Source: an uncultured archaeon (lineage in GTDB: Archaea > Asgardarchaeota > Thorarchaeia > Thorarchaeales > Thorarchaeaceae). From it: a stretch of 64,000 nt of DNA. Positions within the stretch are counted from its first letter, which is position 1; each line of letters opens with the position of its first letter. Below the pieces are notes generated by a model. The model was not told the origin of the DNA and did not search any database. It was given only the letters and a program-made list of their open reading frames with translations. Positions 1-64,000 of this stretch are shown one piece after another. The stretch lies in assembly GCA_964458565.1 (NCBI GenBank), contig CAYWJO010000005.1, forward strand, positions 20,375 through 84,374, given 5' to 3'. The position numbers and the translations under genes are program-made.

Positions 1-49
1 CTCCACCGCCTGGGGGTCCTCCTCCGGGAGCTCCACCGCCTGGGGGTCC
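1..49. repeat. Coding direct repeat (19-bp unit, 30-bp period)
   Basis: ctccaccgcctgggggtcc at 1-19 and 31-49; encodes GPPGGG on the minus strand. Confidence 0.85.
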
Positions 50-679
50 GGCTGAGATAGCAATTGTATCAGGTGTGCTACTAGTTACAGAACCAGGAGC
101 ACCGACACTTGGTGGGCCGGTTTCAGTGTCTGTTTCAACTTGTGTTCCTGACATAGCAGCAAGTTTTCGTAGATAATCCGAACGTGCTTGATCAACAGCT
201 GATTCTGTGTCAACAAGTTGCTTAAGCTGTTCATCCTTCGCCATAGCCGCACGTACTGCAGTCAGACGGTCTTGGTAGAGTACCACCATCTTCTCCTTTA
301 CCGTTTCATCGAGTTCGCCTTGTTTTCCATAATAGTCAACAGCCGTGAGTGCTTGTTGAACAGCATTCTCCTCAATCTTAAGGAAAATTAATGCGTCTGA
401 TGGATTTCTGATGAAAGATACTTTCTTCGTACCAGCCATTCCTGCAGATACGTCACCTGTCGAAGCAATGATAGCCTTGATACTGTCGTATGATCCCTTA
501 CCCCCTCCGCCTCGACGTAATTTGATTCCTAGATAGAAAATTATTAACCAAACCGGTATAGAGTAGATGATTACAAACCAAGCGAGTGGCCCGAACGGGA
601 TTCCCAATGGTTGAAGAGCATCTGAAATCACTCTGAACATTTCAAATATTGCCGAGGTGATATCGGTATAGAGATCCAT
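1..679 (-). CDS. Partial membrane-anchored protein with Pro/Gly-rich repeat tail (runs off the window start)
   Basis: Manual translation from ATG at 679: MDLYTDITSAIFEMF...LAWFVIIYSIPVWLIIFYLG (TM), a helical middle, then AGPPGGGAPGGGPPGGG; no stop before position 1; GGTGA upstream. Not in the ORF track. Confidence 0.75.
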   Translation of the reverse strand, partial: MDLYTDITSAIFEMFRVISDALQPLGIPFGPLAWFVIIYSIPVWLIIFYLGIKLRRGGGGKGSYDSIKAIIASTGDVSAGMAGTKKVSFIRNPSDALIFLKIEENAVQQALTAVDYYGKQGELDETVKEKMVVLYQDRLTAVRAAMAKDEQLKQLVDTESAVDQARSDYLRKLAAMSGTQVETDTETGPPSVGAPGSVTSSTPDTIAISAGPPGGGAPGGGPPGGG

Positions 680-911
680 TTGTTATTTCACCATCTTTTG
701 CTTCGTACTACATAATGCAATTACATGTAACACATTTTAACTTTCTCGTGAGCTGTAAATCTTTGTATCACGTATGTACCACAAGTATTGCTATCATTAC
801 TTTAGAATCATGACTTATTTACGCAACAGCGCTCATAAACATGTTCGTTGTGAACTTGTCTGTACAATGAGTGCTTAAATCATTGTAATATGTATTAATT
901 TTGGATGATTA

Positions 912-1457
912 ATGATGTCATTGTTAGATCCGTCAATTGAATATTATGTACTTCATGAGAAAGTATGGAAATTTGGTGGTGGTGAAATCTACAATCCCAA
1001 TGGAGAGAAGATTGGAGCCATGAAGAGAAAGCTAATCTCCATGCGAGCAGAGATAAGACTCGAAGAGCCTAATGAAGAAGTAATTTGTACTATAAATAAG
1101 AAACTCGTTAGTGCGAGGCCTATCTATGATGTTAAGTTACCAGATGACACACTGATTGGAAGAGCGAAGGCAGCATTCATTGCCTTTCGAGGCTCAATCT
1201 CAATGTATGATGCTGATGATCAGGAAATTTTCAAGGCACAGGGTGGTGTCATGAAATGGAACTTTGAGATTCGAGACCCCAAAGACAAAAAGAAAGTGTA
1301 TGCAATTATCAAGAAAGCAGACAGATTCAGGGATGTTTTCTTGCCGGCATTCAACTTCAAGGATAGATATGTGATTCATATTGTCGATCCCAACGTAGAT
1401 AGGCTGATGCTTCTTGCTTATGCCGTAATCATCGACAACACATATCACGACAAGTGA
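912..1457 (+). CDS. LURP-one-related / scramblase (tubby C-terminal-like) protein
   Basis: Repeated beta-rich units (IYNPNGEKIG, KKLVSARPIYDV, FKDRYVIHI) and a C-terminal LLAYAVIID helix typical of the LOR family. Confidence 0.75.
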   Translation: MMSLLDPSIEYYVLHEKVWKFGGGEIYNPNGEKIGAMKRKLISMRAEIRLEEPNEEVICTINKKLVSARPIYDVKLPDDTLIGRAKAAFIAFRGSISMYDADDQEIFKAQGGVMKWNFEIRDPKDKKKVYAIIKKADRFRDVFLPAFNFKDRYVIHIVDPNVDRLMLLAYAVIIDNTYHDK

Positions 1458-1460
1458 TAG

Positions 1461-1476
1461 TTCGAAAACTCTATAA
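1461..1476 (+). promoter_or_regulatory. BRE/TATA promoter of the 5' tRNA-Thr half
   Basis: TTCGAAAACTCTATAA ends 26 nt before the tRNA start; the identical 16-mer lies 26 nt before the second tRNA-Thr. Confidence 0.7.
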
Positions 1477-1501
1477 CTCAATCCTAGTGCGGATTAAACA
1501 G

Positions 1502-1563
1502 GCCCCAGTGGCTTAGAGGCTATAGCGGCTGTGATCTTTCGGAGATGCGGTCAAAGCGGCTGA
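1502..1563 (+). tRNA. 5' half of a split tRNA-Thr(UGU), with ~31-nt D-arm intron (about 1524-1554)
   Basis: GCCCCAG-TG-GCTT-AGAGGCTAT[intron]AGC-G-GCTGA; the acceptor strand is perfectly complementary to CTGGGGC at 4752-4758. Confidence 0.8.
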
Positions 1564-1595
1564 GGCCGAAAGTTTAATTCTATTCATTTTCTTGT

Positions 1596-3047
1596 ATGAT
1601 TAGGTCTGAATATACAAGTACACACTCAGGCTGGAATGATGAGTTCATGGTACGAAAGCGTTTACAGATTTTCAAAGATTGGTTTAATCGCAACCTAGGT
1701 ATCTTTTGGTTTTGGGCTACAGTTCAATTGTTCTCTACTTGGTTATTTTGGATAAGTTCTGACTGGGTAGGTATGGATTTTGTATCGAGGGCTGGATTAC
1801 CTGTGATAGTATTTGAGGTGACGACTGCATTTGTCCTCATTATAATATTAGATATCATTCCCCCTAGAATCACCCTTTTCCTTAGAAGATATTTACCAAT
1901 TATTTTTGCACTGCTAATAATTATTCCATTAACAGCAATGTTTGTTTTAGGCACATTTGTTTTATTTGGATATCTGTCTAGCTTGCCTTTGGATTATCCG
2001 GAAGCTCTTGCACTCTCTATTGGGATTACTGTTTTCTCGTCTACTCTGGTAATCTTGAAAGGTGTCTATACATGGAGTAATCTTGAACCAATAGCGCGTT
2101 ATCAGCCAAATTTACATACTTATGTGTGCACTTTCCTTAATGAGAATACACCAATCTTCACAGGTTTCCGTCAAAGGACAATAGAACGTGAAAGTGATTT
2201 ATGGTTGATTAGTTATGATACTAAGAGAGCAGAAACAAATCTTGAGATTTCATTAGGTTCTGTAGTTGCCCTCATTGCTTTATCTCTTTTCTTCAGAATA
2301 TTCAATTTGTCCGGTTTGTGGGACTCAAGATACGCAGATAATGCTCTACTAATGACCGGCTTTTTGACCATTATTACAATATTATATGTTATTGATATTT
2401 TGAACAAGTACAGGAAATGGCGCACTCTTTGGATTGAGTATTGGTCATTTGTTAGAGATGTTACAGCACCTGGATTATTTGTACTCGACTCACTTCCATT
2501 GATGCGAGGTTCACTATATGCGAATATAAAAAGTCGTGCTAATGATGTTCTACAGATACACGCAGAAAAAATAGCATTAAATTATGGGTTTCCGTTTGAT
2601 GATAGTGACAAAGATAATCTAGACTATTTGGAATATCTGTTATGGTATGATCGTGTGTATCATAAACTGAAAGATATCAGTGAAACCTTGTATGATGATT
2701 TTCCGATATTCAAAAAACTGAAAGACGAATTCAATAGATTGAAGAAAGAATTCTACTCGGAAGAATTCGCATCTCTTGTTAGGATGTCATTAATCCTCAA
2801 TTTAGTCAACGTTGCAAACATTATGCCTGATGTTTTTTTGGGAATCTCAGAATTAGCATTATGGGAAACGGATGAAGAAAGTACAAGAATCAACTTATTT
2901 GAGTTTGCCACGAGAGAGTTGGAATTGATTAAAGGTTTGGGATCGATTCCGGTCCCGTCATCTATTGCATGGTTATTAGGTTGCTTTGTATTTGCACTCT
3001 CAATCATACCTTATGCAATTACTGTTGGTATAGCAATCGTTGGATAA
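1596..3047 (+). CDS. Hypothetical multi-pass membrane protein
   Basis: 483-aa ORF with about 7 hydrophobic segments; no family recognised. Confidence 0.7.
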   Translation: MIRSEYTSTHSGWNDEFMVRKRLQIFKDWFNRNLGIFWFWATVQLFSTWLFWISSDWVGMDFVSRAGLPVIVFEVTTAFVLIIILDIIPPRITLFLRRYLPIIFALLIIIPLTAMFVLGTFVLFGYLSSLPLDYPEALALSIGITVFSSTLVILKGVYTWSNLEPIARYQPNLHTYVCTFLNENTPIFTGFRQRTIERESDLWLISYDTKRAETNLEISLGSVVALIALSLFFRIFNLSGLWDSRYADNALLMTGFLTIITILYVIDILNKYRKWRTLWIEYWSFVRDVTAPGLFVLDSLPLMRGSLYANIKSRANDVLQIHAEKIALNYGFPFDDSDKDNLDYLEYLLWYDRVYHKLKDISETLYDDFPIFKKLKDEFNRLKKEFYSEEFASLVRMSLILNLVNVANIMPDVFLGISELALWETDEESTRINLFEFATRELELIKGLGSIPVPSSIAWLLGCFVFALSIIPYAITVGIAIVG

Positions 3048-3092
3048 TAGAAGAAAGAATGAATAAAATATACTAGTCCAAATGTAATGATA

Positions 3093-3232
3093 TGGAGCCC
3101 CGGGCGAGATTTGAACTCGCGATCTCCTGATTTCTTGGAATCAGGAACAGCCGTCCCCTGACATACAAGTCAGGCGCTTCCTAGTCTGTGATAACATAAT
3201 CACAACCTCTTAGACCGCTTAGCTACCGAGGC
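3093..3232 (-). tRNA. tRNA-Thr(UGU) with two introns (D-arm about 3178-3208; canonical 37/38 at 3132-3163)
   Basis: GCCTCGG.../CCGGGGC-T-CCA; CCTGA-CTTGTA^A-TCAGG; T arm GCGAG-TTCAAAT-CTCGC; BHB helix CTTG/CAAG. Confidence 0.9.
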
Positions 3233-3257
3233 ACTTGCAAGCGTCAATCTGAATTGA

Positions 3258-3273
3258 TTATAGAGTTTTCGAA
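3258..3273 (-). promoter_or_regulatory. BRE/TATA promoter of the intact tRNA-Thr
   Basis: Reverse complement reads TTCGAAAACTCTATAA, identical to 1461-1476. Confidence 0.7.
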
Positions 3274-3288
3274 AATGTCATACAATTT

Positions 3289-4167
3289 CTAATCCTCTGG
3301 CTTCTTTATTCGATTCCAGCTAAAACCAAGTTGCTTCATTGTCCAATGGACAGCATTATGACAACGTGTGCAAAGCATTATCCAATCAGCTTGATTTGCA
3401 GTCTTAAGGAAATCTACAGTCCAAGTAGAGTTTCTATGATGTTTTTTACCATCTTTTCTGTGAAGTATTAGTTTGAAATCATCTTTGTGTCGTTTACATA
3501 TATTACATTCATGTCCAAAAATATCGAATCGTAAATCTCGAAGTTCAGCTTTACTAGCACTTGATGGGATAGATCTAACAGTTGTTACTATATCGGGCAA
3601 TTTAGGGGTATATTCATCAAGATTGTGTTTTCTTCTTTTCACTTCTTTGCTTATATGATTCCAATCCATATTAAAAAACTCTGAAAGCCAAGTCACCATG
3701 TGGTGACAACGAGGACATAATGGCGCCCATTCATCTCGTTTCAAGTTTTTCAATTCTTCAGGATGCCATAATTTCTTTGAACTATGAGGCTCACCATCTT
3801 TCCTGTGAATTGCTAAGATTCCACCCGAACAGTCTTTATTACAGATTCTACACTCTTTCCCAAAAAGCTGATCCCGGATTTTCTTTGCTTCTCTCCTCTG
3901 TAGATTACTTCCGTGGGTTGAATTGGTAAGACTTTCGAGAAGTGTTTCTTTTGTTTCATTTTGAAGAATTTGTTTCAGGTCATTGAGAACAATTTCAACC
4001 CGTTTTGATGACACACCAAGTTTCCTAGCAATATCCATGGGCGATAATTTATCCTCGTAAAACATGCGATATATTTTTGAAACATACAAAAATGATGAAG
4101 ACTGTTCCAGAACCACAGACAGTTGATGGAGCACTTGAGGGACTGATATCGTATTTTCTATACACAC
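3289..4167 (-). CDS. HTH + tandem Zn-binding HNH-like endonuclease domain protein
   Basis: HTH-like LSPMDIARKLGVSSKRV; two repeats of FGxECxxC...HRKDG..H...W..LCxRCH; true start may be downstream of 4167. Confidence 0.65.
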   Translation of the reverse strand: MCIENTISVPQVLHQLSVVLEQSSSFLYVSKIYRMFYEDKLSPMDIARKLGVSSKRVEIVLNDLKQILQNETKETLLESLTNSTHGSNLQRREAKKIRDQLFGKECRICNKDCSGGILAIHRKDGEPHSSKKLWHPEELKNLKRDEWAPLCPRCHHMVTWLSEFFNMDWNHISKEVKRRKHNLDEYTPKLPDIVTTVRSIPSSASKAELRDLRFDIFGHECNICKRHKDDFKLILHRKDGKKHHRNSTWTVDFLKTANQADWIMLCTRCHNAVHWTMKQLGFSWNRIKKPED

Positions 4168-4211
4168 TAGGAAAAGCAGCTATTGATGAATTGTTCGGAG
4201 GTGAGAGATGA

Positions 4212-4637
4212 ATGATACCTAAAGGTATTTCCCCACATAAAGAAGTCAGTATACCAAAATGGAAATTACCTTTTCTGCCTAAAGAATATAAAAGAACAGA
4301 TTTGGGAGATCAAAAAGGTGCGATAGCTCAGTATAGAGGCCCAAACAATGTTCATGTTCTAGAATATGAAAATGAATGGAGAGTTCATTGGGATTTTGGA
4401 GATCCAAGAACACCTGATGGGTTGTTAGTTCATGTATTTGCTGATGCTCCCGAAGTAGGTTTCTCATTATTAGCAGCGGTTTCAGCTGGGAAGAGAACAT
4501 ACGATGAAACTCAATCTGTTGGTGATGCTATTGTAGACGCAGCTGCAACAGGACTTTCAGTGTATGCAGGTGTCAAGTTAACAAAAGCGATAATCTCGTG
4601 GCTTTCTGATATGTTTTCAAAGAACTCTAAAATTTGA
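4212..4637 (+). CDS. Hypothetical protein
   Basis: 141 aa, GGAGGTGA RBS; QYR...HVLEY...VHWDFGDP...H...D motif and a hydrophobic C-terminus. Confidence 0.7.
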   Translation: MIPKGISPHKEVSIPKWKLPFLPKEYKRTDLGDQKGAIAQYRGPNNVHVLEYENEWRVHWDFGDPRTPDGLLVHVFADAPEVGFSLLAAVSAGKRTYDETQSVGDAIVDAAATGLSVYAGVKLTKAIISWLSDMFSKNSKI

Positions 4638-4681
4638 TAGTTCGTATGTTGAGTAAAATGATTGGTCTTTATACAAAGGAT

Positions 4682-4762
4682 GCTGACTTGTAATCAGCAG
4701 GTCGCGAGACTTCATGCACTTTGTGACATGAAGCGTGAATTCAATTCTCGCCTGGGGCTCCA
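4682..4762 (+). tRNA. 3' part of the split tRNA-Thr(UGU), with 31-nt intron at 53/54 (4709-4739)
   Basis: GCTGA-CTTGTAA-TCAGC-AGGTC-GCGAG[intron]TTCAATT-CTCGC-CTGGGGC-T-CCA; BHB helix CGCG/CGTG with AG^A and AA^T bulges. Confidence 0.85.
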
Positions 4763-4830
4763 TTCATATTTCATTCGGATTCTTTGTCTATTACAAAAAT
4801 GCTATAGAGAGGTTTGCTTAGAGTAGCGAT

Positions 4831-5100
4831 ATGTCTGCTAGAGGTTCTTTTACAATCGAAGAGGCTAAGGAAGTAGGGAAGAAACTGGATATCAAATGGG
4901 ATAGGTTTGATGTGGAACAATTCAGAATGGGGATGAACGTTGAACTTGAACATGGTATAAGGGATACCCATACCAATGTCACTAATGATGATTCATTGAT
5001 GACAGGTAAGATTGCGTTAGCTCATCTCAATGAGTTCCCTGATTATTATGATAGACTTGACAAGCTTGAAGAAGAAGCAAAGATTTTCTGGAATAAATAG
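4831..5100 (+). CDS. DUF5661 family protein
   Basis: MGMNVELEHG...KIALAHLNEFPDYYDRL signature. Confidence 0.8.
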   Translation: MSARGSFTIEEAKEVGKKLDIKWDRFDVEQFRMGMNVELEHGIRDTHTNVTNDDSLMTGKIALAHLNEFPDYYDRLDKLEEEAKIFWNK

Positions 5101-5228
5101 ATGTGATATTCATCCTAGAGATTTCATGAATTAGATATACGATTTCGCCACCTCTTCTTCTAATTACTAGTTCATATAATCGATTGTATCAATTGTAATA
5201 CACTTGTTGGTTCCGTAGAACCACTCAT

Positions 5229-5528
5229 TTACAACCACAGAAAAATGACAAAAGCGTAGATATAGAATGATAGGAGAAGTCCAATCACTCCTGCAGCTTG
5301 GAATAATCGTTTTTGTGTCTTATGATGAAATCTAAACATACCTGCAAAGAAACCAATGGCTCCTCCTATGAAACATAGGAGTAATAGTGTGGCTTCAGAA
5401 ACCCTCCAGTCATTCAATCGTGCTTTTCGTTTATCCCACAACATCATCGAGAAAGCAATCAGATTGATTATTGTCAAGTAGATTGTTAATAGAATTGGTA
5501 TGATATTACTTGGAATCATAGGTTGCAT
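5229..5528 (-). CDS. DUF1294 family membrane protein
   Basis: DKRKA...WRVSEATL...GG..G....FHHKT signature. Confidence 0.85.
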   Translation of the reverse strand: MQPMIPSNIIPILLTIYLTIINLIAFSMMLWDKRKARLNDWRVSEATLLLLCFIGGAIGFFAGMFRFHHKTQKRLFQAAGVIGLLLSFYIYAFVIFLWL

Positions 5529-6740
5529 CTATGCATCCATCCTCTTTGCAGCAACTTCAAGAGCTGCAACCAAATCGAGCGTTTTTCCAGTCAGAAAATT
5601 AATGGTTGCCCCACCACCCGTGCTGATATGAGTGATTTGGTCAGCAAGACCACTCTTTAGAGCCATTGAGCCCATATGCCCACCACCTACTACTGTAATT
5701 CCATCACAAGATGCAATAGCATCAAGTATGCGTTCTGTTCCAAGAGCAAACGATTCCTTCTCAAAGAATCCCATGGGTCCATTTGCGAATACAACAGCAG
5801 AATTTCGTATAATCTTGACATAGGTTTCTATGGTTCCAGCTCCAATATCGAAGAAAGGATCTCCATTCATATCATCAAAACCACATTCCACACGCATTCC
5901 ATCTCTCTCAACGGCGGCATCTTCAGGTAGAATGATGGTTTCCTCATAGTCTTTCAATAACTCCCGTGCAGTATGTACTGCCTCTTCATATCCTTTGATA
6001 GGTTTCGAATACGACTCGTGGATTAATCCTTGAGCGATGAGAAATAATGTGCCAATCAGGCCTCCAAGCAATGCATTGTCTACTCTATTAGCCTCCAGTA
6101 GCTTTTGAAGTGTCTTCACCTTGTCCTCTACCTTTGCCCCACCAAGTACAAGAGTCCAAGGATGGCGATCTGTTGCAGTAGCATCTGTTAGAGTGCGGAT
6201 TTCCTTTTCTACCAATCGGCCAGCTACTGAGGGTAGAACTGTTGTGAATCCAACAATGGAAGCCTGTGATCGATGTGCTGCACCAAATGCATCATTCACA
6301 AAAAGATCAAACAATGGATAGAGCTCTTGGACGATTGGTTCTTTAGCTACCTCTTGTGGTGGAGCTTTCTTGAGTTCACCATCAAAATAACGAACATTTT
6401 GTAATACTAAGACCTCACCAATTTCAAGTTTTTCAATTGCTCTTTTTGCAACATCCCCAAAGATATCATTAACAAAATGCGCATTGATACCTAATTTTTT
6501 TAGAATTTCAGTATGAGGCTCGAGTGAAATGAAATCGTTGCTTCCGGGACTACCTTGATGAGCCATCAATACAACTTTACTTGAAGATAGCTCATTCAGA
6601 GTTGGAATTGATGCTACTATCCGGGAGTCATCCAGTATCTCTTTTGTATCGGGGTCTACGGAACAGTTGATATCCACTCGAATCAACACCCTCTTTCCAG
6701 TATATTCGACATCATCTAAAGTCTTGAAAGGTAACTTCAT
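5529..6740 (-). CDS. pgk: Phosphoglycerate kinase
   Basis: RVDIN, NDAFGAAHR, LGGAKVEDK, NGPMGFFE and HISTGGGA motifs. Confidence 0.97.
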   Translation of the reverse strand: MKLPFKTLDDVEYTGKRVLIRVDINCSVDPDTKEILDDSRIVASIPTLNELSSSKVVLMAHQGSPGSNDFISLEPHTEILKKLGINAHFVNDIFGDVAKRAIEKLEIGEVLVLQNVRYFDGELKKAPPQEVAKEPIVQELYPLFDLFVNDAFGAAHRSQASIVGFTTVLPSVAGRLVEKEIRTLTDATATDRHPWTLVLGGAKVEDKVKTLQKLLEANRVDNALLGGLIGTLFLIAQGLIHESYSKPIKGYEEAVHTARELLKDYEETIILPEDAAVERDGMRVECGFDDMNGDPFFDIGAGTIETYVKIIRNSAVVFANGPMGFFEKESFALGTERILDAIASCDGITVVGGGHMGSMALKSGLADQITHISTGGGATINFLTGKTLDLVAALEVAAKRMDA

Positions 6741-6803
6741 TCAATCACCTATTAAGGTTTGAACAGCACTGAGATAAAGAGATTACTCAAGAATCAGAAG
6801 ATC

Positions 6804-8552
6804 CTAATTTGAATCGATGATGGAATCCAGTTTTTTGCCAATCAGCTCGAGAAACATAGTATCGCGCTTGAGAGATTTTTCGTCTTCTACTGTCTGGTTA
6901 TAGCTTATAGTATACAATGTTTTGATGTTACGAATAGTACTCCGTATTCGACCTAGGCTCTGTTCGTATCTTTCGAGAGAAAGTGTGGTCCCATAATAGA
7001 TGCCAACATCAGCCTCTGGTAGGTCTGTCCCCTTTTCGATGAGTCGTTCTGATGCAAACAATACTTTAGCTTCACCCTCCTTGAATTCCTTTATGCGAAT
7101 ATATTGTATAGAACCAAACATTCCACCATGAATATGTGTACTTGGAATATTTTGCAATTTAGCTGCATCCATCAAGTGTTTTGTCGTATCAACGAAACGA
7201 CACATGACTAGTATTTTTTTGCCCTGCTCTGCAAAACGTTCAAGCCAAAAGAGAAGTCGTTTCTCTTTTTGATCAGGTGAATTGGCTTCTGTGCGTTCTG
7301 TAATTGCTTGAACAATTGTTTCGAAGTCGGAGTTTGTTGTTAGTGTCTTGTTAGTAATATTATCTATGAATTTTTTGAAGGAGCGAAAAGTGCTTTCAAG
7401 TAGACGTTGACGGGCAACTGTCATTTGGAGGTAAGCATTTGCTGTAGCAATAATATTCGCAAGTTTCTGAGGGCTATTTCCAAGTTTTTGTTTCAAGTTC
7501 TCTTGAATCTCTTTCTTACCAAGGAGGTCAGTGATGAAGAGAAGTATTCGATCGATTGGAATTTTCGAACGACCTGTCAGAAGTCTATATGCATTATTTA
7601 GAGGGCGCATTAAATCACGTTTTATGGACGAGATTAGGGCATCTACATTGGATATCCACTCATCAAACACACGAATTCGTTGTAGATTGTATGCGGGCCG
7701 ATAGTCCTCGAAGTCATCACCTATAGGGCGTATTTCTACAACAGCATCCTCACCACCAAAAGTAGTCTTGAGTAAGTCGATTTTTGTATCCTGTGAAAGG
7801 GCAGCTGTGAGACCAATAACGATTCTCTTTGAAGATGGGGTTAGAAGGTCTAGAAGATATAAAATAGGCTCGAATTTCTTACTTAGACGATAGCTACGTG
7901 CTGCAAATTCTCTCAGTAAATGCTCTTCAAGATTCTTTTCATCGACCTTATAATCAACAGGATGTGATGATTCAATCTCCTGTTTGAGATCGTGTATTAT
8001 TTGGTCAAAAGACCGACCACGACCATATTTATTCTCAATATATTGAATTGTTTCCTCACGTGGTCGACGTTTTCCATAGCTCTGAGCAAATATATCAAGA
8101 ATTTCGTCAATAATAACGACTTTTACTTGATCCAAGGTTTCATGATCAATTCGTTTGACCCTTCCCGCGACTGCATTCATCAGTAAGACTGGTGTGGCGA
8201 ATAGAATCTTTGCAAGACTAGCATGTTGTCTTGACATCGAAGCAGGTAGGGTTTTCTGTTCATCTAAAAGAAAAAGATATCCATGATTTGATAGTCCGTA
8301 TTTACTTGCCATATCATAGAGTTGATACTTGAGTTTGCGATCTTGCACAAGAAAAAGCGCTTTTTCTTCATTCTGGAGTATACCACGTTCTATCAACATA
8401 TCAAGGATGAGTGTGGATATGAATGTCTTTCCCATGCCTGTAGGTAATAAGACTAAGAAAACTGACTGGTTCTGACTCTCAAGAATATTGATTACTTGGT
8501 CTCTTGCATTTAGTTGATACAAGCGTGGGGTATACTCATTTTCCGATGTCAC
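6804..8552 (-). CDS. Superfamily II helicase (Hef/FANCM-like layout, deviant motifs)
   Basis: PTGMGKT, ATP (motif Ib), IIDEIL, GLTA, EKGTDLPEAD and QSLGR. Confidence 0.75.
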   Translation of the reverse strand: MTSENEYTPRLYQLNARDQVINILESQNQSVFLVLLPTGMGKTFISTLILDMLIERGILQNEEKALFLVQDRKLKYQLYDMASKYGLSNHGYLFLLDEQKTLPASMSRQHASLAKILFATPVLLMNAVAGRVKRIDHETLDQVKVVIIDEILDIFAQSYGKRRPREETIQYIENKYGRGRSFDQIIHDLKQEIESSHPVDYKVDEKNLEEHLLREFAARSYRLSKKFEPILYLLDLLTPSSKRIVIGLTAALSQDTKIDLLKTTFGGEDAVVEIRPIGDDFEDYRPAYNLQRIRVFDEWISNVDALISSIKRDLMRPLNNAYRLLTGRSKIPIDRILLFITDLLGKKEIQENLKQKLGNSPQKLANIIATANAYLQMTVARQRLLESTFRSFKKFIDNITNKTLTTNSDFETIVQAITERTEANSPDQKEKRLLFWLERFAEQGKKILVMCRFVDTTKHLMDAAKLQNIPSTHIHGGMFGSIQYIRIKEFKEGEAKVLFASERLIEKGTDLPEADVGIYYGTTLSLERYEQSLGRIRSTIRNIKTLYTISYNQTVEDEKSLKRDTMFLELIGKKLDSIIDSN

Positions 8553-8656
8553 AAAATGACCTTCTATTCACGGATTATAATGTTGCCCATTATAATTGGT
8601 GTATAAAAATTTGGAAAGGAGTGAAAAATGCGGTTATTTAGATTTTGAATAAAGAG

Positions 8657-8797
8657 TGGTGCCGCAGGAGGGATTTGAGCCCTCGACTTCGAGATTTCTC
8701 ATCTCGAGTTTCGCGGAGACATTTGACCCCATAGTTCAGACCGGGAAATCCGGTCAGATTATGAGTCTCGCGCCCTGCCAAGCTAGGCCACTGCGGC
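8657..8797 (-). tRNA. tRNA-Met(CAU), elongator type, with 64-nt intron at 37/38 (8696-8759)
   Basis: GCCGCAG/CTGCGGC-A-CCA; CGAGA-CTCATA^A-TCTCG; BHB helix CTCA/TGAG. Confidence 0.88.
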
Positions 8798-8855
8798 ATA
8801 TTGCGACTTAGAGGTTGCCATGTAGTTCTCTAATTAAAGTTACCTTTCTGAAACA

Positions 8856-10778
8856 TCATTCGGAGAGGATTCGTTCTACTTCAGCTGTAATTAGATTCTT
8901 CACCGTCTTACCGTCTGCTTTTCCACGGAGTTCCTTCATCGCGATACCCATGAGACCACCAACAGAACGTTCGCCTTGTTCTCGAACAAAATCGATTCTG
9001 TTCTGAACTATCTCTCGAATAATTGATTCTATCTCAGATAGGTCAACCTTCATTAGACCAGTCTTTTTAATAGCCATTTCAACTTGTGATTCTGGATTTT
9101 CAGCTAGATATGTTAGTATTTCAGGAACAACATCCGAAGAAACCTTGCCAGAGGACACGAGTTCAAATAGATGCATGAAATGGGAATCTTTCAGGTTTTC
9201 AATCTTAAGTCCATCACGATGGAGACTCACTAATGTGTTTTCAAGAGTGACTGCTACAAGTGTTGGAGAAACATCAATTTTTTGAATAATTTGTTCAAAT
9301 AAGTCCAAGTTAAGAGACCTTACAATCTGGTGTGATAGCTCTTTACTGAGACCGTATTCCTTTGAGAAGCGCTTCTGCTTTTTCTCCAGTTTTTCAGGCA
9401 TATTACGTTTAATTCGATTTTTCCGCTCTTCAGTTATTTTGACTGGACGAACATCAGTTTCAGGATACATTCTCTGTGAACCCGGTCTTGGACGGGCATA
9501 TTTAGAACATCCATTTGGTAGAGGCGTTCGCGTTTCAACTGGGACTCCAATGACAGATTCTTGAGCACGTTTCACAACTGCTTCGAGTGCATCAATACAT
9601 TTAGCTTCATCTGCAGCAACTATGATTACTGCATCATCGGGGTTGGTTTTCAGTGTCATCCTAAGTGCTTTGATATCATCTTCTGTAATCCCATATTTGG
9701 GTAATTCATCGGTGTGGAATATTCCACCAACATCACCCCAGAATTTAGCATAATCTGAGAACTCTGTCCCTAATCTTCGACTGGGTTGAATTTCGAAACC
9801 TACTAATCCAGCGAAACCAACCAATCGAACACCATAAACTTTCCCACCAGACTTGATCGCATTTTTGATAACTTTAGATTCGGAATCAATGAATAGTTTA
9901 GTAACATCACTCACCTTAGCATGACACCCTACAAGCTCCGATGTGATGTTTCTTTTATGTAACTCAGAACGGATTTTGAGCAGGTTATGCTGTCTAAGAG
10001 CCTCATATTCTACGGTGGTTGCAAGTAGGTCAAGTTGTTGAAGACCTTTAATCTCCATAATTGCACCATTTTTAATAGAAACGTTAACATCCTGCCGAAT
10101 TGTACCAATACCTCTCTTCACCTTTCCAGTTGATCTAAGGAGTAATCCTATTGCCAATGCAACTTCCAGTGCCTCTTTTGGGGAGCTTATATCAGGGGCT
10201 GTAGCTACTTCGATTAATGGAATTCCAAGTCTATCAAGTCTGTAAATTTTCAAATTGTTCTTATCATCTTCGGATATTTTACGTGCAGCATCCTCCTCTA
10301 GACCAATAGTCTGAATACCGATTTCCTTGCCTCCGACATCAATGAATCCCCCAGATGTAACGATTGAGGTTCGTTGAAATCCTGTAGTGTTACTGCCATC
10401 TATCACAATCTTTCGCATAGAATGGATTTCATCTAATGGAATTGAATTAAGGAAGTTTGCCATTGTCAGGCAGATATCGATTGCCTCATCACATAGATCA
10501 TGCGGTGGTTCTTCGTCTGCTTCGACAAGACATGTTGAGTCATTGTAGTATTCATATTGAAACATTCGCTTCCGCTGAAATTCAAACAATGCAGCAGGAT
10601 CAACTTCACCCATCTCACTCCTTGTAGGACGAAGACGTCGTACAAAACTTGCATCTGGTTCATCATCTCGGATAAAGGTAGGACAATGACAGTATAATTT
10701 CCTGTTCGTGTCTAATTGTTGATGGAGCTCAAGACCGACTTTGAGACCAATTTCAGTAAAGAAGGAATCATCTCTCAA
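8856..10778 (-). CDS. gatE: Glu-tRNA(Gln) amidotransferase subunit E
   Basis: GLELHQQL, IDGSNTTGFQRT, LEEDAARK, RGIGTIRQDVN and RMYPETD. Confidence 0.97.
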   Translation of the reverse strand: MRDDSFFTEIGLKVGLELHQQLDTNRKLYCHCPTFIRDDEPDASFVRRLRPTRSEMGEVDPAALFEFQRKRMFQYEYYNDSTCLVEADEEPPHDLCDEAIDICLTMANFLNSIPLDEIHSMRKIVIDGSNTTGFQRTSIVTSGGFIDVGGKEIGIQTIGLEEDAARKISEDDKNNLKIYRLDRLGIPLIEVATAPDISSPKEALEVALAIGLLLRSTGKVKRGIGTIRQDVNVSIKNGAIMEIKGLQQLDLLATTVEYEALRQHNLLKIRSELHKRNITSELVGCHAKVSDVTKLFIDSESKVIKNAIKSGGKVYGVRLVGFAGLVGFEIQPSRRLGTEFSDYAKFWGDVGGIFHTDELPKYGITEDDIKALRMTLKTNPDDAVIIVAADEAKCIDALEAVVKRAQESVIGVPVETRTPLPNGCSKYARPRPGSQRMYPETDVRPVKITEERKNRIKRNMPEKLEKKQKRFSKEYGLSKELSHQIVRSLNLDLFEQIIQKIDVSPTLVAVTLENTLVSLHRDGLKIENLKDSHFMHLFELVSSGKVSSDVVPEILTYLAENPESQVEMAIKKTGLMKVDLSEIESIIREIVQNRIDFVREQGERSVGGLMGIAMKELRGKADGKTVKNLITAEVERILSE

Positions 10779-10779
10779 T

Positions 10780-12192
10780 CTATTTCACCTCTTTTTGGCC
10801 AATATACTCGGATTGCTCACTGCGCATGTTGATTTCTCCCACTAATGAGATTGGTAATATTTTACGAGCTTCGTCCTTGGTTTTTGTATTAGCAAGTAAC
10901 CACATTAGTTTGACCAGTGCAGTTTCAGGTATCATATCTTCACAGGGAATAACTCCCATGTCCAGTAATTCAACGCCAGGACGATATACATTCATATTGA
11001 CTCGTCCAAAGATGCACTGGCTCGTCATGGCAACAATAAGATCGGATTCTATTGCTCGTTTTATTGCTGGGTGGATATTTTGAGAAGTATGGCCTAGACC
11101 AGATCCTTCAATGACAATTCCGTTGAATCCTGCATCTATATATGGATTAATAGCTAGGTCTGATATTCCGGGGTAAGTTTTAACCAAAGCTACCTTTTCA
11201 TCAAATTTAGCCTTTATCTTTAGACGCCTAGATTTATCACGTCTAAGCCGCGGTTGTGATATTTCTTTGGCGCCATTTGAATCAAAGCGGTACAATGGAT
11301 AATCATTAATGGATTGGAATGCATCTCTGCGGCTTGTATGAAGTTTTCGTACTCGGGTTCCGCGATGAGCGTATAAGAAACTGTCATCTGTTTCACCATG
11401 CATTACTACCATAACTTCTGCAGCATCTATATGGCCTACGATATCAGTGGCACCAATAAGGTTGATTGCAGCATCCGAAGATGGGCGATCGGAGGACCTT
11501 TGAGAACCAACAAATGCAACTGGGACAGAAAGATTCTGTAATGCAAATGATGTTGCTGCTGCGGTTAAGCCTAATGTATCAGTTCCGTGTGCTACTACTA
11601 TCCCATCAGACCCCTTCCGTATCTCAGATGCGATGCTTTGAGAGATTTTTGTCCAGTTTCGGGGGTGAATATTCTCTGATAGAAAACTCATTACTATTTT
11701 TGCATGAATATTTGCATGGTCTTTTAGCTCTGGAAAAGATTCATACAAATCTTGTGCTGAAAGAGCAGGATTAACAGCCCCTGTATGGTAATCTACTCTA
11801 CTAGCAATTGTCCCTCCAGTACTAAGTATTGAAACTGTAGGCAGATTTGGATTCATTTCAATAGGCGTGGTAGGTATCGTTCGTTTTTTCTTTGCAGCCT
11901 TCAATTTTGTAATAAGGCATTCAAAGTCTAGTTTGACTCCCACATTGTAACCATTTGAGAGTTTAATTACGATATGATTGGGATCACTACCAATCTGACT
12001 ACGAGGCATGAGTATTCCTATGAACTCTTTATCACGACATACGATTTCGATTGAGTCCCCAATATTGACGCCAGCAGAAAGGAGCTTTTCTAATACTAAT
12101 CCATGATATCCTGAGCCTTCCGATTCCACTGTTATCCTCACCTTTTTGACTAGTTTCATCGAGATTCGGAGGGGGCATAAAGCCTTTGCCAA
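10780..12192 (-). CDS. gatD: Glu-tRNA(Gln) amidotransferase subunit D
   Basis: TGGTIASRVDY, HGTDT and GSQRSSDRPSSD; real start probably about 12141-12159. Confidence 0.96.
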   Translation of the reverse strand: MAKALCPLRISMKLVKKVRITVESEGSGYHGLVLEKLLSAGVNIGDSIEIVCRDKEFIGILMPRSQIGSDPNHIVIKLSNGYNVGVKLDFECLITKLKAAKKKRTIPTTPIEMNPNLPTVSILSTGGTIASRVDYHTGAVNPALSAQDLYESFPELKDHANIHAKIVMSFLSENIHPRNWTKISQSIASEIRKGSDGIVVAHGTDTLGLTAAATSFALQNLSVPVAFVGSQRSSDRPSSDAAINLIGATDIVGHIDAAEVMVVMHGETDDSFLYAHRGTRVRKLHTSRRDAFQSINDYPLYRFDSNGAKEISQPRLRRDKSRRLKIKAKFDEKVALVKTYPGISDLAINPYIDAGFNGIVIEGSGLGHTSQNIHPAIKRAIESDLIVAMTSQCIFGRVNMNVYRPGVELLDMGVIPCEDMIPETALVKLMWLLANTKTKDEARKILPISLVGEINMRSEQSEYIGQKEVK

Positions 12193-12205
12193 ACTACCCT
12201 AGTAT

Positions 12206-12769
12206 CTAGATAAAACGGAATATAACTGCGATTCCAAATAATATGAATATCAAACCGGTGATTTTTCGTATTTTATTTATCGAGATTAGGTGAGATATAC
12301 GGTCTCCAGCAAGTACTCCGATGATGTTTATAATGAGAAAACCAATTATTGTACCAATAAAGACTAGGATTGGGTAGATTGATTGTGCAGCGAGTGCCAA
12401 TATTGCAATCTGGCTTTTGTCACCGAGTTCAGAAAAAAGAACAAGAGAAACCATCCCTAGGAAAGTTGTAGGATTGTCACAGGACTCTATGTCTTCGGAA
12501 TCTGATTTAAGAAGTGTATAGATACCTAGAGTGAAAAATAGACCACCAGAGATGTATATTATCAAATCTATTGGCAAAGCACTTGCCAGAATATATCCAA
12601 TAATGACTCCAATAGCGGATGAAATCCCAAGAGCTATCATTGTTGCTGCAAGGACAATGAATGGTCGTCTATATTGCGCACTAAGACAGATAGTCGTGAG
12701 CATGGTTTTGTCACCTGCTTCTGTTACTAACACCATTCCGATAGATGAAATAAAAGCCGCTAGTGGCAT
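12206..12769 (-). CDS. TMEM165/GDT1 (UPF0016) Ca2+/Mn2+ transporter
   Basis: Two ExGDK(T/S) motifs: EAGDKT and ELGDKSQ. Confidence 0.9.
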   Translation of the reverse strand: MPLAAFISSIGMVLVTEAGDKTMLTTICLSAQYRRPFIVLAATMIALGISSAIGVIIGYILASALPIDLIIYISGGLFFTLGIYTLLKSDSEDIESCDNPTTFLGMVSLVLFSELGDKSQIAILALAAQSIYPILVFIGTIIGFLIINIIGVLAGDRISHLISINKIRKITGLIFILFGIAVIFRFI

Positions 12770-12921
12770 AGTATCACGATTTTAGTCTATGAAGAATTAG
12801 ATATTATGGGTATAGGCACCAAACTAAGGTACATCTTTTGTACATCTACGATGAGCTTATTGTTAGTGGTAATCTATTAAAACATCTGATATGGGGATAT
12901 CACTGAAGAAGGAGTATGTGG

Positions 12922-13040
12922 TGGTGCGGGAGGCGAGATTTGAACTCGCGGACTTCTACAAGAGCGGATGGCTTATAGTTGACCCCATGTTTTCAACGAT
13001 CTTAAGTCCGCCGCCTTTGACCGGGCTTGGCAACTCCCGC
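12922..13040 (-). tRNA. tRNA-Leu(UAA) with 31-nt intron at 37/38 (12970-13000)
   Basis: GCGGGAG/CTCCCGC-A-CCA; GCGGA-CTTAAG^A-TCCGC; long variable arm; BHB helix CTTA/TAAG. Confidence 0.92.
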
Positions 13041-13072
13041 ACATGTTTGTTCTTCATACCCGGTAGAAGAGA

Positions 13073-13180
13073 TGGTGGGGCGGGCCGGATTCGAACCAGC
13101 GACCTTCGAAGCTTGAGAGGAATTCTCCCAAAGATTCTCGGTGTAAGCGAGACATCATAGCCGGGCTAGACTACCGCCCC
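13073..13180 (-). tRNA. tRNA-Val(UAC) with 30-nt intron at about 44/45 (13105-13134)
   Basis: GGGGCGG/CCGCCCC-A-CCA; TCTCG-CTTACAC-CGAGA; BHB helix CGAG/TTCG. Confidence 0.9.
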
Positions 13181-13221
13181 ATTGACTGCTGGATTATACT
13201 TGATTGTAATAAAAGAATTGC

Positions 13222-13893
13222 TCACTGGCGTATAGCTACTAGGTGAATTTCTTGGCGCTCCTGGTTTATGTTGATTACTTGTCGATTAATCAATCGATCA
13301 CTAAAAGACTGAATTTGAGTGTGTACATCTGATTCCTTATCTGTCTTGAAAGCTGCAATGACTTGACCGCCGTGTTTGAGTAGTGGAATATATTTTTCAA
13401 TTAGTTTTGTTGTACCAGAAAGATCAGTAGTCACATCTATTATCACAAGATCGAGCTCTTCAAATTTACAGATTTTTGTAGTTTCAATCGTAAAAGCATC
13501 TTCGAAGAGCATAGTTATACCTTTGTTATTGCGTTCAATTTCTTTCAATATTTCAAAGAAGGTTTCTGATACTTCTATTCCTATAATGTGGGCTCCTTTC
13601 TCCAAGAGATATTGAAGAAATCCACCAGCAGATGAGCCAATATCTAATACAACATCATCAGCACTAATCAAATTCCCTCCTAACATAGTATCAATAGCTT
13701 TTAGTTTGTTATATCCAATTGGATAGAGAGAGATATCATCAGATAGTACGATATTCTCTGTGCCTTTTACAAAAGTTGATGGTTTGGCTATTTTTCCATC
13801 GATTGTAACATGACCCTCTTTGATTATGCGCTTAGCTACTTGGCGAGATGGAACTTGACCTGTCTGAGTAAGCCATATATCAAGTCGCGGCAT
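13222..13893 (-). CDS. S4-domain FtsJ/TlyA-like RNA methyltransferase
   Basis: N-terminal S4 domain (RLDIWL...SRQVAK..I..G.V.IDG) and VLDIGSSAGGF SAM motif. Confidence 0.85.
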   Translation of the reverse strand: MPRLDIWLTQTGQVPSRQVAKRIIKEGHVTIDGKIAKPSTFVKGTENIVLSDDISLYPIGYNKLKAIDTMLGGNLISADDVVLDIGSSAGGFLQYLLEKGAHIIGIEVSETFFEILKEIERNNKGITMLFEDAFTIETTKICKFEELDLVIIDVTTDLSGTTKLIEKYIPLLKHGGQVIAAFKTDKESDVHTQIQSFSDRLINRQVININQERQEIHLVAIRQ

Positions 13894-14650
13894 TTCTCTT
13901 CTCCTCTACCTCTCGAGGTATGAAAAGATGAATAGGTACCCCCTTAAGATATGGACCTATAGCTGATACAATTCCACTTGCACGGGTGCTACGTTTGCAT
14001 AGTAAAGAAAATTCAAAGTGACCGAGTTGCTCGAACTCGTAGATGTCATCAATATGTTTGGTTTTTTTCAGGGCTGATTCTATCATTGTCCTAGAAATAC
14101 CAAGAATAATTAATCGTTCGTGATCGTCCAATCTCCATTCTTCGTATCTCGTTATGGTTGCATCAGATAATTCAGCTTCGATTTTTCGGTTAACATAATC
14201 GATTTCATTCAATTTGATTTCGAGAGGTAAGTAATCAGTTAGTACAAATGTATCGATTATCTCTCGTACAGAACTCTGATTCATTGATAGTTGTTTTCTC
14301 AAAGTATAAAGAGGAATTAAGGCATCTACTCGATGTTCATCGATAATGCCTATATCGACATATATGCCATATCCTACTTTTCCGACGTCCACAAGTTGGC
14401 CTATGTATCGAGTATTCTGCTTTATGTCATAGAAATGTAAGGATTGACCATATTCTCGTGTGAGAATGTTGGAAACAAATTCTGCATCGTCCCCCTGAAT
14501 TTTTATTTCAATGCAGTTATTACGTATAATACGATACATAATGCTTACGTCAAGCTCAGCGATTAGGGAGTTAATTTCAGATTGAATTATTGCAAACAGT
14601 CTATTTTGATACTGTCCATAAACACGTGAAAGGAGTATAATCTGCTGCAT
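13880..14650 (-). CDS. DUF2110 family protein
   Basis: GKVGYGIYVDIG and ASGIVSAIGPYL motifs; the family is usually adjacent to tfe in archaea. Confidence 0.75.
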   Translation of the reverse strand: MQQIILLSRVYGQYQNRLFAIIQSEINSLIAELDVSIMYRIIRNNCIEIKIQGDDAEFVSNILTREYGQSLHFYDIKQNTRYIGQLVDVGKVGYGIYVDIGIIDEHRVDALIPLYTLRKQLSMNQSSVREIIDTFVLTDYLPLEIKLNEIDYVNRKIEAELSDATITRYEEWRLDDHERLIILGISRTMIESALKKTKHIDDIYEFEQLGHFEFSLLCKRSTRASGIVSAIGPYLKGVPIHLFIPREVEEKRNAAT

Positions 14651-14678
14651 AATATACCCCCAGAGATATCAAAAGATA

Positions 14679-15206
14679 CTATGATGTAGAAGAAGCCTTG
14701 AGATCAGCTCTCAATTCTTCGACTCGCTTTCGTAAAAAGCTGATAGCACGTTTATTATCAACAAATTCAAGCTGTTTGTTACAAGATGGACATCTGAATG
14801 AGAGGTTCATTGCTTCCTCAAATGGAACTGGAGAGGAATCTTTGTCAACACAAGCATAGAGATCATTACTACTCTCATGTTCTAATCGCTGCTCAAGAAG
14901 ATTGAGAACCATCTTCTTTTTCCGATTTACTAGTGCTTGGGCTTTCTTTGGGTCGATACGCCAGTAATAGAGAAACCATCCTGTATTGGTATCACGAATC
15001 CTTCTGTACGAAGCCAAGTTATTGTCATGAAGTTTGTAGAGAATTCTTCGTACTATATTCAACTTAAGATCAGTTTTTGTAGCAATCTCCTCATCTGTAG
15101 TTTCATCCGCATTGACAAGGACAGTTGCGACATCTACCCCCTCCTTGCCAGCTATTTCCTCAACGACAAGTCGGAAGAGATCATTGTTGATAGTAGATTG
15201 TGCCAT
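14679..15206 (-). CDS. tfe: Transcription factor E (TFE alpha)
   Basis: TDEEIA...LNIVRRILYKL...TGWFLYYW winged helix and FRCPSC Zn ribbon. Confidence 0.93.
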   Translation of the reverse strand: MAQSTINNDLFRLVVEEIAGKEGVDVATVLVNADETTDEEIATKTDLKLNIVRRILYKLHDNNLASYRRIRDTNTGWFLYYWRIDPKKAQALVNRKKKMVLNLLEQRLEHESSNDLYACVDKDSSPVPFEEAMNLSFRCPSCNKQLEFVDNKRAISFLRKRVEELRADLKASSTS

Positions 15207-15386
15207 TTGCAGTATTCACCTAGACCTGTAACAGCTGGGGTTCTATTGTTCTAAATATTGATTAGACGTTTGCACTCATAATATATTATCTTACCTTACT
15301 ATATAAGACCTATGACACGGGTGTTCTAATGATGGTAGTTTCATCTCAGGTTTTTTTCCGTTTTCGGAAAACGCGCGTTTGGGAAA

Positions 15387-15965
15387 TCATCCACTTTTTT
15401 GAGATTTCTTCCTTTTGATAATAACTCGGTCTCCAAGAGTTGGTTCAGCACCTCGTGGTCCTGTACTTGGTTTGATTGGTACGGAATCAATTGGTTCCAA
15501 TAATGATATTTCGAGCTCGCGTTCAAGACCCCTTATGGTCTTCTTAATAGGTTTCAGTCTTCCTGATTCAATTGCCTGTAAAGTGGATATTCTTTCACCC
15601 ACTTTTTGAGCAAGCTCCTCTTGGCTCAATTTTTTCTTTTGTCTTGCATTTCTTATAGCTTCGGCATAATTTTCTATAAGGATCATATCATCGATTGTAA
15701 TCTCGGTTCTTGGTTTATCTTTTCTTGGTGCTTTCCTTATTGGAGCAGCAATTTGAGATTGTGCATGGGGGGATTGTGTTTGCATCCAAGACGGCTGGCT
15801 TTTAGGTGCAGTCGATTTTCTGGTAGATGTACTTGGGCGTGACCCAAATCGATCAGCACACTGTGGGCAGACAAGCATGTCTGCACCTTCAATCACGACG
15901 TTTCGTCCCTGACCTTTCATAGTTCTGCCACAAAGTTCACAGCTAGACAAAGCCGAATCACTCAA
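15387..15965 (-). CDS. Archaeal multiprotein bridging factor aMBF1
   Basis: CELCG...VCPQC Zn ribbon, HTH_3 domain and TLGD motif. Confidence 0.92.
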   Translation of the reverse strand: MSDSALSSCELCGRTMKGQGRNVVIEGADMLVCPQCADRFGSRPSTSTRKSTAPKSQPSWMQTQSPHAQSQIAAPIRKAPRKDKPRTEITIDDMILIENYAEAIRNARQKKKLSQEELAQKVGERISTLQAIESGRLKPIKKTIRGLERELEISLLEPIDSVPIKPSTGPRGAEPTLGDRVIIKRKKSQKSG

Positions 15966-16128
15966 GATATCACTTTGAGGTATGTTGATAAAGATTACCG
16001 AGTAGACATACTAGTAGGAAGTTGCTGAGGGAATCATAATCTGTTGTATTACGATTATTACTTAAGTAAGGAGAACCTCAAAGCAATCCTTAAAACAATT
16101 GAAACAAATTGAACGTTAGGGTGCGAAG

Positions 16129-17331
16129 ATGCCAGGAACTACAGAAACAAAGAAGGAAAGCGGCGTTGAAGACTCTTCATATTCTGAAAACTATACAAGA
16201 CATTTGGAAAGAAGACTTCGAGCACTAGAAACAGAAAAACAGATTTTACATGCAGAGCGCACCCGGCTAGAAAAAGAAACCCAAACTCTAAGAACTGAAC
16301 TTGAAAAATTGCGACAATCTCCATTAATTACTGCAACGATTATTGAGGTTCTTGAAGATGGTAGGGCAATTGTCAAGAGTTCTACAGGACCTAATTTTGT
16401 TGTTCATGTATCATCATCTATTGCAAAAGAAAAATTACAACCAGGGATGAGAGTTGCACTTAATCAGCGTTCTTTTGCAGTTACGCAAGAACTTCCACCA
16501 TCAAGAGACCCTATGATTCGCGCAATGGAGATTGAAGATGCACCTGATGTTTCATATGGTGATATCGGAGGTCTAAGGGATCAATTACGCGAAATTCGAG
16601 AAACAGTAGAATTACCACTCTTGAAACCTGATTTGTTTGTAAAAGTTGGAATTGAACCTCCAAAAGGAGTTCTATTAACTGGACCTCCAGGAACTGGAAA
16701 AACACTATGTGCACGAGCTGTAGCACATGAAACTAATGCAACTTTTATTCGTGTGATAGGTTCAGAACTAGTACAGAAATTCATTGGTGAAGGAGCTCGT
16801 CTTGTAAGGGAGATTTTTATGCTTGCAAAAGAAAAATCACCAGCTATTGTTTTTGTAGATGAACTTGATGCTGTTGGATCTCATCGCCTAGATATTGCAA
16901 CATCTGGGGATAGAGAAGTTCAAAGAACATTGATGCAACTTTTAAGTGAATTAGATGGGTTTGAAAATAGAGGACAAGTTGCAGTTTTGGGTGCAACAAA
17001 TAGACCAGATATATTAGACCCCGCACTTTTGCGACCCGGTAGATTTGATCGAATTATTGATTTCCCACTTCCGGATGAGGAGAGTAGACATGAGATATTC
17101 AAGATTCATACTAGAGGAATGAATATAGATGAAGAGATTGATTTTTCGCAACTGATTACTATAACAAGTGATAAAACTGGTGCCGATATCAAATCAATCT
17201 GCACTGAAGCAGGAATGTTTGCAATAAGAGATGACAGAACATGCGTCACTAGGGATGACTTTAGGAAAGCAATTGAGAAAGTACAGGGTCGGGGCCGAGG
17301 TGACACAGCACCATCTGGAATGTATTGCTGA
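16129..17331 (+). CDS. pan: Proteasome-activating nucleotidase
   Basis: Coiled coil, OB domain, [22 protein letters not shown] and C-terminal MYC (HbYX). Confidence 0.96.
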
Positions 17332-17348
17332 TTTCAGTTTGATTATCC

Positions 17349-18194
17349 GTGAGTGACATGAGATATCGTGAATTCCTTAGGAAGAGTTTGGAATCAAATA
17401 TTTCTGATACTTCATTGTTACCTTCTGGTTTTCATTTCGTAGGACATGTTGCTCTATTACATCTAAAAAAAGAAATCATGAAGTATGCCGAAATTATTGG
17501 TCAGCTAACATTGGAATTTGATAAGCGAATCAAATCGGTTGCTGTAAGGTCTGGACCTACAATAGGAGTAAAACGACTACCTAGTTATTCATTAGTTGCT
17601 GGAGATAAAAAGACTGAAACGATTCATATTGAAAACGGTATTCGATTCAAGCTTGATCCGTTGAATGTGACATTTTCTGGGGGAAATAAAGAAGAAAGAA
17701 TACGGATGCCTTCCAGAATAAAGACGGGTGAAGTAATAGTAGATATGTTTGCTTGTGTTGGTCAGTTTGCACTTCATTTGGCAAAGAAGAAGACTGCAAA
17801 AGTATATGCAATTGAACTCAATTCTATTGCCTATGACTATCTATTAGAAAATATTACTTTGAATCATTTGGATAATTATGTACAGGCAATCAATGGTGAT
17901 TGTAGAGAAGTATACCCACGTGCTATTGCAGATAGAATTGTGATGGGATATCTTCATGATACTTTGTCGTATTTTCCTTATGCATTGAAGTCATTGAAGA
18001 AGTGTGGGGGTTTTGTGCATATGCATCTTGCAGGATTAGAGAAAGATATACCTAATTATTGTAATACAATTAATACTATTTGCAATTCTGAAGGATTCAA
18101 TGTGATTTCTGATGAAACAAGAAAGATAAAGCACTACTCGCCGCGCATTGATCATTTCGTATTTGATATTGAAGTTCAGTCAGCCATTCAATAA
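17349..18194 (+). CDS. Trm5/Taw2-family SAM-dependent tRNA transferase
   Basis: HIENGIRFKLD, FSGGNKEER, VDMFACVGQF and ADRIVMGY. Confidence 0.88.
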   Translation: MSDMRYREFLRKSLESNISDTSLLPSGFHFVGHVALLHLKKEIMKYAEIIGQLTLEFDKRIKSVAVRSGPTIGVKRLPSYSLVAGDKKTETIHIENGIRFKLDPLNVTFSGGNKEERIRMPSRIKTGEVIVDMFACVGQFALHLAKKKTAKVYAIELNSIAYDYLLENITLNHLDNYVQAINGDCREVYPRAIADRIVMGYLHDTLSYFPYALKSLKKCGGFVHMHLAGLEKDIPNYCNTINTICNSEGFNVISDETRKIKHYSPRIDHFVFDIEVQSAIQ

Positions 18195-18277
18195 TGTGCT
18201 GAAACAAAACCATTTTATCTCAGACTTCATGGATTGTATCGAATCACTTCCCGAGTCGGATTATGTGAGGAATCAAT

Positions 18278-18664
18278 ATGGGTTTCAGAGGCCTATCACC
18301 AAAACAGATTTCACGAATGATGAAAAAGATGGGAATAGAACAGGATGACCTCGAAGGTGTGACAGAGGTTGTCATTCGTTTCAAGGATAAAGAGTGGCTG
18401 ATTGGAAATCCACAAGTGGGAGTGATTAAACAATCGGGTAGCGAGTCGTATCAAATTTCAGGTAGCAAGATTGAAAGAGCATTAACGACTAGTGGGGAAT
18501 CAGTAGTTATTGAAGAAACTCAACCTGCAGTAATCGAGATACCAATAGAAGATGCAGCTCTTGTCGCAAGTCAAGCTGGGGTTGATATTGAAACTGCAAA
18601 AGAAGCTTTGAGGGAAACTGAAGGTGATTTGGCAGCAGCTATTCTAAAACTGAAACGTAGTTAA
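18278..18664 (+). CDS. nac: Nascent polypeptide-associated complex protein
   Basis: MMKKMGI...V.EVVI...SYQISG NAC domain plus UBA-like GDLAAAILKL. Confidence 0.93.
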   Translation: MGFRGLSPKQISRMMKKMGIEQDDLEGVTEVVIRFKDKEWLIGNPQVGVIKQSGSESYQISGSKIERALTTSGESVVIEETQPAVIEIPIEDAALVASQAGVDIETAKEALRETEGDLAAAILKLKRS

Positions 18665-18671
18665 GTACCAA

Positions 18672-19298
18672 TTATGATGTAATTCGATCTCGAATCATCT
18701 TAGTTCTGAAGAAATCTTCGCGTTCTCTTTCCTCAAGAGCTAGCTTGACAAAATGAGCTGTTGCATCAAGACGAGGAATAACAACAGTTTCGAGCGCTGA
18801 AACGCGACGCTTTGTACGCTCTATTTCTAATGCTAGACGCTTCACTGTAGATTCTATCTCTGCAAGTTTAACTACAGCTTTCAATGCTTCTTGGAATTTA
18901 CTTGACATGAGATCTAAACGAGCACTTGAATCTGTTAGAGAATAGGGAAGATCTGGAGTGGTTTGATTCACTGACAATACAGGGACTCTTACTCCCATCA
19001 TAGTTCTTGTTGATATACTCAACTCGGATTTCATGTTGCTAGCATTGGCAAATTCAACAACTCTTGATGGACCCATAATCATTTTTGCTTGAGTAAGAGC
19101 TGTGAATGCAGCAGAAAGTGCTGATTCAACAGTCTGTCTTGTTTCCTTGATTTCTGCTATTGCATTGAAGAATTCCATAATTAGAGAGTCCCTTTTTTCT
19201 TTCAGAAGATTGTGACCTCGTTCGGCAAGTCGCATTCTATTCTTTAATCGTAGAAGTTCCATACGTGTAGTTTTGGTTCCAGGAAGAATCTTACTCAT
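18672..19298 (-). CDS. atpD: A/V-type ATP synthase subunit D
   Basis: TRMELLRLK...GHNLLKEKRD...TKRRVSALE...LEEREREDFFR. Confidence 0.95.
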   Translation of the reverse strand: MSKILPGTKTTRMELLRLKNRMRLAERGHNLLKEKRDSLIMEFFNAIAEIKETRQTVESALSAAFTALTQAKMIMGPSRVVEFANASNMKSELSISTRTMMGVRVPVLSVNQTTPDLPYSLTDSSARLDLMSSKFQEALKAVVKLAEIESTVKRLALEIERTKRRVSALETVVIPRLDATAHFVKLALEEREREDFFRTKMIRDRITS

Positions 19299-19383
19299 TT
19301 GTCATCACCTACAGCATTGATGATATCCATGGGGACCAACCCAGAGAGTATATCATTCGCACTAAAACTGTTGTGTTCCGAGC

Positions 19384-19698
19384 TCATGTAAATGTAAGAG
19401 CGAGTGCACAGATTACAACACCTAGCGTGCAGATGAACAACCACTCTCTCAAATAGGTTCGTACTCTCTTGGGGCGTTCTTGGATTCGGCCAGTAGTTAT
19501 GAGAGTCATAATGAATAAGAAAAGAAAAGCAAAGGGAAGTGCTATTGTTCTACTCACCACTATAGAAGCATCCACTATCAAAATGATACCCATCAGTCCT
19601 CCGAATATGAGAAAACAGAGAATCATAATTGCATTCAAAACATGTCGTATTCTATCAACATTCATTTCATTCACCATAGTGGGAGATGTAGTAATCAT
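19384..19698 (-). CDS. Small hypothetical membrane protein (3 TM)
   Basis: Three hydrophobic segments. Confidence 0.6.
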   Translation of the reverse strand: MITTSPTMVNEMNVDRIRHVLNAIMILCFLIFGGLMGIILIVDASIVVSRTIALPFAFLFLFIMTLITTGRIQERPKRVRTYLREWLFICTLGVVICALALTFT

Positions 19699-19872
19699 CT
19701 AGTCGAAGGTTCAGCCATTATATTCTCTTGAAAAAGCTTGTGTCTCAAAAATAGATGATTAGGTTCTATGACTTCATGTCACCATACGATTTAAAACGGG
19801 ATAATAGTCTAATAATTGTATTACAAGAACTACTTGTGATACGATAAAGTAACGTGTGGCTGTGATGATTTC

Positions 19873-20847
19873 ATGACAATTGCCATTCATGAGAGTGCAT
19901 TGATACGTCATTTCAATACTAGAAAAGAAACGCTGCGAGCTTGGGAAGAAAAAATCGGTGCGAGGTTTTCTCCATTCAGAGGATATAAAATGCCGGATAG
20001 TCGTTTGTATTGCGAACATCCTGATTTTCTTGATAGTATTGTTGACCTAATAATAACAAATGAGAGACATATTTTCCTTAGGGGTCCAGTAGGATCTGGA
20101 AAGAGTACTTTGATGCTTCTTGCACTTCGGGACCTGCCTACATTAGCTGATCGGCGAGGAAATAAGTTTGTTACAGGATATGTTGGGATGACCGGTCTCT
20201 ATGAGAAACAAATGTCTGCTGCCATTGCAGATTCCTTGAGAATCAAATATCGTCGATCATGGGAGTCTAGTCAAATTATAGAAGCTGTTGCACAAGAAAG
20301 TCTTAGGAGATACGTCGAAGAGAAGAGTCGTACGGCACTCTTCATCGAAGATGTTGCTGACAATCAAGAAGCTGCATTTCACAAACTACGGTATCTTGCT
20401 GATTTACCAACTGAAGAAATGATTGATAGTCATGGTCGAATATTGGATGAACCAATAGTCACACTGATTATGAGTGGAACTACAATGTATTGGAACGCTA
20501 TGCTTAGTTTTCTACCACAGATTGCAGATCGAACTGAGCCTCTGGATGTACCGCCCTTTGACCTTTTGAAAGCAAAGGAGTTCATAGGACGCCGACTCTA
20601 TTATGCGCGTGGTAAAATTGATAGTTTCGACTCTGATAATTATGAATTGTATCCATTTCATGACGAAGCTGTAGAGATAATCAATAATTCTGCAGAAGGG
20701 AATCCACGAGACATTCGAATGTTGGCAAGAGGATGCCAACAAGTTGCAGCTGAGAACTTCAAGAGATCTGGATTTCCAGAAATTACAGCAGAAATATCTA
20801 AACTGGTTGCTGATGCTTATGCCACATTACTGAAGGAGGTTAAATAA
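19873..20847 (+). CDS. AAA+ ATPase (ExeA/TniB/initiator-like, not ParA)
   Basis: N-terminal SPF, Walker A GPVGSGKS, Walker B ALFIED, sensor-1 IMSGT, IADR and GNPRDI lid. Confidence 0.8.
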   Translation: MTIAIHESALIRHFNTRKETLRAWEEKIGARFSPFRGYKMPDSRLYCEHPDFLDSIVDLIITNERHIFLRGPVGSGKSTLMLLALRDLPTLADRRGNKFVTGYVGMTGLYEKQMSAAIADSLRIKYRRSWESSQIIEAVAQESLRRYVEEKSRTALFIEDVADNQEAAFHKLRYLADLPTEEMIDSHGRILDEPIVTLIMSGTTMYWNAMLSFLPQIADRTEPLDVPPFDLLKAKEFIGRRLYYARGKIDSFDSDNYELYPFHDEAVEIINNSAEGNPRDIRMLARGCQQVAAENFKRSGFPEITAEISKLVADAYATLLKEVK

Positions 20848-20848
20848 T

Positions 20849-21148
20849 ATGAGCTTGCTAGGGAAATATAGACGCGAAGAAAGAGATAGGGATGAAGAAG
20901 AGGAGGGTACGACATCTCAAAGTGACTCACAGCCTAAACCAGAACGTACTCAAACCCTTGTTGCAGTTCCTAATAAAGAACGAAAGAGTCCAATAATGAG
21001 TTTCTCAGTTGCTTCAGATCTAAGACTGTGTTTGCAGGCAATTAGAAACAAACGTGCAATTAATCTAAGCATGTGGGTTGAAAGAGTCTTGCGAGAGGCA
21101 GTTATACAGGAATTTCCAAATATTGCAGAAGATCTTCTTGAATCCTAG
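20849..21148 (+). CDS. Ribbon-helix-helix DNA-binding protein with a disordered N-terminal tail
   Basis: Charged, flexible N-terminus, then IMSFSV strand, SDLRLCLQAI helix and INLSMWVERVLRE helix; starts 1 nt after the ATPase stop with a GGAGG RBS. Confidence 0.7.
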   Translation: MSLLGKYRREERDRDEEEEGTTSQSDSQPKPERTQTLVAVPNKERKSPIMSFSVASDLRLCLQAIRNKRAINLSMWVERVLREAVIQEFPNIAEDLLES

Positions 21149-21163
21149 GATGTAATACATTTA

Positions 21164-22567
21164 TTACAAATCAGAGTTTCCTCTGGATTGAAGAAATTCG
21201 GAATATTCTGCAGTTTTAGACATACAGAGAGCTGCAATATACGGGTCATCATAGCAAGGGATACGGTTCATCTCCAGCAGATCCTTACCAGGTTTACCTA
21301 CTTCACCAGCAAGCCATACTCCTACAACTGGTTTATTGACTCCTGAAGTACGAATACCTTCAAGTGTCCCAGCTGCATGTTCAGTCTGGGTCATTCCAGC
21401 AAACGTTGGAACTCCACATATTACTAACAACATGTCAACATTTTCGTCCTTGAGAAGGAGTTCTGTAGCAATTTTATATTCCCTACGACCACCACTGGCA
21501 ACTACATCGATTGGGTTTTCGACAGCAGCCATTGAAGGTAATAGTTGTCGAAGTTCTTTAGTTGTGTTTTCATTTAGTCGAGATATTTTTAGATCAAAAT
21601 CGGAGGCAGCATCCGCAGCAAGTACGCCAGCACCACCTGTATTACTTATAATACCAATATTACGACCACTCGGTAAAGGTTGATAATCGAATAGCTTACA
21701 TATTTCAAGTAGTGAATCAAATGTAGGAGCTGTAACACATCTAGTTTGTTGAATAACTCCATTGAACACCTCAATAGAACCTGCGAGAGATCCGGTATGT
21801 GATTTCGTTGCGCGACTACCAGCACTACTTCGACCTCCCTTTAGAACCACAACTGGTTTTCTTGATGTAGCATTCTTTAGTGATTTGAAGAATGCTCGTC
21901 CGTGATCGACACCCTCAACATAAACTGCAATGACAGAGGATTTTTCATCAATGGCGAAGTAGTCAATAATATCGGAAAAGTTTACATCCACTGCGTTTCC
22001 AATACTAGCGAACTTGCTTATGCCAATACGTTTTGCTCGAGTGTTATAGATAGTCATACCACCAAGAGCGCCGCTCTGGGAAACAAATGCGATGTTTCCA
22101 CGTTCAGGCATCATAGTAAATGTTCCATTGAATAAGCGGCTGTTTGAAACCCCTACACAATTAGGTCCAATTATTCGTACTCCATACTCTTTAGCTATTT
22201 GCAATAATTGAGCTTCAAGCTGAGATCCGTGTACCCCAGTTTCACTAAATCCTCCGGATACGATGATTGCATTTCTTGCTCCAGCTTTGTGAATTTGGGG
22301 AATCAAATCTATACAATATTTAGCTGCTACTGCTACTATTACGAGATCAACAGAAGAAGGTAGCTCCTGTAGGCTCGGATACGCTTTCACACCCATTACT
22401 TGGTCTCTGTTCCGTGTGATTGGATAGACTTCAATCTCAGATGTAAGTAGATTCATCAAAATTGAATTGCCGAGTTTTCTATAGTCTGAAGATGCACCAA
22501 CTAAGGCAATACTTTTCGGATTGAAGAAGAGGTCGATAGTTGCCTCATCATTCAATGAGTTAGACAT
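21164..22567 (-). CDS. acdA: ADP-forming acetate/acyl-CoA ligase alpha subunit
   Basis: PKSIALVGAS, RIIGPNCVG, SQSGALG, SHTGSLAG and NPIDV. Confidence 0.9.
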   Translation of the reverse strand: MSNSLNDEATIDLFFNPKSIALVGASSDYRKLGNSILMNLLTSEIEVYPITRNRDQVMGVKAYPSLQELPSSVDLVIVAVAAKYCIDLIPQIHKAGARNAIIVSGGFSETGVHGSQLEAQLLQIAKEYGVRIIGPNCVGVSNSRLFNGTFTMMPERGNIAFVSQSGALGGMTIYNTRAKRIGISKFASIGNAVDVNFSDIIDYFAIDEKSSVIAVYVEGVDHGRAFFKSLKNATSRKPVVVLKGGRSSAGSRATKSHTGSLAGSIEVFNGVIQQTRCVTAPTFDSLLEICKLFDYQPLPSGRNIGIISNTGGAGVLAADAASDFDLKISRLNENTTKELRQLLPSMAAVENPIDVVASGGRREYKIATELLLKDENVDMLLVICGVPTFAGMTQTEHAAGTLEGIRTSGVNKPVVGVWLAGEVGKPGKDLLEMNRIPCYDDPYIAALCMSKTAEYSEFLQSRGNSDL

Positions 22568-22624
22568 GATTGAATGGCAAATCTATACGAATTTATGTCT
22601 ACCTAGATATGCATGTTACTTGTA

Positions 22625-23881
22625 TTATTTGTAATACATTTCGGTGTTACTCTTCTTGGCTAATTTGCGATATAATTTCTTCAGTTGTGCATAGTTTGTG
22701 CAATTGAGTTGAAGATAATCTTTGATGGCATATTCGAATTGCGGATTTCGTTTATGGATATTTTCGATAGCTTCTATTGCTGCATTTACAATTTCTTTGT
22801 TTCTTTTATTACAAATGAGCTCGATGAGTGTTTCAACAGATGCTATATGATAAAAATTACCAAGCGCGGATATAGATGGTGTGACTATTCGAGGATTGTC
22901 TGTATTAATTATGGATTGGAGTAAAATAATAGATTTCAGTGATCTTATTGAAACCAGATTATCAATATGTTTGACAAGTAATCTGAATTTCTCTGCTGTT
23001 TGGTCTGCATTGTATTCATCGAGTATGCATTCTAATAATATACTGAAGTAAGAAACCGCATGTCGGCTGCCGAGGTCACGAAGATTAGAGATATCACCAG
23101 CAATCATGGATGTTAACAGATTATGATATAACGGATGATGAGGATTCTTGATCTTGTGTATGGCTTTGGCTGATTTGGATATAATTTGATTCTTTATTGT
23201 ATCTGATACGGGTATTACAGATAATACCATCTCCATTTCCTGTTCATCAATCAATAATTTAGTCAAGTCTAGTTTTGATAATGCATGCAATCCGTATTCG
23301 GAATGCCATAAGCCTTCAACTGATACTATTTGATTATCTAAAAGAACAGCTGCTCCAATTAATTCTTCTTTACGGATATGTTCTATTTGAATATGCATTT
23401 CTTTTGGAATTATCAATGAGCTTTCAGTGACATCTAAAAAAAATGTATCATGATTAGTAATTTGATCACGAAGAACTGGTAAGATATATTCTAGTAAAGA
23501 GTTCGCTGAATCCGTAAATGATGTCTTAGATTCAAGGAATCCAAGAATATCTTGGGTGGAAATATTAGTTGGTTCGAGTCCCTTACAACCTAGAACTTCA
23601 AATAATACTTCGCGATATTTGATAGGTTCGATTTTTTTCTTTGGAGCATCTATTCCAATTGGGTATGAATAATGAGCATCTAATGATTTCTTAAGATAAT
23701 TTACAGTTGAGTTCCAACCGACTGTTTGGTCAAGTGTCACTAATATATCTTGAAAATCTTCACATCTCCGGTCGCCAATTGATTGAACGATATCAAGAAT
23801 TATATCTCTATCAGTTGCTTCTTGAATTCTCTGTTTGAGAGCTGTAAGAATCCTTGATTTTCCATTATTTTTATCATCCAC
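22625..23881 (-). CDS. Hypothetical protein with C-terminal HEAT-like repeats
   Basis: PSISALGNF...VETLIELI...AAIEAIENI. Confidence 0.6.
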   Translation of the reverse strand: MDDKNNGKSRILTALKQRIQEATDRDIILDIVQSIGDRRCEDFQDILVTLDQTVGWNSTVNYLKKSLDAHYSYPIGIDAPKKKIEPIKYREVLFEVLGCKGLEPTNISTQDILGFLESKTSFTDSANSLLEYILPVLRDQITNHDTFFLDVTESSLIIPKEMHIQIEHIRKEELIGAAVLLDNQIVSVEGLWHSEYGLHALSKLDLTKLLIDEQEMEMVLSVIPVSDTIKNQIISKSAKAIHKIKNPHHPLYHNLLTSMIAGDISNLRDLGSRHAVSYFSILLECILDEYNADQTAEKFRLLVKHIDNLVSIRSLKSIILLQSIINTDNPRIVTPSISALGNFYHIASVETLIELICNKRNKEIVNAAIEAIENIHKRNPQFEYAIKDYLQLNCTNYAQLKKLYRKLAKKSNTEMYYK

Positions 23882-24060
23882 TTTATGACACCCAACTAGA
23901 TACTGAATGAGTAGATTGGATTTTAATGAGTCTATTTACAATCTATGATACTATTACTTGTAATACAATTATTAGTATCTTACCTAATAATGTTTCAATT
24001 ACTCAAAGAAACTTCGTTCTAAGAATAGAACTATGTATAGATTGTGTCTTAGTAAATATG

Positions 24061-24243
24061 AGTATGTTGTGTCATACTGGACCCGTCTGGAATCGAAGTT
24101 CGTTATACGGAGAACTTCAAATGTCCACATTGGCATCTCTATCTCCTCGAAAAAACCTCAAAGATGATCGAATGTAGGTACGCAGACGGGAAGGATTCCT
24201 ATGGATTCCTCAAAGTTGGCGCAACATGCTCGAGCCGTTTTTT
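24061..24243. ncRNA. Candidate structured non-coding element
   Basis: CCCGTCTG/CAGACGGG closes arms GAAGTTC/GAACTTC and ACATT-CATCT/AGATG-AATGT; further hairpins and a T-run follow. Confidence 0.4.
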
Positions 24244-24284
24244 CTTATTCATCCCTATTATCCCCTTTATCTTCTGATTTTAGT

Positions 24285-24818
24285 CTAAGATTTTTGTTTT
24301 GCAATCTCTCCCTTGAGAACTAATGGAGAATCAAGCTCTTCAAGAAGAGACAGGATGAGACGCTCTGCTGATTGGTAGCTCTCAACATCCTCACTAGTTA
24401 ATTCTATCTTTCCAGATAGTATCTCTCTAATTCTACGATACCCACCTATTCTTGAAGCAATCTCCTCAAATGGACGAAAAACAGCTAAATCAAAGAGACC
24501 TAGGTATGCAAGTAGAAGAAGTGTGTAAATTGATTTGGTAATGTTGGTACGAGCTTGTTTCAATGTTCGATTAAAGGAGCCCCTGGATACTCCTTTCTTT
24601 TTGGTTCCTTTGTGACCACGAAGAGAAGCTTTTGTTTCATATGCAATATGCTCATCTACACCATCCTCTAGTACTAGGTCAATAAGTAGTGTTTCAATTT
24701 GTGTTTCAGTCAGTGTTGATCTTCCAAGTAAAATTTGAAGTATCGGTTCTTTCATAACCCTACGAGCATTGATGATTAATTTCTCCATACCATCTTTCTT
24801 CCTTTTATTTGTAGACAT
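24285..24818 (-). CDS. Conserved archaeal hypothetical protein, possibly HTH DNA-binding
   Basis: STLTETQIETL...VSRGSFNRTLKQAR..I.KSIYTLLLLAYLG. Confidence 0.65.
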   Translation of the reverse strand: MSTNKRKKDGMEKLIINARRVMKEPILQILLGRSTLTETQIETLLIDLVLEDGVDEHIAYETKASLRGHKGTKKKGVSRGSFNRTLKQARTNITKSIYTLLLLAYLGLFDLAVFRPFEEIASRIGGYRRIREILSGKIELTSEDVESYQSAERLILSLLEELDSPLVLKGEIAKQKS

Positions 24819-25014
24819 TCATTCTTTCATCCTTGAAATGTGAGTTCTTGTGGAGTGTAAGTAATATAGCCTCATATTCCTTCTTTTTACCTTTCAGGAA
24901 TTATGAAGTTTTTTTGAAACACTACTAATCTGTGTTCTTCTACGGATACAAAAGTGTATACGTAAAGACTATTATGTGCTTCGTGAAAAATAGATAGTAA
25001 TATTTGTAATACAA

Positions 25015-25458
25015 TCAAGCATTAAAAGTATCATTCAAGCTACTTCTGATTGGAAGTTTCCATTCTGAACCAGGAGGTACACTAACAAAGCCTAATATTA
25101 GATTACCACGGATCTCATCATATTTGAATATACCAAAGATGAATCGTTCATTTTTTGCAGCCCATTCAATTCTACCAAGAGCAAGATAGTGATTGAAAAC
25201 ATCTCTACACTGTTTTCGCACTGTGGCAAACAAATTTCGAAATCGTTTCCTTTGTGATGGTCGTATATCCCAACGTTCCAGAATGAATCGATTTGCCAGA
25301 CTATTGCTAGAAATCAATATTGATCTACGTCTCTCATTTGGTGCGTTTATTGCCCTTTCAAGAGTCTGTCTTAAACAATTAGGTACCGTAGCTAAGACGG
25401 AAGGACTTGTCTTTGGTTCATAAACTGTTGACCCTGATAATACGTCGAATCGTCTCAA
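25015..25458 (-). CDS. Hypothetical basic protein
   Basis: 147-aa Arg-rich ORF filling the gap between neighbours. Confidence 0.55.
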   Translation of the reverse strand: MRRFDVLSGSTVYEPKTSPSVLATVPNCLRQTLERAINAPNERRRSILISSNSLANRFILERWDIRPSQRKRFRNLFATVRKQCRDVFNHYLALGRIEWAAKNERFIFGIFKYDEIRGNLILGFVSVPPGSEWKLPIRSSLNDTFNA

Positions 25459-25615
25459 TTCCCATCGATATTCTGTATGGATGGACCTTTAAGAGGTACT
25501 ATAAATGTTTGATAACCATTGTATTACATATATTATTTCTAATAATGGAATAGTTGTACTACTTCACTGCATTAATATCGGAAACAAGTCCCTTCATGGA
25601 AAGGAGAATTACTCT

Positions 25616-27952
25616 TTGATCACCAAGGCAACGATTCATATTACTGGAATTGTACAAGGAGTAGGATTCAGACCTTTCATCTATCGTGAAGCAATATTAT
25701 TGAAGCTAACAGGTTATGTATTAAATCTCGGTGATGCGGGTGTTAGAATAGTAGTTGAAGGGGAGAAATCAAGAATTAATAAGTTAATTGAGATAATAAA
25801 AGCTAAACCCCCATCCATTTCACGCATAGATTCGGTTTCTATAAGCTGGGATGAATCAGAAGGCAAATTTGATACATTCCTCATCTCTAAGTCTTCACCT
25901 ATCAGAGAGAATGGAGCTGTCACTGAGATTCCACCGGATATTGCAATTTGTGATGATTGTGTTGAAGATTTGTTTTCTCCAAAATCTCGTTGGTATTTGT
26001 ATCCATTCACCTCATGTGCAGCATGTGGACCTAGGTTCTCTACAATAACAGATTTACCTTATGACAGACCAAATACGACAATGACAGATTTTCCTCTTTG
26101 TAATATATGTAATACAGGTTATACAAATCCTTTTGATAGAAGATATCATGCACAGACAACTGCATGTTTTACATGTGGACCTGAATACAAGTTAATGAAT
26201 AATGATGGAGAAATTATAGAAACAGAGGATGTTGTACTTACATCAACAAAACTTCTCAAAGAGAGGTCTATAATTGCAGTTCAAGGAATTGCTGGAACTC
26301 ATCTTGTAACAATTACTTCACAACCGGATCCAATTTTAGAGCTCCGTAGAAGAAAGAGACGAGACAAACGACCATTCGCAGTTATGGTCAAAGACCTATT
26401 AGCAACCTATCAAATTTCAAAACCAACAGATTTTGAAACACAGCTAATTACTTCATGGCGAAGACCAATAGTCTTGATTAGAAAGAAGTATAATTCGAAT
26501 GCAAATTTCGAACATGAGTTGATATCTCCGGGTTTGGATACCATAGGAGTCATGTTACCCTATGCACCTATCCATCATCTGTTTTTCAATCATCTTGATG
26601 AAATTGCACTATTGATGACAAGTGCTAATCCAACTGGGTTACCGATGTTTATAGAACCAAAAACCATAATATCAAAACTACAATCAGTTGCAGATTACTT
26701 TCTCATTCATAATAGAAGGATACATCAAAGAGCTGATGATTCAGTATTAAAAATCGTACATGAAGACAATCCCGTTTTTCTTCGTAGGGCACGTGGATAT
26801 GTTCCCGATCCACTGAAAGTCAAAAGTCCTAATGACAAAATTACAATTCTGGGTCTTGGACCTGAAGAGAAAGTTACAGGTGCCATTTTGAAATCGGATT
26901 ATATTTATCAAACTCAACACATTGGAGATGCTGATTGTTTAGAAACTGCTGAATTTCTCTTGGACGCTTCTATTCATCTGATGGATTTAGTGGGAGTATC
27001 CAATCTTGATGCGATTGCTTGTGATTTGCATCCTGAATTTATTACAACAAAACTTGGTAGAAAAATAGCAGATGATAGAGATATTCCTCTGATTAGGGTT
27101 CAGCATCATCATGCACATCTTGCATCTTTAATGGGTGAACATAGAATTGATAATAATACTAGTATTACTTGTATTACAGTCGATGGTTTTGGATATGGTG
27201 ATGATGGTACTGCATGGGGAGGTGAAATTCTAACAGGGAATCTATCTGAATACACAAAGAAAGGCGGCATAAAACCTGTGATACTTCCAGGTGGAGATAT
27301 GACAGCTAGATATGCTTCTAGGTCTCTCTTTGGACTGCTTAGATCTGGGATGACTACTTCGGATATTCATAAGATATTGAAAGGACATAATGTTGCACTT
27401 AGACAGCCAGCTAGTATTGAGAATCTATTATTTCTAGAGGAATCAATTAAGAAAGGAATCAATACCATGACAAGCTCTAGCGCGGGCAGGTTTCTTGATG
27501 CAGTATCTTTAGCTCTTGGAGTATGTTCAGAAAATTCCTATGATGGAGAATGTCCAATGAAGCTTGAGTCAATTGCAAAAGAAAGCGATTCAAACGTGAA
27601 GATTGAATATAGTATTGAAAGGAATTTGAGTTTCATTGATACTTCTAAATTCTTGAGAGAATTATTAGAATTAAAGAATAATGGAATGCCGAAGAAATAT
27701 ATCGCATATATTGCACAATGGGAACTTGGATCTGCATTAGCAGAAATTGCATGTGATGTATCTATTAGCGAAGGCATAGAGTATGTTGGTATTTCTGGAG
27801 GAGTTGCTTTGAATCGGATAATTACTTCTGCTGTAATAAAAAAGGTATTAGCTTACAATCTCACACCATTAATACATAGAAATATTCCTCCGGGAGATGG
27901 AGGTATTTCTTCAGGACAGGTTTTGGTAGCATCTGCCAAACTATTAGAATAG
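25616..27952 (+). CDS. hypF: Carbamoyltransferase HypF
   Basis: GIVQGVGFRPF, CxxC Zn fingers, RRARGYVP, QHHHAH and PPGDGGISSGQ; TTG start after GGAG. Confidence 0.96.
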   Translation: MITKATIHITGIVQGVGFRPFIYREAILLKLTGYVLNLGDAGVRIVVEGEKSRINKLIEIIKAKPPSISRIDSVSISWDESEGKFDTFLISKSSPIRENGAVTEIPPDIAICDDCVEDLFSPKSRWYLYPFTSCAACGPRFSTITDLPYDRPNTTMTDFPLCNICNTGYTNPFDRRYHAQTTACFTCGPEYKLMNNDGEIIETEDVVLTSTKLLKERSIIAVQGIAGTHLVTITSQPDPILELRRRKRRDKRPFAVMVKDLLATYQISKPTDFETQLITSWRRPIVLIRKKYNSNANFEHELISPGLDTIGVMLPYAPIHHLFFNHLDEIALLMTSANPTGLPMFIEPKTIISKLQSVADYFLIHNRRIHQRADDSVLKIVHEDNPVFLRRARGYVPDPLKVKSPNDKITILGLGPEEKVTGAILKSDYIYQTQHIGDADCLETAEFLLDASIHLMDLVGVSNLDAIACDLHPEFITTKLGRKIADDRDIPLIRVQHHHAHLASLMGEHRIDNNTSITCITVDGFGYGDDGTAWGGEILTGNLSEYTKKGGIKPVILPGGDMTARYASRSLFGLLRSGMTTSDIHKILKGHNVALRQPASIENLLFLEESIKKGINTMTSSSAGRFLDAVSLALGVCSENSYDGECPMKLESIAKESDSNVKIEYSIERNLSFIDTSKFLRELLELKNNGMPKKYIAYIAQWELGSALAEIACDVSISEGIEYVGISGGVALNRIITSAVIKKVLAYNLTPLIHRNIPPGDGGISSGQVLVASAKLLE

Positions 27953-27977
27953 CAATTGTAATATATGTAATACAATA

Positions 27978-28592
27978 TCATGTAAGTAGTTTTTGGATAG
28001 CTTGGAATCCAAGCTCAACTGCAGTGATATTGATTGTTTCAAATTTGCTAGAGAAAGACATACGAACAGCAGCTAATACTGATTCTTTCTTGATTGGGGT
28101 GAGGTTAGTACCTAATATTGCTCCTAGCATGACCATATTCATTGAACGAGAACTTCCGGCTTCCTTAGCAAGCTCCATTGCATCAATTTCCAGAATCTTA
28201 TCTGTGAATCTCCTAATTTGAGATATGATTTCTCCATGATCAGGATATTCTGTTTGGCCCATGGATACAGCTACAGGGTATTGAATATGTGAACTCATGA
28301 CAACATATCCATCATTACTAACTGCATGAATTTCCCTCAGAGTTTCAAGGGGTTCGAATCCAACAATGAGATTAGCTGTTCCCGAATCAATTATTGGTCC
28401 ATACACATTTTCACCAATACGTACTGTACATACAACATGACCGCCTCTTTGAGCCATCCCATGAATCTCACCTACTCGTACGTTTAAATTGTCCGCTAGT
28501 GCAGCCTTTGCCAAAATTTCTGCAAGTGTTAGTACTCCCTGACCACCAACACCAGCAATGAGAATATCGCTATTATTTGTATTACAATTCAT
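27978..28592 (-). CDS. iorB: Indolepyruvate:ferredoxin oxidoreductase beta subunit
   Basis: AGVGGQG, EIHGMAQRGGHV and NMVMLGA; GGAGG RBS before the ATG at 28592. Confidence 0.93.
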   Translation of the reverse strand: MNCNTNNSDILIAGVGGQGVLTLAEILAKAALADNLNVRVGEIHGMAQRGGHVVCTVRIGENVYGPIIDSGTANLIVGFEPLETLREIHAVSNDGYVVMSSHIQYPVAVSMGQTEYPDHGEIISQIRRFTDKILEIDAMELAKEAGSSRSMNMVMLGAILGTNLTPIKKESVLAAVRMSFSSKFETINITAVELGFQAIQKLLT

Positions 28593-28594
28593 AT

Positions 28595-30484
28595 TTATTC
28601 CTCCTGTCTTATTGCACCTTGTGGACATACTGATACACATGTACCACATAGATTACACAGAGTTTCGTCAATTACTGCTTTTTCTGTTAAAGAATCAAAA
28701 TACATAGCTGGACAAGAGAGACGATTCAGGCAGCGTTTACATGAGTTACATGTTTCAGAATCCACATAATATCGTGGAGGGAATTCGCCAGTACGACGCC
28801 TATCGGCAGCTGTCAGTAGAGCACAAGGTGCTTTTGAAACCATGACAGCAGGTTCATTATTTTCGCGGACCCACTTTACCATCTTGCGAACTTCAGCGAC
28901 TAAGTCAGCCATTAGTTCAAAAGGATTCATCTCTATAACATATTTGACCCCTAATCCCTTGCATACTTCTACAATATCAAGAGGCTCTACTTGTTCTTGC
29001 ATTCCAGTGATTCCAGTGCCAGGATGTGGTTGATGTCCAGTCATTGCAGTAGTTCTATTATCTAGGACAACTAATGAAACTGGATGTTTGTTGTATACTG
29101 CGTTTACTATTCCAGGGAGTGCGGATGCGAAGAAGGTACTATCACCAATTGAGGCTACTATATCTTGATTTGTTACACGTGCAAGACCACATGCTGTAGT
29201 AATTGATGATCCCATGTCAAAGAGGATATCTGCAGTTTCAAGAGGTGGTGCAATGCTGAGAGTATAACAACCAATATCTGAGGGATAAATTGCTTTTCCT
29301 CTTGTTGCAGTCTTGATTGCATAATAGGTTGCTCTATGGGGACAACCTGGACATAGAAGTGGTGGTCGAGGAGGAAGTTCTGGAATTTGTTTGAATCTAT
29401 CATCTATATCCTTCCAATTAATAATTGTATTACAATTAATAATATTACAGATAGCTTCAATTACGATTCGTGGACTGTACTCGAAAGTTCGTGGAAATAG
29501 TCCTTGTTCCTTTCCAAATATCTCAATGGACAGACCATTTAATTGTGCAAGTCGCCGAGTGTGTGTTTCTAAGAAAGGTTCGAGCTCTTCGACAATAATG
29601 ATCTTATTGTGGTTTTTCATGAAATTAAGAATCATTTTCTCAGGTATTGGATGAGTAAGACCAAGCTTTAGGATACTTGCATCTAGTTCTAAACAAGATA
29701 ATGCTTCACGAACATAGTTGAAGGATACACCACTGGTAATGATTCCAAGATTACCCTTACCTTCGATGAAATTCATTGATGAAGTTTCTGAAAATTCTCT
29801 TACTTTTTCAATCTGTTTCAAAAGAAGAGGATGACGTTTACGTGCGACAGATGGAATGGGTACAAAACGGAATGGATCTTTTTCAAAGTGTACTGTTTCT
29901 GGGCGATTTCTAATAGGACCAAGTTCGACGGCAGCTCGGGTATGATTGACTCGAGTTGTTGTTCTAAACAAGACTGGAAGTTCAAATTTCTCCGATATCT
30001 CGTATGCTTCTAGAAGTAATGATTTTGCTTCAGCAGGATCTGCAGGTTCTATCATTGGCATATTTCCCATCAGAGCATAATAACGACTATCGTTTTCGTT
30101 TTGTGAGCTCCACATACTTGGATCATCAGCTACGACAATTACCATGCCGGCTCTGACTCCAACATATGACAGTGAGAAGAAAGGATCTGCGGCAACATTG
30201 AGACCAGGTCCTTTACATACCATCATTGATCTAGCACCAGCAACTGCTACAGCTCCTGCTACTTCTAGAGCAACCTTCTCGTTTGTACTAAATTCGAAAT
30301 AGAAATTGGGAATGTGTGGTGCCATAAATGTCAGATTGTTTCCAATTTCACTACTTGGAGTACCTGGATAAAGAGCTACTAGTCTAACTCCAGCTTCCAA
30401 TACGCCTCGTGCGATAGCTTCATTGGCAAGAAGGAGAATGTTCTTTCCAACAGAGTCCTCGAGCAATTCTTTAGGTTTGGTCAA
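28595..30484 (-). CDS. iorA: Indolepyruvate:ferredoxin oxidoreductase alpha subunit
   Basis: YPGTPSSE, NEKVALE, RPPLLCPGCPHR, DIGCY, TAMTGHQ and a C-terminal ferredoxin domain. Confidence 0.95.
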   Translation of the reverse strand: MTKPKELLEDSVGKNILLLANEAIARGVLEAGVRLVALYPGTPSSEIGNNLTFMAPHIPNFYFEFSTNEKVALEVAGAVAVAGARSMMVCKGPGLNVAADPFFSLSYVGVRAGMVIVVADDPSMWSSQNENDSRYYALMGNMPMIEPADPAEAKSLLLEAYEISEKFELPVLFRTTTRVNHTRAAVELGPIRNRPETVHFEKDPFRFVPIPSVARKRHPLLLKQIEKVREFSETSSMNFIEGKGNLGIITSGVSFNYVREALSCLELDASILKLGLTHPIPEKMILNFMKNHNKIIIVEELEPFLETHTRRLAQLNGLSIEIFGKEQGLFPRTFEYSPRIVIEAICNIINCNTIINWKDIDDRFKQIPELPPRPPLLCPGCPHRATYYAIKTATRGKAIYPSDIGCYTLSIAPPLETADILFDMGSSITTACGLARVTNQDIVASIGDSTFFASALPGIVNAVYNKHPVSLVVLDNRTTAMTGHQPHPGTGITGMQEQVEPLDIVEVCKGLGVKYVIEMNPFELMADLVAEVRKMVKWVRENNEPAVMVSKAPCALLTAADRRRTGEFPPRYYVDSETCNSCKRCLNRLSCPAMYFDSLTEKAVIDETLCNLCGTCVSVCPQGAIRQEE

Positions 30485-30595
30485 TCCTGAACCTCCGTAG
30501 ACCTTTAGTCTACATCTTGTGTTTTGACAATCCATAATAGGTATCAGTCTTACGGTAGGAGCTAAGAGCACTTTGTAATACTCGTATTATATTTT

Positions 30596-30983
30596 GAACA
30601 CGTGTTCCAAGTTTTTCTTGGACAAGACCCCCATATTTCCACTCGAATATTAATGGGAAGACAGAATATAAAATAACCAAAAGTATATATAATGTTTTTA
30701 GCAGCCTATATTTATCTACATTTTTATCTACTATATATGATCGCCAAATCTTCTACATTTTCATCTATGTTCCAATGGAAATTAAGGGGTGTCACAGTTT
30801 TCAAGTACTACTAACCTTTATTTCCTCTGTTTCTTATGGAACATATGGAAACGATTGTTAACCTCCTATATAGGGACTTTGCAACAAACTTAATCCATCT
30901 TTCATAGCAGATAATGAATTAGAACACGTGTTCTAGAACCCCCTTATTTCCTATGGAAGTATATATTGGAACACATGTTCCAA
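30596..30983. other. Putative replication origin (ORB cluster with AT-rich segments)
   Basis: ORB-like elements: 30628-30647(-) TTCGAGTGGAAATATGGGGG, 30769-30789(+) GTTCCAATGGAAATTAAGGGG and 30939-30958(-) TTCCATAGGAAATAAGGGGG. Confidence 0.75.
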
Positions 30984-30985
30984 AT

Positions 30986-31270
30986 TCATACTTCATTTAC
31001 AGTAAAAATCTTTGTTTTCAAAATATCAGTATACGATTCGAATAAATCATCAAAAATCGATCTACAATCAGGTGGAACGAGTATTGCTGAATCTGCAACC
31101 GCTTCAGCACCCACACATTCATCCAATAGTCCAACCTTTCTCTTTTCTTTAAGTCCTGTTCTTGTCTTCCAGGAATATGTGAATCCATAGAGCTCCTTTG
31201 TGAATGCAACTCGTCTTGCATTACTCTTTCGAGCATTTTTGCAATCATAGATATAGAGAATCTTTCCCAA
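30986..31270 (-). CDS. Small protein with a possible Cas2/VapD-like ferredoxin fold
   Basis: ILYIYD N-terminal strand, F.KELYG, GLL and SAILVP; GGTG RBS. Confidence 0.55.
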   Translation of the reverse strand: MGKILYIYDCKNARKSNARRVAFTKELYGFTYSWKTRTGLKEKRKVGLLDECVGAEAVADSAILVPPDCRSIFDDLFESYTDILKTKIFTVNEV

Positions 31271-31408
31271 TAACTACACCTAATCACTAGAACACATGTT
31301 CTCAATTTTAGTCCGAGTAACACAAATCCAGATAGAAAGGTTAAAGCGTAGGTGACTCGCGAGTCGGTCTCACTGCAAGGAGCAGCTGGATTCATAGGTG
31401 GAATAGCG

Positions 31409-32719
31409 GTGAATAAGATAGGTTTGCGTAAAGAGGAAAAAGCCTTCGAAGGTAGGGTTCCTGTGGTACCAGAACATATGAAACAGCTTACCGAAAAATA
31501 TGGTCTTCGTTTTGTTATCGAGCCAAGTAATCAACGGGCATTTTCCTCTGAGGAATACATAAAAATCAATGCGGAAATTGATTCCCTTGAGAGTCCCGAT
31601 ATTCGTGTGATATTAGGAATAAAGGAGATGCCCATAGATTTCTTTCAGAAAGATAAGGTATACATTTTCTTCAGTCATACTATCAAAGGCCAAAAACAAA
31701 ACATGCCAATACTTCAGAAAATTATTGATGTCGGAGCTACTCTACTAGACTATGAGCGTGTTATCGATAATAATGGAAGACGAATAATATTCTTTGGAAA
31801 TTGGGCAGGAATGGCAGGTATATCTGACACACTTCGTGTTCTTGGAGATCGCTTGGAATATGATGAAGTAACTCCAAATCCCTTTGCTGAGATGAAAACA
31901 ACACTTGAGTGCAAAACCCTTGAAACCCTTAAAGATGAATTTCGCAAATTAGGTAGAAGAATAGAAACTACTGGTTTTCCTGAATCTCTTACCCCATTTG
32001 TAGTAGGTTTTGCAGGATATGGTAATGTTTCAAGAGGCGCCCAAGAAGTATTTGATCTCTTACCTCATATTGAAATGAATCCTTCTCAACTCGAAAATCT
32101 GAAACCTGACCCACATGTCATATACAAGTGTGTATTCAAAGAGAGCGATATGGTAGAGCCTATTGACGCAGAGATAGATTTCGATTTACAGGATTATTAT
32201 AATCATGGAGCATCAAAATACAAAGGAATATTCAACAAGTACATTCCATATCTCACTGTCCTGATGAACTGTATTTACTGGACTAAGAAATATCCTCGCC
32301 TTGTAACAAAAGAATATATCAAAAAGCATTGGTCCGAACCAAATAGACGATTGATTGCAATTGGTGATATCTCTTGTGATGTTGGCGGTGCTATCGAATT
32401 TACTGTAAGATGTACATCTGCCGGTGAACCTGCATTTACCTATTCGATAAAAGACGACCAAGCAATTCTAGGAGTCAGAGGCGATGGTCCAATTATCATG
32501 GCTGTAGATAATTTACCTTGTGAATTACCTAGAGAATCATCTACTTCCTTTAGTAAAACATTAGTGGATTTTATTCCAATATTAGCTAATGCGAATTATA
32601 ATCTACCATTTGCGGAGTTGAATCTGCCACGCGAGCTAAAAGATGCAATAATTGTGTATCAAGGAACTCTAACAGAGAATTACCAGTATCTAAAAAAACA
32701 TCTTGAAGAAGGTCAATAA
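31409..32719 (+). CDS. Lysine-ketoglutarate reductase / saccharopine dehydrogenase (AlaDh-PNT-like)
   Basis: FFSHTIKGQ, LLDYE, GYGNVSRGA, NCIYW, DISCD and MAVDNLPCELP; ORF is open from 31352. Confidence 0.9.
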   Translation: MNKIGLRKEEKAFEGRVPVVPEHMKQLTEKYGLRFVIEPSNQRAFSSEEYIKINAEIDSLESPDIRVILGIKEMPIDFFQKDKVYIFFSHTIKGQKQNMPILQKIIDVGATLLDYERVIDNNGRRIIFFGNWAGMAGISDTLRVLGDRLEYDEVTPNPFAEMKTTLECKTLETLKDEFRKLGRRIETTGFPESLTPFVVGFAGYGNVSRGAQEVFDLLPHIEMNPSQLENLKPDPHVIYKCVFKESDMVEPIDAEIDFDLQDYYNHGASKYKGIFNKYIPYLTVLMNCIYWTKKYPRLVTKEYIKKHWSEPNRRLIAIGDISCDVGGAIEFTVRCTSAGEPAFTYSIKDDQAILGVRGDGPIIMAVDNLPCELPRESSTSFSKTLVDFIPILANANYNLPFAELNLPRELKDAIIVYQGTLTENYQYLKKHLEEGQ

Positions 32720-32721
32720 TA

Positions 32722-34038
32722 ATGAAGACTGTACTTTGTCTTGGGGCCGGTCTCGTCGCTCGGCCGTATGTACAATATCTATGTAACAAAGGTTTCCATG
32801 TTATGGTTGCCAGTCGAACAAAAACAAAGGCTAAATCACTCATAGAGGGATGCAAAAGCGCAGAGGCTGTCGAATTCAATATAAAAACGGATATTCAGCT
32901 ATTGGATGAGTTAATTGCGGAGGCAGACTTAGTATGTTCTCTTTTACCCTATACTTATCATGTCAATGCTGCAAAGATAGCTATAAAGCACAAGAAGCCT
33001 TTCTGTACGACCTCATATATCTCACAAGAAATGATGGCTCTAGATGAGGAGGCAAAAAAAGCAGGTATAATTCTTCTGAACGAATGCGGTGTAGATCCAG
33101 GTATAGACCACATGAGTGCAATGAAGATAATTGATGACGTTCATAGTAATGGTGGAAAGATAATCAGTTTTACATCTTTTACTGGAGGACTTCCTGCTCC
33201 AGATGCTAACAACAATCCTTTTGGTTACAAGCTATCTTGGAGTCCAAGAGGAGTTCTTCTTGCAGGTAGAAATGATGCTCATTTTCTTCGAGATGGAAAG
33301 GACGTCAAAATACCTGGTCCAGACCTCTTTGATAATTACGAAATAATGGATGTCCCAGGAATAGGACAATTTGAAGGTTACCCAAATCGCGATAGTATGG
33401 CTTTCATTGAATACTATGGAATTCCCGAAACTAAAACAATGCTAAGAGGAACTCTCAGAAATATTGGTTGGTGTAAGACGCTCAAGACTATTGCTGATCT
33501 TGGTATATTAGATTTGGAAGAACGTTCTTTCGATGGAATGACATATTCAGATATGATAAAGGAACTTGTTTCTGCAGATTCCAATGATGTAATCGAAGCA
33601 GTATCTTTGTATACAGGTCTCGACAAAAATAATCCGATAATAGAACGGTTAGAATGGCTTGGTCTATTTTCCGATGTACTTATCCCCTCTGCTCTAAATA
33701 CAAGACTTGATTCTTTATGCCATCTATTCGAGGAAAAATTACAATATGCCTCAGATGAACGTGATATGATAGTTATGCATCATGAGTTTATTGCTGAATA
33801 TTCCGACAAGAAGGAAAAAATCACTTCAACATTGATAGACTATGGTATTCCAAATGGCGACAGTTCGATGTCAAGAACAGTAGCTCTCCCAGTTGCTATT
33901 GCGAGTAGATTAATCCTTGAGGGAAATATCTCTATGAATGGAGTTTATCGTCCAGTATTACCTGACATATATAATCCCATTCTCAGAGAGCTTGACCAAC
34001 TAGGTATAAGTCTAGAAGAAAATGTAATACCACTATGA
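32722..34038 (+). CDS. Saccharopine dehydrogenase (NADP, glutamate-forming)
   Basis: LGAGLVARP, NECGVDPGIDHM, GGLPAP, YKLSWSPRGV, YPNRDS and MSRTVALP. Confidence 0.93.
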   Translation: MKTVLCLGAGLVARPYVQYLCNKGFHVMVASRTKTKAKSLIEGCKSAEAVEFNIKTDIQLLDELIAEADLVCSLLPYTYHVNAAKIAIKHKKPFCTTSYISQEMMALDEEAKKAGIILLNECGVDPGIDHMSAMKIIDDVHSNGGKIISFTSFTGGLPAPDANNNPFGYKLSWSPRGVLLAGRNDAHFLRDGKDVKIPGPDLFDNYEIMDVPGIGQFEGYPNRDSMAFIEYYGIPETKTMLRGTLRNIGWCKTLKTIADLGILDLEERSFDGMTYSDMIKELVSADSNDVIEAVSLYTGLDKNNPIIERLEWLGLFSDVLIPSALNTRLDSLCHLFEEKLQYASDERDMIVMHHEFIAEYSDKKEKITSTLIDYGIPNGDSSMSRTVALPVAIASRLILEGNISMNGVYRPVLPDIYNPILRELDQLGISLEENVIPL

Positions 34039-34073
34039 ATTGAAACTGATATATGAGGACCTAATCAGAGTCC

Positions 34074-34715
34074 CTATTGTTCACCTACACGAAGTTGTAT
34101 TGCAGCTAGTATCTCTTCAGATCTTATAGTTTCTTTTTGAACTTCTGAGAGTTCTGTCTTCAAACGATAGGTGTATCCAGTACGCTTTCCATATCTTTCA
34201 AGAGGTCCCTTACCATTATTCCACATTCGTGCTAGATAAGTCGAAGCGGTACTCTTTGGAAGATCCTCGACAAATGTAGTTTCATAAATCTCAGTAACAT
34301 CTAATGAAGAGAATTTACCATGCTTGAATGATGCATAGATTACTATCCGCATCTTTTCGTAGCTACTCATGGAATCAAATTGGATTTCTTCAATCTCGGG
34401 TTCAATAGGTTCCTCTTCAATCTCATCAAAGACATATCCAGTACTAGTTTCCAAAAACACTCTAAATTTAGCAAACATCTCCTCAACACTACTACTCTTT
34501 ACTTGAAAACTAGACTCCTCTCCTGTTGATTCATCCGATACAAGAATTTTGAAATCAAATGGGGATTCAGTAAGAGCCAAAATACGACGAAAGCGTGTCA
34601 ATGCTTCACCTGGATTAACATAACGACATTGAAAAATCTCTTGAGAGCCTGGGCCCGATCTGTATGTAAATTCATATACATAGTTTGTACGATAATCATT
34701 TTCCAAGCTTCTCAC
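34074..34715 (-). CDS. Winged-helix DNA-binding protein
   Basis: C-terminal FSSLDVTEIYE...LPKSTASTYLARM...LERYG...YTYRL. Confidence 0.7.
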   Translation of the reverse strand: MRSLENDYRTNYVYEFTYRSGPGSQEIFQCRYVNPGEALTRFRRILALTESPFDFKILVSDESTGEESSFQVKSSSVEEMFAKFRVFLETSTGYVFDEIEEEPIEPEIEEIQFDSMSSYEKMRIVIYASFKHGKFSSLDVTEIYETTFVEDLPKSTASTYLARMWNNGKGPLERYGKRTGYTYRLKTELSEVQKETIRSEEILAAIQLRVGEQ

Positions 34716-34740
34716 CTAGTTTCAATGTTTACTAAGATGT

Positions 34741-35178
34741 TTATTCACATCTACCTATTCTCACATCTAAATAAGTGTGAGTATGTGAATTACTAATACC
34801 TAGATAAGAACTACATAATGTGTCTGTAAGCCCTAGAGACACACCTAATCCATTTCACTTGTGATAAGCCGCATAGAACACTAATATCAAATTAATAAGG
34901 CCTATTAGAGCTCTAAATCAAAAAATAATACCTTTTTCCTTCTTTATCACTATTCACAAAATTATATGGTTTGTGAATAGCATGATACGCATATCATAAG
35001 TCTTTTTGCTTAGTTCCAATGGAAACGAAGGGGTGTCGCTATTCACATAGGCTAGCAAATCTATAGTATCTTCTTTCCCGTCAAAAAGCAGATTATAAAC
35101 TTCTTTTTAATAATCGATTCACAATTATGGCGCCATTCACTTCCTAAATATGTGAACTATTGTCAACAACGTGAATAG
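34741..35178. repeat. (CT)ATTCAC iteron-like repeats around a single ORB
   Basis: About 8-10 ATTCAC/GTGAAT copies, including a perfect 11-bp inverted pair at 34950-34960/34970-34980; ORB GTTCCAATGGAAACGAAGGGG at 35013-35033. Confidence 0.75.
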
Positions 35179-35189
35179 TCTATAATCAT

Positions 35190-36200
35190 CTATATTAATG
35201 GCAACATGAAATCATCTGGTCTTTCTCCAAGGATTAGATGTTTGTAAACATCACCAGCTCTCAAAGTAACCTCCTCTAACCGACCACATACTTCTACATT
35301 CATTCCACTCATTACATGTTCACCATATCGACCACGATAACTAACAATCTCTCTAAGGTCATTAATCTCATTACATTCTACCTGATATCGACTAGGCGTG
35401 TATATTGATTCAGAATCATCAACTATATGACAAACAACAGTACTAATTCCCATATTTTTGTATATACAATCCCCATATTGCCATTTCAAATCAGAAGGTA
35501 ATTTTACTAGTCTGATGAAGAAATCTATTGAATGATACAAGCCTTGAAGTTTTTTTTCTTTTTCTATTTTCATAAGGGTATCAAGATGCTGATTTTTTTT
35601 ACCCCATCGGAAAACTGTATGTTGTTTCAAAGTTTCTTCAGAGTATGACTTAACTTGATTTTCAGCACCCTTAATTTCTGACATAGCTTGAAATAAATTT
35701 CTACCTGCCTTAGATCCATATATTACCAAATCTATATCAGATTCATCATTACTCAAACCCACAAGCTGAGAACCAGTAACACCAATAGACTCCCATGATA
35801 TTCCACTATATTCCACTAAAATCTCTGCTAATTCAACAGTTGATTTCCGAATACTATTGAGATGTCCATTTCCATCTCTAAGATAACGTAATGCATCTAT
35901 CGGGTCATATATGATAGAAATCGACTCATCTGGTACTGCTTGCATATCGCGTCCTCGAATATCATCAAACCATATGTATTGCGGAGCATATTCTCGAAGA
36001 AATATTTCACGATCCGTCAGATATGGAAGTTTTCTGTAATTATCACCCCTTGTACTTTTACGATCTCCATCTTCATACGGGACATACCTCAAGTATGCTA
36101 TGATTCGATTCTTGGGATGTAATACACCTTTGACTTCGAAAATGTAGTTTTCATCAGTTTCAAGGAAATATCCTTCAATAGGATTCATCAATGTCATCAC
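35190..36200 (-). CDS. Predicted nucleotidyltransferase (COG1665-like)
   Basis: VKGVLHP...AYLRYVP, GVTGS..VGL..DESDIDLVIYG and SYRGRY. Confidence 0.8.
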   Translation of the reverse strand: MMTLMNPIEGYFLETDENYIFEVKGVLHPKNRIIAYLRYVPYEDGDRKSTRGDNYRKLPYLTDREIFLREYAPQYIWFDDIRGRDMQAVPDESISIIYDPIDALRYLRDGNGHLNSIRKSTVELAEILVEYSGISWESIGVTGSQLVGLSNDESDIDLVIYGSKAGRNLFQAMSEIKGAENQVKSYSEETLKQHTVFRWGKKNQHLDTLMKIEKEKKLQGLYHSIDFFIRLVKLPSDLKWQYGDCIYKNMGISTVVCHIVDDSESIYTPSRYQVECNEINDLREIVSYRGRYGEHVMSGMNVEVCGRLEEVTLRAGDVYKHLILGERPDDFMLPLI

Positions 36201-36259
36201 TAGAGAAATTATATGAATAGCATGATAATTAAAGCAGCTTGTAGCTTTAAATTATTATA

Positions 36260-37474
36260 ATGCCAGTCAATTTCGATATTAAAGCAGATTTTTCTATTTT
36301 CAACTCCAGCCCAAGTCTTGCTTATTTTGACTCAGCAAGTACAACCCTAGTGCCGAAAGTTGTTATTGATGCTACAATGAGATTCCTAATGGATACCGTT
36401 TCATCTTCTAGGAGAGGAGCTCATCGTCTAGCAACTACAGGTAGTGCCCAAGTTGAAACTGCTAGGTCTCTAATTGCACAATTTCTAGGATCTGAAATTT
36501 CTGAAATTTCATTTCAAGGTTCTGTTCCTTCTGCTGTTGCATCAATTATGTTTGGATATCCTTGGAAAGATATGCAGAAGAGCAAAGTTGTGATAGCTGA
36601 AAGCGAAGAGCACTCGATAATGGTATCGATGCTTCGAGCAGCTCAAATTCTCGAATTAGATATAGACTTCTTACCTGTTGAACAAAGCGGACAATTGAAA
36701 CTTGACAAAGTAGATTCGATAATTGATGAAAATACAGGCATTGTTGCTGTAGGAGATACTACAGTTGCCACGGGAACAAAAAACCCTATCAATAACATTA
36801 CGAAAACTGCCCATGAAAAGGGGTCTCTATTAATTACGGATATGACCAGAAGTCTTGATTTCTATGATAATCCTCTTCATTCATTGGAATCTGATGTCAT
36901 TCTCATTTCAGCTAATACAGGCTTTATGGCACCTCCCGGATTAATTATTCAATGGATAAAGCCTTCAATAGGTTTAGATTTCTTTCCTGGAATTCTTGGT
37001 GGCTCTTCTGTAGCTAGTGTTCATGGTAAATCCTTTGAAATCTCTCTACAACCTGATAAATTCGAATCAGGTATCATCAATGTTCCAGCAATAATTGGAC
37101 TTGGAACCTCTATCAACTATATCAATAAAATCGGTAGAAGGAATCTCTACAACCACATTCAGAATCTAATGCAAAATCTCATTTCTAGCTTAACAGAGAT
37201 CGAGAATATACACATTTATGGTTCTCCAACAATTGACTCATCGATAATGAGCTTCAATCTTGGGTCCGAAGATGAGATGAGCTGCCATGATATTGCATTA
37301 TTTCTTGACCAATACGATATAGCTGTAAGAAGCGGTTTTCTATGTGCACACCCTCTAGTATCAAAATTAGCTAGTGATGGAGTTGTACAAATCTCACTTC
37401 ATGGCTACAACTCTCTTGATGATTGCAGGCGTCTTGTTGAAACACTTCAAACAATTAGTAAAGATTTTCTATAA
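36260..37474 (+). CDS. SufS-like class V aminotransferase-fold protein (degenerate)
   Basis: YFDSASTT, EEHS, PDKFESG and AVRSGFLCA; the PLP-lysine motif is replaced by ISANTG. Confidence 0.8.
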   Translation: MPVNFDIKADFSIFNSSPSLAYFDSASTTLVPKVVIDATMRFLMDTVSSSRRGAHRLATTGSAQVETARSLIAQFLGSEISEISFQGSVPSAVASIMFGYPWKDMQKSKVVIAESEEHSIMVSMLRAAQILELDIDFLPVEQSGQLKLDKVDSIIDENTGIVAVGDTTVATGTKNPINNITKTAHEKGSLLITDMTRSLDFYDNPLHSLESDVILISANTGFMAPPGLIIQWIKPSIGLDFFPGILGGSSVASVHGKSFEISLQPDKFESGIINVPAIIGLGTSINYINKIGRRNLYNHIQNLMQNLISSLTEIENIHIYGSPTIDSSIMSFNLGSEDEMSCHDIALFLDQYDIAVRSGFLCAHPLVSKLASDGVVQISLHGYNSLDDCRRLVETLQTISKDFL

Positions 37475-37478
37475 GCCA

Positions 37479-37736
37479 TCATCCTAATGCAAACAATGGA
37501 GGATAGAGAACAAAATATTGTATTACTATTGCAAGCATGATTCCACTAAAAACAAGCCCTTTCCCTCTTGAAGTATTCACATCGGTGAACCAGAGAATAG
37601 CACCGACTAAGACAACAACAACTGCAGAGACCCTTCCAATGAAAATCAAGAAATCCCAGATCTCTGCAAAATGCATTGCTATCATATTTGCGAAATCTGA
37701 TAATGGACTAAGTATTATTGCAGGCATTGGTTTCAC
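37479..37736 (-). CDS. Small 2-TM protein (VirB2/TrbC or CedA1 pilin-like)
   Basis: Two hydrophobic helices joined by TSRGKGL. Confidence 0.5.
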   Translation of the reverse strand: MKPMPAIILSPLSDFANMIAMHFAEIWDFLIFIGRVSAVVVVLVGAILWFTDVNTSRGKGLVFSGIMLAIVIQYFVLYPPLFALG

Positions 37737-37771
37737 ACAAATATTTCATCTTGCGAACCAATTTAAAGTCC

Positions 37772-39595
37772 TTAAAGAACAGTCACTGATTTTGCCAAGT
37801 TGCGTGGTTTATCAGGGTCGTATCCTTTTCTGGTTGCCATATAATAACTGAATAATTGAAGTGGTACAATATATGCCATTACTGAAAATTCAGGCTCTAC
37901 ACCCTTGGGTACAACAAATGTATAATCTGACAGAGACTGCAATTCTTCATCGCCTTCCTCTATTACACTTATCACAGTCGCACCTCTTGCTTTCATTTCC
38001 ATAAGGTTTCCAATAATTCGATTTCGGGTATCATCTCGAGGCGCAATAAAAATCACGGGATAACCATTATCAACCAATGCTATAGGTCCATGTTTTGATT
38101 CACCAGCAGAATATGCCTCTGCATGATTATATGCAATCTCTTTCAACTTCAGAGCTCCCTCTTCAGCTGTTGCAATCGAAACACCTCGTCCCAGAAATAA
38201 TAAACTTGGAACATTATAATATCTTCCAGCGAGACTTCTTGCCTTTTCTTCATGAATTGAAATAACCTTCGACACAATCTCAGGTAATTTATTCAATGAT
38301 TCCCGTTTCTGGCTAATTACATCTGATTCTCTATATTTTGTTATATCTGCGAGCGACAGAGCAATTTGTGCTAGAGCTGTCAACTGAACCATAAACGTCT
38401 TCGTTGCCGCTACACCTATTTCTGGACCTGCTTGAGTTATGATTGTATGATCTGCAATTCTTGTAATTGAACTACCTACAACATTCGTAACAGCAATTAC
38501 TTTTACACCAAAGCTCTTAGCATACTTTACCGCAGTAATAGTATCAGTTGTTTCTCCGGATTGTGTAATAGCAATAATACAATCTTTTTCCGACAATGCC
38601 CCATAAACAGTATCAGAAAAATCACTTGCTAATTCAAATGTAGGCAATACTCCTGCTAATGATGCAAACATATGGCGTCCTGCAATAGCAGCGTGGCCAG
38701 AGGTTCCCATAGCGAGAAGGAAAATATTGTTCGAAGAACTAATCATCTCTGCGGCTCTAGCAATGATTTCGGGTCTCAATCTAAGTGTATTCCTAATCGC
38801 TTCTGGCTGTTCGTGTATCTCCTTCAACATAAAATGGGGAAATCCACCTTTCTGTGCTTGATCTGCTGTCCAACTAATTTTGATTGTTTCTCTTTCAATT
38901 ATGGAACCATCATCTAATTTCTCAATACTAACGCTATCAATACCAAGTGTAGCAATTTCTCCATCCAAAAGTAATATCATATCATTAGTCATCGGTAAGA
39001 ATGCAGGAATATCAGATGACACATATGAAACTCCATCTTTTCTTCCAATTACAAGTGGATTACCATCACGTGTACATACAATCTTATTTGGTTCGGTGGT
39101 AGACATCGCAACAATTGCATATGTACCCTCTATTCTCCCAGTCACCTTCTTCAGGGCTTCAGCAAGTCCCAATCCATCCTTAAAATAGTCTTCAATCATA
39201 TGTGGAATGACTTCCGTATCAGTTTCAGAATCAAACTTATGCCCCTTCTCACTTAGTTCTCTTCTCAATTCCAAAAAATTATCTATTACTCCATTATGAA
39301 CTACTGCTACTTCATTGTTGCAATCAAAATGAGGATGTGAATTATACAATGATGGTATTCCATGTGTTGCCCATCTCGTATGTCCTATTCCTATAGTGCC
39401 AGGTAAGTCATCCAAATTCAATTTTCTGTGGACCTCTTCAATCTTACCTTTGTCTTTCTTCATGAAGAGCTTCCCATCAGAAATAGTTGTAACACCTACT
39501 GAATCATAGCCCCTATATTCAAGTCGTTTTAATGCTTGATGTAGGAAAGGTGCAACCTCTCCTTTAGTTTGAACGACTCCAATGATTCCACACAT
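37772..39595 (-). CDS. glmS: Glutamine--fructose-6-phosphate transaminase
   Basis: MCGIIG, LEYRGYDS, GHTRWATHG, QSGET, KHGPIAL and PRNLAKSVTV. Confidence 0.97.
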   Translation of the reverse strand: MCGIIGVVQTKGEVAPFLHQALKRLEYRGYDSVGVTTISDGKLFMKKDKGKIEEVHRKLNLDDLPGTIGIGHTRWATHGIPSLYNSHPHFDCNNEVAVVHNGVIDNFLELRRELSEKGHKFDSETDTEVIPHMIEDYFKDGLGLAEALKKVTGRIEGTYAIVAMSTTEPNKIVCTRDGNPLVIGRKDGVSYVSSDIPAFLPMTNDMILLLDGEIATLGIDSVSIEKLDDGSIIERETIKISWTADQAQKGGFPHFMLKEIHEQPEAIRNTLRLRPEIIARAAEMISSSNNIFLLAMGTSGHAAIAGRHMFASLAGVLPTFELASDFSDTVYGALSEKDCIIAITQSGETTDTITAVKYAKSFGVKVIAVTNVVGSSITRIADHTIITQAGPEIGVAATKTFMVQLTALAQIALSLADITKYRESDVISQKRESLNKLPEIVSKVISIHEEKARSLAGRYYNVPSLLFLGRGVSIATAEEGALKLKEIAYNHAEAYSAGESKHGPIALVDNGYPVIFIAPRDDTRNRIIGNLMEMKARGATVISVIEEGDEELQSLSDYTFVVPKGVEPEFSVMAYIVPLQLFSYYMATRKGYDPDKPRNLAKSVTVL

Positions 39596-39696
39596 TACTA
39601 GAAAGCCTCGTGTAGATATTATCTGTAGTTATTACAGATTATAGAATTAATAACATCTGAGTATAAGTGTTGATGTTGAACATCCAAGTTCAATTA

Positions 39697-40008
39697 TCAT
39701 CCCGTAAGTTCGATTTCAATATACACAGAATCAGGAATTCTGACACGCATAATCTGCCTGATGGCACGCTCATCCGCATCAATATCAATGAGCCTTTTAT
39801 GAACTCGCATCTCCCACTTATCCCAAGACTGTGATCCTTGTCCACAGGGTGTTTTACGAGTAGGAAGTATCATTCGCCTAGTAGGAAGTGGAATTGGACC
39901 TGCCATACGGACTCCTGTCTTTCTAGTAATTCGTCTTATTTGATTACAGACCCCATCGAGGTGCTCTGTACTTGTACTTGACAGTCGAATCCTTGCTCGT
40001 TGAGTCAT
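39697..40008 (-). CDS. rpsJ: 30S ribosomal protein S10 (uS10)
   Basis: [22 protein letters not shown] and [12 protein letters not shown]. Confidence 0.97.
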
Positions 40009-40186
40009 TTGAAAGCTATACTCCTATCTACTAGACAGTGACAGCCACGACTGATATTTGGATAAAAAGGTTGTCTTATGTGAGAAGAAGTTGAAGTCTG
40101 AGAAAGCGTATCAATAATAGAATCAGAAGCATAATTTCATTAACATTTCGAGAATATCCAGCAATGGGGTATCAAAATTAGCCGAC

Positions 40187-40972
40187 GTGACAATAGTCAA
40201 GCTTGGTGGATCTGTAATCACACATAAAGACAAATCACCACCTCAAATGAACAGGAAAGCTATTGTTCGTATTGTAAAGGAACTTGGCGTATCTATTGAT
40301 AAATTAGTCATAGTCCTTGGTGGCGGCTCATATGGACATCAACCCGCACATCTGTATGGATATGGGAATGACAAAACCCCGAGAAACAAATTGCTGGATG
40401 GAATAGGTCCTATTCATAAAAACATGATAGACTTGTCAATTCAGGTTGCGGATACCTTGAATAGATATAAAATCCGAACAGTAGTTTTCTCTCCTTTCAC
40501 TCATGTCATTATGCATGATGGAGCTGTTTCTGCTTATCCTACCGAACTAATAAAACGGTCTCTGAAATCAGAATATACAGTTCTTACACATGGTGATGTA
40601 TGTTTAGACGAAGTACGTGGGGCTTCAATACTGAGTGGGGACACAATAATTGTACATCTAGCTAAAAGCATTGGTGCAAGAAGAGTATTAATCGGAACTA
40701 ATGTAGATGGAGTTATGGAACAAAATCCAACAATAAATCCGGCTGCTAAATATATTCCCATAATTAGTCATACAAACATGAATGAAGTTCTTCATTCAGC
40801 TGGTCCTTCTGACACAACAGATGTCACAGGTGGTATGCATCGGAAAATAACAGAACTCCTTGAATTGGCAAAAACAAATACTGCTATTCACATCTTCAAT
40901 CTCTCAGTTCCTGGTAGACTGAAAGCACTATTACAAGGGCACGATACAATCTGTACTACCATAACTGTTTAA
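40187..40972 (+). CDS. Isopentenyl phosphate kinase
   Basis: KLGGSVIT.K, GGGSYGH, HGDV, ILSGD and DVTGGM.RK. Confidence 0.9.
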   Translation: MTIVKLGGSVITHKDKSPPQMNRKAIVRIVKELGVSIDKLVIVLGGGSYGHQPAHLYGYGNDKTPRNKLLDGIGPIHKNMIDLSIQVADTLNRYKIRTVVFSPFTHVIMHDGAVSAYPTELIKRSLKSEYTVLTHGDVCLDEVRGASILSGDTIIVHLAKSIGARRVLIGTNVDGVMEQNPTINPAAKYIPIISHTNMNEVLHSAGPSDTTDVTGGMHRKITELLELAKTNTAIHIFNLSVPGRLKALLQGHDTICTTITV

Positions 40973-40976
40973 CTTA

Positions 40977-43900
40977 TCATATCAGCAATGTAGACATATT
41001 ATCTGCCATTGTTCCAAGAGTCAAGTTCTCTGGAGTCATATAATTATCATCTACATATTCGGCTGCTGTTAAAATAACAATGACCTCTTTCGAATTACAT
41101 TTTCTACACGCTACATCACTATGTAGATTGAGAAGTGTGTTGAGCTGTTGTTGAGTTGGAAAAACAGCATATGACTTGTTCCCTGCACAAAGATCATAAT
41201 ATCCATGATTTTTCAGTACAGGACCATTAATCTCACTAAGAAGTTTTTCTAAAATCTCAACTGATTTTTTCTTCATATTCTCAAGTATTGAAGAATTTAC
41301 AATCCATAATCCAGATTCCAAATCTATGAATTGACTATCATCACCAATACGTAATGCAACAAGAACTTCATCTGCAAGAAGCTCAGTCAAAGCTCTTCGC
41401 CCATCATCTACATTCATTGGAGCAGTACGCCCTTGAATTGACTGTACAGCAGTAGTTTCTATGAACTCCATTAAGACATCCCAATTCACGCATCCATTAG
41501 ATACATCGACAAAATCTTGTAGCAGACCAAACCATAATCTCATTTGGATAGCTCGACCTGATGATCCGACATCACGAACTGCATTGATTAAATCTGTATG
41601 AGTAATTTTCTCTTCTATAATTGGCTGTGATTGCTCAACAATATCTGTTTGAACGATACCAGTACTGAAAGTATCTAGAATTATGTCAAGCGAAGTTGTA
41701 AACGCAGACACAACAGTCACTGCTTCAAACTCATCATCACAATCCAATTGTTCCCTTATCATTGCCGCAGCAACACTGCCTCTTACAATGATTATCAATT
41801 CAATTACCTGGTTACCTAAATGTGACATATATTTCCGAATCTTTTCGATAAGTGAATCCATCGAGGTTGCTCTAATGTGTTCGGGCAGAATCAGTATAGC
41901 TCTGTCATTGATAACTAGTTCACTCTCTGATTTTTTCTCAATTATCACATCATCATTTTCCAATTTATTCAAAATGTATTGCATAATCACTTCTGTAACT
42001 GCTTCTAATCCTTTTCCCGGAATCGTGAATATGAATCCTCCCGGAACAAGAGGGATAGCTTCTCTGTCTATTGATTCAAAAGATAACAAATCTCGAATTA
42101 ATTCAGATAGTTCCTCTGGTCCTGACTTTGAATCCAGACTATGTAAAAAGCCCAATAAATCGCCCTCTGTCACAAACCGTTTTGATGCAAGGAATGCAAT
42201 GACATGATTTGCGATTTCACCAATCCTATCAAAAACTTGTTTTTGATCTGATATAGTCGATGTATCAATATCATCAAGTTCAACTCCTGGTTCTGATCCA
42301 GATATGGAAGTGATAGATTCGGTTTCATGAGATTCTTCAGATGCAATAATATCCATTGAAGTTGGGCTAACGAAGGGGTAGGTCGCTATTTCAAATGCAT
42401 TAGTATTTGGTAATATCATTATTGCACGACCCCGTTTTAATACACGAAGATACCTCTCTTGCTCTTCATTCAAAGATAAGAAACGGCTTCCAATCCCACT
42501 ATCATATGGTAGTCGAAATGTCACTTTTGAAGAGGTATTAGCTAAAATATTCGAAGAGATATTTGGTCTAGTGGAAACAACGACAACTCCTTGTCCTGTA
42601 GCTCTTTGAAGCATAACCATTGATTCTCCTGTTGTTATATCAGCTGCGGAATCCCTCGTATAACTCTCTGGAACAAGATTACTTGCTTCTTCGAGAACAA
42701 CTACATGATGAAGGTCTGGTGTTATTCCTCTTTTCATAGCATAATCAAAGATACGCTTTGCAACAAGATTGTAGAGCAATCTGGCAGCATCCATCCCACC
42801 TGTGCTTGCTACATATCGTAAATCAAAAATCACTCTTCGGTTCATTAAGCTCGATATTTTAACAGCATTTTTTCCTCCTGCCAAAATGGATCCAAGGGGT
42901 TCTCGATTCAGGATTTCCAGACGATTCAATAGAGCATCTCTTGTCATTTTCCCAGATTTATCATCATCTTCTGCTGCTTTTTCGATTAAATCTACCAAAA
43001 AACTCACTGAATTTGCATCCCGAGATGCAGATTCCACAACTCTCTCTATTGATTCTCTGAGAAGACGTTCCATTGCAGGGGTCAGCTCGGAAGACCCGCT
43101 TCGTTCTTTTAATAATTCCCTAAAAATACTGAATACAACATTAGCATGTCTTTTCTTAGAATCAAGCCCCGAATCAAAGATGTCGATAACGAAGGAGGAA
43201 TCCAATCCTGGTTTCAGAATAATTACATTATCATATCCCATCAAATCATGATATTCAGAACCTTTTACATCAAATACCCACCAAGGTATATTCGTTTTCT
43301 GACTTAATTCCGCAATAAGATGTTTGACAAATGTTGTTTTACCGGTCCCAGTTGCACCTAAGACAGCTATATGTTCCCGTAACCATTCTACTTTGAAACC
43401 TACTTCATTTAAAATACGTCCTTCAAATACTGTATTAGCTACCTTCAATTCGTTATCAATTATATCTCGTGAAGGAATTGTAAATGAAGGAATTGGAGTT
43501 GCCGTTATGACAGGGAGATTCTGTACTGGCATATTCACATATGCAGATAATCTGTTTACATGCATTCTTACCCGTTTAATATGCCTCCTTGTGATGCATC
43601 TATAGAATATCCTTCCTTTCGATTTACGTTCAATCAGTTTGAAACTTCCATCTCCTCCCCATATGGATAACGCCAAACCTTTCAATGCGTCTCTGTTTGC
43701 TATCTTTTTGGTTTCTCTAACATGTAAATAGGCTGTGGTATCAAACCATCCATTATCAATCTTAACATCATCGTACTGGTCAATCAGATATTTTTTTGCT
43801 GCTTGATCTGCTAATGAATCATCTTTGCTTTTTTCCTTTCGTCTAATAGACTTCCACTCTCTCTCCATTCTTCGTTTCTCTTTCTTAGCTGACGTTTTTG

Positions 43901-44714
43901 AAAAGACGCAGGTAAAAGATGCTGAATATCTCTGTTTGAGCATGGAAGAAAGTAGTGTACCAATTTGAGATCTATCAATACTTGGAGACACTTGAGGTAA
44001 TCCATCAAATAGTATCAATAGATTATCAGATATATTATCATTATCTGATTCGTCTTCTCCGATATTTGTATGAATGAGATAATCAAAAGCCTGACCTAAT
44101 TCATTTTCTCGCAGTAGTTTTAATTCGATATTTGTTATCGAAGCATGTAGAATTGCTTCAGTTCTTGTAGCCTCTTTCTTAAGAATTTGGCAAAGCTCTG
44201 ATAATGATTTTCCTCTGACAGTTAGGAAAATTCGCAGATACGGTGTTTCATTATATATTCCTGCTTCAAACGCCATAGACAAACAATCTGCCATTCCTGA
44301 TCTGAGTGCAAGCAACATTGCTGTATTATACGTTGGATGATTGTCATCATCTAACTCAACCCTCATATTCATTGATGATATCTCAAAACAACACGTCACA
44401 ACATTGTGTTTCCCAAGGCTGAGAATTGCGTATTCATTGCTTATTTCTATAGAAATTCTTTCGTTATTGATAGCATATCTAATCCACGCAAGTCCGGTTA
44501 GTATTGGAAATAAGCATACGATTACTTCGATTATTATTTTCATTGGTATTGAAGGTGCAAAACCTAGTCCTGATAATGGAAGAAGATATACACTGATTAG
44601 ATAGAAGAAGGATACGAGTATTCCTACTACCCACATAGTCCTGATATACATCCATTTTGTATCAATGTTTGTGCGTAGTTCCGACGGTCCAGACATGATT
44701 CTCACACCGTTCAT
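40977..44714 (-). CDS. Membrane-anchored HerA/VirB4-like ATPase (DUF87) with a long C-terminal extension
   Basis: Two N-terminal TMs, HIAVLGATGTGKTT, FDVKGSEY, VVLEEA and STRP. Confidence 0.8.
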   Translation of the reverse strand: MNGVRIMSGPSELRTNIDTKWMYIRTMWVVGILVSFFYLISVYLLPLSGLGFAPSIPMKIIIEVIVCLFPILTGLAWIRYAINNERISIEISNEYAILSLGKHNVVTCCFEISSMNMRVELDDDNHPTYNTAMLLALRSGMADCLSMAFEAGIYNETPYLRIFLTVRGKSLSELCQILKKEATRTEAILHASITNIELKLLRENELGQAFDYLIHTNIGEDESDNDNISDNLLILFDGLPQVSPSIDRSQIGTLLSSMLKQRYSASFTCVFSKTSAKKEKRRMEREWKSIRRKEKSKDDSLADQAAKKYLIDQYDDVKIDNGWFDTTAYLHVRETKKIANRDALKGLALSIWGGDGSFKLIERKSKGRIFYRCITRRHIKRVRMHVNRLSAYVNMPVQNLPVITATPIPSFTIPSRDIIDNELKVANTVFEGRILNEVGFKVEWLREHIAVLGATGTGKTTFVKHLIAELSQKTNIPWWVFDVKGSEYHDLMGYDNVIILKPGLDSSFVIDIFDSGLDSKKRHANVVFSIFRELLKERSGSSELTPAMERLLRESIERVVESASRDANSVSFLVDLIEKAAEDDDKSGKMTRDALLNRLEILNREPLGSILAGGKNAVKISSLMNRRVIFDLRYVASTGGMDAARLLYNLVAKRIFDYAMKRGITPDLHHVVVLEEASNLVPESYTRDSAADITTGESMVMLQRATGQGVVVVSTRPNISSNILANTSSKVTFRLPYDSGIGSRFLSLNEEQERYLRVLKRGRAIMILPNTNAFEIATYPFVSPTSMDIIASEESHETESITSISGSEPGVELDDIDTSTISDQKQVFDRIGEIANHVIAFLASKRFVTEGDLLGFLHSLDSKSGPEELSELIRDLLSFESIDREAIPLVPGGFIFTIPGKGLEAVTEVIMQYILNKLENDDVIIEKKSESELVINDRAILILPEHIRATSMDSLIEKIRKYMSHLGNQVIELIIIVRGSVAAAMIREQLDCDDEFEAVTVVSAFTTSLDIILDTFSTGIVQTDIVEQSQPIIEEKITHTDLINAVRDVGSSGRAIQMRLWFGLLQDFVDVSNGCVNWDVLMEFIETTAVQSIQGRTAPMNVDDGRRALTELLADEVLVALRIGDDSQFIDLESGLWIVNSSILENMKKKSVEILEKLLSEINGPVLKNHGYYDLCAGNKSYAVFPTQQQLNTLLNLHSDVACRKCNSKEVIVILTAAEYVDDNYMTPENLTLGTMADNMSTLLI

Positions 44715-45049
44715 TTTATTCTGGACAAAGGTAGACTTGTTATGTCATCATCCATCCAAGAACGGTACGGACTGTACTCTCGAGGTTAGAAGTCCGAACT
44801 CGCTGATTTGTACAGGTTTGAATTATTTAAGCCACCCTCGCCTCAGTATTCCAATCATTTCTTTCCTGTAATCGAATTAGATGGGAAATGATACTGAACT
44901 CATCAAATTCAATTTAGAGGTTAAGTTCTTGTTAAGTTCTAATCAATAAGAACTACACCAAAATCTAATTTCTATATGAGGTTAATATTGATGATAAATG
45001 AAATAGAGCTGAGTGAAAATTACATACTACTATAATACAGGTCCGTACA

Positions 45050-47026
45050 ATGTGGGTGGTTCACTTGAATCAAAAAGCAATTATCATCATCGCTTTCAGT
45101 CTGCTAATCATTGGTCTGTGTGTTCAAAACGTAGAATCAGCAAATAGTGAGGAAGTTGACATTTATAGAGGTGACACAATCGAAATTACTGCTAGACTGC
45201 TTGAAAATATCACGTTTGGGAACCCTATACCTAACCAACATCTCTACTTCTATGATCAAACAGAAAATCAATTCATTGGTTCTTCCCTAACTAATTCTGA
45301 TGGATACGCATCAATAGAATGGACGATTCCATTGAACCATACTCTTGGAAACACATTGCTAAACGTTACATTTTATGGAAATGCAACTCTTTTCCTAGCA
45401 TCATCTTGCCAATTTGTACCATTGACAATTCTATCAAGAACCAATATCCAAATACATGTGAACGAATACCTTCTTGCCCCTGATGACTACTTGATAATAG
45501 ATATTCTTCTCGAGAATGATGAGAATACACCTATTCAGAGTGCAACTATTATGATGTATAATGATGAATCACTTCTTGCAACTGCCAATAGTAATACAAC
45601 CGGTCAAGTAGAGTTCGTAGTAATGTGTAATGATACATGGTGTTCAAATGGTGAAAATGTGATATCAATTATTTATGAGGGCGATTTGATTCATTTTAAT
45701 TCTGAAGCATTAGAAAGTTTTCTAATCACATTTCAGAAAATACCGACCTCTCTCACGATTCAGAATCTTCCAAATAATGTACTTCTCGGTCAAATGTATA
45801 TACTAGATATCGAGTTGGAATCCGAATTTTCTCTTCCATCAAATTCGGTTATTGATGTTTATCTCGATGGCTCATATTTCGATTCCATCAATCTCAACGA
45901 AACAGGATCTAAAAAATACAATCTATCTATAGATGATCATTTTGATTTGGGTATTCACTATTTAGCTTTCAGCTTCTCTGAAACAACACGTTATGCATCA
46001 ACATCTCTAGAAAGCAATATTGAAGTGTATAGCCCAGCTTTCATTAATATACAAATCAACGAACCACTCATCATTGATAGTAATCAGAGCATCATCATCG
46101 AACTTACAGATTCTTTTCATAGGTCTATTGCTAATACAATTATTGAATTACATGATTTATCATCTGGAATCACAAGAAACATAATGACGCCTTCAAATTC
46201 GACTCGTCTATCGATAGAGTTTCCTCTGCTCGGAAGAATTGGACCCAGAACTCTATCAATTAACATAATGAATAATATTTTCTTGACAAATAACACACTT
46301 TTCTATGATGTCATAATTTGGGCAAAATCTAGCATAATCCTCATTGACTCGAATATAATGGGGTATGCCTCTCCAACACAAGAAATAACATTGAAATTAC
46401 AAGTCGTTGGATTTGAGCGAAATTGTTCATTTTGTCAAATAGGGCTAATAGAACGTAATGCATCGATAATAGTATTAGAAAATACTGATGAATTTGGAGT
46501 AACAGATTTCACTTGGAATGCCCCTTCGACAGAAGGTAATTTTTCTTTAATCATCACTTATCTAGGTAACATCGATTATTACGAACTGCCGTATAATATG
46601 ACCTACAATTATTATGTCACAAAGAAGATACCACTGACTGTTATAGCGAGCGAATATACAATTATTCCAGCTCTACAAGAAATTCAAGTTTTATTACAAT
46701 TCATCCTTCTCAATGGGACCCCTCCAATTGGATTACAAGTGGTGGTCAATTGGATTGAGTACAAACAAGTAGTTCCGATTCAGACAAATGGTATCTTATT
46801 CCTCCAACTAATAGTTCCTACCCTTCCAAGTAATTATTCTCTTACTTTTAGCATAGATGAAAGTGACTCCACACTCGCTCTATCGGGACGTATTCAGATT
46901 GAGATTGATGATTATACAGCTTTAGCATCACAGGGGGTAGGTATTCCAAGTATAGCTACTGCTGCATTTCTTTCAATTGGCATTGCAGCATTACCCATTA
47001 TCAGAAGATGGTATATGATTGGATAG
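45050..47026 (+). CDS. Secreted Ig-like repeat cell-surface protein with C-terminal TM anchor
   Basis: Signal peptide, repeated TNSDG/TDEFG..Y.G beta-sandwich units, many NxS/T sequons, and a TM followed by RR. Confidence 0.75.
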   Translation: MWVVHLNQKAIIIIAFSLLIIGLCVQNVESANSEEVDIYRGDTIEITARLLENITFGNPIPNQHLYFYDQTENQFIGSSLTNSDGYASIEWTIPLNHTLGNTLLNVTFYGNATLFLASSCQFVPLTILSRTNIQIHVNEYLLAPDDYLIIDILLENDENTPIQSATIMMYNDESLLATANSNTTGQVEFVVMCNDTWCSNGENVISIIYEGDLIHFNSEALESFLITFQKIPTSLTIQNLPNNVLLGQMYILDIELESEFSLPSNSVIDVYLDGSYFDSINLNETGSKKYNLSIDDHFDLGIHYLAFSFSETTRYASTSLESNIEVYSPAFINIQINEPLIIDSNQSIIIELTDSFHRSIANTIIELHDLSSGITRNIMTPSNSTRLSIEFPLLGRIGPRTLSINIMNNIFLTNNTLFYDVIIWAKSSIILIDSNIMGYASPTQEITLKLQVVGFERNCSFCQIGLIERNASIIVLENTDEFGVTDFTWNAPSTEGNFSLIITYLGNIDYYELPYNMTYNYYVTKKIPLTVIASEYTIIPALQEIQVLLQFILLNGTPPIGLQVVVNWIEYKQVVPIQTNGILFLQLIVPTLPSNYSLTFSIDESDSTLALSGRIQIEIDDYTALASQGVGIPSIATAAFLSIGIAALPIIRRWYMIG

Positions 47027-47034
47027 AAATTCAA

Positions 47035-47144
47035 TGGTGCTCCGGCCGGGATTCGAACCCGGGTCGAGGAATCGAGAGTCCCTCATGCTGGGCCGGACTA
47101 CATTCGGCTATCAAACACAAATATTGCTTGATTTCTACCGGAGC
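47035..47144 (-). tRNA. tRNA-Glu(CUC) with 32-nt intron at 10/11 (47103-47134)
   Basis: GCTCCGG/CCGGAGC-A-CCA; AGGGA-CTCTCGA-TTCCT; BHB helix CGGT/GCCG with AG^A and AA^T bulges. Confidence 0.88.
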
Positions 47145-47231
47145 TTTGGTACCAGTCCGGAGCGGGAGTGCACTCCCTCTTATACAAATAAGGCTTTCCC
47201 CGAATTTATCCTACATAGAAACGCATGGCTT

Positions 47232-47447
47232 TTATGGATTGAATAAATTCGCAAAATTCGTCCAACTATCTTCTAACAATCCTAATAGACTATTGAAAAC
47301 TTCTTGTGCCCATCCTGTGGCTTGAAGAATGACTGCAATAACAATGGACACAGTTACAACTGCAATTCCAAGAAGCAAACTCTCTTCAACCAATGGACCA
47401 CCCGATTCATCGGAACCAAATTTGTTATCGTCAGTCATATTGTTCAC
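47232..47447 (-). CDS. Flp-like pilin (class III signal peptide)
   Basis: DESG^GPLVE with Glu at +5 followed by a hydrophobic helix; lies downstream of a pilus ATPase. Confidence 0.7.
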   Translation of the reverse strand: MNNMTDDNKFGSDESGGPLVEESLLLGIAVVTVSIVIAVILQATGWAQEVFNSLLGLLEDSWTNFANLFNP

Positions 47448-47490
47448 TGCAAATTATTCTTTTTTGTCCTATTTTAACTCCCCTTGATTA

Positions 47491-49158
47491 CTATGCAATC
47501 GACGATGACTGAGGTGTAAAATACATTTCAGACTCTTCATTAGCTAACTCTTTCCGAATCTCCAATAATATCTCATTATATCGCTCCATGGGATATGCAA
47601 TACTACATTCTTTAATACGGGATTGATATGCACCATCAGTCGCCCAATCATTACACGTATTCTCAATACCATTCTTATCGAAGATTTTATTCAATCCGAA
47701 AAATGTTGTTATACCATTCTCAGAGCTTCTACGGATTTCAGAAATTTCTGTTACTCTACGATAGGATTTACCTGGTTCGGGTCTCTCCAAGACCACAATG
47801 ATATCCATCAAGGCAATACTTTGATCCTCGATATTATGACTCGCTTTCCATCGTGAAACTAGACTAGAGGCCGAACTACTATGGCATGTTTGCAAAGTTC
47901 TTATTCCTGCCCCAATTGCCTGAAAGAGAGCCTGACTATGCTCTGCGGTTTGAATCTCTCCTAGAATGAGATAATCGGGCGATTTATGGAGACTCTTTAC
48001 AATCTCTACACTTTTGTTGCTGGATGCATTTGTTTCATCAATAGGATCCACCCTAACTCTAACTTGATTATGATTAGGATTTAACCTACTTTCAAGAGCG
48101 TCTTCTATGTAGATTTTTCTCCATTCTTTAGGTGTTTGTAAATCAAGCGCATTCAACAGTGTTGTTTTTCCTGCGCCAGGCGGTCCTGTGATTGTAATAT
48201 TGAAACGCTGATAAAGTGCAAACAATAAAGCTGCTGCAATTTCCTCAGTTAGAGTTCCATTTCTAATAAGGTCATAAAGTGTGAAGGGTCGAGTCTTAGC
48301 TCTTCTTATTTCCATATGAAAACCATCTGCAGCGAGCGGTGGAAGACTCACAGCAATCCGAAGAGAAACCCCTAACAGTCTTACATCCGTCTTCAGAGAA
48401 GGATTTTTTCGATCAAGATGTAGATTGCTTTCTGCACGTAATAGTGTAATAAGTCGAGTTATATCATATCCTCCCAACTTCACATTCGTTTTGCATCTTC
48501 CATATTTCTGATGATCAAAATACACTTTACCATCAGGTTTGTCTAAATACAACTCTTCAATTCTCTCATCAAGTAACATTGGAATGAGTTGGTATAATAC
48601 TGACGTCTTGTGCGATGCTATTTCTACAATTCTTCTCCTATAAAAAGAGGATATCTCCGGTAAATCTTGGAGAAGATACTCATCTAATATTCTCGCTATC
48701 TCCTCCAAACGATAATCTATTCCACGTCTCTTTTTCATCAGATTCCCTGTAATTTTCTGCATGTCATCCATTAGAGATTCCAAGAGACCGTATTCAAGTG
48801 AAGTATGAATATTCGGTATTGCTATGTATGTGAGAGTGTTTTCTTCTGAAAAATAAAAGAAAGCAATATACGGTCCAATACAATATGCATCTTCAATTGC
48901 ATTGATATTTCCAAAAATATCAGTTTCTGAACCTATATAGATGGTTTTCCAAATACGAGAATCTAATACCTGAGTATCATTATCAATAATACCCCTAAGA
49001 TGTAGTTGTTTACTTTCCTTATCAAGGAGAATAACCCTATGACCGCACTCGTCATTTTTTCTTAAAATCTGACATGTTGCATATGGTCGTGAAATCGAAT
49101 TACAGGATTCACATTTTGGTGAAGGGCATTGCACGAATGTAACAGTACGCTCGCTCAT
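47491..49158 (-). CDS. Type II/IV secretion ATPase (VirB11/TadA/CpaF family)
   Basis: GPPGAGKTT, IEDALE, PDYLILGEI and TCH. Confidence 0.9.
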   Translation of the reverse strand: MSERTVTFVQCPSPKCESCNSISRPYATCQILRKNDECGHRVILLDKESKQLHLRGIIDNDTQVLDSRIWKTIYIGSETDIFGNINAIEDAYCIGPYIAFFYFSEENTLTYIAIPNIHTSLEYGLLESLMDDMQKITGNLMKKRRGIDYRLEEIARILDEYLLQDLPEISSFYRRRIVEIASHKTSVLYQLIPMLLDERIEELYLDKPDGKVYFDHQKYGRCKTNVKLGGYDITRLITLLRAESNLHLDRKNPSLKTDVRLLGVSLRIAVSLPPLAADGFHMEIRRAKTRPFTLYDLIRNGTLTEEIAAALLFALYQRFNITITGPPGAGKTTLLNALDLQTPKEWRKIYIEDALESRLNPNHNQVRVRVDPIDETNASSNKSVEIVKSLHKSPDYLILGEIQTAEHSQALFQAIGAGIRTLQTCHSSSASSLVSRWKASHNIEDQSIALMDIIVVLERPEPGKSYRRVTEISEIRRSSENGITTFFGLNKIFDKNGIENTCNDWATDGAYQSRIKECSIAYPMERYNEILLEIRKELANEESEMYFTPQSSSIA

Positions 49159-49257
49159 ATTGGTCTACACAACCTCAGATGAAGAGTAATCGGGAAGCAT
49201 CCTCATCGACCTAAATCATCTATGAATTCATATACAATGGATTTAAGCACCTGTTCT

Positions 49258-50265
49258 CTAAGCTACAATAGCTGCCTTCTTTTGTATCATCTTGATAATT
49301 TTCTTCATCATTCCATAATGGTCTCTGATACTATACTCTGCTACATCTGTTGCATCCGAAGCAAGTTTCTGGGTTAGTACAGCTCGTTTTTCGTAATCTT
49401 CTGCAATAAGTCTATCACTTGCATATGCAGCAGATACAGTAAATATGAATGGATTTCTCCCACCCCGTTTTGACGTAGGTATCATATCTAGGACCTCAAG
49501 CATCTTTTCTCTTAGACAATTTTCATAATCCTTTGTATCCCATCTTCTAGCTTGAACTTTTTTCAAGACTCTACTGTTATTCATTAGCATTGAGAGGACT
49601 CTTGGTACATAATCATCTGGTTTCCGAATATTGGGGGAATACCCTGTGATGGATTTTAATCGAAGCGTTTCTCTGACTATCGATCGTACATTCACACGGT
49701 GTCCGCATTTTTCGAAAACATCAGCTATTTCGTCCAGTGTAATAGGGGCATCTTCTTTGAACTCCCTGACCGCCATCAATAAACAGACAGCCATTAGAAG
49801 TATATTATTTGTCACATTTGTTTTTGAATCGGAAGTTATTTTCTTGTACAGATATGCTGTGCGATCTCGTACCTGTTCATTCAGCATTAGAAGCTTTGAA
49901 ACATGATTCAGTGTTCTCAAAGCCCGATACTGTGCTTCATTATCCCCAATTCTGATACGTGTACTATAAACTGATTTTAGTCGCATAAACCGCTTTTGCA
50001 TTACTGCAGAAAGTATCTGTCCTCCGGCATCTCTGAAATACCTATCTTTATGATATCCAATGTAGCTACCTAGTCCATCTACAATATGCATTCTATTACC
50101 CAACGACACATACATACTTGCATCAGGACTATCAGCTCTCTGTTCCTCACCCATTTGATAAGTAGAATGTACGTACTCTCTTTCTATTACAAGACCACAG
50201 TCAGTACATACTATGTGACCTCGGCTTCTTATTAGCGAACCCGAACAATCAGGACAGGATTCCAT
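49258..50265 (-). CDS. tfb: Transcription initiation factor IIB family protein (divergent TFB paralog)
   Basis: CPDC...VCTDCGLV Zn ribbon, two cyclin repeats, GRNP and LTQK.....V.EYSIR. Confidence 0.8.
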   Translation of the reverse strand: MESCPDCSGSLIRSRGHIVCTDCGLVIEREYVHSTYQMGEEQRADSPDASMYVSLGNRMHIVDGLGSYIGYHKDRYFRDAGGQILSAVMQKRFMRLKSVYSTRIRIGDNEAQYRALRTLNHVSKLLMLNEQVRDRTAYLYKKITSDSKTNVTNNILLMAVCLLMAVREFKEDAPITLDEIADVFEKCGHRVNVRSIVRETLRLKSITGYSPNIRKPDDYVPRVLSMLMNNSRVLKKVQARRWDTKDYENCLREKMLEVLDMIPTSKRGGRNPFIFTVSAAYASDRLIAEDYEKRAVLTQKLASDATDVAEYSIRDHYGMMKKIIKMIQKKAAIVA

Positions 50266-50476
50266 GAAACCTTTGTCTGACCTATTGGTTTCTTCATGTA
50301 TCAAATACCACACCCAAATCAGAAAGTACAATCATACATAACACCCTTTCAGGCCATCAAAGTCTATTCCATCACGGTTCAAATCTGTACCATCGAATAC
50401 CCGCTACCTTTCAAGAGGTGTTTGAAATCTCACAGAGAAAGAGAGATATCCGAAACTAATCGGCTGCATCAACTTG

Positions 50477-50842
50477 TTATGTTAATGTGAGGAAAATTGT
50501 TTCCATATCAAAGGTCTTCTTCTTTGCAGGTGTTATTTGCTTCAATGTTACTACGAGACGAAGTCCTCCCATCGTAGCAACAGCTTCGAATTCCTTTTCA
50601 TCACTCTTTTTGAATACCTTTCCTTCCATATATAGCAGAGCTTTCTCTCCACCCACAATCGGTTTAGAATCAATAACAAGATCCAATGTACGTTTTCCTT
50701 CTATTTTGGTACATAGCGCTTCTGGAACTTCAAGTGTAAGTATCAATCCTTCTGGTTTTGAATTAATCTTTATAACTCTCAATCTCTTGGTTTCTGTATC
50801 TTCGATAGACTCGATTTTTGCGCCCTTGATTCTTATAGCCAT
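50477..50842 (-). CDS. RNA polymerase subunit Rpo8 (RpoG/Rpb8)
   Basis: OB-fold pattern with YMEGKVFK and MGGL motifs. Confidence 0.7.
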   Translation of the reverse strand: MAIRIKGAKIESIEDTETKRLRVIKINSKPEGLILTLEVPEALCTKIEGKRTLDLVIDSKPIVGGEKALLYMEGKVFKKSDEKEFEAVATMGGLRLVVTLKQITPAKKKTFDMETIFLTLT

Positions 50843-50910
50843 TGGATTTACCTCATTTCCTGTTGATGAACCAGCCTAAGGTGCAAATTTAACCCTGTCG
50901 TTATTTCCAT

Positions 50911-53625
50911 GTGTGGTTTTTTAGGCATCATACAGACCTGACTTCGGTGCCATATATGCAAAAATACAATCTGGGAGCTGTAAGTTTCTCTGCAATAATT
51001 GTTTTCTGTCTTGTTTCTCCTGTGTCTGCATATTATTTTGAATTCATTTCTTTTGAAACTGATCAACTTGTATACGAAGTAGGTGAAACAATTAACATGG
51101 TGGCTAGTCTTATTGCTGATTACAGTGAGAGTGGTTGGTGCTATGTGTCTTTTGCAGTTGTTTCCGATATCGGAACTGTTCATACTGATGGTTACTCTAT
51201 TCCAGCATCAACTAATCCGCAATTTCCAGTTTCATCATATTTGATAACACCAAGCGACACTAACCCAGGTATAAACGGTACACAAGCTTATGTTATGTTC
51301 AGTGCAGAAATATATGATACATTCTCAGAAGGCGGAAGTGATTCAATAGTCGTGAATATAACTCGTGGTCGTTTAGAAACTATTCCACTTGTATCTCTTG
51401 TTAAAACATATGGCCAGAATAGTTCATTCTCATTTAGAGTGCAAAGTATACATACCGATAATGTAGTTTACTCTAACGAAAATCTATCCATCGTTATACG
51501 CAACAATCAAGCTGACATAGTTTGTGAAATTAATACAACCACTGACATCAATGGAGAATTCGAATTCATCTGGGATACTTCTCTAGGACCACCCTCTACG
51601 TATAACATGAGCATATCAAGCATAGGCACAGAAGATTTCATACCTTTTACAGAATCGTTTTCGGTTATCATAGAACCTGCACAATCTAAACTAAGTGTTA
51701 TTTCTGCTCCAGAAGTTGTATATTGCCAATCTCCTGATGGTGTACTATATGAGTATGCCGAGATCACAATTGAACATCTTGATTATCAGAACATCCCTTT
51801 GACTAATAGCACTGTAGCATGGACTTTTGAGTCCACTTCTGGTATCATGAATCATATTGGTTCTGGATATTACAACGCTTTCGTTCCTATTCATTCGAAT
51901 CCTGGAACCTTCTTTGTAAACTTCTCAGCCACAAATTCCGTATGTCAATCATCCTACAATTATACAACCATCGAAGTGATTCGTAGAACTCTCAACTTGA
52001 ATTATAATACCCCTATCCTCGGAGTTGCGAATACATCATTCACCATTTCTATTATGGTGATTGATGAAATTGAAAGTATAGGTGTACCATTTCTTCAATC
52101 CAATTTCACGATTACTGTTAGCCAGACAATAATAGCAAACTTCCTAACATCATCGGACGCATCAGGACTACTAGAATATACAATAAAACTTCCATCAGAT
52201 GCATGGGGCCCTAGTCATATCGAAATTAATATCCTCGAAACAATAAACTACAATTCTATTTCTGAAATATATAATCTATCAGTCAACTTCACCCCAACAA
52301 TTTCTGCCATCATTGTAAATAATGCAATACTTGGATACAATTCCTGTTTTAACATAAACATCACAGATTTCTATTCTCAGGGGTTAGACAATATATCTGT
52401 AGAATTTAGGACACCAGATAACGAAATTATAGCAACCAATACTAGTGATTCACAAGGAATCTGTACATTACAATGGGTCCCATCTACTTCTTTTCTTGCT
52501 GGAGTACATAACTTCAAGCTATCTGTGCGAGGAAACCCCCTTGATTTCATTAATGACACTTCAATAACACTACCCGTGGTATTATTCTATCCTATTCATC
52601 TAATTGATTTTACAACGACTAGTGCTACAACAAGAGGATCCAGACTTGAATTGAATTTATCGATAATATCCGAGTTTACAGATAATCATTCCATCAGTTT
52701 CAGTCTGCATGATAATCTTGGTGACATTTATGAGAACATTACATTAGCTGTAAATAGACACTCCCTAGTTCCCATTGATATAGACCATGATTTTGGATTA
52801 GGAGTTCATCAATTATATCTAATTGTTAAGAATCAATACTATAGTTTCATTGGTATAACAGAAATCGAGATTTCTATCCTAGGTATCATAACTGTAAATG
52901 CAACCTTTAATTCTGCATTTTATAGTGAAGGTATAGTTTTGAGTCTTCAACTAACAGATGATAATATGTCAGATATTGATTACATATCAATCTCAGTTTT
53001 CTTTGATGATGAAACAACGTCATCCTCCTCATCAAATAATATGAGTCTCAGTACCTTGGTCAGTATTCCACTTCCCACAGATATCAATCCCGGACCACAT
53101 ACTGCTACTATACTCTTTTCTCACTCATTTTTTGAAACATCAAATATTACAATTGCATTTACTGTGTTAGTTCGAACAAGTATCACAATATCAATATCAA
53201 CTGTATCTTCAAATACATCAGAAAGCTATCAACAGTCTATTCAAGATCTACCAATTGCCTCAAGCATATCATCCGGTTCAATCATCAATCCGCCTCCAAT
53301 TTTATTAAGCGGAACAATCTCTACACCGCTATTGATCGAACGAGCAACTTCCCTTGATAACTGTCCCAAATTCAATTCAGGGATTAGTAATCTATCAACA
53401 GTTTCCGAAAACAATCTTACTTCATCATCTGGAAATGGCCAGATTGTTCGTAGTCGTAATGACCTAACAGAAGACTTACCAGATTCAACAAAATCCTCCA
53501 CCGATCTTGATGTTGAACCGAATGATATAATGCCCCACTCAGCTCTCTTAGGTCCAGTAATAACAACATCTTTGAGAAAATCCGAATTCTTACGTATTTT
53601 TTCAACAATCCTTCGGATGAGCTGA
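50911..53625 (+). CDS. Large secreted Ig-like repeat cell-surface protein
   Basis: Signal peptide (start probably 50956), TDING/SDASG/SDSQG repeat units, many sequons; the 3' end overlaps korA antisense. Confidence 0.75.
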   Translation: MWFFRHHTDLTSVPYMQKYNLGAVSFSAIIVFCLVSPVSAYYFEFISFETDQLVYEVGETINMVASLIADYSESGWCYVSFAVVSDIGTVHTDGYSIPASTNPQFPVSSYLITPSDTNPGINGTQAYVMFSAEIYDTFSEGGSDSIVVNITRGRLETIPLVSLVKTYGQNSSFSFRVQSIHTDNVVYSNENLSIVIRNNQADIVCEINTTTDINGEFEFIWDTSLGPPSTYNMSISSIGTEDFIPFTESFSVIIEPAQSKLSVISAPEVVYCQSPDGVLYEYAEITIEHLDYQNIPLTNSTVAWTFESTSGIMNHIGSGYYNAFVPIHSNPGTFFVNFSATNSVCQSSYNYTTIEVIRRTLNLNYNTPILGVANTSFTISIMVIDEIESIGVPFLQSNFTITVSQTIIANFLTSSDASGLLEYTIKLPSDAWGPSHIEINILETINYNSISEIYNLSVNFTPTISAIIVNNAILGYNSCFNINITDFYSQGLDNISVEFRTPDNEIIATNTSDSQGICTLQWVPSTSFLAGVHNFKLSVRGNPLDFINDTSITLPVVLFYPIHLIDFTTTSATTRGSRLELNLSIISEFTDNHSISFSLHDNLGDIYENITLAVNRHSLVPIDIDHDFGLGVHQLYLIVKNQYYSFIGITEIEISILGIITVNATFNSAFYSEGIVLSLQLTDDNMSDIDYISISVFFDDETTSSSSSNNMSLSTLVSIPLPTDINPGPHTATILFSHSFFETSNITIAFTVLVRTSITISISTVSSNTSESYQQSIQDLPIASSISSGSIINPPPILLSGTISTPLLIERATSLDNCPKFNSGISNLSTVSENNLTSSSGNGQIVRSRNDLTEDLPDSTKSSTDLDVEPNDIMPHSALLGPVITTSLRKSEFLRIFSTILRMS

Positions 53626-54368
53626 TTATGAGTATCTGCATCAGAGGTTTTGCGAAAACCTCTATTATCATGTGTTGAACCAGTTACAAGAAGATTGTGA
53701 CCATCTCCGAATCTTGGCATTATCGCTCTTCCAGACGAATCATAACCTCCGATAGGCGGGTCGTTCTTTACAGCATAGCGTCTCTCTATTCTTCGTTTCA
53801 TACTTCTGCCTATGATGACTTTCTCTCGAGAATGTGCAACGATTTCATCCGTCAACAGAATGACAGGATGACGTAATCGTTCTGATAACTCGAAAGCCTT
53901 CATGGTCAATTCATAGGTTTCTTGTGAAGAATTAGGTGAAAGAACTACACTTTCATAGTCTCCATGCGACCCCCATCTTGATTGCATAAAGTCGCCTTGG
54001 CCCACTTTCGTTGCCTGTCCCGTACTAGGTCCCGCTCTCTGAACATCCACAATCACACAAGGGGTTTCTGTCATAATAGCATACCCAATATTCTCCTGCA
54101 TAAGACTGAATCCTGGACCTGATGTAGCTGTCATTGACATCTTCCCTCCCCATGAGCTTCCTATTACTGCAGCAATTGCTCCAATTTCATCCTCCATCTG
54201 AAGATAAGTACCTCCGATGGTTGGGAGTCTAGAAGCCATGACCTCAGCGATTTCAGATGCTGGAGTAATTGGATAACCTGCAAAAAATTCACAACCAGCT
54301 GCAATCGCACCTTCAGCACATGATTCGTTTCCTTGCCAGAAATTCAATGTGGTATCTTTAGCATGCAT
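53241..54368 (-). CDS. korA: 2-oxoacid:ferredoxin oxidoreductase alpha subunit
   Basis: GYPITPASE, QMEDEI, TATSGPGFSLMQE and QRAGPSTG. Confidence 0.92.
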   Translation of the reverse strand: MHAKDTTLNFWQGNESCAEGAIAAGCEFFAGYPITPASEIAEVMASRLPTIGGTYLQMEDEIGAIAAVIGSSWGGKMSMTATSGPGFSLMQENIGYAIMTETPCVIVDVQRAGPSTGQATKVGQGDFMQSRWGSHGDYESVVLSPNSSQETYELTMKAFELSERLRHPVILLTDEIVAHSREKVIIGRSMKRRIERRYAVKNDPPIGGYDSSGRAIMPRFGDGHNLLVTGSTHDNRGFRKTSDADTHNQLIRRIVEKIRKNSDFLKDVVITGPKRAEWGIISFGSTSRSVEDFVESGKSSVRSLRLRTIWPFPDDEVRLFSETVDRLLIPELNLGQLSREVARSINSGVEIVPLNKIGGGLMIEPDDMLEAIGRS

Positions 54369-54438
54369 TACAGTAAACCACAAGGAGTGTTCGGTATCGA
54401 ATCGAAGATAAGCCTATTCTTATTAACACAGAAGAGTA

Positions 54439-55953
54439 TCACTTATCCGCTTTTTTGATCGCTTCTGAAAGATTCATACTGATTCCTTCAGGTTCATATC
54501 TCCGTTCCCTTATCTTAACAAATGTAGGAAAAGATACGCACTCCCCAACGAAAAGTGCCTCACCTACCTCTAAGGTAGTGATAGAGTCTAATGCTGACCG
54601 ATCAATTCCTTCACTACTTTTACCAATATGTTCTAAGTCATATGGATTTGTAGCTCTTAGAATTACCTGATTACTACATTGACTAAGAATAGTTGTTGAA
54701 AGTTTTACAGGTCTTTGTGATACCAGACAAAGCAAAGCAAAGAATTTGCGTCCTTCTCTCGCAATTGTTTCTAGTCGTGCTTTTGGTAATGCCAGTTCAT
54801 GTCTGCTTTCTGGGCAAAACTGGTGTGCTTCCTCAACTACCAGAAGATAGGGCGGTATCTTTCCTTGTCTTCTCAAAGTAAGAAGTTCATACGCCAAATT
54901 AGAAACAACTATCTGTTTCTTTTTTAGGCTTATGAAATCACTCAAATCAACAAGTGTCAACTTACCTGGTTTAACAGCTGTTGTAATATCTGGTACGCCT
55001 TCTTTGCCGAAAAGTCGAGTTTCATCTAAATCCACAAGCCATCCTATCAATGCATCACGTGTATTTTTACTAATGGACTCATCAAGACGAATATATTCAA
55101 CAAGTTCTCCTAGTGTATATCCATCTTTCTTTGATTTACGAATATCTGCGATAACTCTTCGTAAATCACGTTTTTGAACTGAACTCATACCTGATACAAG
55201 CGCACCAAGTGCATCGGCACCAAGTGCATGTACAGGTATCTGAAAGTGTGTACCTCTTATTCTCTCAATCTCAAATATATTATCACTCAAATTCAGATCT
55301 GACGGTTGCATTTTTTCCAAGTAGGAGTACTCACCATGCACATCGATTACTACAACAGCTAAGCGTCCCGTCTTTTTGGACCGTGATAGTATTTCTTCTA
55401 GAAGGACTGATACAAAATATGATTTTCCCGCTCCACTCATTGCAAGCACTGCTAGGTGTTTAGAAAGCAACCGATCCATTTTTGGTGTAAATATCATATT
55501 ATGATGTGCTATTTTTCCCAGATTCATACCCATTTCTATATCAAGTTTTAAGAAACCTGCTAATACATCTTCATCAACTGTTCGAACAACTGCACCAGGG
55601 GACACTGCAAAGAATGGTCGAATGGTGCCTGAATCGGACCATAAACCAAGTACCTGTGCTTTTGCCACAGTATATTGCCATCTATCTGTAGGGAAAATTG
55701 TCCTTAACGGTTCTCCCCTTGATTGGTATTCACGAACAGCTTCAGCATGCTGGTAGTATCGATTGGTTCCAACCAAGTCTTGCACTCTTGCAATAATCGT
55801 TCCCAAATCGTGATTAATACCTACAAATTCACCCCGACGAACTATTATCTCTTCGGAGTCGCCTTCTACAACAAATGAGAAACCACCTACATTTGGACCA
55901 TCATTTGTACATATTACAGTCCCCAGTCTCAGATGTAGCCTTTCTTCAGACAC
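54439..55953 (-). CDS. herA: HerA helicase/translocase
   Basis: HAS barrel, HLAVLAMSGAGKS, EEAHQF, REGRKF and SQRP; adjacent to nurA. Confidence 0.9.
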   Translation of the reverse strand: MSEERLHLRLGTVICTNDGPNVGGFSFVVEGDSEEIIVRRGEFVGINHDLGTIIARVQDLVGTNRYYQHAEAVREYQSRGEPLRTIFPTDRWQYTVAKAQVLGLWSDSGTIRPFFAVSPGAVVRTVDEDVLAGFLKLDIEMGMNLGKIAHHNMIFTPKMDRLLSKHLAVLAMSGAGKSYFVSVLLEEILSRSKKTGRLAVVVIDVHGEYSYLEKMQPSDLNLSDNIFEIERIRGTHFQIPVHALGADALGALVSGMSSVQKRDLRRVIADIRKSKKDGYTLGELVEYIRLDESISKNTRDALIGWLVDLDETRLFGKEGVPDITTAVKPGKLTLVDLSDFISLKKKQIVVSNLAYELLTLRRQGKIPPYLLVVEEAHQFCPESRHELALPKARLETIAREGRKFFALLCLVSQRPVKLSTTILSQCSNQVILRATNPYDLEHIGKSSEGIDRSALDSITTLEVGEALFVGECVSFPTFVKIRERRYEPEGISMNLSEAIKKADK

Positions 55954-55956
55954 TTC

Positions 55957-57141
55957 TTACCCTCCAAATGGATTCCTCGATCTTCTTTTTTCAAGTGTTA
56001 CATATGTCAATCCTGATAGTGCCATAAGTCTATCAATAATCATAGATGTTTCATTATTACTGATTCTTGCTCTTGCATCTGCCTCTAGTATAGGTGCAGG
56101 AATTCCATACTCCGGATGCTGCGTTGATAAAGGTAGTATTGCAGAGAGTGCTTTGTTTAGCTGGATAACTCCTCTATCCGGGTCAACTAATACTTCAACG
56201 CGTAAAGGCAAATCCTCACGTGCTGTTCTGATATATGTGACGAGAATTGAGGATGCCCATAAGGAAATGTCATCTGCTATAGAATTAGAATTCTGTGTTA
56301 TCTCAGTAGAGTATTTGAAAGCAAAGGTTCTTTCACCTTCATCCAGAAAGGTATCGAGTATATCACAGTCTCTTGAGATTTTGAGTAGCCATCTATAATC
56401 AACACCTTGAATTTTCTCAAAAATCTCTGGTTTTCTAAGAATGTGAGGAAGAATATCGCTCAAAATATTCACTATCTTAGTCGACCGACTATCCTTAACA
56501 ATACCGACCAGCAACAAATCTTTCTTCCTAGCTTTGTGGTATAGCTGTCGGTATAAGGCCATAACTTCTTGATACTTCTCATAAGCTAGAGTTCCCATTT
56601 GTGGCCTATCTCTTGGATGATGATATAGACTACCATCAATGAGGATAAGGTCTACATGAAACTCCTCAAGTATGGCCAAAGTAACTTTCAATTCTTCTGA
56701 TAAACGTTCAAGAGATGCCAATTGATCAAGCTCAGAACCCTGAAGCGTCAACATTACCGGTCTCACTTTCGGTTCGGGAAATGGAGAGGGGTAGAATTCC
56801 ACGGATGGTCCCTTTTCTGGACCAAATTGGAACACAACTGCCACACCCCGTGTAAGAATCAAATCGATAGATCTGAATCTCCTTTTAATAAGTCCTCCAT
56901 CAACTCCTGCAATCTTTAAGCCCTTGAGATGAGTTGGTTCAATTCTTGTAACAAAAGAAGTATCCACAACATCAGCTGCCACAGCTGGAAATCGTTTCAA
57001 ATCTATTTCTTTCTTTATATCTTGTAAAACTTTCCCAAATTGCTTTCGAGTAGTTTCCACTCTCTCTATTTCTTGGACCAGTAAAGATAATTCTCGCTCC
57101 CAAGACTGCATACCAATCACATCAGAGTAGAATTCTGACAT
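55957..57141 (-). CDS. nurA: NurA nuclease
   Basis: GVDGG, LIDGSL, GIVKDS and YGIPAPILEAD..ARI. Confidence 0.9.
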   Translation of the reverse strand: MSEFYSDVIGMQSWERELSLLVQEIERVETTRKQFGKVLQDIKKEIDLKRFPAVAADVVDTSFVTRIEPTHLKGLKIAGVDGGLIKRRFRSIDLILTRGVAVVFQFGPEKGPSVEFYPSPFPEPKVRPVMLTLQGSELDQLASLERLSEELKVTLAILEEFHVDLILIDGSLYHHPRDRPQMGTLAYEKYQEVMALYRQLYHKARKKDLLLVGIVKDSRSTKIVNILSDILPHILRKPEIFEKIQGVDYRWLLKISRDCDILDTFLDEGERTFAFKYSTEITQNSNSIADDISLWASSILVTYIRTAREDLPLRVEVLVDPDRGVIQLNKALSAILPLSTQHPEYGIPAPILEADARARISNNETSMIIDRLMALSGLTYVTLEKRRSRNPFGG

Positions 57142-57171
57142 CTCTCTATTAAGTTAAACACTCCTCAAAAT

Positions 57172-58851
57172 CTACTTGTCAGTTCTTCTTTTCTTATAGT
57201 CAACTGCTGCCCTTATTAGTCCCATATAAAGTGGATGCGGTTGACCTGGACGTGACTTGAATTCCGGGTGGTATTGCACTCCAATCCAGAATGGATGATT
57301 AATTATTTCTATAGCATTGATAATCTTTCCAGTATCATCATATGCTGAAACTATCAACCCTTTCTCTTTCATTCTGTGGATGTATCTATCAATGAGATGA
57401 TATCTATGACGAAATCTCTCTCGAATCGAATCCATGTTGTATAGTTTCTGCAGCAATGTTCCTTCAACAAATCTGACAACATGACCACCAAGTCTCATTG
57501 TTCCTCCTTTATCCTCAGTCTGCTTTTGTTCATCCATTAGATCTACAACTGGATATAGACTTTTCTCATCAACTTCTGTAGTGTGGGCTCCTTCCCAACC
57601 CATGATTTTCCTAGCAAAAGCCACAGTCCCAAGTTGTGCACCATAACAAATACCTAGAAATGGTATATTAGATTCAAATGTCACAGTTGCTGCATTAATC
57701 ATACCTTCAACCCCTCTCTCACCAAAACCAGGTGTTAGCAATACCCCTTCCACATCATCCAAATCCTCTCTCAAACAATCGATATCACATCTCTCTTCTG
57801 TTTCTATCCACTTGAATTTCACTCCGACTCCACCAACTGCAGCAGCATGAGCAAGAGACTCATTGATGCTCTTGTAAGAATCACTAAGTGTTGTATACTT
57901 ACCTGGCATCGCAATAGTTATTGATTCAGCTGAATCATGGAATTTCTCAACAATATCTTCCCATTCTTTTGTTTGCGGAATTCCTTGTTCAAATCCAAAA
58001 TGATCTACAATGATATCTCCAAGTCCTTGTTGTTCAAAGGATAATGGTAATTTGTATATCACCTTAATATCCGGATTTGAAATCACTCTTTGCTTTGGAA
58101 CATTACAGAATAAGGCTATCTTTTCTCTTGCGGACTCATTTAATTGGCTTTCTGCTCTACATACTATAATGTCAGGTTGTAATCCCAATCCCTGTAAGGT
58201 TCGAACACTGTGTTGTGTGGGTTTAGTCTTGAATTCTCCAACAGATTTCATATATGGTACCAAGGTTACATGTACAAATGCTACTCTATTATGTCCTAAT
58301 TCACTAGCTAGTTGTCTTACTGCTTCTTGAAAAGGCATAGCTTCGATATCACCAACAGTTCCTCCAATTTCTACAAGTAATACGTCAGGAACCGGGGGTT
58401 TGTTAACCACATCCCATATTCGTTTCTTTATCTGATCTGTAACATGTGGAATGATTTGTACAGTTCTTCCTAGAAATGTCCCTTTTCTTTCTCCTAGGAT
58501 GACAGAAACATAAATTTGTCCTGATGTGATATTTTGAGAAGGATGCACATCCATCCCTGTAAATCTCTCGTAAGTGCCAAAGTCCTGATCAATTTCAGAT
58601 ATTCTAAACTTGAAAGCACTTCCTGGTTCAAATGCCCAAGTCTGGTCCGTGACAAAGACTTCACCATGTTCAACAGGATTCAGGGTACCAGGATCAATAT
58701 TCAGATAAGGGTCAATTTTGACAATTCTTATACTCATTCCTCTGAATTGGAAAAGTTTTGCAATAGATGCAGTTGTAGCTCCCTTTCCAATACCAGAGAG
58801 GACACCACCTGTTACAAAAACAAATCGAGTTTTGTTTTGGTCTTGGGTCAA
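57172..58851 (-). CDS. pyrG: CTP synthase
   Basis: TGGVLSGIGKG, DPYLNIDPGT, KTKPTQHSV, GICYG and QYHPEF. Confidence 0.97.
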   Translation of the reverse strand: MTQDQNKTRFVFVTGGVLSGIGKGATTASIAKLFQFRGMSIRIVKIDPYLNIDPGTLNPVEHGEVFVTDQTWAFEPGSAFKFRISEIDQDFGTYERFTGMDVHPSQNITSGQIYVSVILGERKGTFLGRTVQIIPHVTDQIKKRIWDVVNKPPVPDVLLVEIGGTVGDIEAMPFQEAVRQLASELGHNRVAFVHVTLVPYMKSVGEFKTKPTQHSVRTLQGLGLQPDIIVCRAESQLNESAREKIALFCNVPKQRVISNPDIKVIYKLPLSFEQQGLGDIIVDHFGFEQGIPQTKEWEDIVEKFHDSAESITIAMPGKYTTLSDSYKSINESLAHAAAVGGVGVKFKWIETEERCDIDCLREDLDDVEGVLLTPGFGERGVEGMINAATVTFESNIPFLGICYGAQLGTVAFARKIMGWEGAHTTEVDEKSLYPVVDLMDEQKQTEDKGGTMRLGGHVVRFVEGTLLQKLYNMDSIRERFRHRYHLIDRYIHRMKEKGLIVSAYDDTGKIINAIEIINHPFWIGVQYHPEFKSRPGQPHPLYMGLIRAAVDYKKRRTDK

Positions 58852-58948
58852 ATAACAAGCCTCTTACCTGAATTCTTTTTGCTTAATATATTTGGGCGAA
58901 AACAGTGAACCGTATAAAGAGTTTGTTCCAACTTTGAATTATATATAA

Positions 58949-59530
58949 CTATGATACGGGTTTTGCCAAGACTGCACTTTTCAATGCATTTTCAAACAGG
59001 TATTGAAAAGCTTCTAATACATTAAAACCGTCTTTCGCTATACTTCTGAAAACAGGAATAGATGTTGGTAGATTTAGGTAGGACCTGATTTGATTTTCCT
59101 GTACTGCACTTTCTAGATCTTGCTTATTTAAACAGATAACTATTGGTAGTAACCTGTCTTGTTCCGAAATCATTGACATCAATTCATTCCAACTAGCTAG
59201 ATTCTCATCAAGAAGTGTTTCCTGCGAATCAACCATAAAAACAACTCCATCAGCACCTACAAGGACAACTTCTCTTGTTGATCTGTAAAAATCTTGACCT
59301 GTGGCAGACCAGACATGAGCATTGATAGTCCATCCATTTCCAAGATCGAATGGTATCGTTCCAAAATCACAGAACATAGTACGTCCTACAGTGTTTTCAA
59401 TTGAAGTCAACTTGTCTGCGTAATCAAGACTTGAGAAGAGCCAGCGGATTGCAGTTGTTTTACCACTCATTGCTGGTCCAAAGAAGACTATCTTCAATCC
59501 CAAAGTTCTACTACCATAATCAATTATCAT
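58949..59530 (-). CDS. MglA-like small GTPase
   Basis: GPAMSGKTT, GRTMFCDF, ATGQ, NKQDL and SIA motifs. Confidence 0.88.
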   Translation of the reverse strand: MIIDYGSRTLGLKIVFFGPAMSGKTTAIRWLFSSLDYADKLTSIENTVGRTMFCDFGTIPFDLGNGWTINAHVWSATGQDFYRSTREVVLVGADGVVFMVDSQETLLDENLASWNELMSMISEQDRLLPIVICLNKQDLESAVQENQIRSYLNLPTSIPVFRSIAKDGFNVLEAFQYLFENALKSAVLAKPVS

Positions 59531-59531
59531 T

Positions 59532-60452
59532 TTAACTACCCCACATACTATCTACCCAGGCTCCAAGTCCTGATAGGGTACCTCCCTTTACACAATCTGA
59601 GAAATCTTCATGCCATTCTGCCATGATAAAACGAATCAAATCGGAAAGCTCACCACCCTCCCAACCAATCGCTTCATAGAGATTTCTCTCCGTTAATGAT
59701 GTTGGTGCACCTAATTCCCTAGCAAGTCTTATTCTAGATAAGAGCATTACAGCTCTTCTGGCTGCATGAACATAGCTGCTTATTTCTTCGTCAAATACAT
59801 CCTGTGTCAACTTGACAGATTCATCATCCAATTCTAATACAGCGTTGATAATTTGTTCCGATACATTAACGCCTCTTAATGACTTTCGCAGAAGTCTTTT
59901 GATACGTTCCAAAGACTGTCGTTTTCTAGTAATGATTTTGGTTACAATCTTCTTCTCCAAGTCAAAGTTGGACGGGCTTGGTCTCATTAAGCTGAAGTTC
60001 ATCACTGAAGGCGAATTCACTCTAAGAACTCCACAACTTTCTGAGCTAGATAATATCTTATTCAATATCCCTTGAAGATCCTCTTCTGTGACTTTGATAC
60101 CAAGAATTCTGCTTTCCAGAGGAATTGATTGAATCCATGCCGAGAAATTAGTTATCCGATCAAGAGCGAGTCTGAGGTTTGATGAGAGTCCACAAACAAT
60201 AGTTCGATGCACTTCATAGTCATGTTTCTCTTCTTCCCAAACCGAAAACAACTCTTCCTGCGATGTAAAATCTCTCCAAAATACAAGTTTGTGTCGATGA
60301 GGACAAAGAAGTGTAAGACTCTCAGTCATATCATCAATCAATTCTACATCTTCACCAACTACAAAAATGGGTATCCTTCCTAAAATCGAATTGAGTAGTA
60401 ATGGGAAATCATCACCCATCAACTCAATCATTGCTAGTATTGAATAAGTCAT
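59532..60452 (-). CDS. Hypothetical protein with a possible DENN-like core
   Basis: LLLNSILGRIPIFVVG...TESLTLLCP pattern; lies between roadblock and GTPase genes. Confidence 0.45.
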   Translation of the reverse strand: MTYSILAMIELMGDDFPLLLNSILGRIPIFVVGEDVELIDDMTESLTLLCPHRHKLVFWRDFTSQEELFSVWEEEKHDYEVHRTIVCGLSSNLRLALDRITNFSAWIQSIPLESRILGIKVTEEDLQGILNKILSSSESCGVLRVNSPSVMNFSLMRPSPSNFDLEKKIVTKIITRKRQSLERIKRLLRKSLRGVNVSEQIINAVLELDDESVKLTQDVFDEEISSYVHAARRAVMLLSRIRLARELGAPTSLTERNLYEAIGWEGGELSDLIRFIMAEWHEDFSDCVKGGTLSGLGAWVDSMWGS

Positions 60453-61396
60453 GGCTCTCGCCTCGCTAGAAGAAGACTACCATCTGCTGCACCCGCAAGC
60501 AATAGCTCCTTTAGATCGTCTGGAACTGCAGATTTAACAAGTGAAGCAGATTCCAAAACTCTTCTTATTTCACTGATATAATGTTTGAGTAGGAGTCTCA
60601 TGAGACCTAGTTTTTGACTATTACGATCAACCCAGAGGCTGAATACTCCGTTTGGCACAGCATAAATGAAATGACGATTACTTCCTGTTTCACAAAGAAC
60701 AGTTTGAAGTGCACTATTTCTCAATGTTCTGACAACTCTTTCCGAAGCATCATGAAGTGCAAAAGACATAGCAGCAAGTCTATCATTTGTGAATCTCTCT
60801 AATGAAACACGAACTCCTCCACTAAGCGAAAGGAATACAGAATGAATATTTGGAATACTATCATGTATCTGACGAAGTAAGGCTCTAAGAGTGAGTGCTT
60901 GAGACCGGTCAAGTGATATCAGAGATCTTGTTACAGAATATTTTTTCCCTTGGCCTTCCGATACCGCAAAGCCTTCTAAGACCTGCTGTGTTTCATGCAT
61001 ACTGTATGAACGAAGGGGAGGAAGTCGACCATCTATGTGCTGCCTGAGAAGATAAACAAGGCGTGACAGACTATCTTTCATTTCAATAAACAAGGCTGCC
61101 AGATTTACCCTCGGTGCTGTGGTCACTGTCAGAAAGTAATCTTGGTCATTTGGAAGGGCAGCAAGAAACACCTTCGAAGTTTCAGATTCCATAAGGAGGT
61201 ATTTGAAATCGTTATGTATCAACTTTGCAACACCAAAAATAGCACAAGTAGATGACGCAACTGCAAACACTTCCTCTTTACTGAACCATACCCCCGCACT
61301 TGCAACGGGAAGTCCATCTTTTTGTATCAAGACTACATTTTCAACACCTGCAATCATCTTGATACTCTGCAGTGTTTCATTCAATTCTTCTGTCAC
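60449..61396 (-). CDS. Tandem roadblock/LC7 (MglB-like) domain protein
   Basis: GVENVVLIQKDGLPVAS...VNLAALF and a second unit NIHSVFLSLSGG...RLAAMS...KLGLMRL. Confidence 0.82.
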   Translation of the reverse strand: MTEELNETLQSIKMIAGVENVVLIQKDGLPVASAGVWFSKEEVFAVASSTCAIFGVAKLIHNDFKYLLMESETSKVFLAALPNDQDYFLTVTTAPRVNLAALFIEMKDSLSRLVYLLRQHIDGRLPPLRSYSMHETQQVLEGFAVSEGQGKKYSVTRSLISLDRSQALTLRALLRQIHDSIPNIHSVFLSLSGGVRVSLERFTNDRLAAMSFALHDASERVVRTLRNSALQTVLCETGSNRHFIYAVPNGVFSLWVDRNSQKLGLMRLLLKHYISEIRRVLESASLVKSAVPDDLKELLLAGAADGSLLLARREP

Positions 61397-61511
61397 TTTT
61401 CAGCCTCATGGATAATATGGTAAATCCAAGATACTGTCTAAGAAGATGCTATTTAATCTCCACACAGTTTATCAAACACCACATACACGAAACTAAGAAC
61501 ACACAAACAGA

Positions 61512-62825
61512 TTACATATGAATTAACGCTGCATCAGGAGCCTCTTGAAATATCTCTCGAGCTGCACGACCTACTTTAACTCTGAATCTATCAGATGTAT
61601 ATACCCGAATCACATCAAAATAACCTCTCATCATATTGGCAATATTCGAGTAGTCTGATAGATTATGAGAAACTTTTTTCCCTTCAATTATTTCGAATAC
61701 TCTAATCTCCATTGGTTTGACCTGATAGGGATTGTAGGGTACGGACGGAAGGGTTGGCACATCCACTATTACCTCCTCCGATGCAATACCCACAGTTTCA
61801 GCTATTTCAATTTGAATACTCTCTCTAACTTTTTTCTTGGTAAGAATCTTAGAAACAAACCTATCTTCGGTATGCAAGACTTTCTCAAATGCTGATTTGT
61901 AGAGAACTCTACTATCTAATAGATTAACAATACGTACTGCTTCTTTTGCCTCTTCGGACTCAGTTCGGTCAATTTGCCTTATTTGCGAAATCAATGAAAC
62001 ATCATCTAAGACTAGAAACTCATCCGGAGTGGAAAAGCTAGTAAGATTCAAGGTTTTATCTGCAGCATGCATTAGGTTTACGAGCATTACTTCGACACTT
62101 CTAACAGCTTTGTGATAATACACATTCAAAAACATCTCATATCTTGCAACTAGAAAAGCTTCAAGAGCCCCTCTTGCTGCTAAATCAAATTCAAGAGTTT
62201 TTTCCTTAGATACATCCAAACTCCGTATCAATCGATGTATATCGACAAGTCCGTAGTTTACACCACAATAGAAAGAGTCCCGAATGAGATAATCCATCTT
62301 ATCAGCATCTACCTGTCCGGCTACTATCCCACTTATTACCCCATCAAAATTCTTTACTCGACGCCCCCGTACCAGATCAGCAATCCGCTTTTTTGATATC
62401 CCTCCTTTCTCCATTATATCTCCTACTGCACTCTTCTTTATCATCCACTCTGTAACATCTTCATGATTCATACCACGATTCTCAATCAAAGCTTCTTCAA
62501 AGACATGACTGAATGGACCGTGACCTAAATCATGTAACAATCCTGCAATTCGTATGTCCTGTAATACATCATCTCCGAGTCCTAAAAGTGGCAAAAGCCT
62601 ACTTCCAGTGAGACCGGCTAGATACATTGCACCAATACAATGACCGAATCTAGTATGCTCAGCTGTTGGATAAACAAAATGTCCTCCTGAGAGTTGTTTG
62701 ATTCTACGTAGTCTCTGATATGGCTCAGAATCTATAATCCCCTTTTCAACTTCAGTCAATCCAATTAACCCATGAATGGGATCATTAATTTCCATTATGA
62801 AATCCAAATTACCACCTACTGTCAT
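61512..62825 (-). CDS. HD-domain dNTP triphosphohydrolase (SAMHD1/Dgt-like)
   Basis: DPIHG, QRLRRIKQL, HTRFGH, LLHDLGHGPFSH, DADKMDYL.RD and VYYHK. Confidence 0.93.
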   Translation of the reverse strand: MTVGGNLDFIMEINDPIHGLIGLTEVEKGIIDSEPYQRLRRIKQLSGGHFVYPTAEHTRFGHCIGAMYLAGLTGSRLLPLLGLGDDVLQDIRIAGLLHDLGHGPFSHVFEEALIENRGMNHEDVTEWMIKKSAVGDIMEKGGISKKRIADLVRGRRVKNFDGVISGIVAGQVDADKMDYLIRDSFYCGVNYGLVDIHRLIRSLDVSKEKTLEFDLAARGALEAFLVARYEMFLNVYYHKAVRSVEVMLVNLMHAADKTLNLTSFSTPDEFLVLDDVSLISQIRQIDRTESEEAKEAVRIVNLLDSRVLYKSAFEKVLHTEDRFVSKILTKKKVRESIQIEIAETVGIASEEVIVDVPTLPSVPYNPYQVKPMEIRVFEIIEGKKVSHNLSDYSNIANMMRGYFDVIRVYTSDRFRVKVGRAAREIFQEAPDAALIHM

Positions 62826-63565
62826 ATCTTAGGGTCAAACTGTCTTATCTCACGAATCATCACTTCTGCTGAACTAATTTGTGAAACACACAATGGAAGA
62901 TGAATACTATCAGCAATTTTAACTGCCAAGGGGTCCAACTCTTTCACACCCTGAAGAATCACGACTGCCGGTTTTACTGCAACAGAGGTTCCCATCTGAC
63001 TAGCTTTTATTGCTACCATCGGTGATCGACCTGTAGACACATTTGTGAGTATTGCAGCTCTTTGTGTTGTACCACCATAGAGCCGTAACAATTGTTGTGG
63101 TGTAAGATTCACTATTGCTTTCACACTATCTAAAACAGTATATCCATATATGTCACGTTCAAGCAGACTCTTATGAGTCAACACCTTACAATTCAGTTTT
63201 TCTACTAGTACTCTTGCGGGAACAGGAACTCCAAACTCCCTACTGTCGAGTATAGCTTCGGACCCAATTTCCGGAGATATTAGCTTTTCAAGAGCCATGA
63301 CAACACGACTGCCACTGGCCGCATCCATGTCTATTAATCCCTCAACAAATCGTTTGATTGTATCAACACGTGGAGATTTACGTCTTCCACTTTCGTAATC
63401 ACTTATTACAGAGGGAGATACATCCAGATGGTTTGCAAGAGTCTTTTGAGATATTTGAAATCTTTTCCGCCATCTCTTCATTACTCTACCCGGATCGTTT
63501 TCTGCTAAACAAATTTCGCCGGCCATTGTTTCAGCAAGCCGTTGAAGCGACTCACTCCAATCCAT
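62822..63565 (-). CDS. XRE-HTH archaeal transcriptional regulator (COG1709-like)
   Basis: AGEI, SPSVISDYESGRRKSP, YGYTVLDS and NVSTGRSPMVA. Confidence 0.88.
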   Translation of the reverse strand: MDWSESLQRLAETMAGEICLAENDPGRVMKRWRKRFQISQKTLANHLDVSPSVISDYESGRRKSPRVDTIKRFVEGLIDMDAASGSRVVMALEKLISPEIGSEAILDSREFGVPVPARVLVEKLNCKVLTHKSLLERDIYGYTVLDSVKAIVNLTPQQLLRLYGGTTQRAAILTNVSTGRSPMVAIKASQMGTSVAVKPAVVILQGVKELDPLAVKIADSIHLPLCVSQISSAEVMIREIRQFDPKI

Positions 63566-63726
63566 GAATATCATCTCGTGTCTGTAACAGATAAGACTTG
63601 CGTAAAAGTCGATATAGATTACGTCAAATACCAACTAAAACAGAGCCAATGATTCACGGATTCATCTGATATATCTACCGAAGGACTCAAAGAGATAATT
63701 GTTTACCAACACCTCAGGTTAATGAT

Positions 63727-64000
63727 ATGTTCTTCATTTTTATCGTTGGCATGGCCGGATCCGGAAAATCTCTCTTGACTGCATCACTTGAGAAGTGGTT
63801 AGTAGGATCTAATATGAGTGTTTCAGTTGTAAATATCGACCCCGGAGTTGAGAGCCCACCTTATACAAGTGATGTTGATATAAGAGAGTATGTAGACTAT
63901 GGTGAAATAATGAAACAATATGGCCTTGGACCAAATGGCGCTCTTGTTGCTTCACTTGATATGGCACTAAACTATGTTACTGATATTCGAGAAGAAATCG
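63727..64000 (+). CDS. GPN-loop GTPase (partial)
   Basis: Manual translation: MFFIFIVGMAGSGKS...VNIDPG...YGLGPNGAL. Confidence 0.9.
   Translation, partial: MFFIFIVGMAGSGKSLLTASLEKWLVGSNMSVSVVNIDPGVESPPYTSDVDIREYVDYGEIMKQYGLGPNGALVASLDMALNYVTDIREEI

Follow-up and report, generated by a model that had tools for sequence, protein, structure and literature searches.

Short palindromic boxes repeated in tandem with a period below one helical turn are typical of ribbon-helix-helix (RHH) proteins (MetJ, omega, Arc and CopG) and not of HTH proteins, and the tandem boxes of MetJ, omega and ParG/ParR are the textbook substrate of cooperative RHH dimer arrays. Bacterial ParB is an HTH protein and a CTP-dependent sliding clamp that spreads from few sites; many parS sites are intragenic and lie within kilobases of the gene of the binding protein. 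Clustering of parS around oriC is described in PMC13722703, and ParA/ParB homologues of Asgard archaea are mentioned in a review (PMC7617429). For SegAB of the Sulfolobales, the N-terminus of SegB was reported to activate SegA (PMC8682754), and 83.7% of the SegB sites were reported to be intragenic (PMC8682754, PMC12284271). The aCcr1-box is given as a 9-bp palindrome, A(T/G)G(A)TA(G)A(T/G)TACN, (PMC9976878); it resembles the boxes described here in sequence and the operator in promoter position.

The DNA analysed here, referred to as the window, is a whole stretch of 64,000 nt from a member of the Thorarchaeota (Asgard; GTDB Thorarchaeia; Thorarchaeales; Thorarchaeaceae), at positions 20,375–84,374 of the forward strand of contig CAYWJO010000005.1 (GCA_964458565.1). 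Its locus resembles SegAB in that an NTPase gene precedes a small RHH-type gene, both RHH proteins have a disordered N-terminus (that of SegB stimulates the SegA ATPase), and palindromic sites just upstream of the operon are accompanied by many more, largely intragenic for SegB. Several dimers per site are proposed here as well, and SegB was the top, if weak, fold match; sequence similarity between the 99-aa RHH-like protein and SegB was not detected. The partner here is an AAA_22-type ATPase whereas that of SegAB is ParA/Walker-type, the 9-bp box in a 9-bp register differs from the 13-bp TCTAGA-S-TCTAGA site (segS), and a single 11-kb array ending at origin recognition boxes (ORBs) replaces approximately 46–49 sites scattered over the chromosome. 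With bacterial ParABS, the locus shares several palindromic sites clustered beside a replication origin, here a predicted one; however, the ATPase class differs and ParB spreads, whereas an RHH-type binder would be non-spreading, which would account for the tiling of the region by many specific sites. As in the MetJ metboxes (8 bp), omega heptads (7 bp) and plasmid ParG/ParR iterons, short (pseudo-)palindromes stand head to tail at less than one helical turn, strong and weak boxes side by side, but here they repeat every 9 bp (every 13 bp in the sister clade), with two to four boxes per unit and about 16 units over 11 kb of chromosome. Among the cell-cycle RHH regulators aCcr1/CdrS, aCcr1 lacks a partner ATPase, and the promoters that carry its boxes (e.g., that of cdvA) are dispersed, whereas here all extended sites fall in one origin-adjacent locus, half of them away from promoters. 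The region at 30.6–31.0 kb is comparable to an archaeal oriC, with inverted consensus ORBs around AT-rich DNA, but the TGTAWTACA boxes are distinct from ORBs and stand outside the ORB region, and orc1/cdc6 is not adjacent in Thorarchaeota (34–80 kb away).

Phased boxes in the window

TGTAWTACA occurred 15 times in the window vs. 0.66 expected, a count reached in 0 of 100 shuffles, and 12 of the 29 genomic copies lay within 11.4 kb (18060–29434). All 12 cluster cores carried at least one exact in-phase TAWTA flank (±9 bp), vs. 0 of the 17 cores elsewhere in the genome; counted singly, flanks were in phase in 14 of 24 and 0 of 34 cases, respectively. Of the 42 occurrences of TAWTA-N4-TAWTA (period 9) in the 3.73-Mb genome, 21 fell in the 16-kb cluster (0.09 expected there), where periods of 5–8 and 10–16 gave 0–3 pairs each. 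One-mismatch cores were 3.5 times enriched in the cluster (0.875 vs. 0.247 per kb), and the extended 16-mers of this genome all fell within it (10/10), with no extended site elsewhere in the genome. Relatives likewise had a single cluster per genome, with one stray match (in G005), and a complete 2.58-Mb Thorarchaeota chromosome had 7 of its 8 cores inside 13 kb. The phased-box pattern is real and highly non-random.

A first-pass annotation had described cores abutting degenerate 9-mers in register, and the flanked boxes that it quoted (19808, 21151, 22621, 24996, 27161 and 29417) are all present as written, as are the identical copies of TTGTAATATATGTAATACA starting at 26098 and 27956. Two distant copies do lack such flanks as it said, one at 36118 and the other at 62560, not at 62570. 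A further flankless core, missing from that annotation, lies at 5194. The enrichment of TAWTA at ±9 bp on which that annotation had staked its reading was far above AT background: among about 425 sites (426 unique) from the window and 68 related loci taken together, TAWTA stood at −9 in 21.4% (71x background) and at +9 in 29.3% (98x), at −18 in 3.1% (10x) and at +18 in 1.4%, with essentially none at ±8 or ±10 in these pooled Thorarchaeota sites. The resulting logo, tGTAwTAnT/TGTAWTACA/AnTAwTACa, was enriched at multiples of 9 only. This register is exact and conserved across genera, and in family f20 the signal extends to ±27.

Beyond the operator, 11 strong and approximately four degenerate units stand 0.5–1.7 kb apart over the 11 kb from the operon to the predicted oriC (Table 1). 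Half of the boxes are intergenic, and the intragenic ones are always read in frame as Cys-(Asn/Ile)-Thr. In HypF, 45 of 47 orthologues retain C-x-x-C-N-T (it is absent from the outgroup L068) and 46 of 47 retain CIT at 27152..27178, whereas CNT at the box position is found in 9 of 59 TYW2 orthologues and in 18 of 49 IorA orthologues, most of the other IorA having RNT, one base off. The unit at 28569..28586 is probably intergenic, because the ORF covers it with a non-conserved N-terminal extension, to which 0 of 46 orthologues could be aligned. The boxes at orthologous positions in HypF speak for selection on the DNA itself, as do those at convergent gene ends, which are not expected to hold promoters.

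Table 1. Features of the locus in window coordinates; boxes in register are separated by slashes.
Feature	Position	Strand	Context
Degenerate TGTATTACG/ATTATTACT	16045..16062	.	
Core TGTAATACA + ATTAATACT	18060..18077	.	Within TYW2 gene, read Cys-Asn-Thr
TATA-like element TTTAAAAC	19789..19796	+	Upstream of operator; aligns with conserved TTTATA/TTATA in 61 upstream regions
Operator, four 9-bp boxes TCTAATAAT/TGTATTACA/AGAACTACT/TGTGATACG	19808..19843	.	Ends 30 bp before ATPase ATG
AAA_22-type P-loop ATPase, 324 aa	19873..20847	+	Walker A GPVGSGKST, Walker B LFIEDV, GNPRD arginine motif
99-aa RHH-like protein gene	20849..21148	+	Begins 1 nt past ATPase stop
Core TGTAATACA + TTTATTACA	21151..21168	.	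Between convergent 3' ends of RHH and acetyl-CoA synthetase (ACS) genes
Degenerate three-box TGTATTACT/TATAATACC/AATATTACG	21638..21664	.	Inside ACS
TGTATTATT + core TGTAATACA	22621..22638	.	ACS start 63 bp downstream
Degenerate three-box TCTGATACG/GGTATTACA/GATAATACC	23202..23228	.	Inside HEAT-repeat gene
Three-box ACTATTACT/TGTAATACA/ATTATTAGT	23950..23976	.	HEAT-repeat gene 78 bp downstream
p177, conserved 177-aa neighbour	24285..24818	-	Possible HTH DNA-binding protein
AGTAATATT + core TGTAATACA	24996..25013	.	Between p177 and p147
Three-box, core + TATATTATT + TCTAATAAT	25520..25546	.	p147/HypF divergent region
Two-box TGTAATATA/TGTAATACA	26099..26116	.	In HypF CxxC zinc-finger codons, C-N-I-C-N-T
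Three-box AATAATACT/AGTATTACT/TGTATTACA	27152..27178	.	Inside HypF, Cys-Ile-Thr
Two-box TGTAATATA/TGTAATACA	27957..27974	.	Between convergent 3' ends of HypF and IorB
GCTATTATT + core	28569..28586	.	IorA/IorB junction
Three-box ATTAATAAT/TGTATTACA/ATTAATAAT	29417..29443	.	Inside IorA, N-C-N-T
Degenerate TGTAATACT/CGTATTATA	30574..30591	.	IorA start, adjoins origin-like region
ORB-like element TCGAGTGGAAATATGGGGG	30628..30646	-	Looser match
AT-rich stretch, GC 26%	30655..30769	.	Between ORB-like elements; candidate unwinding element
ORB element TTCCAATGGAAATTAAGGGG	30770..30789	+	Fits published archaeal ORB consensus
ORB element TTCCATAGGAAATAAGGGGG	30939..30958	-	Inverted vs. 30770 element
Third ORB element TTCCAATGGAAACGAAGGGG	35014..35033	+	

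The ATPase and RHH-like genes

Against Pfam, the ATPase matched AAA_22, AAA_16 and NB-ARC, in the window's copy all under the curated cut-offs, and AAA_22 was recovered in 14 of 14 members of the family (best E 6.5e-14). It also gave weak ORC-CDC6-like and orc1/cdc6 profile hits, Orc1/Cdc6 at 13 bits vs. a cut-off of 181. Only the P-loop aligned with solved structures, and its structure model was poor (pLDDT 58). Identity among Thorarchaeota loci was 78–85%, 114 of the 400 genomes from the phylum had the gene, in single copy, and a search of 1.84 billion representative proteins returned 21 hits only. By sequence, the ATPase is AAA_22-like and non-ParA, which places it outside all three known partition NTPase classes.

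The 99-aa protein consists of a conserved tip (MSLLGKYRK), an acidic disordered linker and a C-terminal strand-helix-helix domain (residues ~47–97), for which AF2 gave helices at 56–69, 73–88 and 90–96 (pLDDT 84–91 in this part). Searches of Pfam, NCBIfam and PDB with its sequence gave no hit, and its best fold matches were weak (Z 3.4–3.6; SegB 7duv Z 3.6, omega 1irq Z 3.5), with the omega-DNA complex 2bnw among the top ones. A symmetric homodimer was predicted with an ipSAE of 0.50 vs. 0.00 for the best control, passing a mark that, among solved proteins, 20 of 30 one-chain pairs and 1 of 23 single chains also reached, a pass that may stem from resemblance to solved RHH dimers. In the model, antiparallel strands pair at 51-51, 50-52 and 54-50 (pLDDT 72–73), and the runs shared at least 93% of contacts. 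The C-terminal domain is predicted to form a ribbon-helix-helix dimer.

The TATA-like element upstream of the operator is a putative promoter. Between it and the ATPase start, the three-box consensus TGTATTACA-AgAAgTACt-TGTGATAC was kept in 60 of 62 cases (related loci and the window), and in 35 of 36 full-length loci a box was present within the 120 bp preceding the ATPase start. The order of operator, ATPase gene and RHH-like gene is, by analogy, the layout of a partition cassette. The neighbour p177 had homologues adjoining the ATPase–RHH pair in all 11 tested loci of other families (E 7e-10 to 6e-29); its DUF134 match was weak (E 0.1), and the name 'predicted DNA-binding protein (UPF0251 family)' is attached to some of its copies in databases. 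As a neighbour it is conserved to the same degree, and it could be a third component of the module or an alternative binder of the boxes.

Linkage to a predicted origin and occurrence in other Asgard families

The intergenic region at 30.6–31.0 kb is a predicted replication origin. Three of the five matches to the ORB pattern in the genome lie at 30770–35033 of the window, the consensus being that tabulated in PMC4164010 and in Table 2 of PMC4153887. In the window, as in the Thorarchaeota loci, the array has an ORB pair at its far end, and in G031 the sole two ORB matches lay 84 bp and 4.3 kb past the last box. The ATPase–RHH module was found near ORB pairs in at least six Asgard families (1–7 kb away in the other families analysed), in some also near orc1/cdc6 (2.6–4.2 kb from the ATPase in f3, f7 and f21).

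Families f1, f20 and f31 had GTAWTAC boxes in 9-bp register, whereas in f21 and f7 the RHH strand differed (NFNVRMPS) and the boxes were GATATC at a spacing of 13 bp, with pair distances peaking at 13 (11 pairs) and 26. Box sequence and phase change along with the RHH clade. HypF was kept beside the module in f1, f20 and probably f21. The GATATC groups of f21 flank an ORB pair on both sides within a 3.2-kb ORF-poor region, and most boxes of f20 lie in a 1.1-kb ORF-free stretch (GC 17–23%) that is itself origin-like. The search for the module in the phylum gave no match in many families, e.g., 0 of 135 in f9 and 0 of 31 in f5.

Possible roles of the array

The adjacency to ORBs, with an inverted pair at the array edge, fits replication control as well as it fits segregation. 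An RHH protein and an ORC-like AAA+ ATPase could act on the adjacent oriC, e.g., in licensing, by sequestering or titrating initiation factors, or by helping helicase loading, with the boxes as a regulatory or titration field; the weak profile hits of the ATPase, the distances of the module from ORB pairs and orc1/cdc6, and the box arrangements in f20 and f21 are consistent with this. We nevertheless consider origin control a serious but rather unlikely alternative: the Thorarchaeota boxes span 11 kb including conserved intragenic sites, well beyond the extent of any archaeal origin described, they track the ATPase–RHH operon and not the distant orc1/cdc6, and the Orc1/Cdc6 match is far under its cut-off. 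It is improbable that the RHH protein is an ordinary local transcription factor that autoregulates its operon and represses promoters of ACS, the HEAT-repeat gene, p177/p147, HypF and Ior in the manner of aCcr1/CdrS, with the intragenic sites as by-products. About 5 of 12 boxes do lie 48–190 bp upstream of gene starts, the operator sits between TATA-like element and start codon as aCcr1-boxes do, and HypF recurs as a neighbour; however, two boxes lie between convergent 3' ends and four well within genes, the HypF boxes are kept in 45–46 of 47 loci, the neighbouring genes are functionally unrelated, and a regulon limited to one 11-kb stretch ending at ORBs, with extended sites nowhere else in the genome and a dedicated ATPase partner, would be atypical.

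The binder could also be p177, as a DUF134/UPF0251-like HTH protein, or an unlinked RHH protein of the aCcr1/CdrS type, the 99-aa protein then binding elsewhere or only adapting the ATPase. The linkage of p177 to the module in every family examined, its weak HTH-family signal and the resemblance of the aCcr1-box to GTAWTAC speak for this, which we regard as quite improbable, because p177 stays 32–45% identical between families with differing boxes (GTAWTAC vs. GATATC) whereas the RHH strand shifts with the box, and because tandem short palindromes of this period are typical of RHH proteins. An artefact of chance, AT-richness or codon usage might be suspected from the Cys-(Asn/Ile)-Thr reading of the intragenic boxes and from the pair on a CxxC zinc-finger motif, with its natural period of 9 nt. 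Its likelihood is negligible: it is ruled out by the shuffles and by the flanks, enrichment occurs at exact multiples of 9 only, half of the boxes are intergenic, and the pattern is conserved across genera and families.

The side-by-side binding of dimers that the first-pass annotation proposed from DNA alone, after the model of RHH centromere-binding proteins, gains support, because the gene for an RHH-like dimer, the partition-type operon, the exact conserved register and the co-variation of box and RHH clade all fit; binding, cooperativity and a centromere role are predictions from sequence and models. We give about an even chance to the reading that the boxes are iterons for the 99-aa protein, whose gene lies within the array, forming an origin-proximal and most likely centromere-like array. 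Points against it are the ATPase class, the weak fold scores behind the RHH assignment, p177 as a neighbour, the ParA/ParB homologues mentioned for Asgard archaea, the fit of the ORBs with replication control, the origin-like stretch of f20 and the many families in which the search for the module gave no match. At the TAWTA centre of the palindrome (T-GTA-W-TAC-A), the two-stranded beta-ribbon of one dimer would enter the major groove, and a second dimer, at times a third, would occupy the weaker box 9 bp off through dimer-dimer contacts, so that the working unit would be 18–27 bp and not 9 bp. The three-box operator before the ATPase start would probably serve autoregulation of the operon, while the loaded array would form a large nucleoprotein platform near the origin, which the conserved N-terminal tip of the RHH protein may couple to the AAA_22-type ATPase. 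The complex would most likely be centromere-like (a segrosome), segregating or organising the origin region. Not found in many of the families searched, the module is therefore not a general Asgard solution; where it occurs, it looks like an undescribed origin-linked chromosome-handling system.

Phased boxes around an operon of an ATPase and an RHH-like protein

The palindromic 9-mer TGTAWTACA (core, or box) occurred 15 times in the window against an expectation of 0.66, a count reached by 0/100 dinucleotide-preserving shuffles of the window. The window's genome (3.73 Mb, 93 contigs, 40.9% GC) contained 29 cores in total, 12 of which were located within an 11.4-kb span (18060–29434) around an operon of an ATPase and a 99-aa ribbon-helix-helix (RHH)-like protein. 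All 12 cluster cores carried at least one exact TAWTA neighbor in phase at 9 bp (14 of 24 flanks), vs. none of the 17 cores elsewhere in the genome (0 of 34 flanks). In a local logo of the 12 sites, positions −7 to −1 read T-A-W-T-A-n-T (11, 11, 12, 10, 9, –, and 9 sites, respectively), with a weaker mirror image at +9 to +17. The arrangement TAWTA-N4-TAWTA was present 42 times genome-wide, including 21 times in the 16-kb cluster, where 0.09 was expected, and other TAWTA spacings from 5 to 16 occurred 0–3 times each there. Cores with one mismatch were 3.5-fold commoner in the cluster, and four of them had in-phase neighbors of their own (Table). The first-pass annotation had described the cores as lying in 9-bp-phased degenerate repeats; every flank it quoted was found in the sequence as written, and the identical 19-mer it reported does start at both 26098 and 27956. 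Its sole slip concerned a distant core placed at 62570, which is at 62560. The phasing of the cores is confirmed.

The extended 16-mer TAWTANTTGTAWTACA was detected in 13 of 31 related genomes, including 11 of 18 of the same family, nearly always as a single cluster on a single contig per genome; a reversed control pattern gave 0–1 matches, and all 10 matches in the window's genome fell in the one locus. The clusters were syntenic, in the order PAN, TYW2, NAC, AtpD, a small membrane protein, the ATPase, the 99-aa gene, ACS, a HEAT-repeat protein, p177, p147, HypF, IorB, and IorA. At least one core was present in 66 of the 68 loci fetched around the ATPase gene. For the 36 loci with full ±10 kb, the median was 7 cores (range 0–15), 190 of 266 cores lay downstream of the ATPase start, and 35 loci had a core at most 120 bp upstream of it. 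On the complete 2.58-Mb chromosome of one Thorarchaeota genome (G031), seven of the eight cores fell within 13 kb. Among 426 unique pooled sites, TAWTA occurred at −9 in 21.4% (71 times background) and at +9 in 29.3% (98 times), fell to 3.1% at −18 and 1.4% at +18, and was essentially absent at ±8 and ±10, so that the enrichment at ±9 anticipated in the first-pass annotation held well beyond background. The pooled matrix, tGTAwTAnT / TGTAWTACA / AnTAwTACa, represented three boxes in a 27-bp palindrome, and of 425 pooled sites, 201 had one or more exact flanks.

The unit upstream of the ATPase gene was a conserved three-box operator, TGTATTACA-AgAAgTACt-TGTGATAC, present in 60 of 62 related loci as well as in the window; a TTTATA-like element preceded it by approximately 27 bp, and its end lay 11–62 bp (mostly 40–56) before the ATPase ATG. 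Two boxes were found between convergent 3′ ends. Intragenic boxes were all in frame as Cys-(Asn/Ile)-Thr. In the HypF zinc finger, the CxxC codons form two consecutive boxes, TGT-AAT-ATA-TGT-AAT-ACA, the 9-nt CxxC period coinciding with that of the boxes. The two HypF boxes were kept at orthologous positions in 45/47 and 46/47 orthologues and were both absent from an outgroup locus (L068). The IorA box was exact in 18 of 49 orthologues, most others encoding RNT at one base off, and the TYW2 box was present in 9 of 59. As judged from these sequences, selection appears to act on the DNA of the boxes. The HypF zinc finger of most Thorarchaeota reads C-D-T-C-N-T, again giving two boxes. A 418-aa protein encoded within the array, syntenic in all Thorarchaeota loci, was approximately 30% identical vs. 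50–85% for its neighbors, and evolves much faster than they do.

Coordinates of features (window positions unless a contig, genome, or locus is named)
Feature	Position	Strand	Remarks
ATPase gene	19873–20847		AAA_22-type P-loop ATPase by profile matches
99-aa RHH-like gene	20849–21148		
One-mismatch cores	16045; 21638; 23211; 30574		with own in-phase neighbors
418-aa protein gene	22625–23881	−	weak HEAT-repeat matches
p177	24285–24818	−	weak DUF134/UPF0251 signal, possible HTH
p147	25015–25458	−	conserved within Thorarchaeota, no family match
HypF zinc finger	26099–26116		
Palindrome GAACACRTGTTC (12 bp)	30596–30607; 30922–30933; 30969–30980; 31290–31301		
Predicted oriC	30628–30958		
Looser ORB	30628	−	
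AT-rich DNA	30655–30769		26% GC
ORB-pattern match	30770	+	5 matches in the window's genome
ORB-pattern match	30939	−	
ORB-pattern match	35014–35033	+	
orc1/cdc6 genes, window's genome	C5:100,219; C5:120,478		same contig (C5, window at 20375–84374), contig positions
ORB-pattern matches, G031	84 bp and 4.3 kb past last box		only 2 in genome
ORB-pattern matches, G020	beside orc1/cdc6, 5.4 kb from ATPase		only 2, inverted pair
ORB-pattern matches, G142	2.1 kb upstream of ATPase		inverted pair; 2 singles elsewhere
f20 ORF-free stretch	L115 ~10940–12000; L111 ~10910–12000		directly after RHH gene
f21 ORF-poor stretch	L106 6283–9529 (G142:C1 ~1,638,780–1,642,030)		between orc1/cdc6 neighbor and ATPase gene

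The ATPase and the RHH-like protein

The ATPase was 78–85% identical across Thorarchaeota. Its profile matches were AAA_22, to which all 14 of 14 family members matched, AAA_16, NB-ARC, and ORC-CDC6-like; a ParA-family (ParA/MinD deviant Walker A) profile was not among them. The Walker A and Walker B motifs and the C-terminal helical lid with an arginine (sensor-2-like) motif, as expected of AAA+/AAA_22 (ORC-Cdc6/ExeA/TniB-like) ATPases, were all found, and residues G74, G76, K77, D160, and R279 (GNPRD) were invariant in 14 sequences, down to 21% identity. Its Atlas neighbors were AAA_22 clusters, and 21 relatives were found among 1.84 billion representative proteins. Sequence and profile searches against the PDB aligned P-loop stretches only, and the AF2 model was poor (pLDDT 58). 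The 96 pattern matches in viral contigs included none encoding an ATPase relative, so that nothing in this collection pointed to viruses as its source. Assignment as an Orc1/Cdc6 initiator was rejected, as TIGR02928 scored 13.2 bits against a cut-off of 181.3 and matched the P-loop region alone. An Orc1/Cdc6 split into proteins of 324 and 99 aa was likewise ruled out, given 13 vs. 181 bits and a 99-aa protein that is RHH-like rather than winged-helix.

The gene for the 99-aa protein starts 1 nt past the ATPase stop. The protein begins with an invariant tip, MSLLGKYR, from which a linker that is acidic and disordered leads to the conserved C-terminal domain, SPI(V/M)SFS…INLSMWVE…LREA. It had no relevant Pfam, NCBIfam, or PDB sequence match, the PDB sequence and profile searches giving either nothing or unrelated proteins such as PLC-beta. 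The AF2 model (pLDDT 84–91) was extended at ~48–55, with helices at 56–69 and 73–88 plus 90–96, which gives a predicted N-terminal beta-strand followed by two helices, as in an RHH fold. A structural search of this model against representatives ranked SegB of Sulfolobus first (7duv_A; Z 3.6, rmsd 2.1, 48 residues aligned), followed by the omega repressor (1irq_B, Z 3.5); many RHH antitoxins and repressors were among the top 50 matches, every Z being below 4, and Foldseek against the PDB gave no match at E up to 0.001. The predicted homodimer reached an ipSAE of 0.50 vs. 0.00 for the best of three controls, a mark attained by 20 of 30 proteins whose solved structures are pairs of one chain and by 1 of 23 with single-chain structures. 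Runs agreed in at least 93% of contacts, at a pLDDT of 72–73, and the symmetric pairs comprised antiparallel strands (51–51, 50–52, 54–50) and a helix-2 contact (80–80). The dimer is predicted to be in the RHH arrangement, and its passing of the mark may reflect likeness to solved RHH dimers.

Predicted origin and distribution of the module

Published consensus sequences for the archaeal origin recognition box (ORB) are TCCA[CG]T[TG]GAAA[TC][GA]AAGGGGT (PMC4164010) and, alternatively, CTTCCAGTGGAAACGAAAGGGGT (PMC4153887); the search pattern used was TTCCANNNGAAAN{3,6}GGGG. Inverted ORBs flanking AT-rich DNA were found in the window, with a third ORB 4.2 kb off, and this region is predicted from sequence to be oriC (Table). 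The same pattern marked candidate origins in G031, G020, G142, and G009, and had no match in G024; in one family, f21, an inverted repeat proved to consist of two canonical ORB elements spaced 155 nt apart. Origin predictions based on ORBs are thereby supplied for Thorarchaeota and four other families. The boxes themselves were ruled out as ORBs, the canonical ORBs being separate elements at 30.6–31.0 and 35.0 kb.

In the Thorarchaeota loci, 10.1–10.9 kb separated the ATPase start from the ORB pair downstream, which lay at the array's far end. The distance from orc1/cdc6 to the ATPase was 2.6–4.2 kb in f3, f7, and f21 and 34–80 kb in Thorarchaeota for nearby copies, the other G031 copy being approximately 1 Mb off. 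No orc1/cdc6 gene adjoined the predicted oriC in the window's genome: the nearest copy was 59 kb from the ATPase, and the true genes lay 49 and 69 kb beyond the predicted oriC. These distances indicated that the boxes travel with the ATPase–RHH operon and that the whole module is linked to the origin.

Within window positions 2001–64000, GC skew was positive at 16–28 kb and strongly negative from 34 kb, with a sign change at ~28–34 kb, near the predicted origin. As an origin or terminus marker it was discarded, being noisy across the five largest contigs and without a long-range trend. The palindrome GAACACRTGTTC was present in four copies within 705 bp of the predicted origin region vs. 17 in the genome; another factor, acting in the origin region or at promoters, may recognize these copies. 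A 3.2-kb stretch of f21 without ORFs of at least 90 aa contained several groups of GATATC in 13-bp phase along with the ORB pair. Rfam detected only tRNAs in four related loci, indicating that the ORF-poor regions, including this stretch, contain no known RNA family.

The ATPase was single-copy in 114 of the 400 genomes of the phylum searched. It was present in 77/85 genomes of f1, 1/1 of f2, 10/12 of f20, 5/5 of f7, 5/6 of f21, 4/4 of f3, and 3/3 of f31, and had no match in f9 (0/135), f5 (0/31), or several further families. A small RHH-like ORF followed it in all six loci listed, from f21, f3, f7, and f20. Members of f20 had the same GTAWTAC box, with approximately 10 boxes within 3.5 kb, most of them in a 1.1-kb ORF-free stretch of 17–23% GC and in runs of up to six in phase. 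At 39 f20 sites, TAWTA occurred only at −27, −18, −9, +9, +18, and +27 (4, 7, 12, 20, 6, and 4 counts, respectively). A compact centromere is one possible reading of the ORF-free stretch, an origin-like element another. In f31, two GTAWTAC boxes 27 bp apart were located upstream of the ATPase; in f3, no clear box was seen at that place. Families f21 and f7 had a different RHH strand (NFNVRMPS) and GATATC boxes, whose pair distances peaked at 13 bp (11 pairs) and 26 bp; f21 contained 31 GATATC in 20 kb vs. 6.8 expected, as small phased groups over at least 15 kb.

Homologues of p177 were found beside the ATPase–RHH pair in 11 of 11 loci tested, and were linked to it in every family examined. 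Since p177 stayed 32–45% identical between families whereas box and phase changed with the RHH clade, the RHH protein is favored as the reader of the boxes. The natural co-variation of GTAWTAC at 9 bp vs. GATATC at 13 bp is usable for specificity-swap experiments. In the database, p177 had 553 relatives, nearly all unnamed.

Possible roles of the array

Beyond sequence statistics, conservation, and linkage, we infer a model in which RHH dimers would bind side by side on the phased boxes, an interpretation proposed in the first-pass annotation and backed by the sequence evidence; that the RHH protein binds the boxes is probable. A strong palindromic box would nucleate binding, and weaker neighboring boxes would be filled cooperatively. 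One unit would serve autoregulation of the ATPase–RHH operon, and approximately 16 units would tile the interval between operon and oriC, together forming a large origin-proximal nucleoprotein platform coupled to the AAA_22-type ATPase via the RHH tail. We tentatively assign this platform a centromere-like role in segregation or organization, with somewhat more reserve than confidence.

Two other roles were weighed. The module could control the activity of the replication origin, which would suit the array's extension to the predicted oriC; with an ATPase far below the initiator cut-off, we regard this as unlikely. The three-box operator would also fit a plain local repressor, a reading we consider quite improbable. 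Shufflon or invertase sites, uptake sequences, and methylation sites were dropped because the locus consists of syntenic housekeeping genes in all relatives and the sites are confined to one locus.

The layout of ParA/SegA-type systems, with a small putative centromere-binding gene downstream and repeated sites at or around the operon, was found here, and SegAB is the closest system to the module. SegAB has an RHH protein whose disordered N-terminus activates the ATPase; palindromic sites precede its operon, and its other sites lie mostly within genes (PMC8682754, PMC12284271). The module has in common with it a small, predicted RHH-like protein with a likewise predicted disordered N-terminus, palindromes in front of the operon, and further sites. 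Because no ParA-family profile, the defining trait of such systems, was listed among the matches of its ATPase, the module is on this basis not a member of SegAB, ParABS, or the ParA/SegA-type (Walker, type I) partition family in general; its mode of working may be ParA/SegA-like. The box resembles the 9-bp aCcr1-box, the site of an RHH regulator of Sulfolobales (PMC9976878), and differs in its single-locus distribution: dispersed promoter boxes, as for aCcr1/CdrS, were not found, all two-box units being in one locus (12/12 vs. 0/17 elsewhere). HpaB of Haloferax is a further small, disordered RHH centromere-binding protein, whose partner is a ParA (PMC13722703). We classify the feature as putative RHH iterons, phased and arrayed over kilobases up to the predicted origin, with an ATPase partner of non-canonical type. 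More broadly, several Asgard lineages might possess a fourth kind of prokaryotic DNA-segregation machine, in which an AAA+ (AAA_22-type) ATPase, not ParA/ParM/TubZ, is coupled via an RHH adaptor tail to a kilobase-scale phased-iteron centromere abutting oriC, with the DUF134-like p177 as third component; this proposal is doubtful.

In the main texts of openly accessible papers searched on Asgard segregation, Asgard replication origins, and RHH/AAA+ centromere binders, no description of the module was found. Asgard archaea are the closest known relatives of eukaryotes. On their chromosome segregation, the review consulted gives only the presence of ParA/ParB homologues (PMC7617429). The locus provides a concrete, testable system for Asgard chromosome organization and segregation, bringing together in 13 kb a defined DNA element, a candidate binder, a near-orphan ATPase, and a predicted origin. 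Should the ATPase prove to drive segregation, it could stand for a partition machine of a new class.
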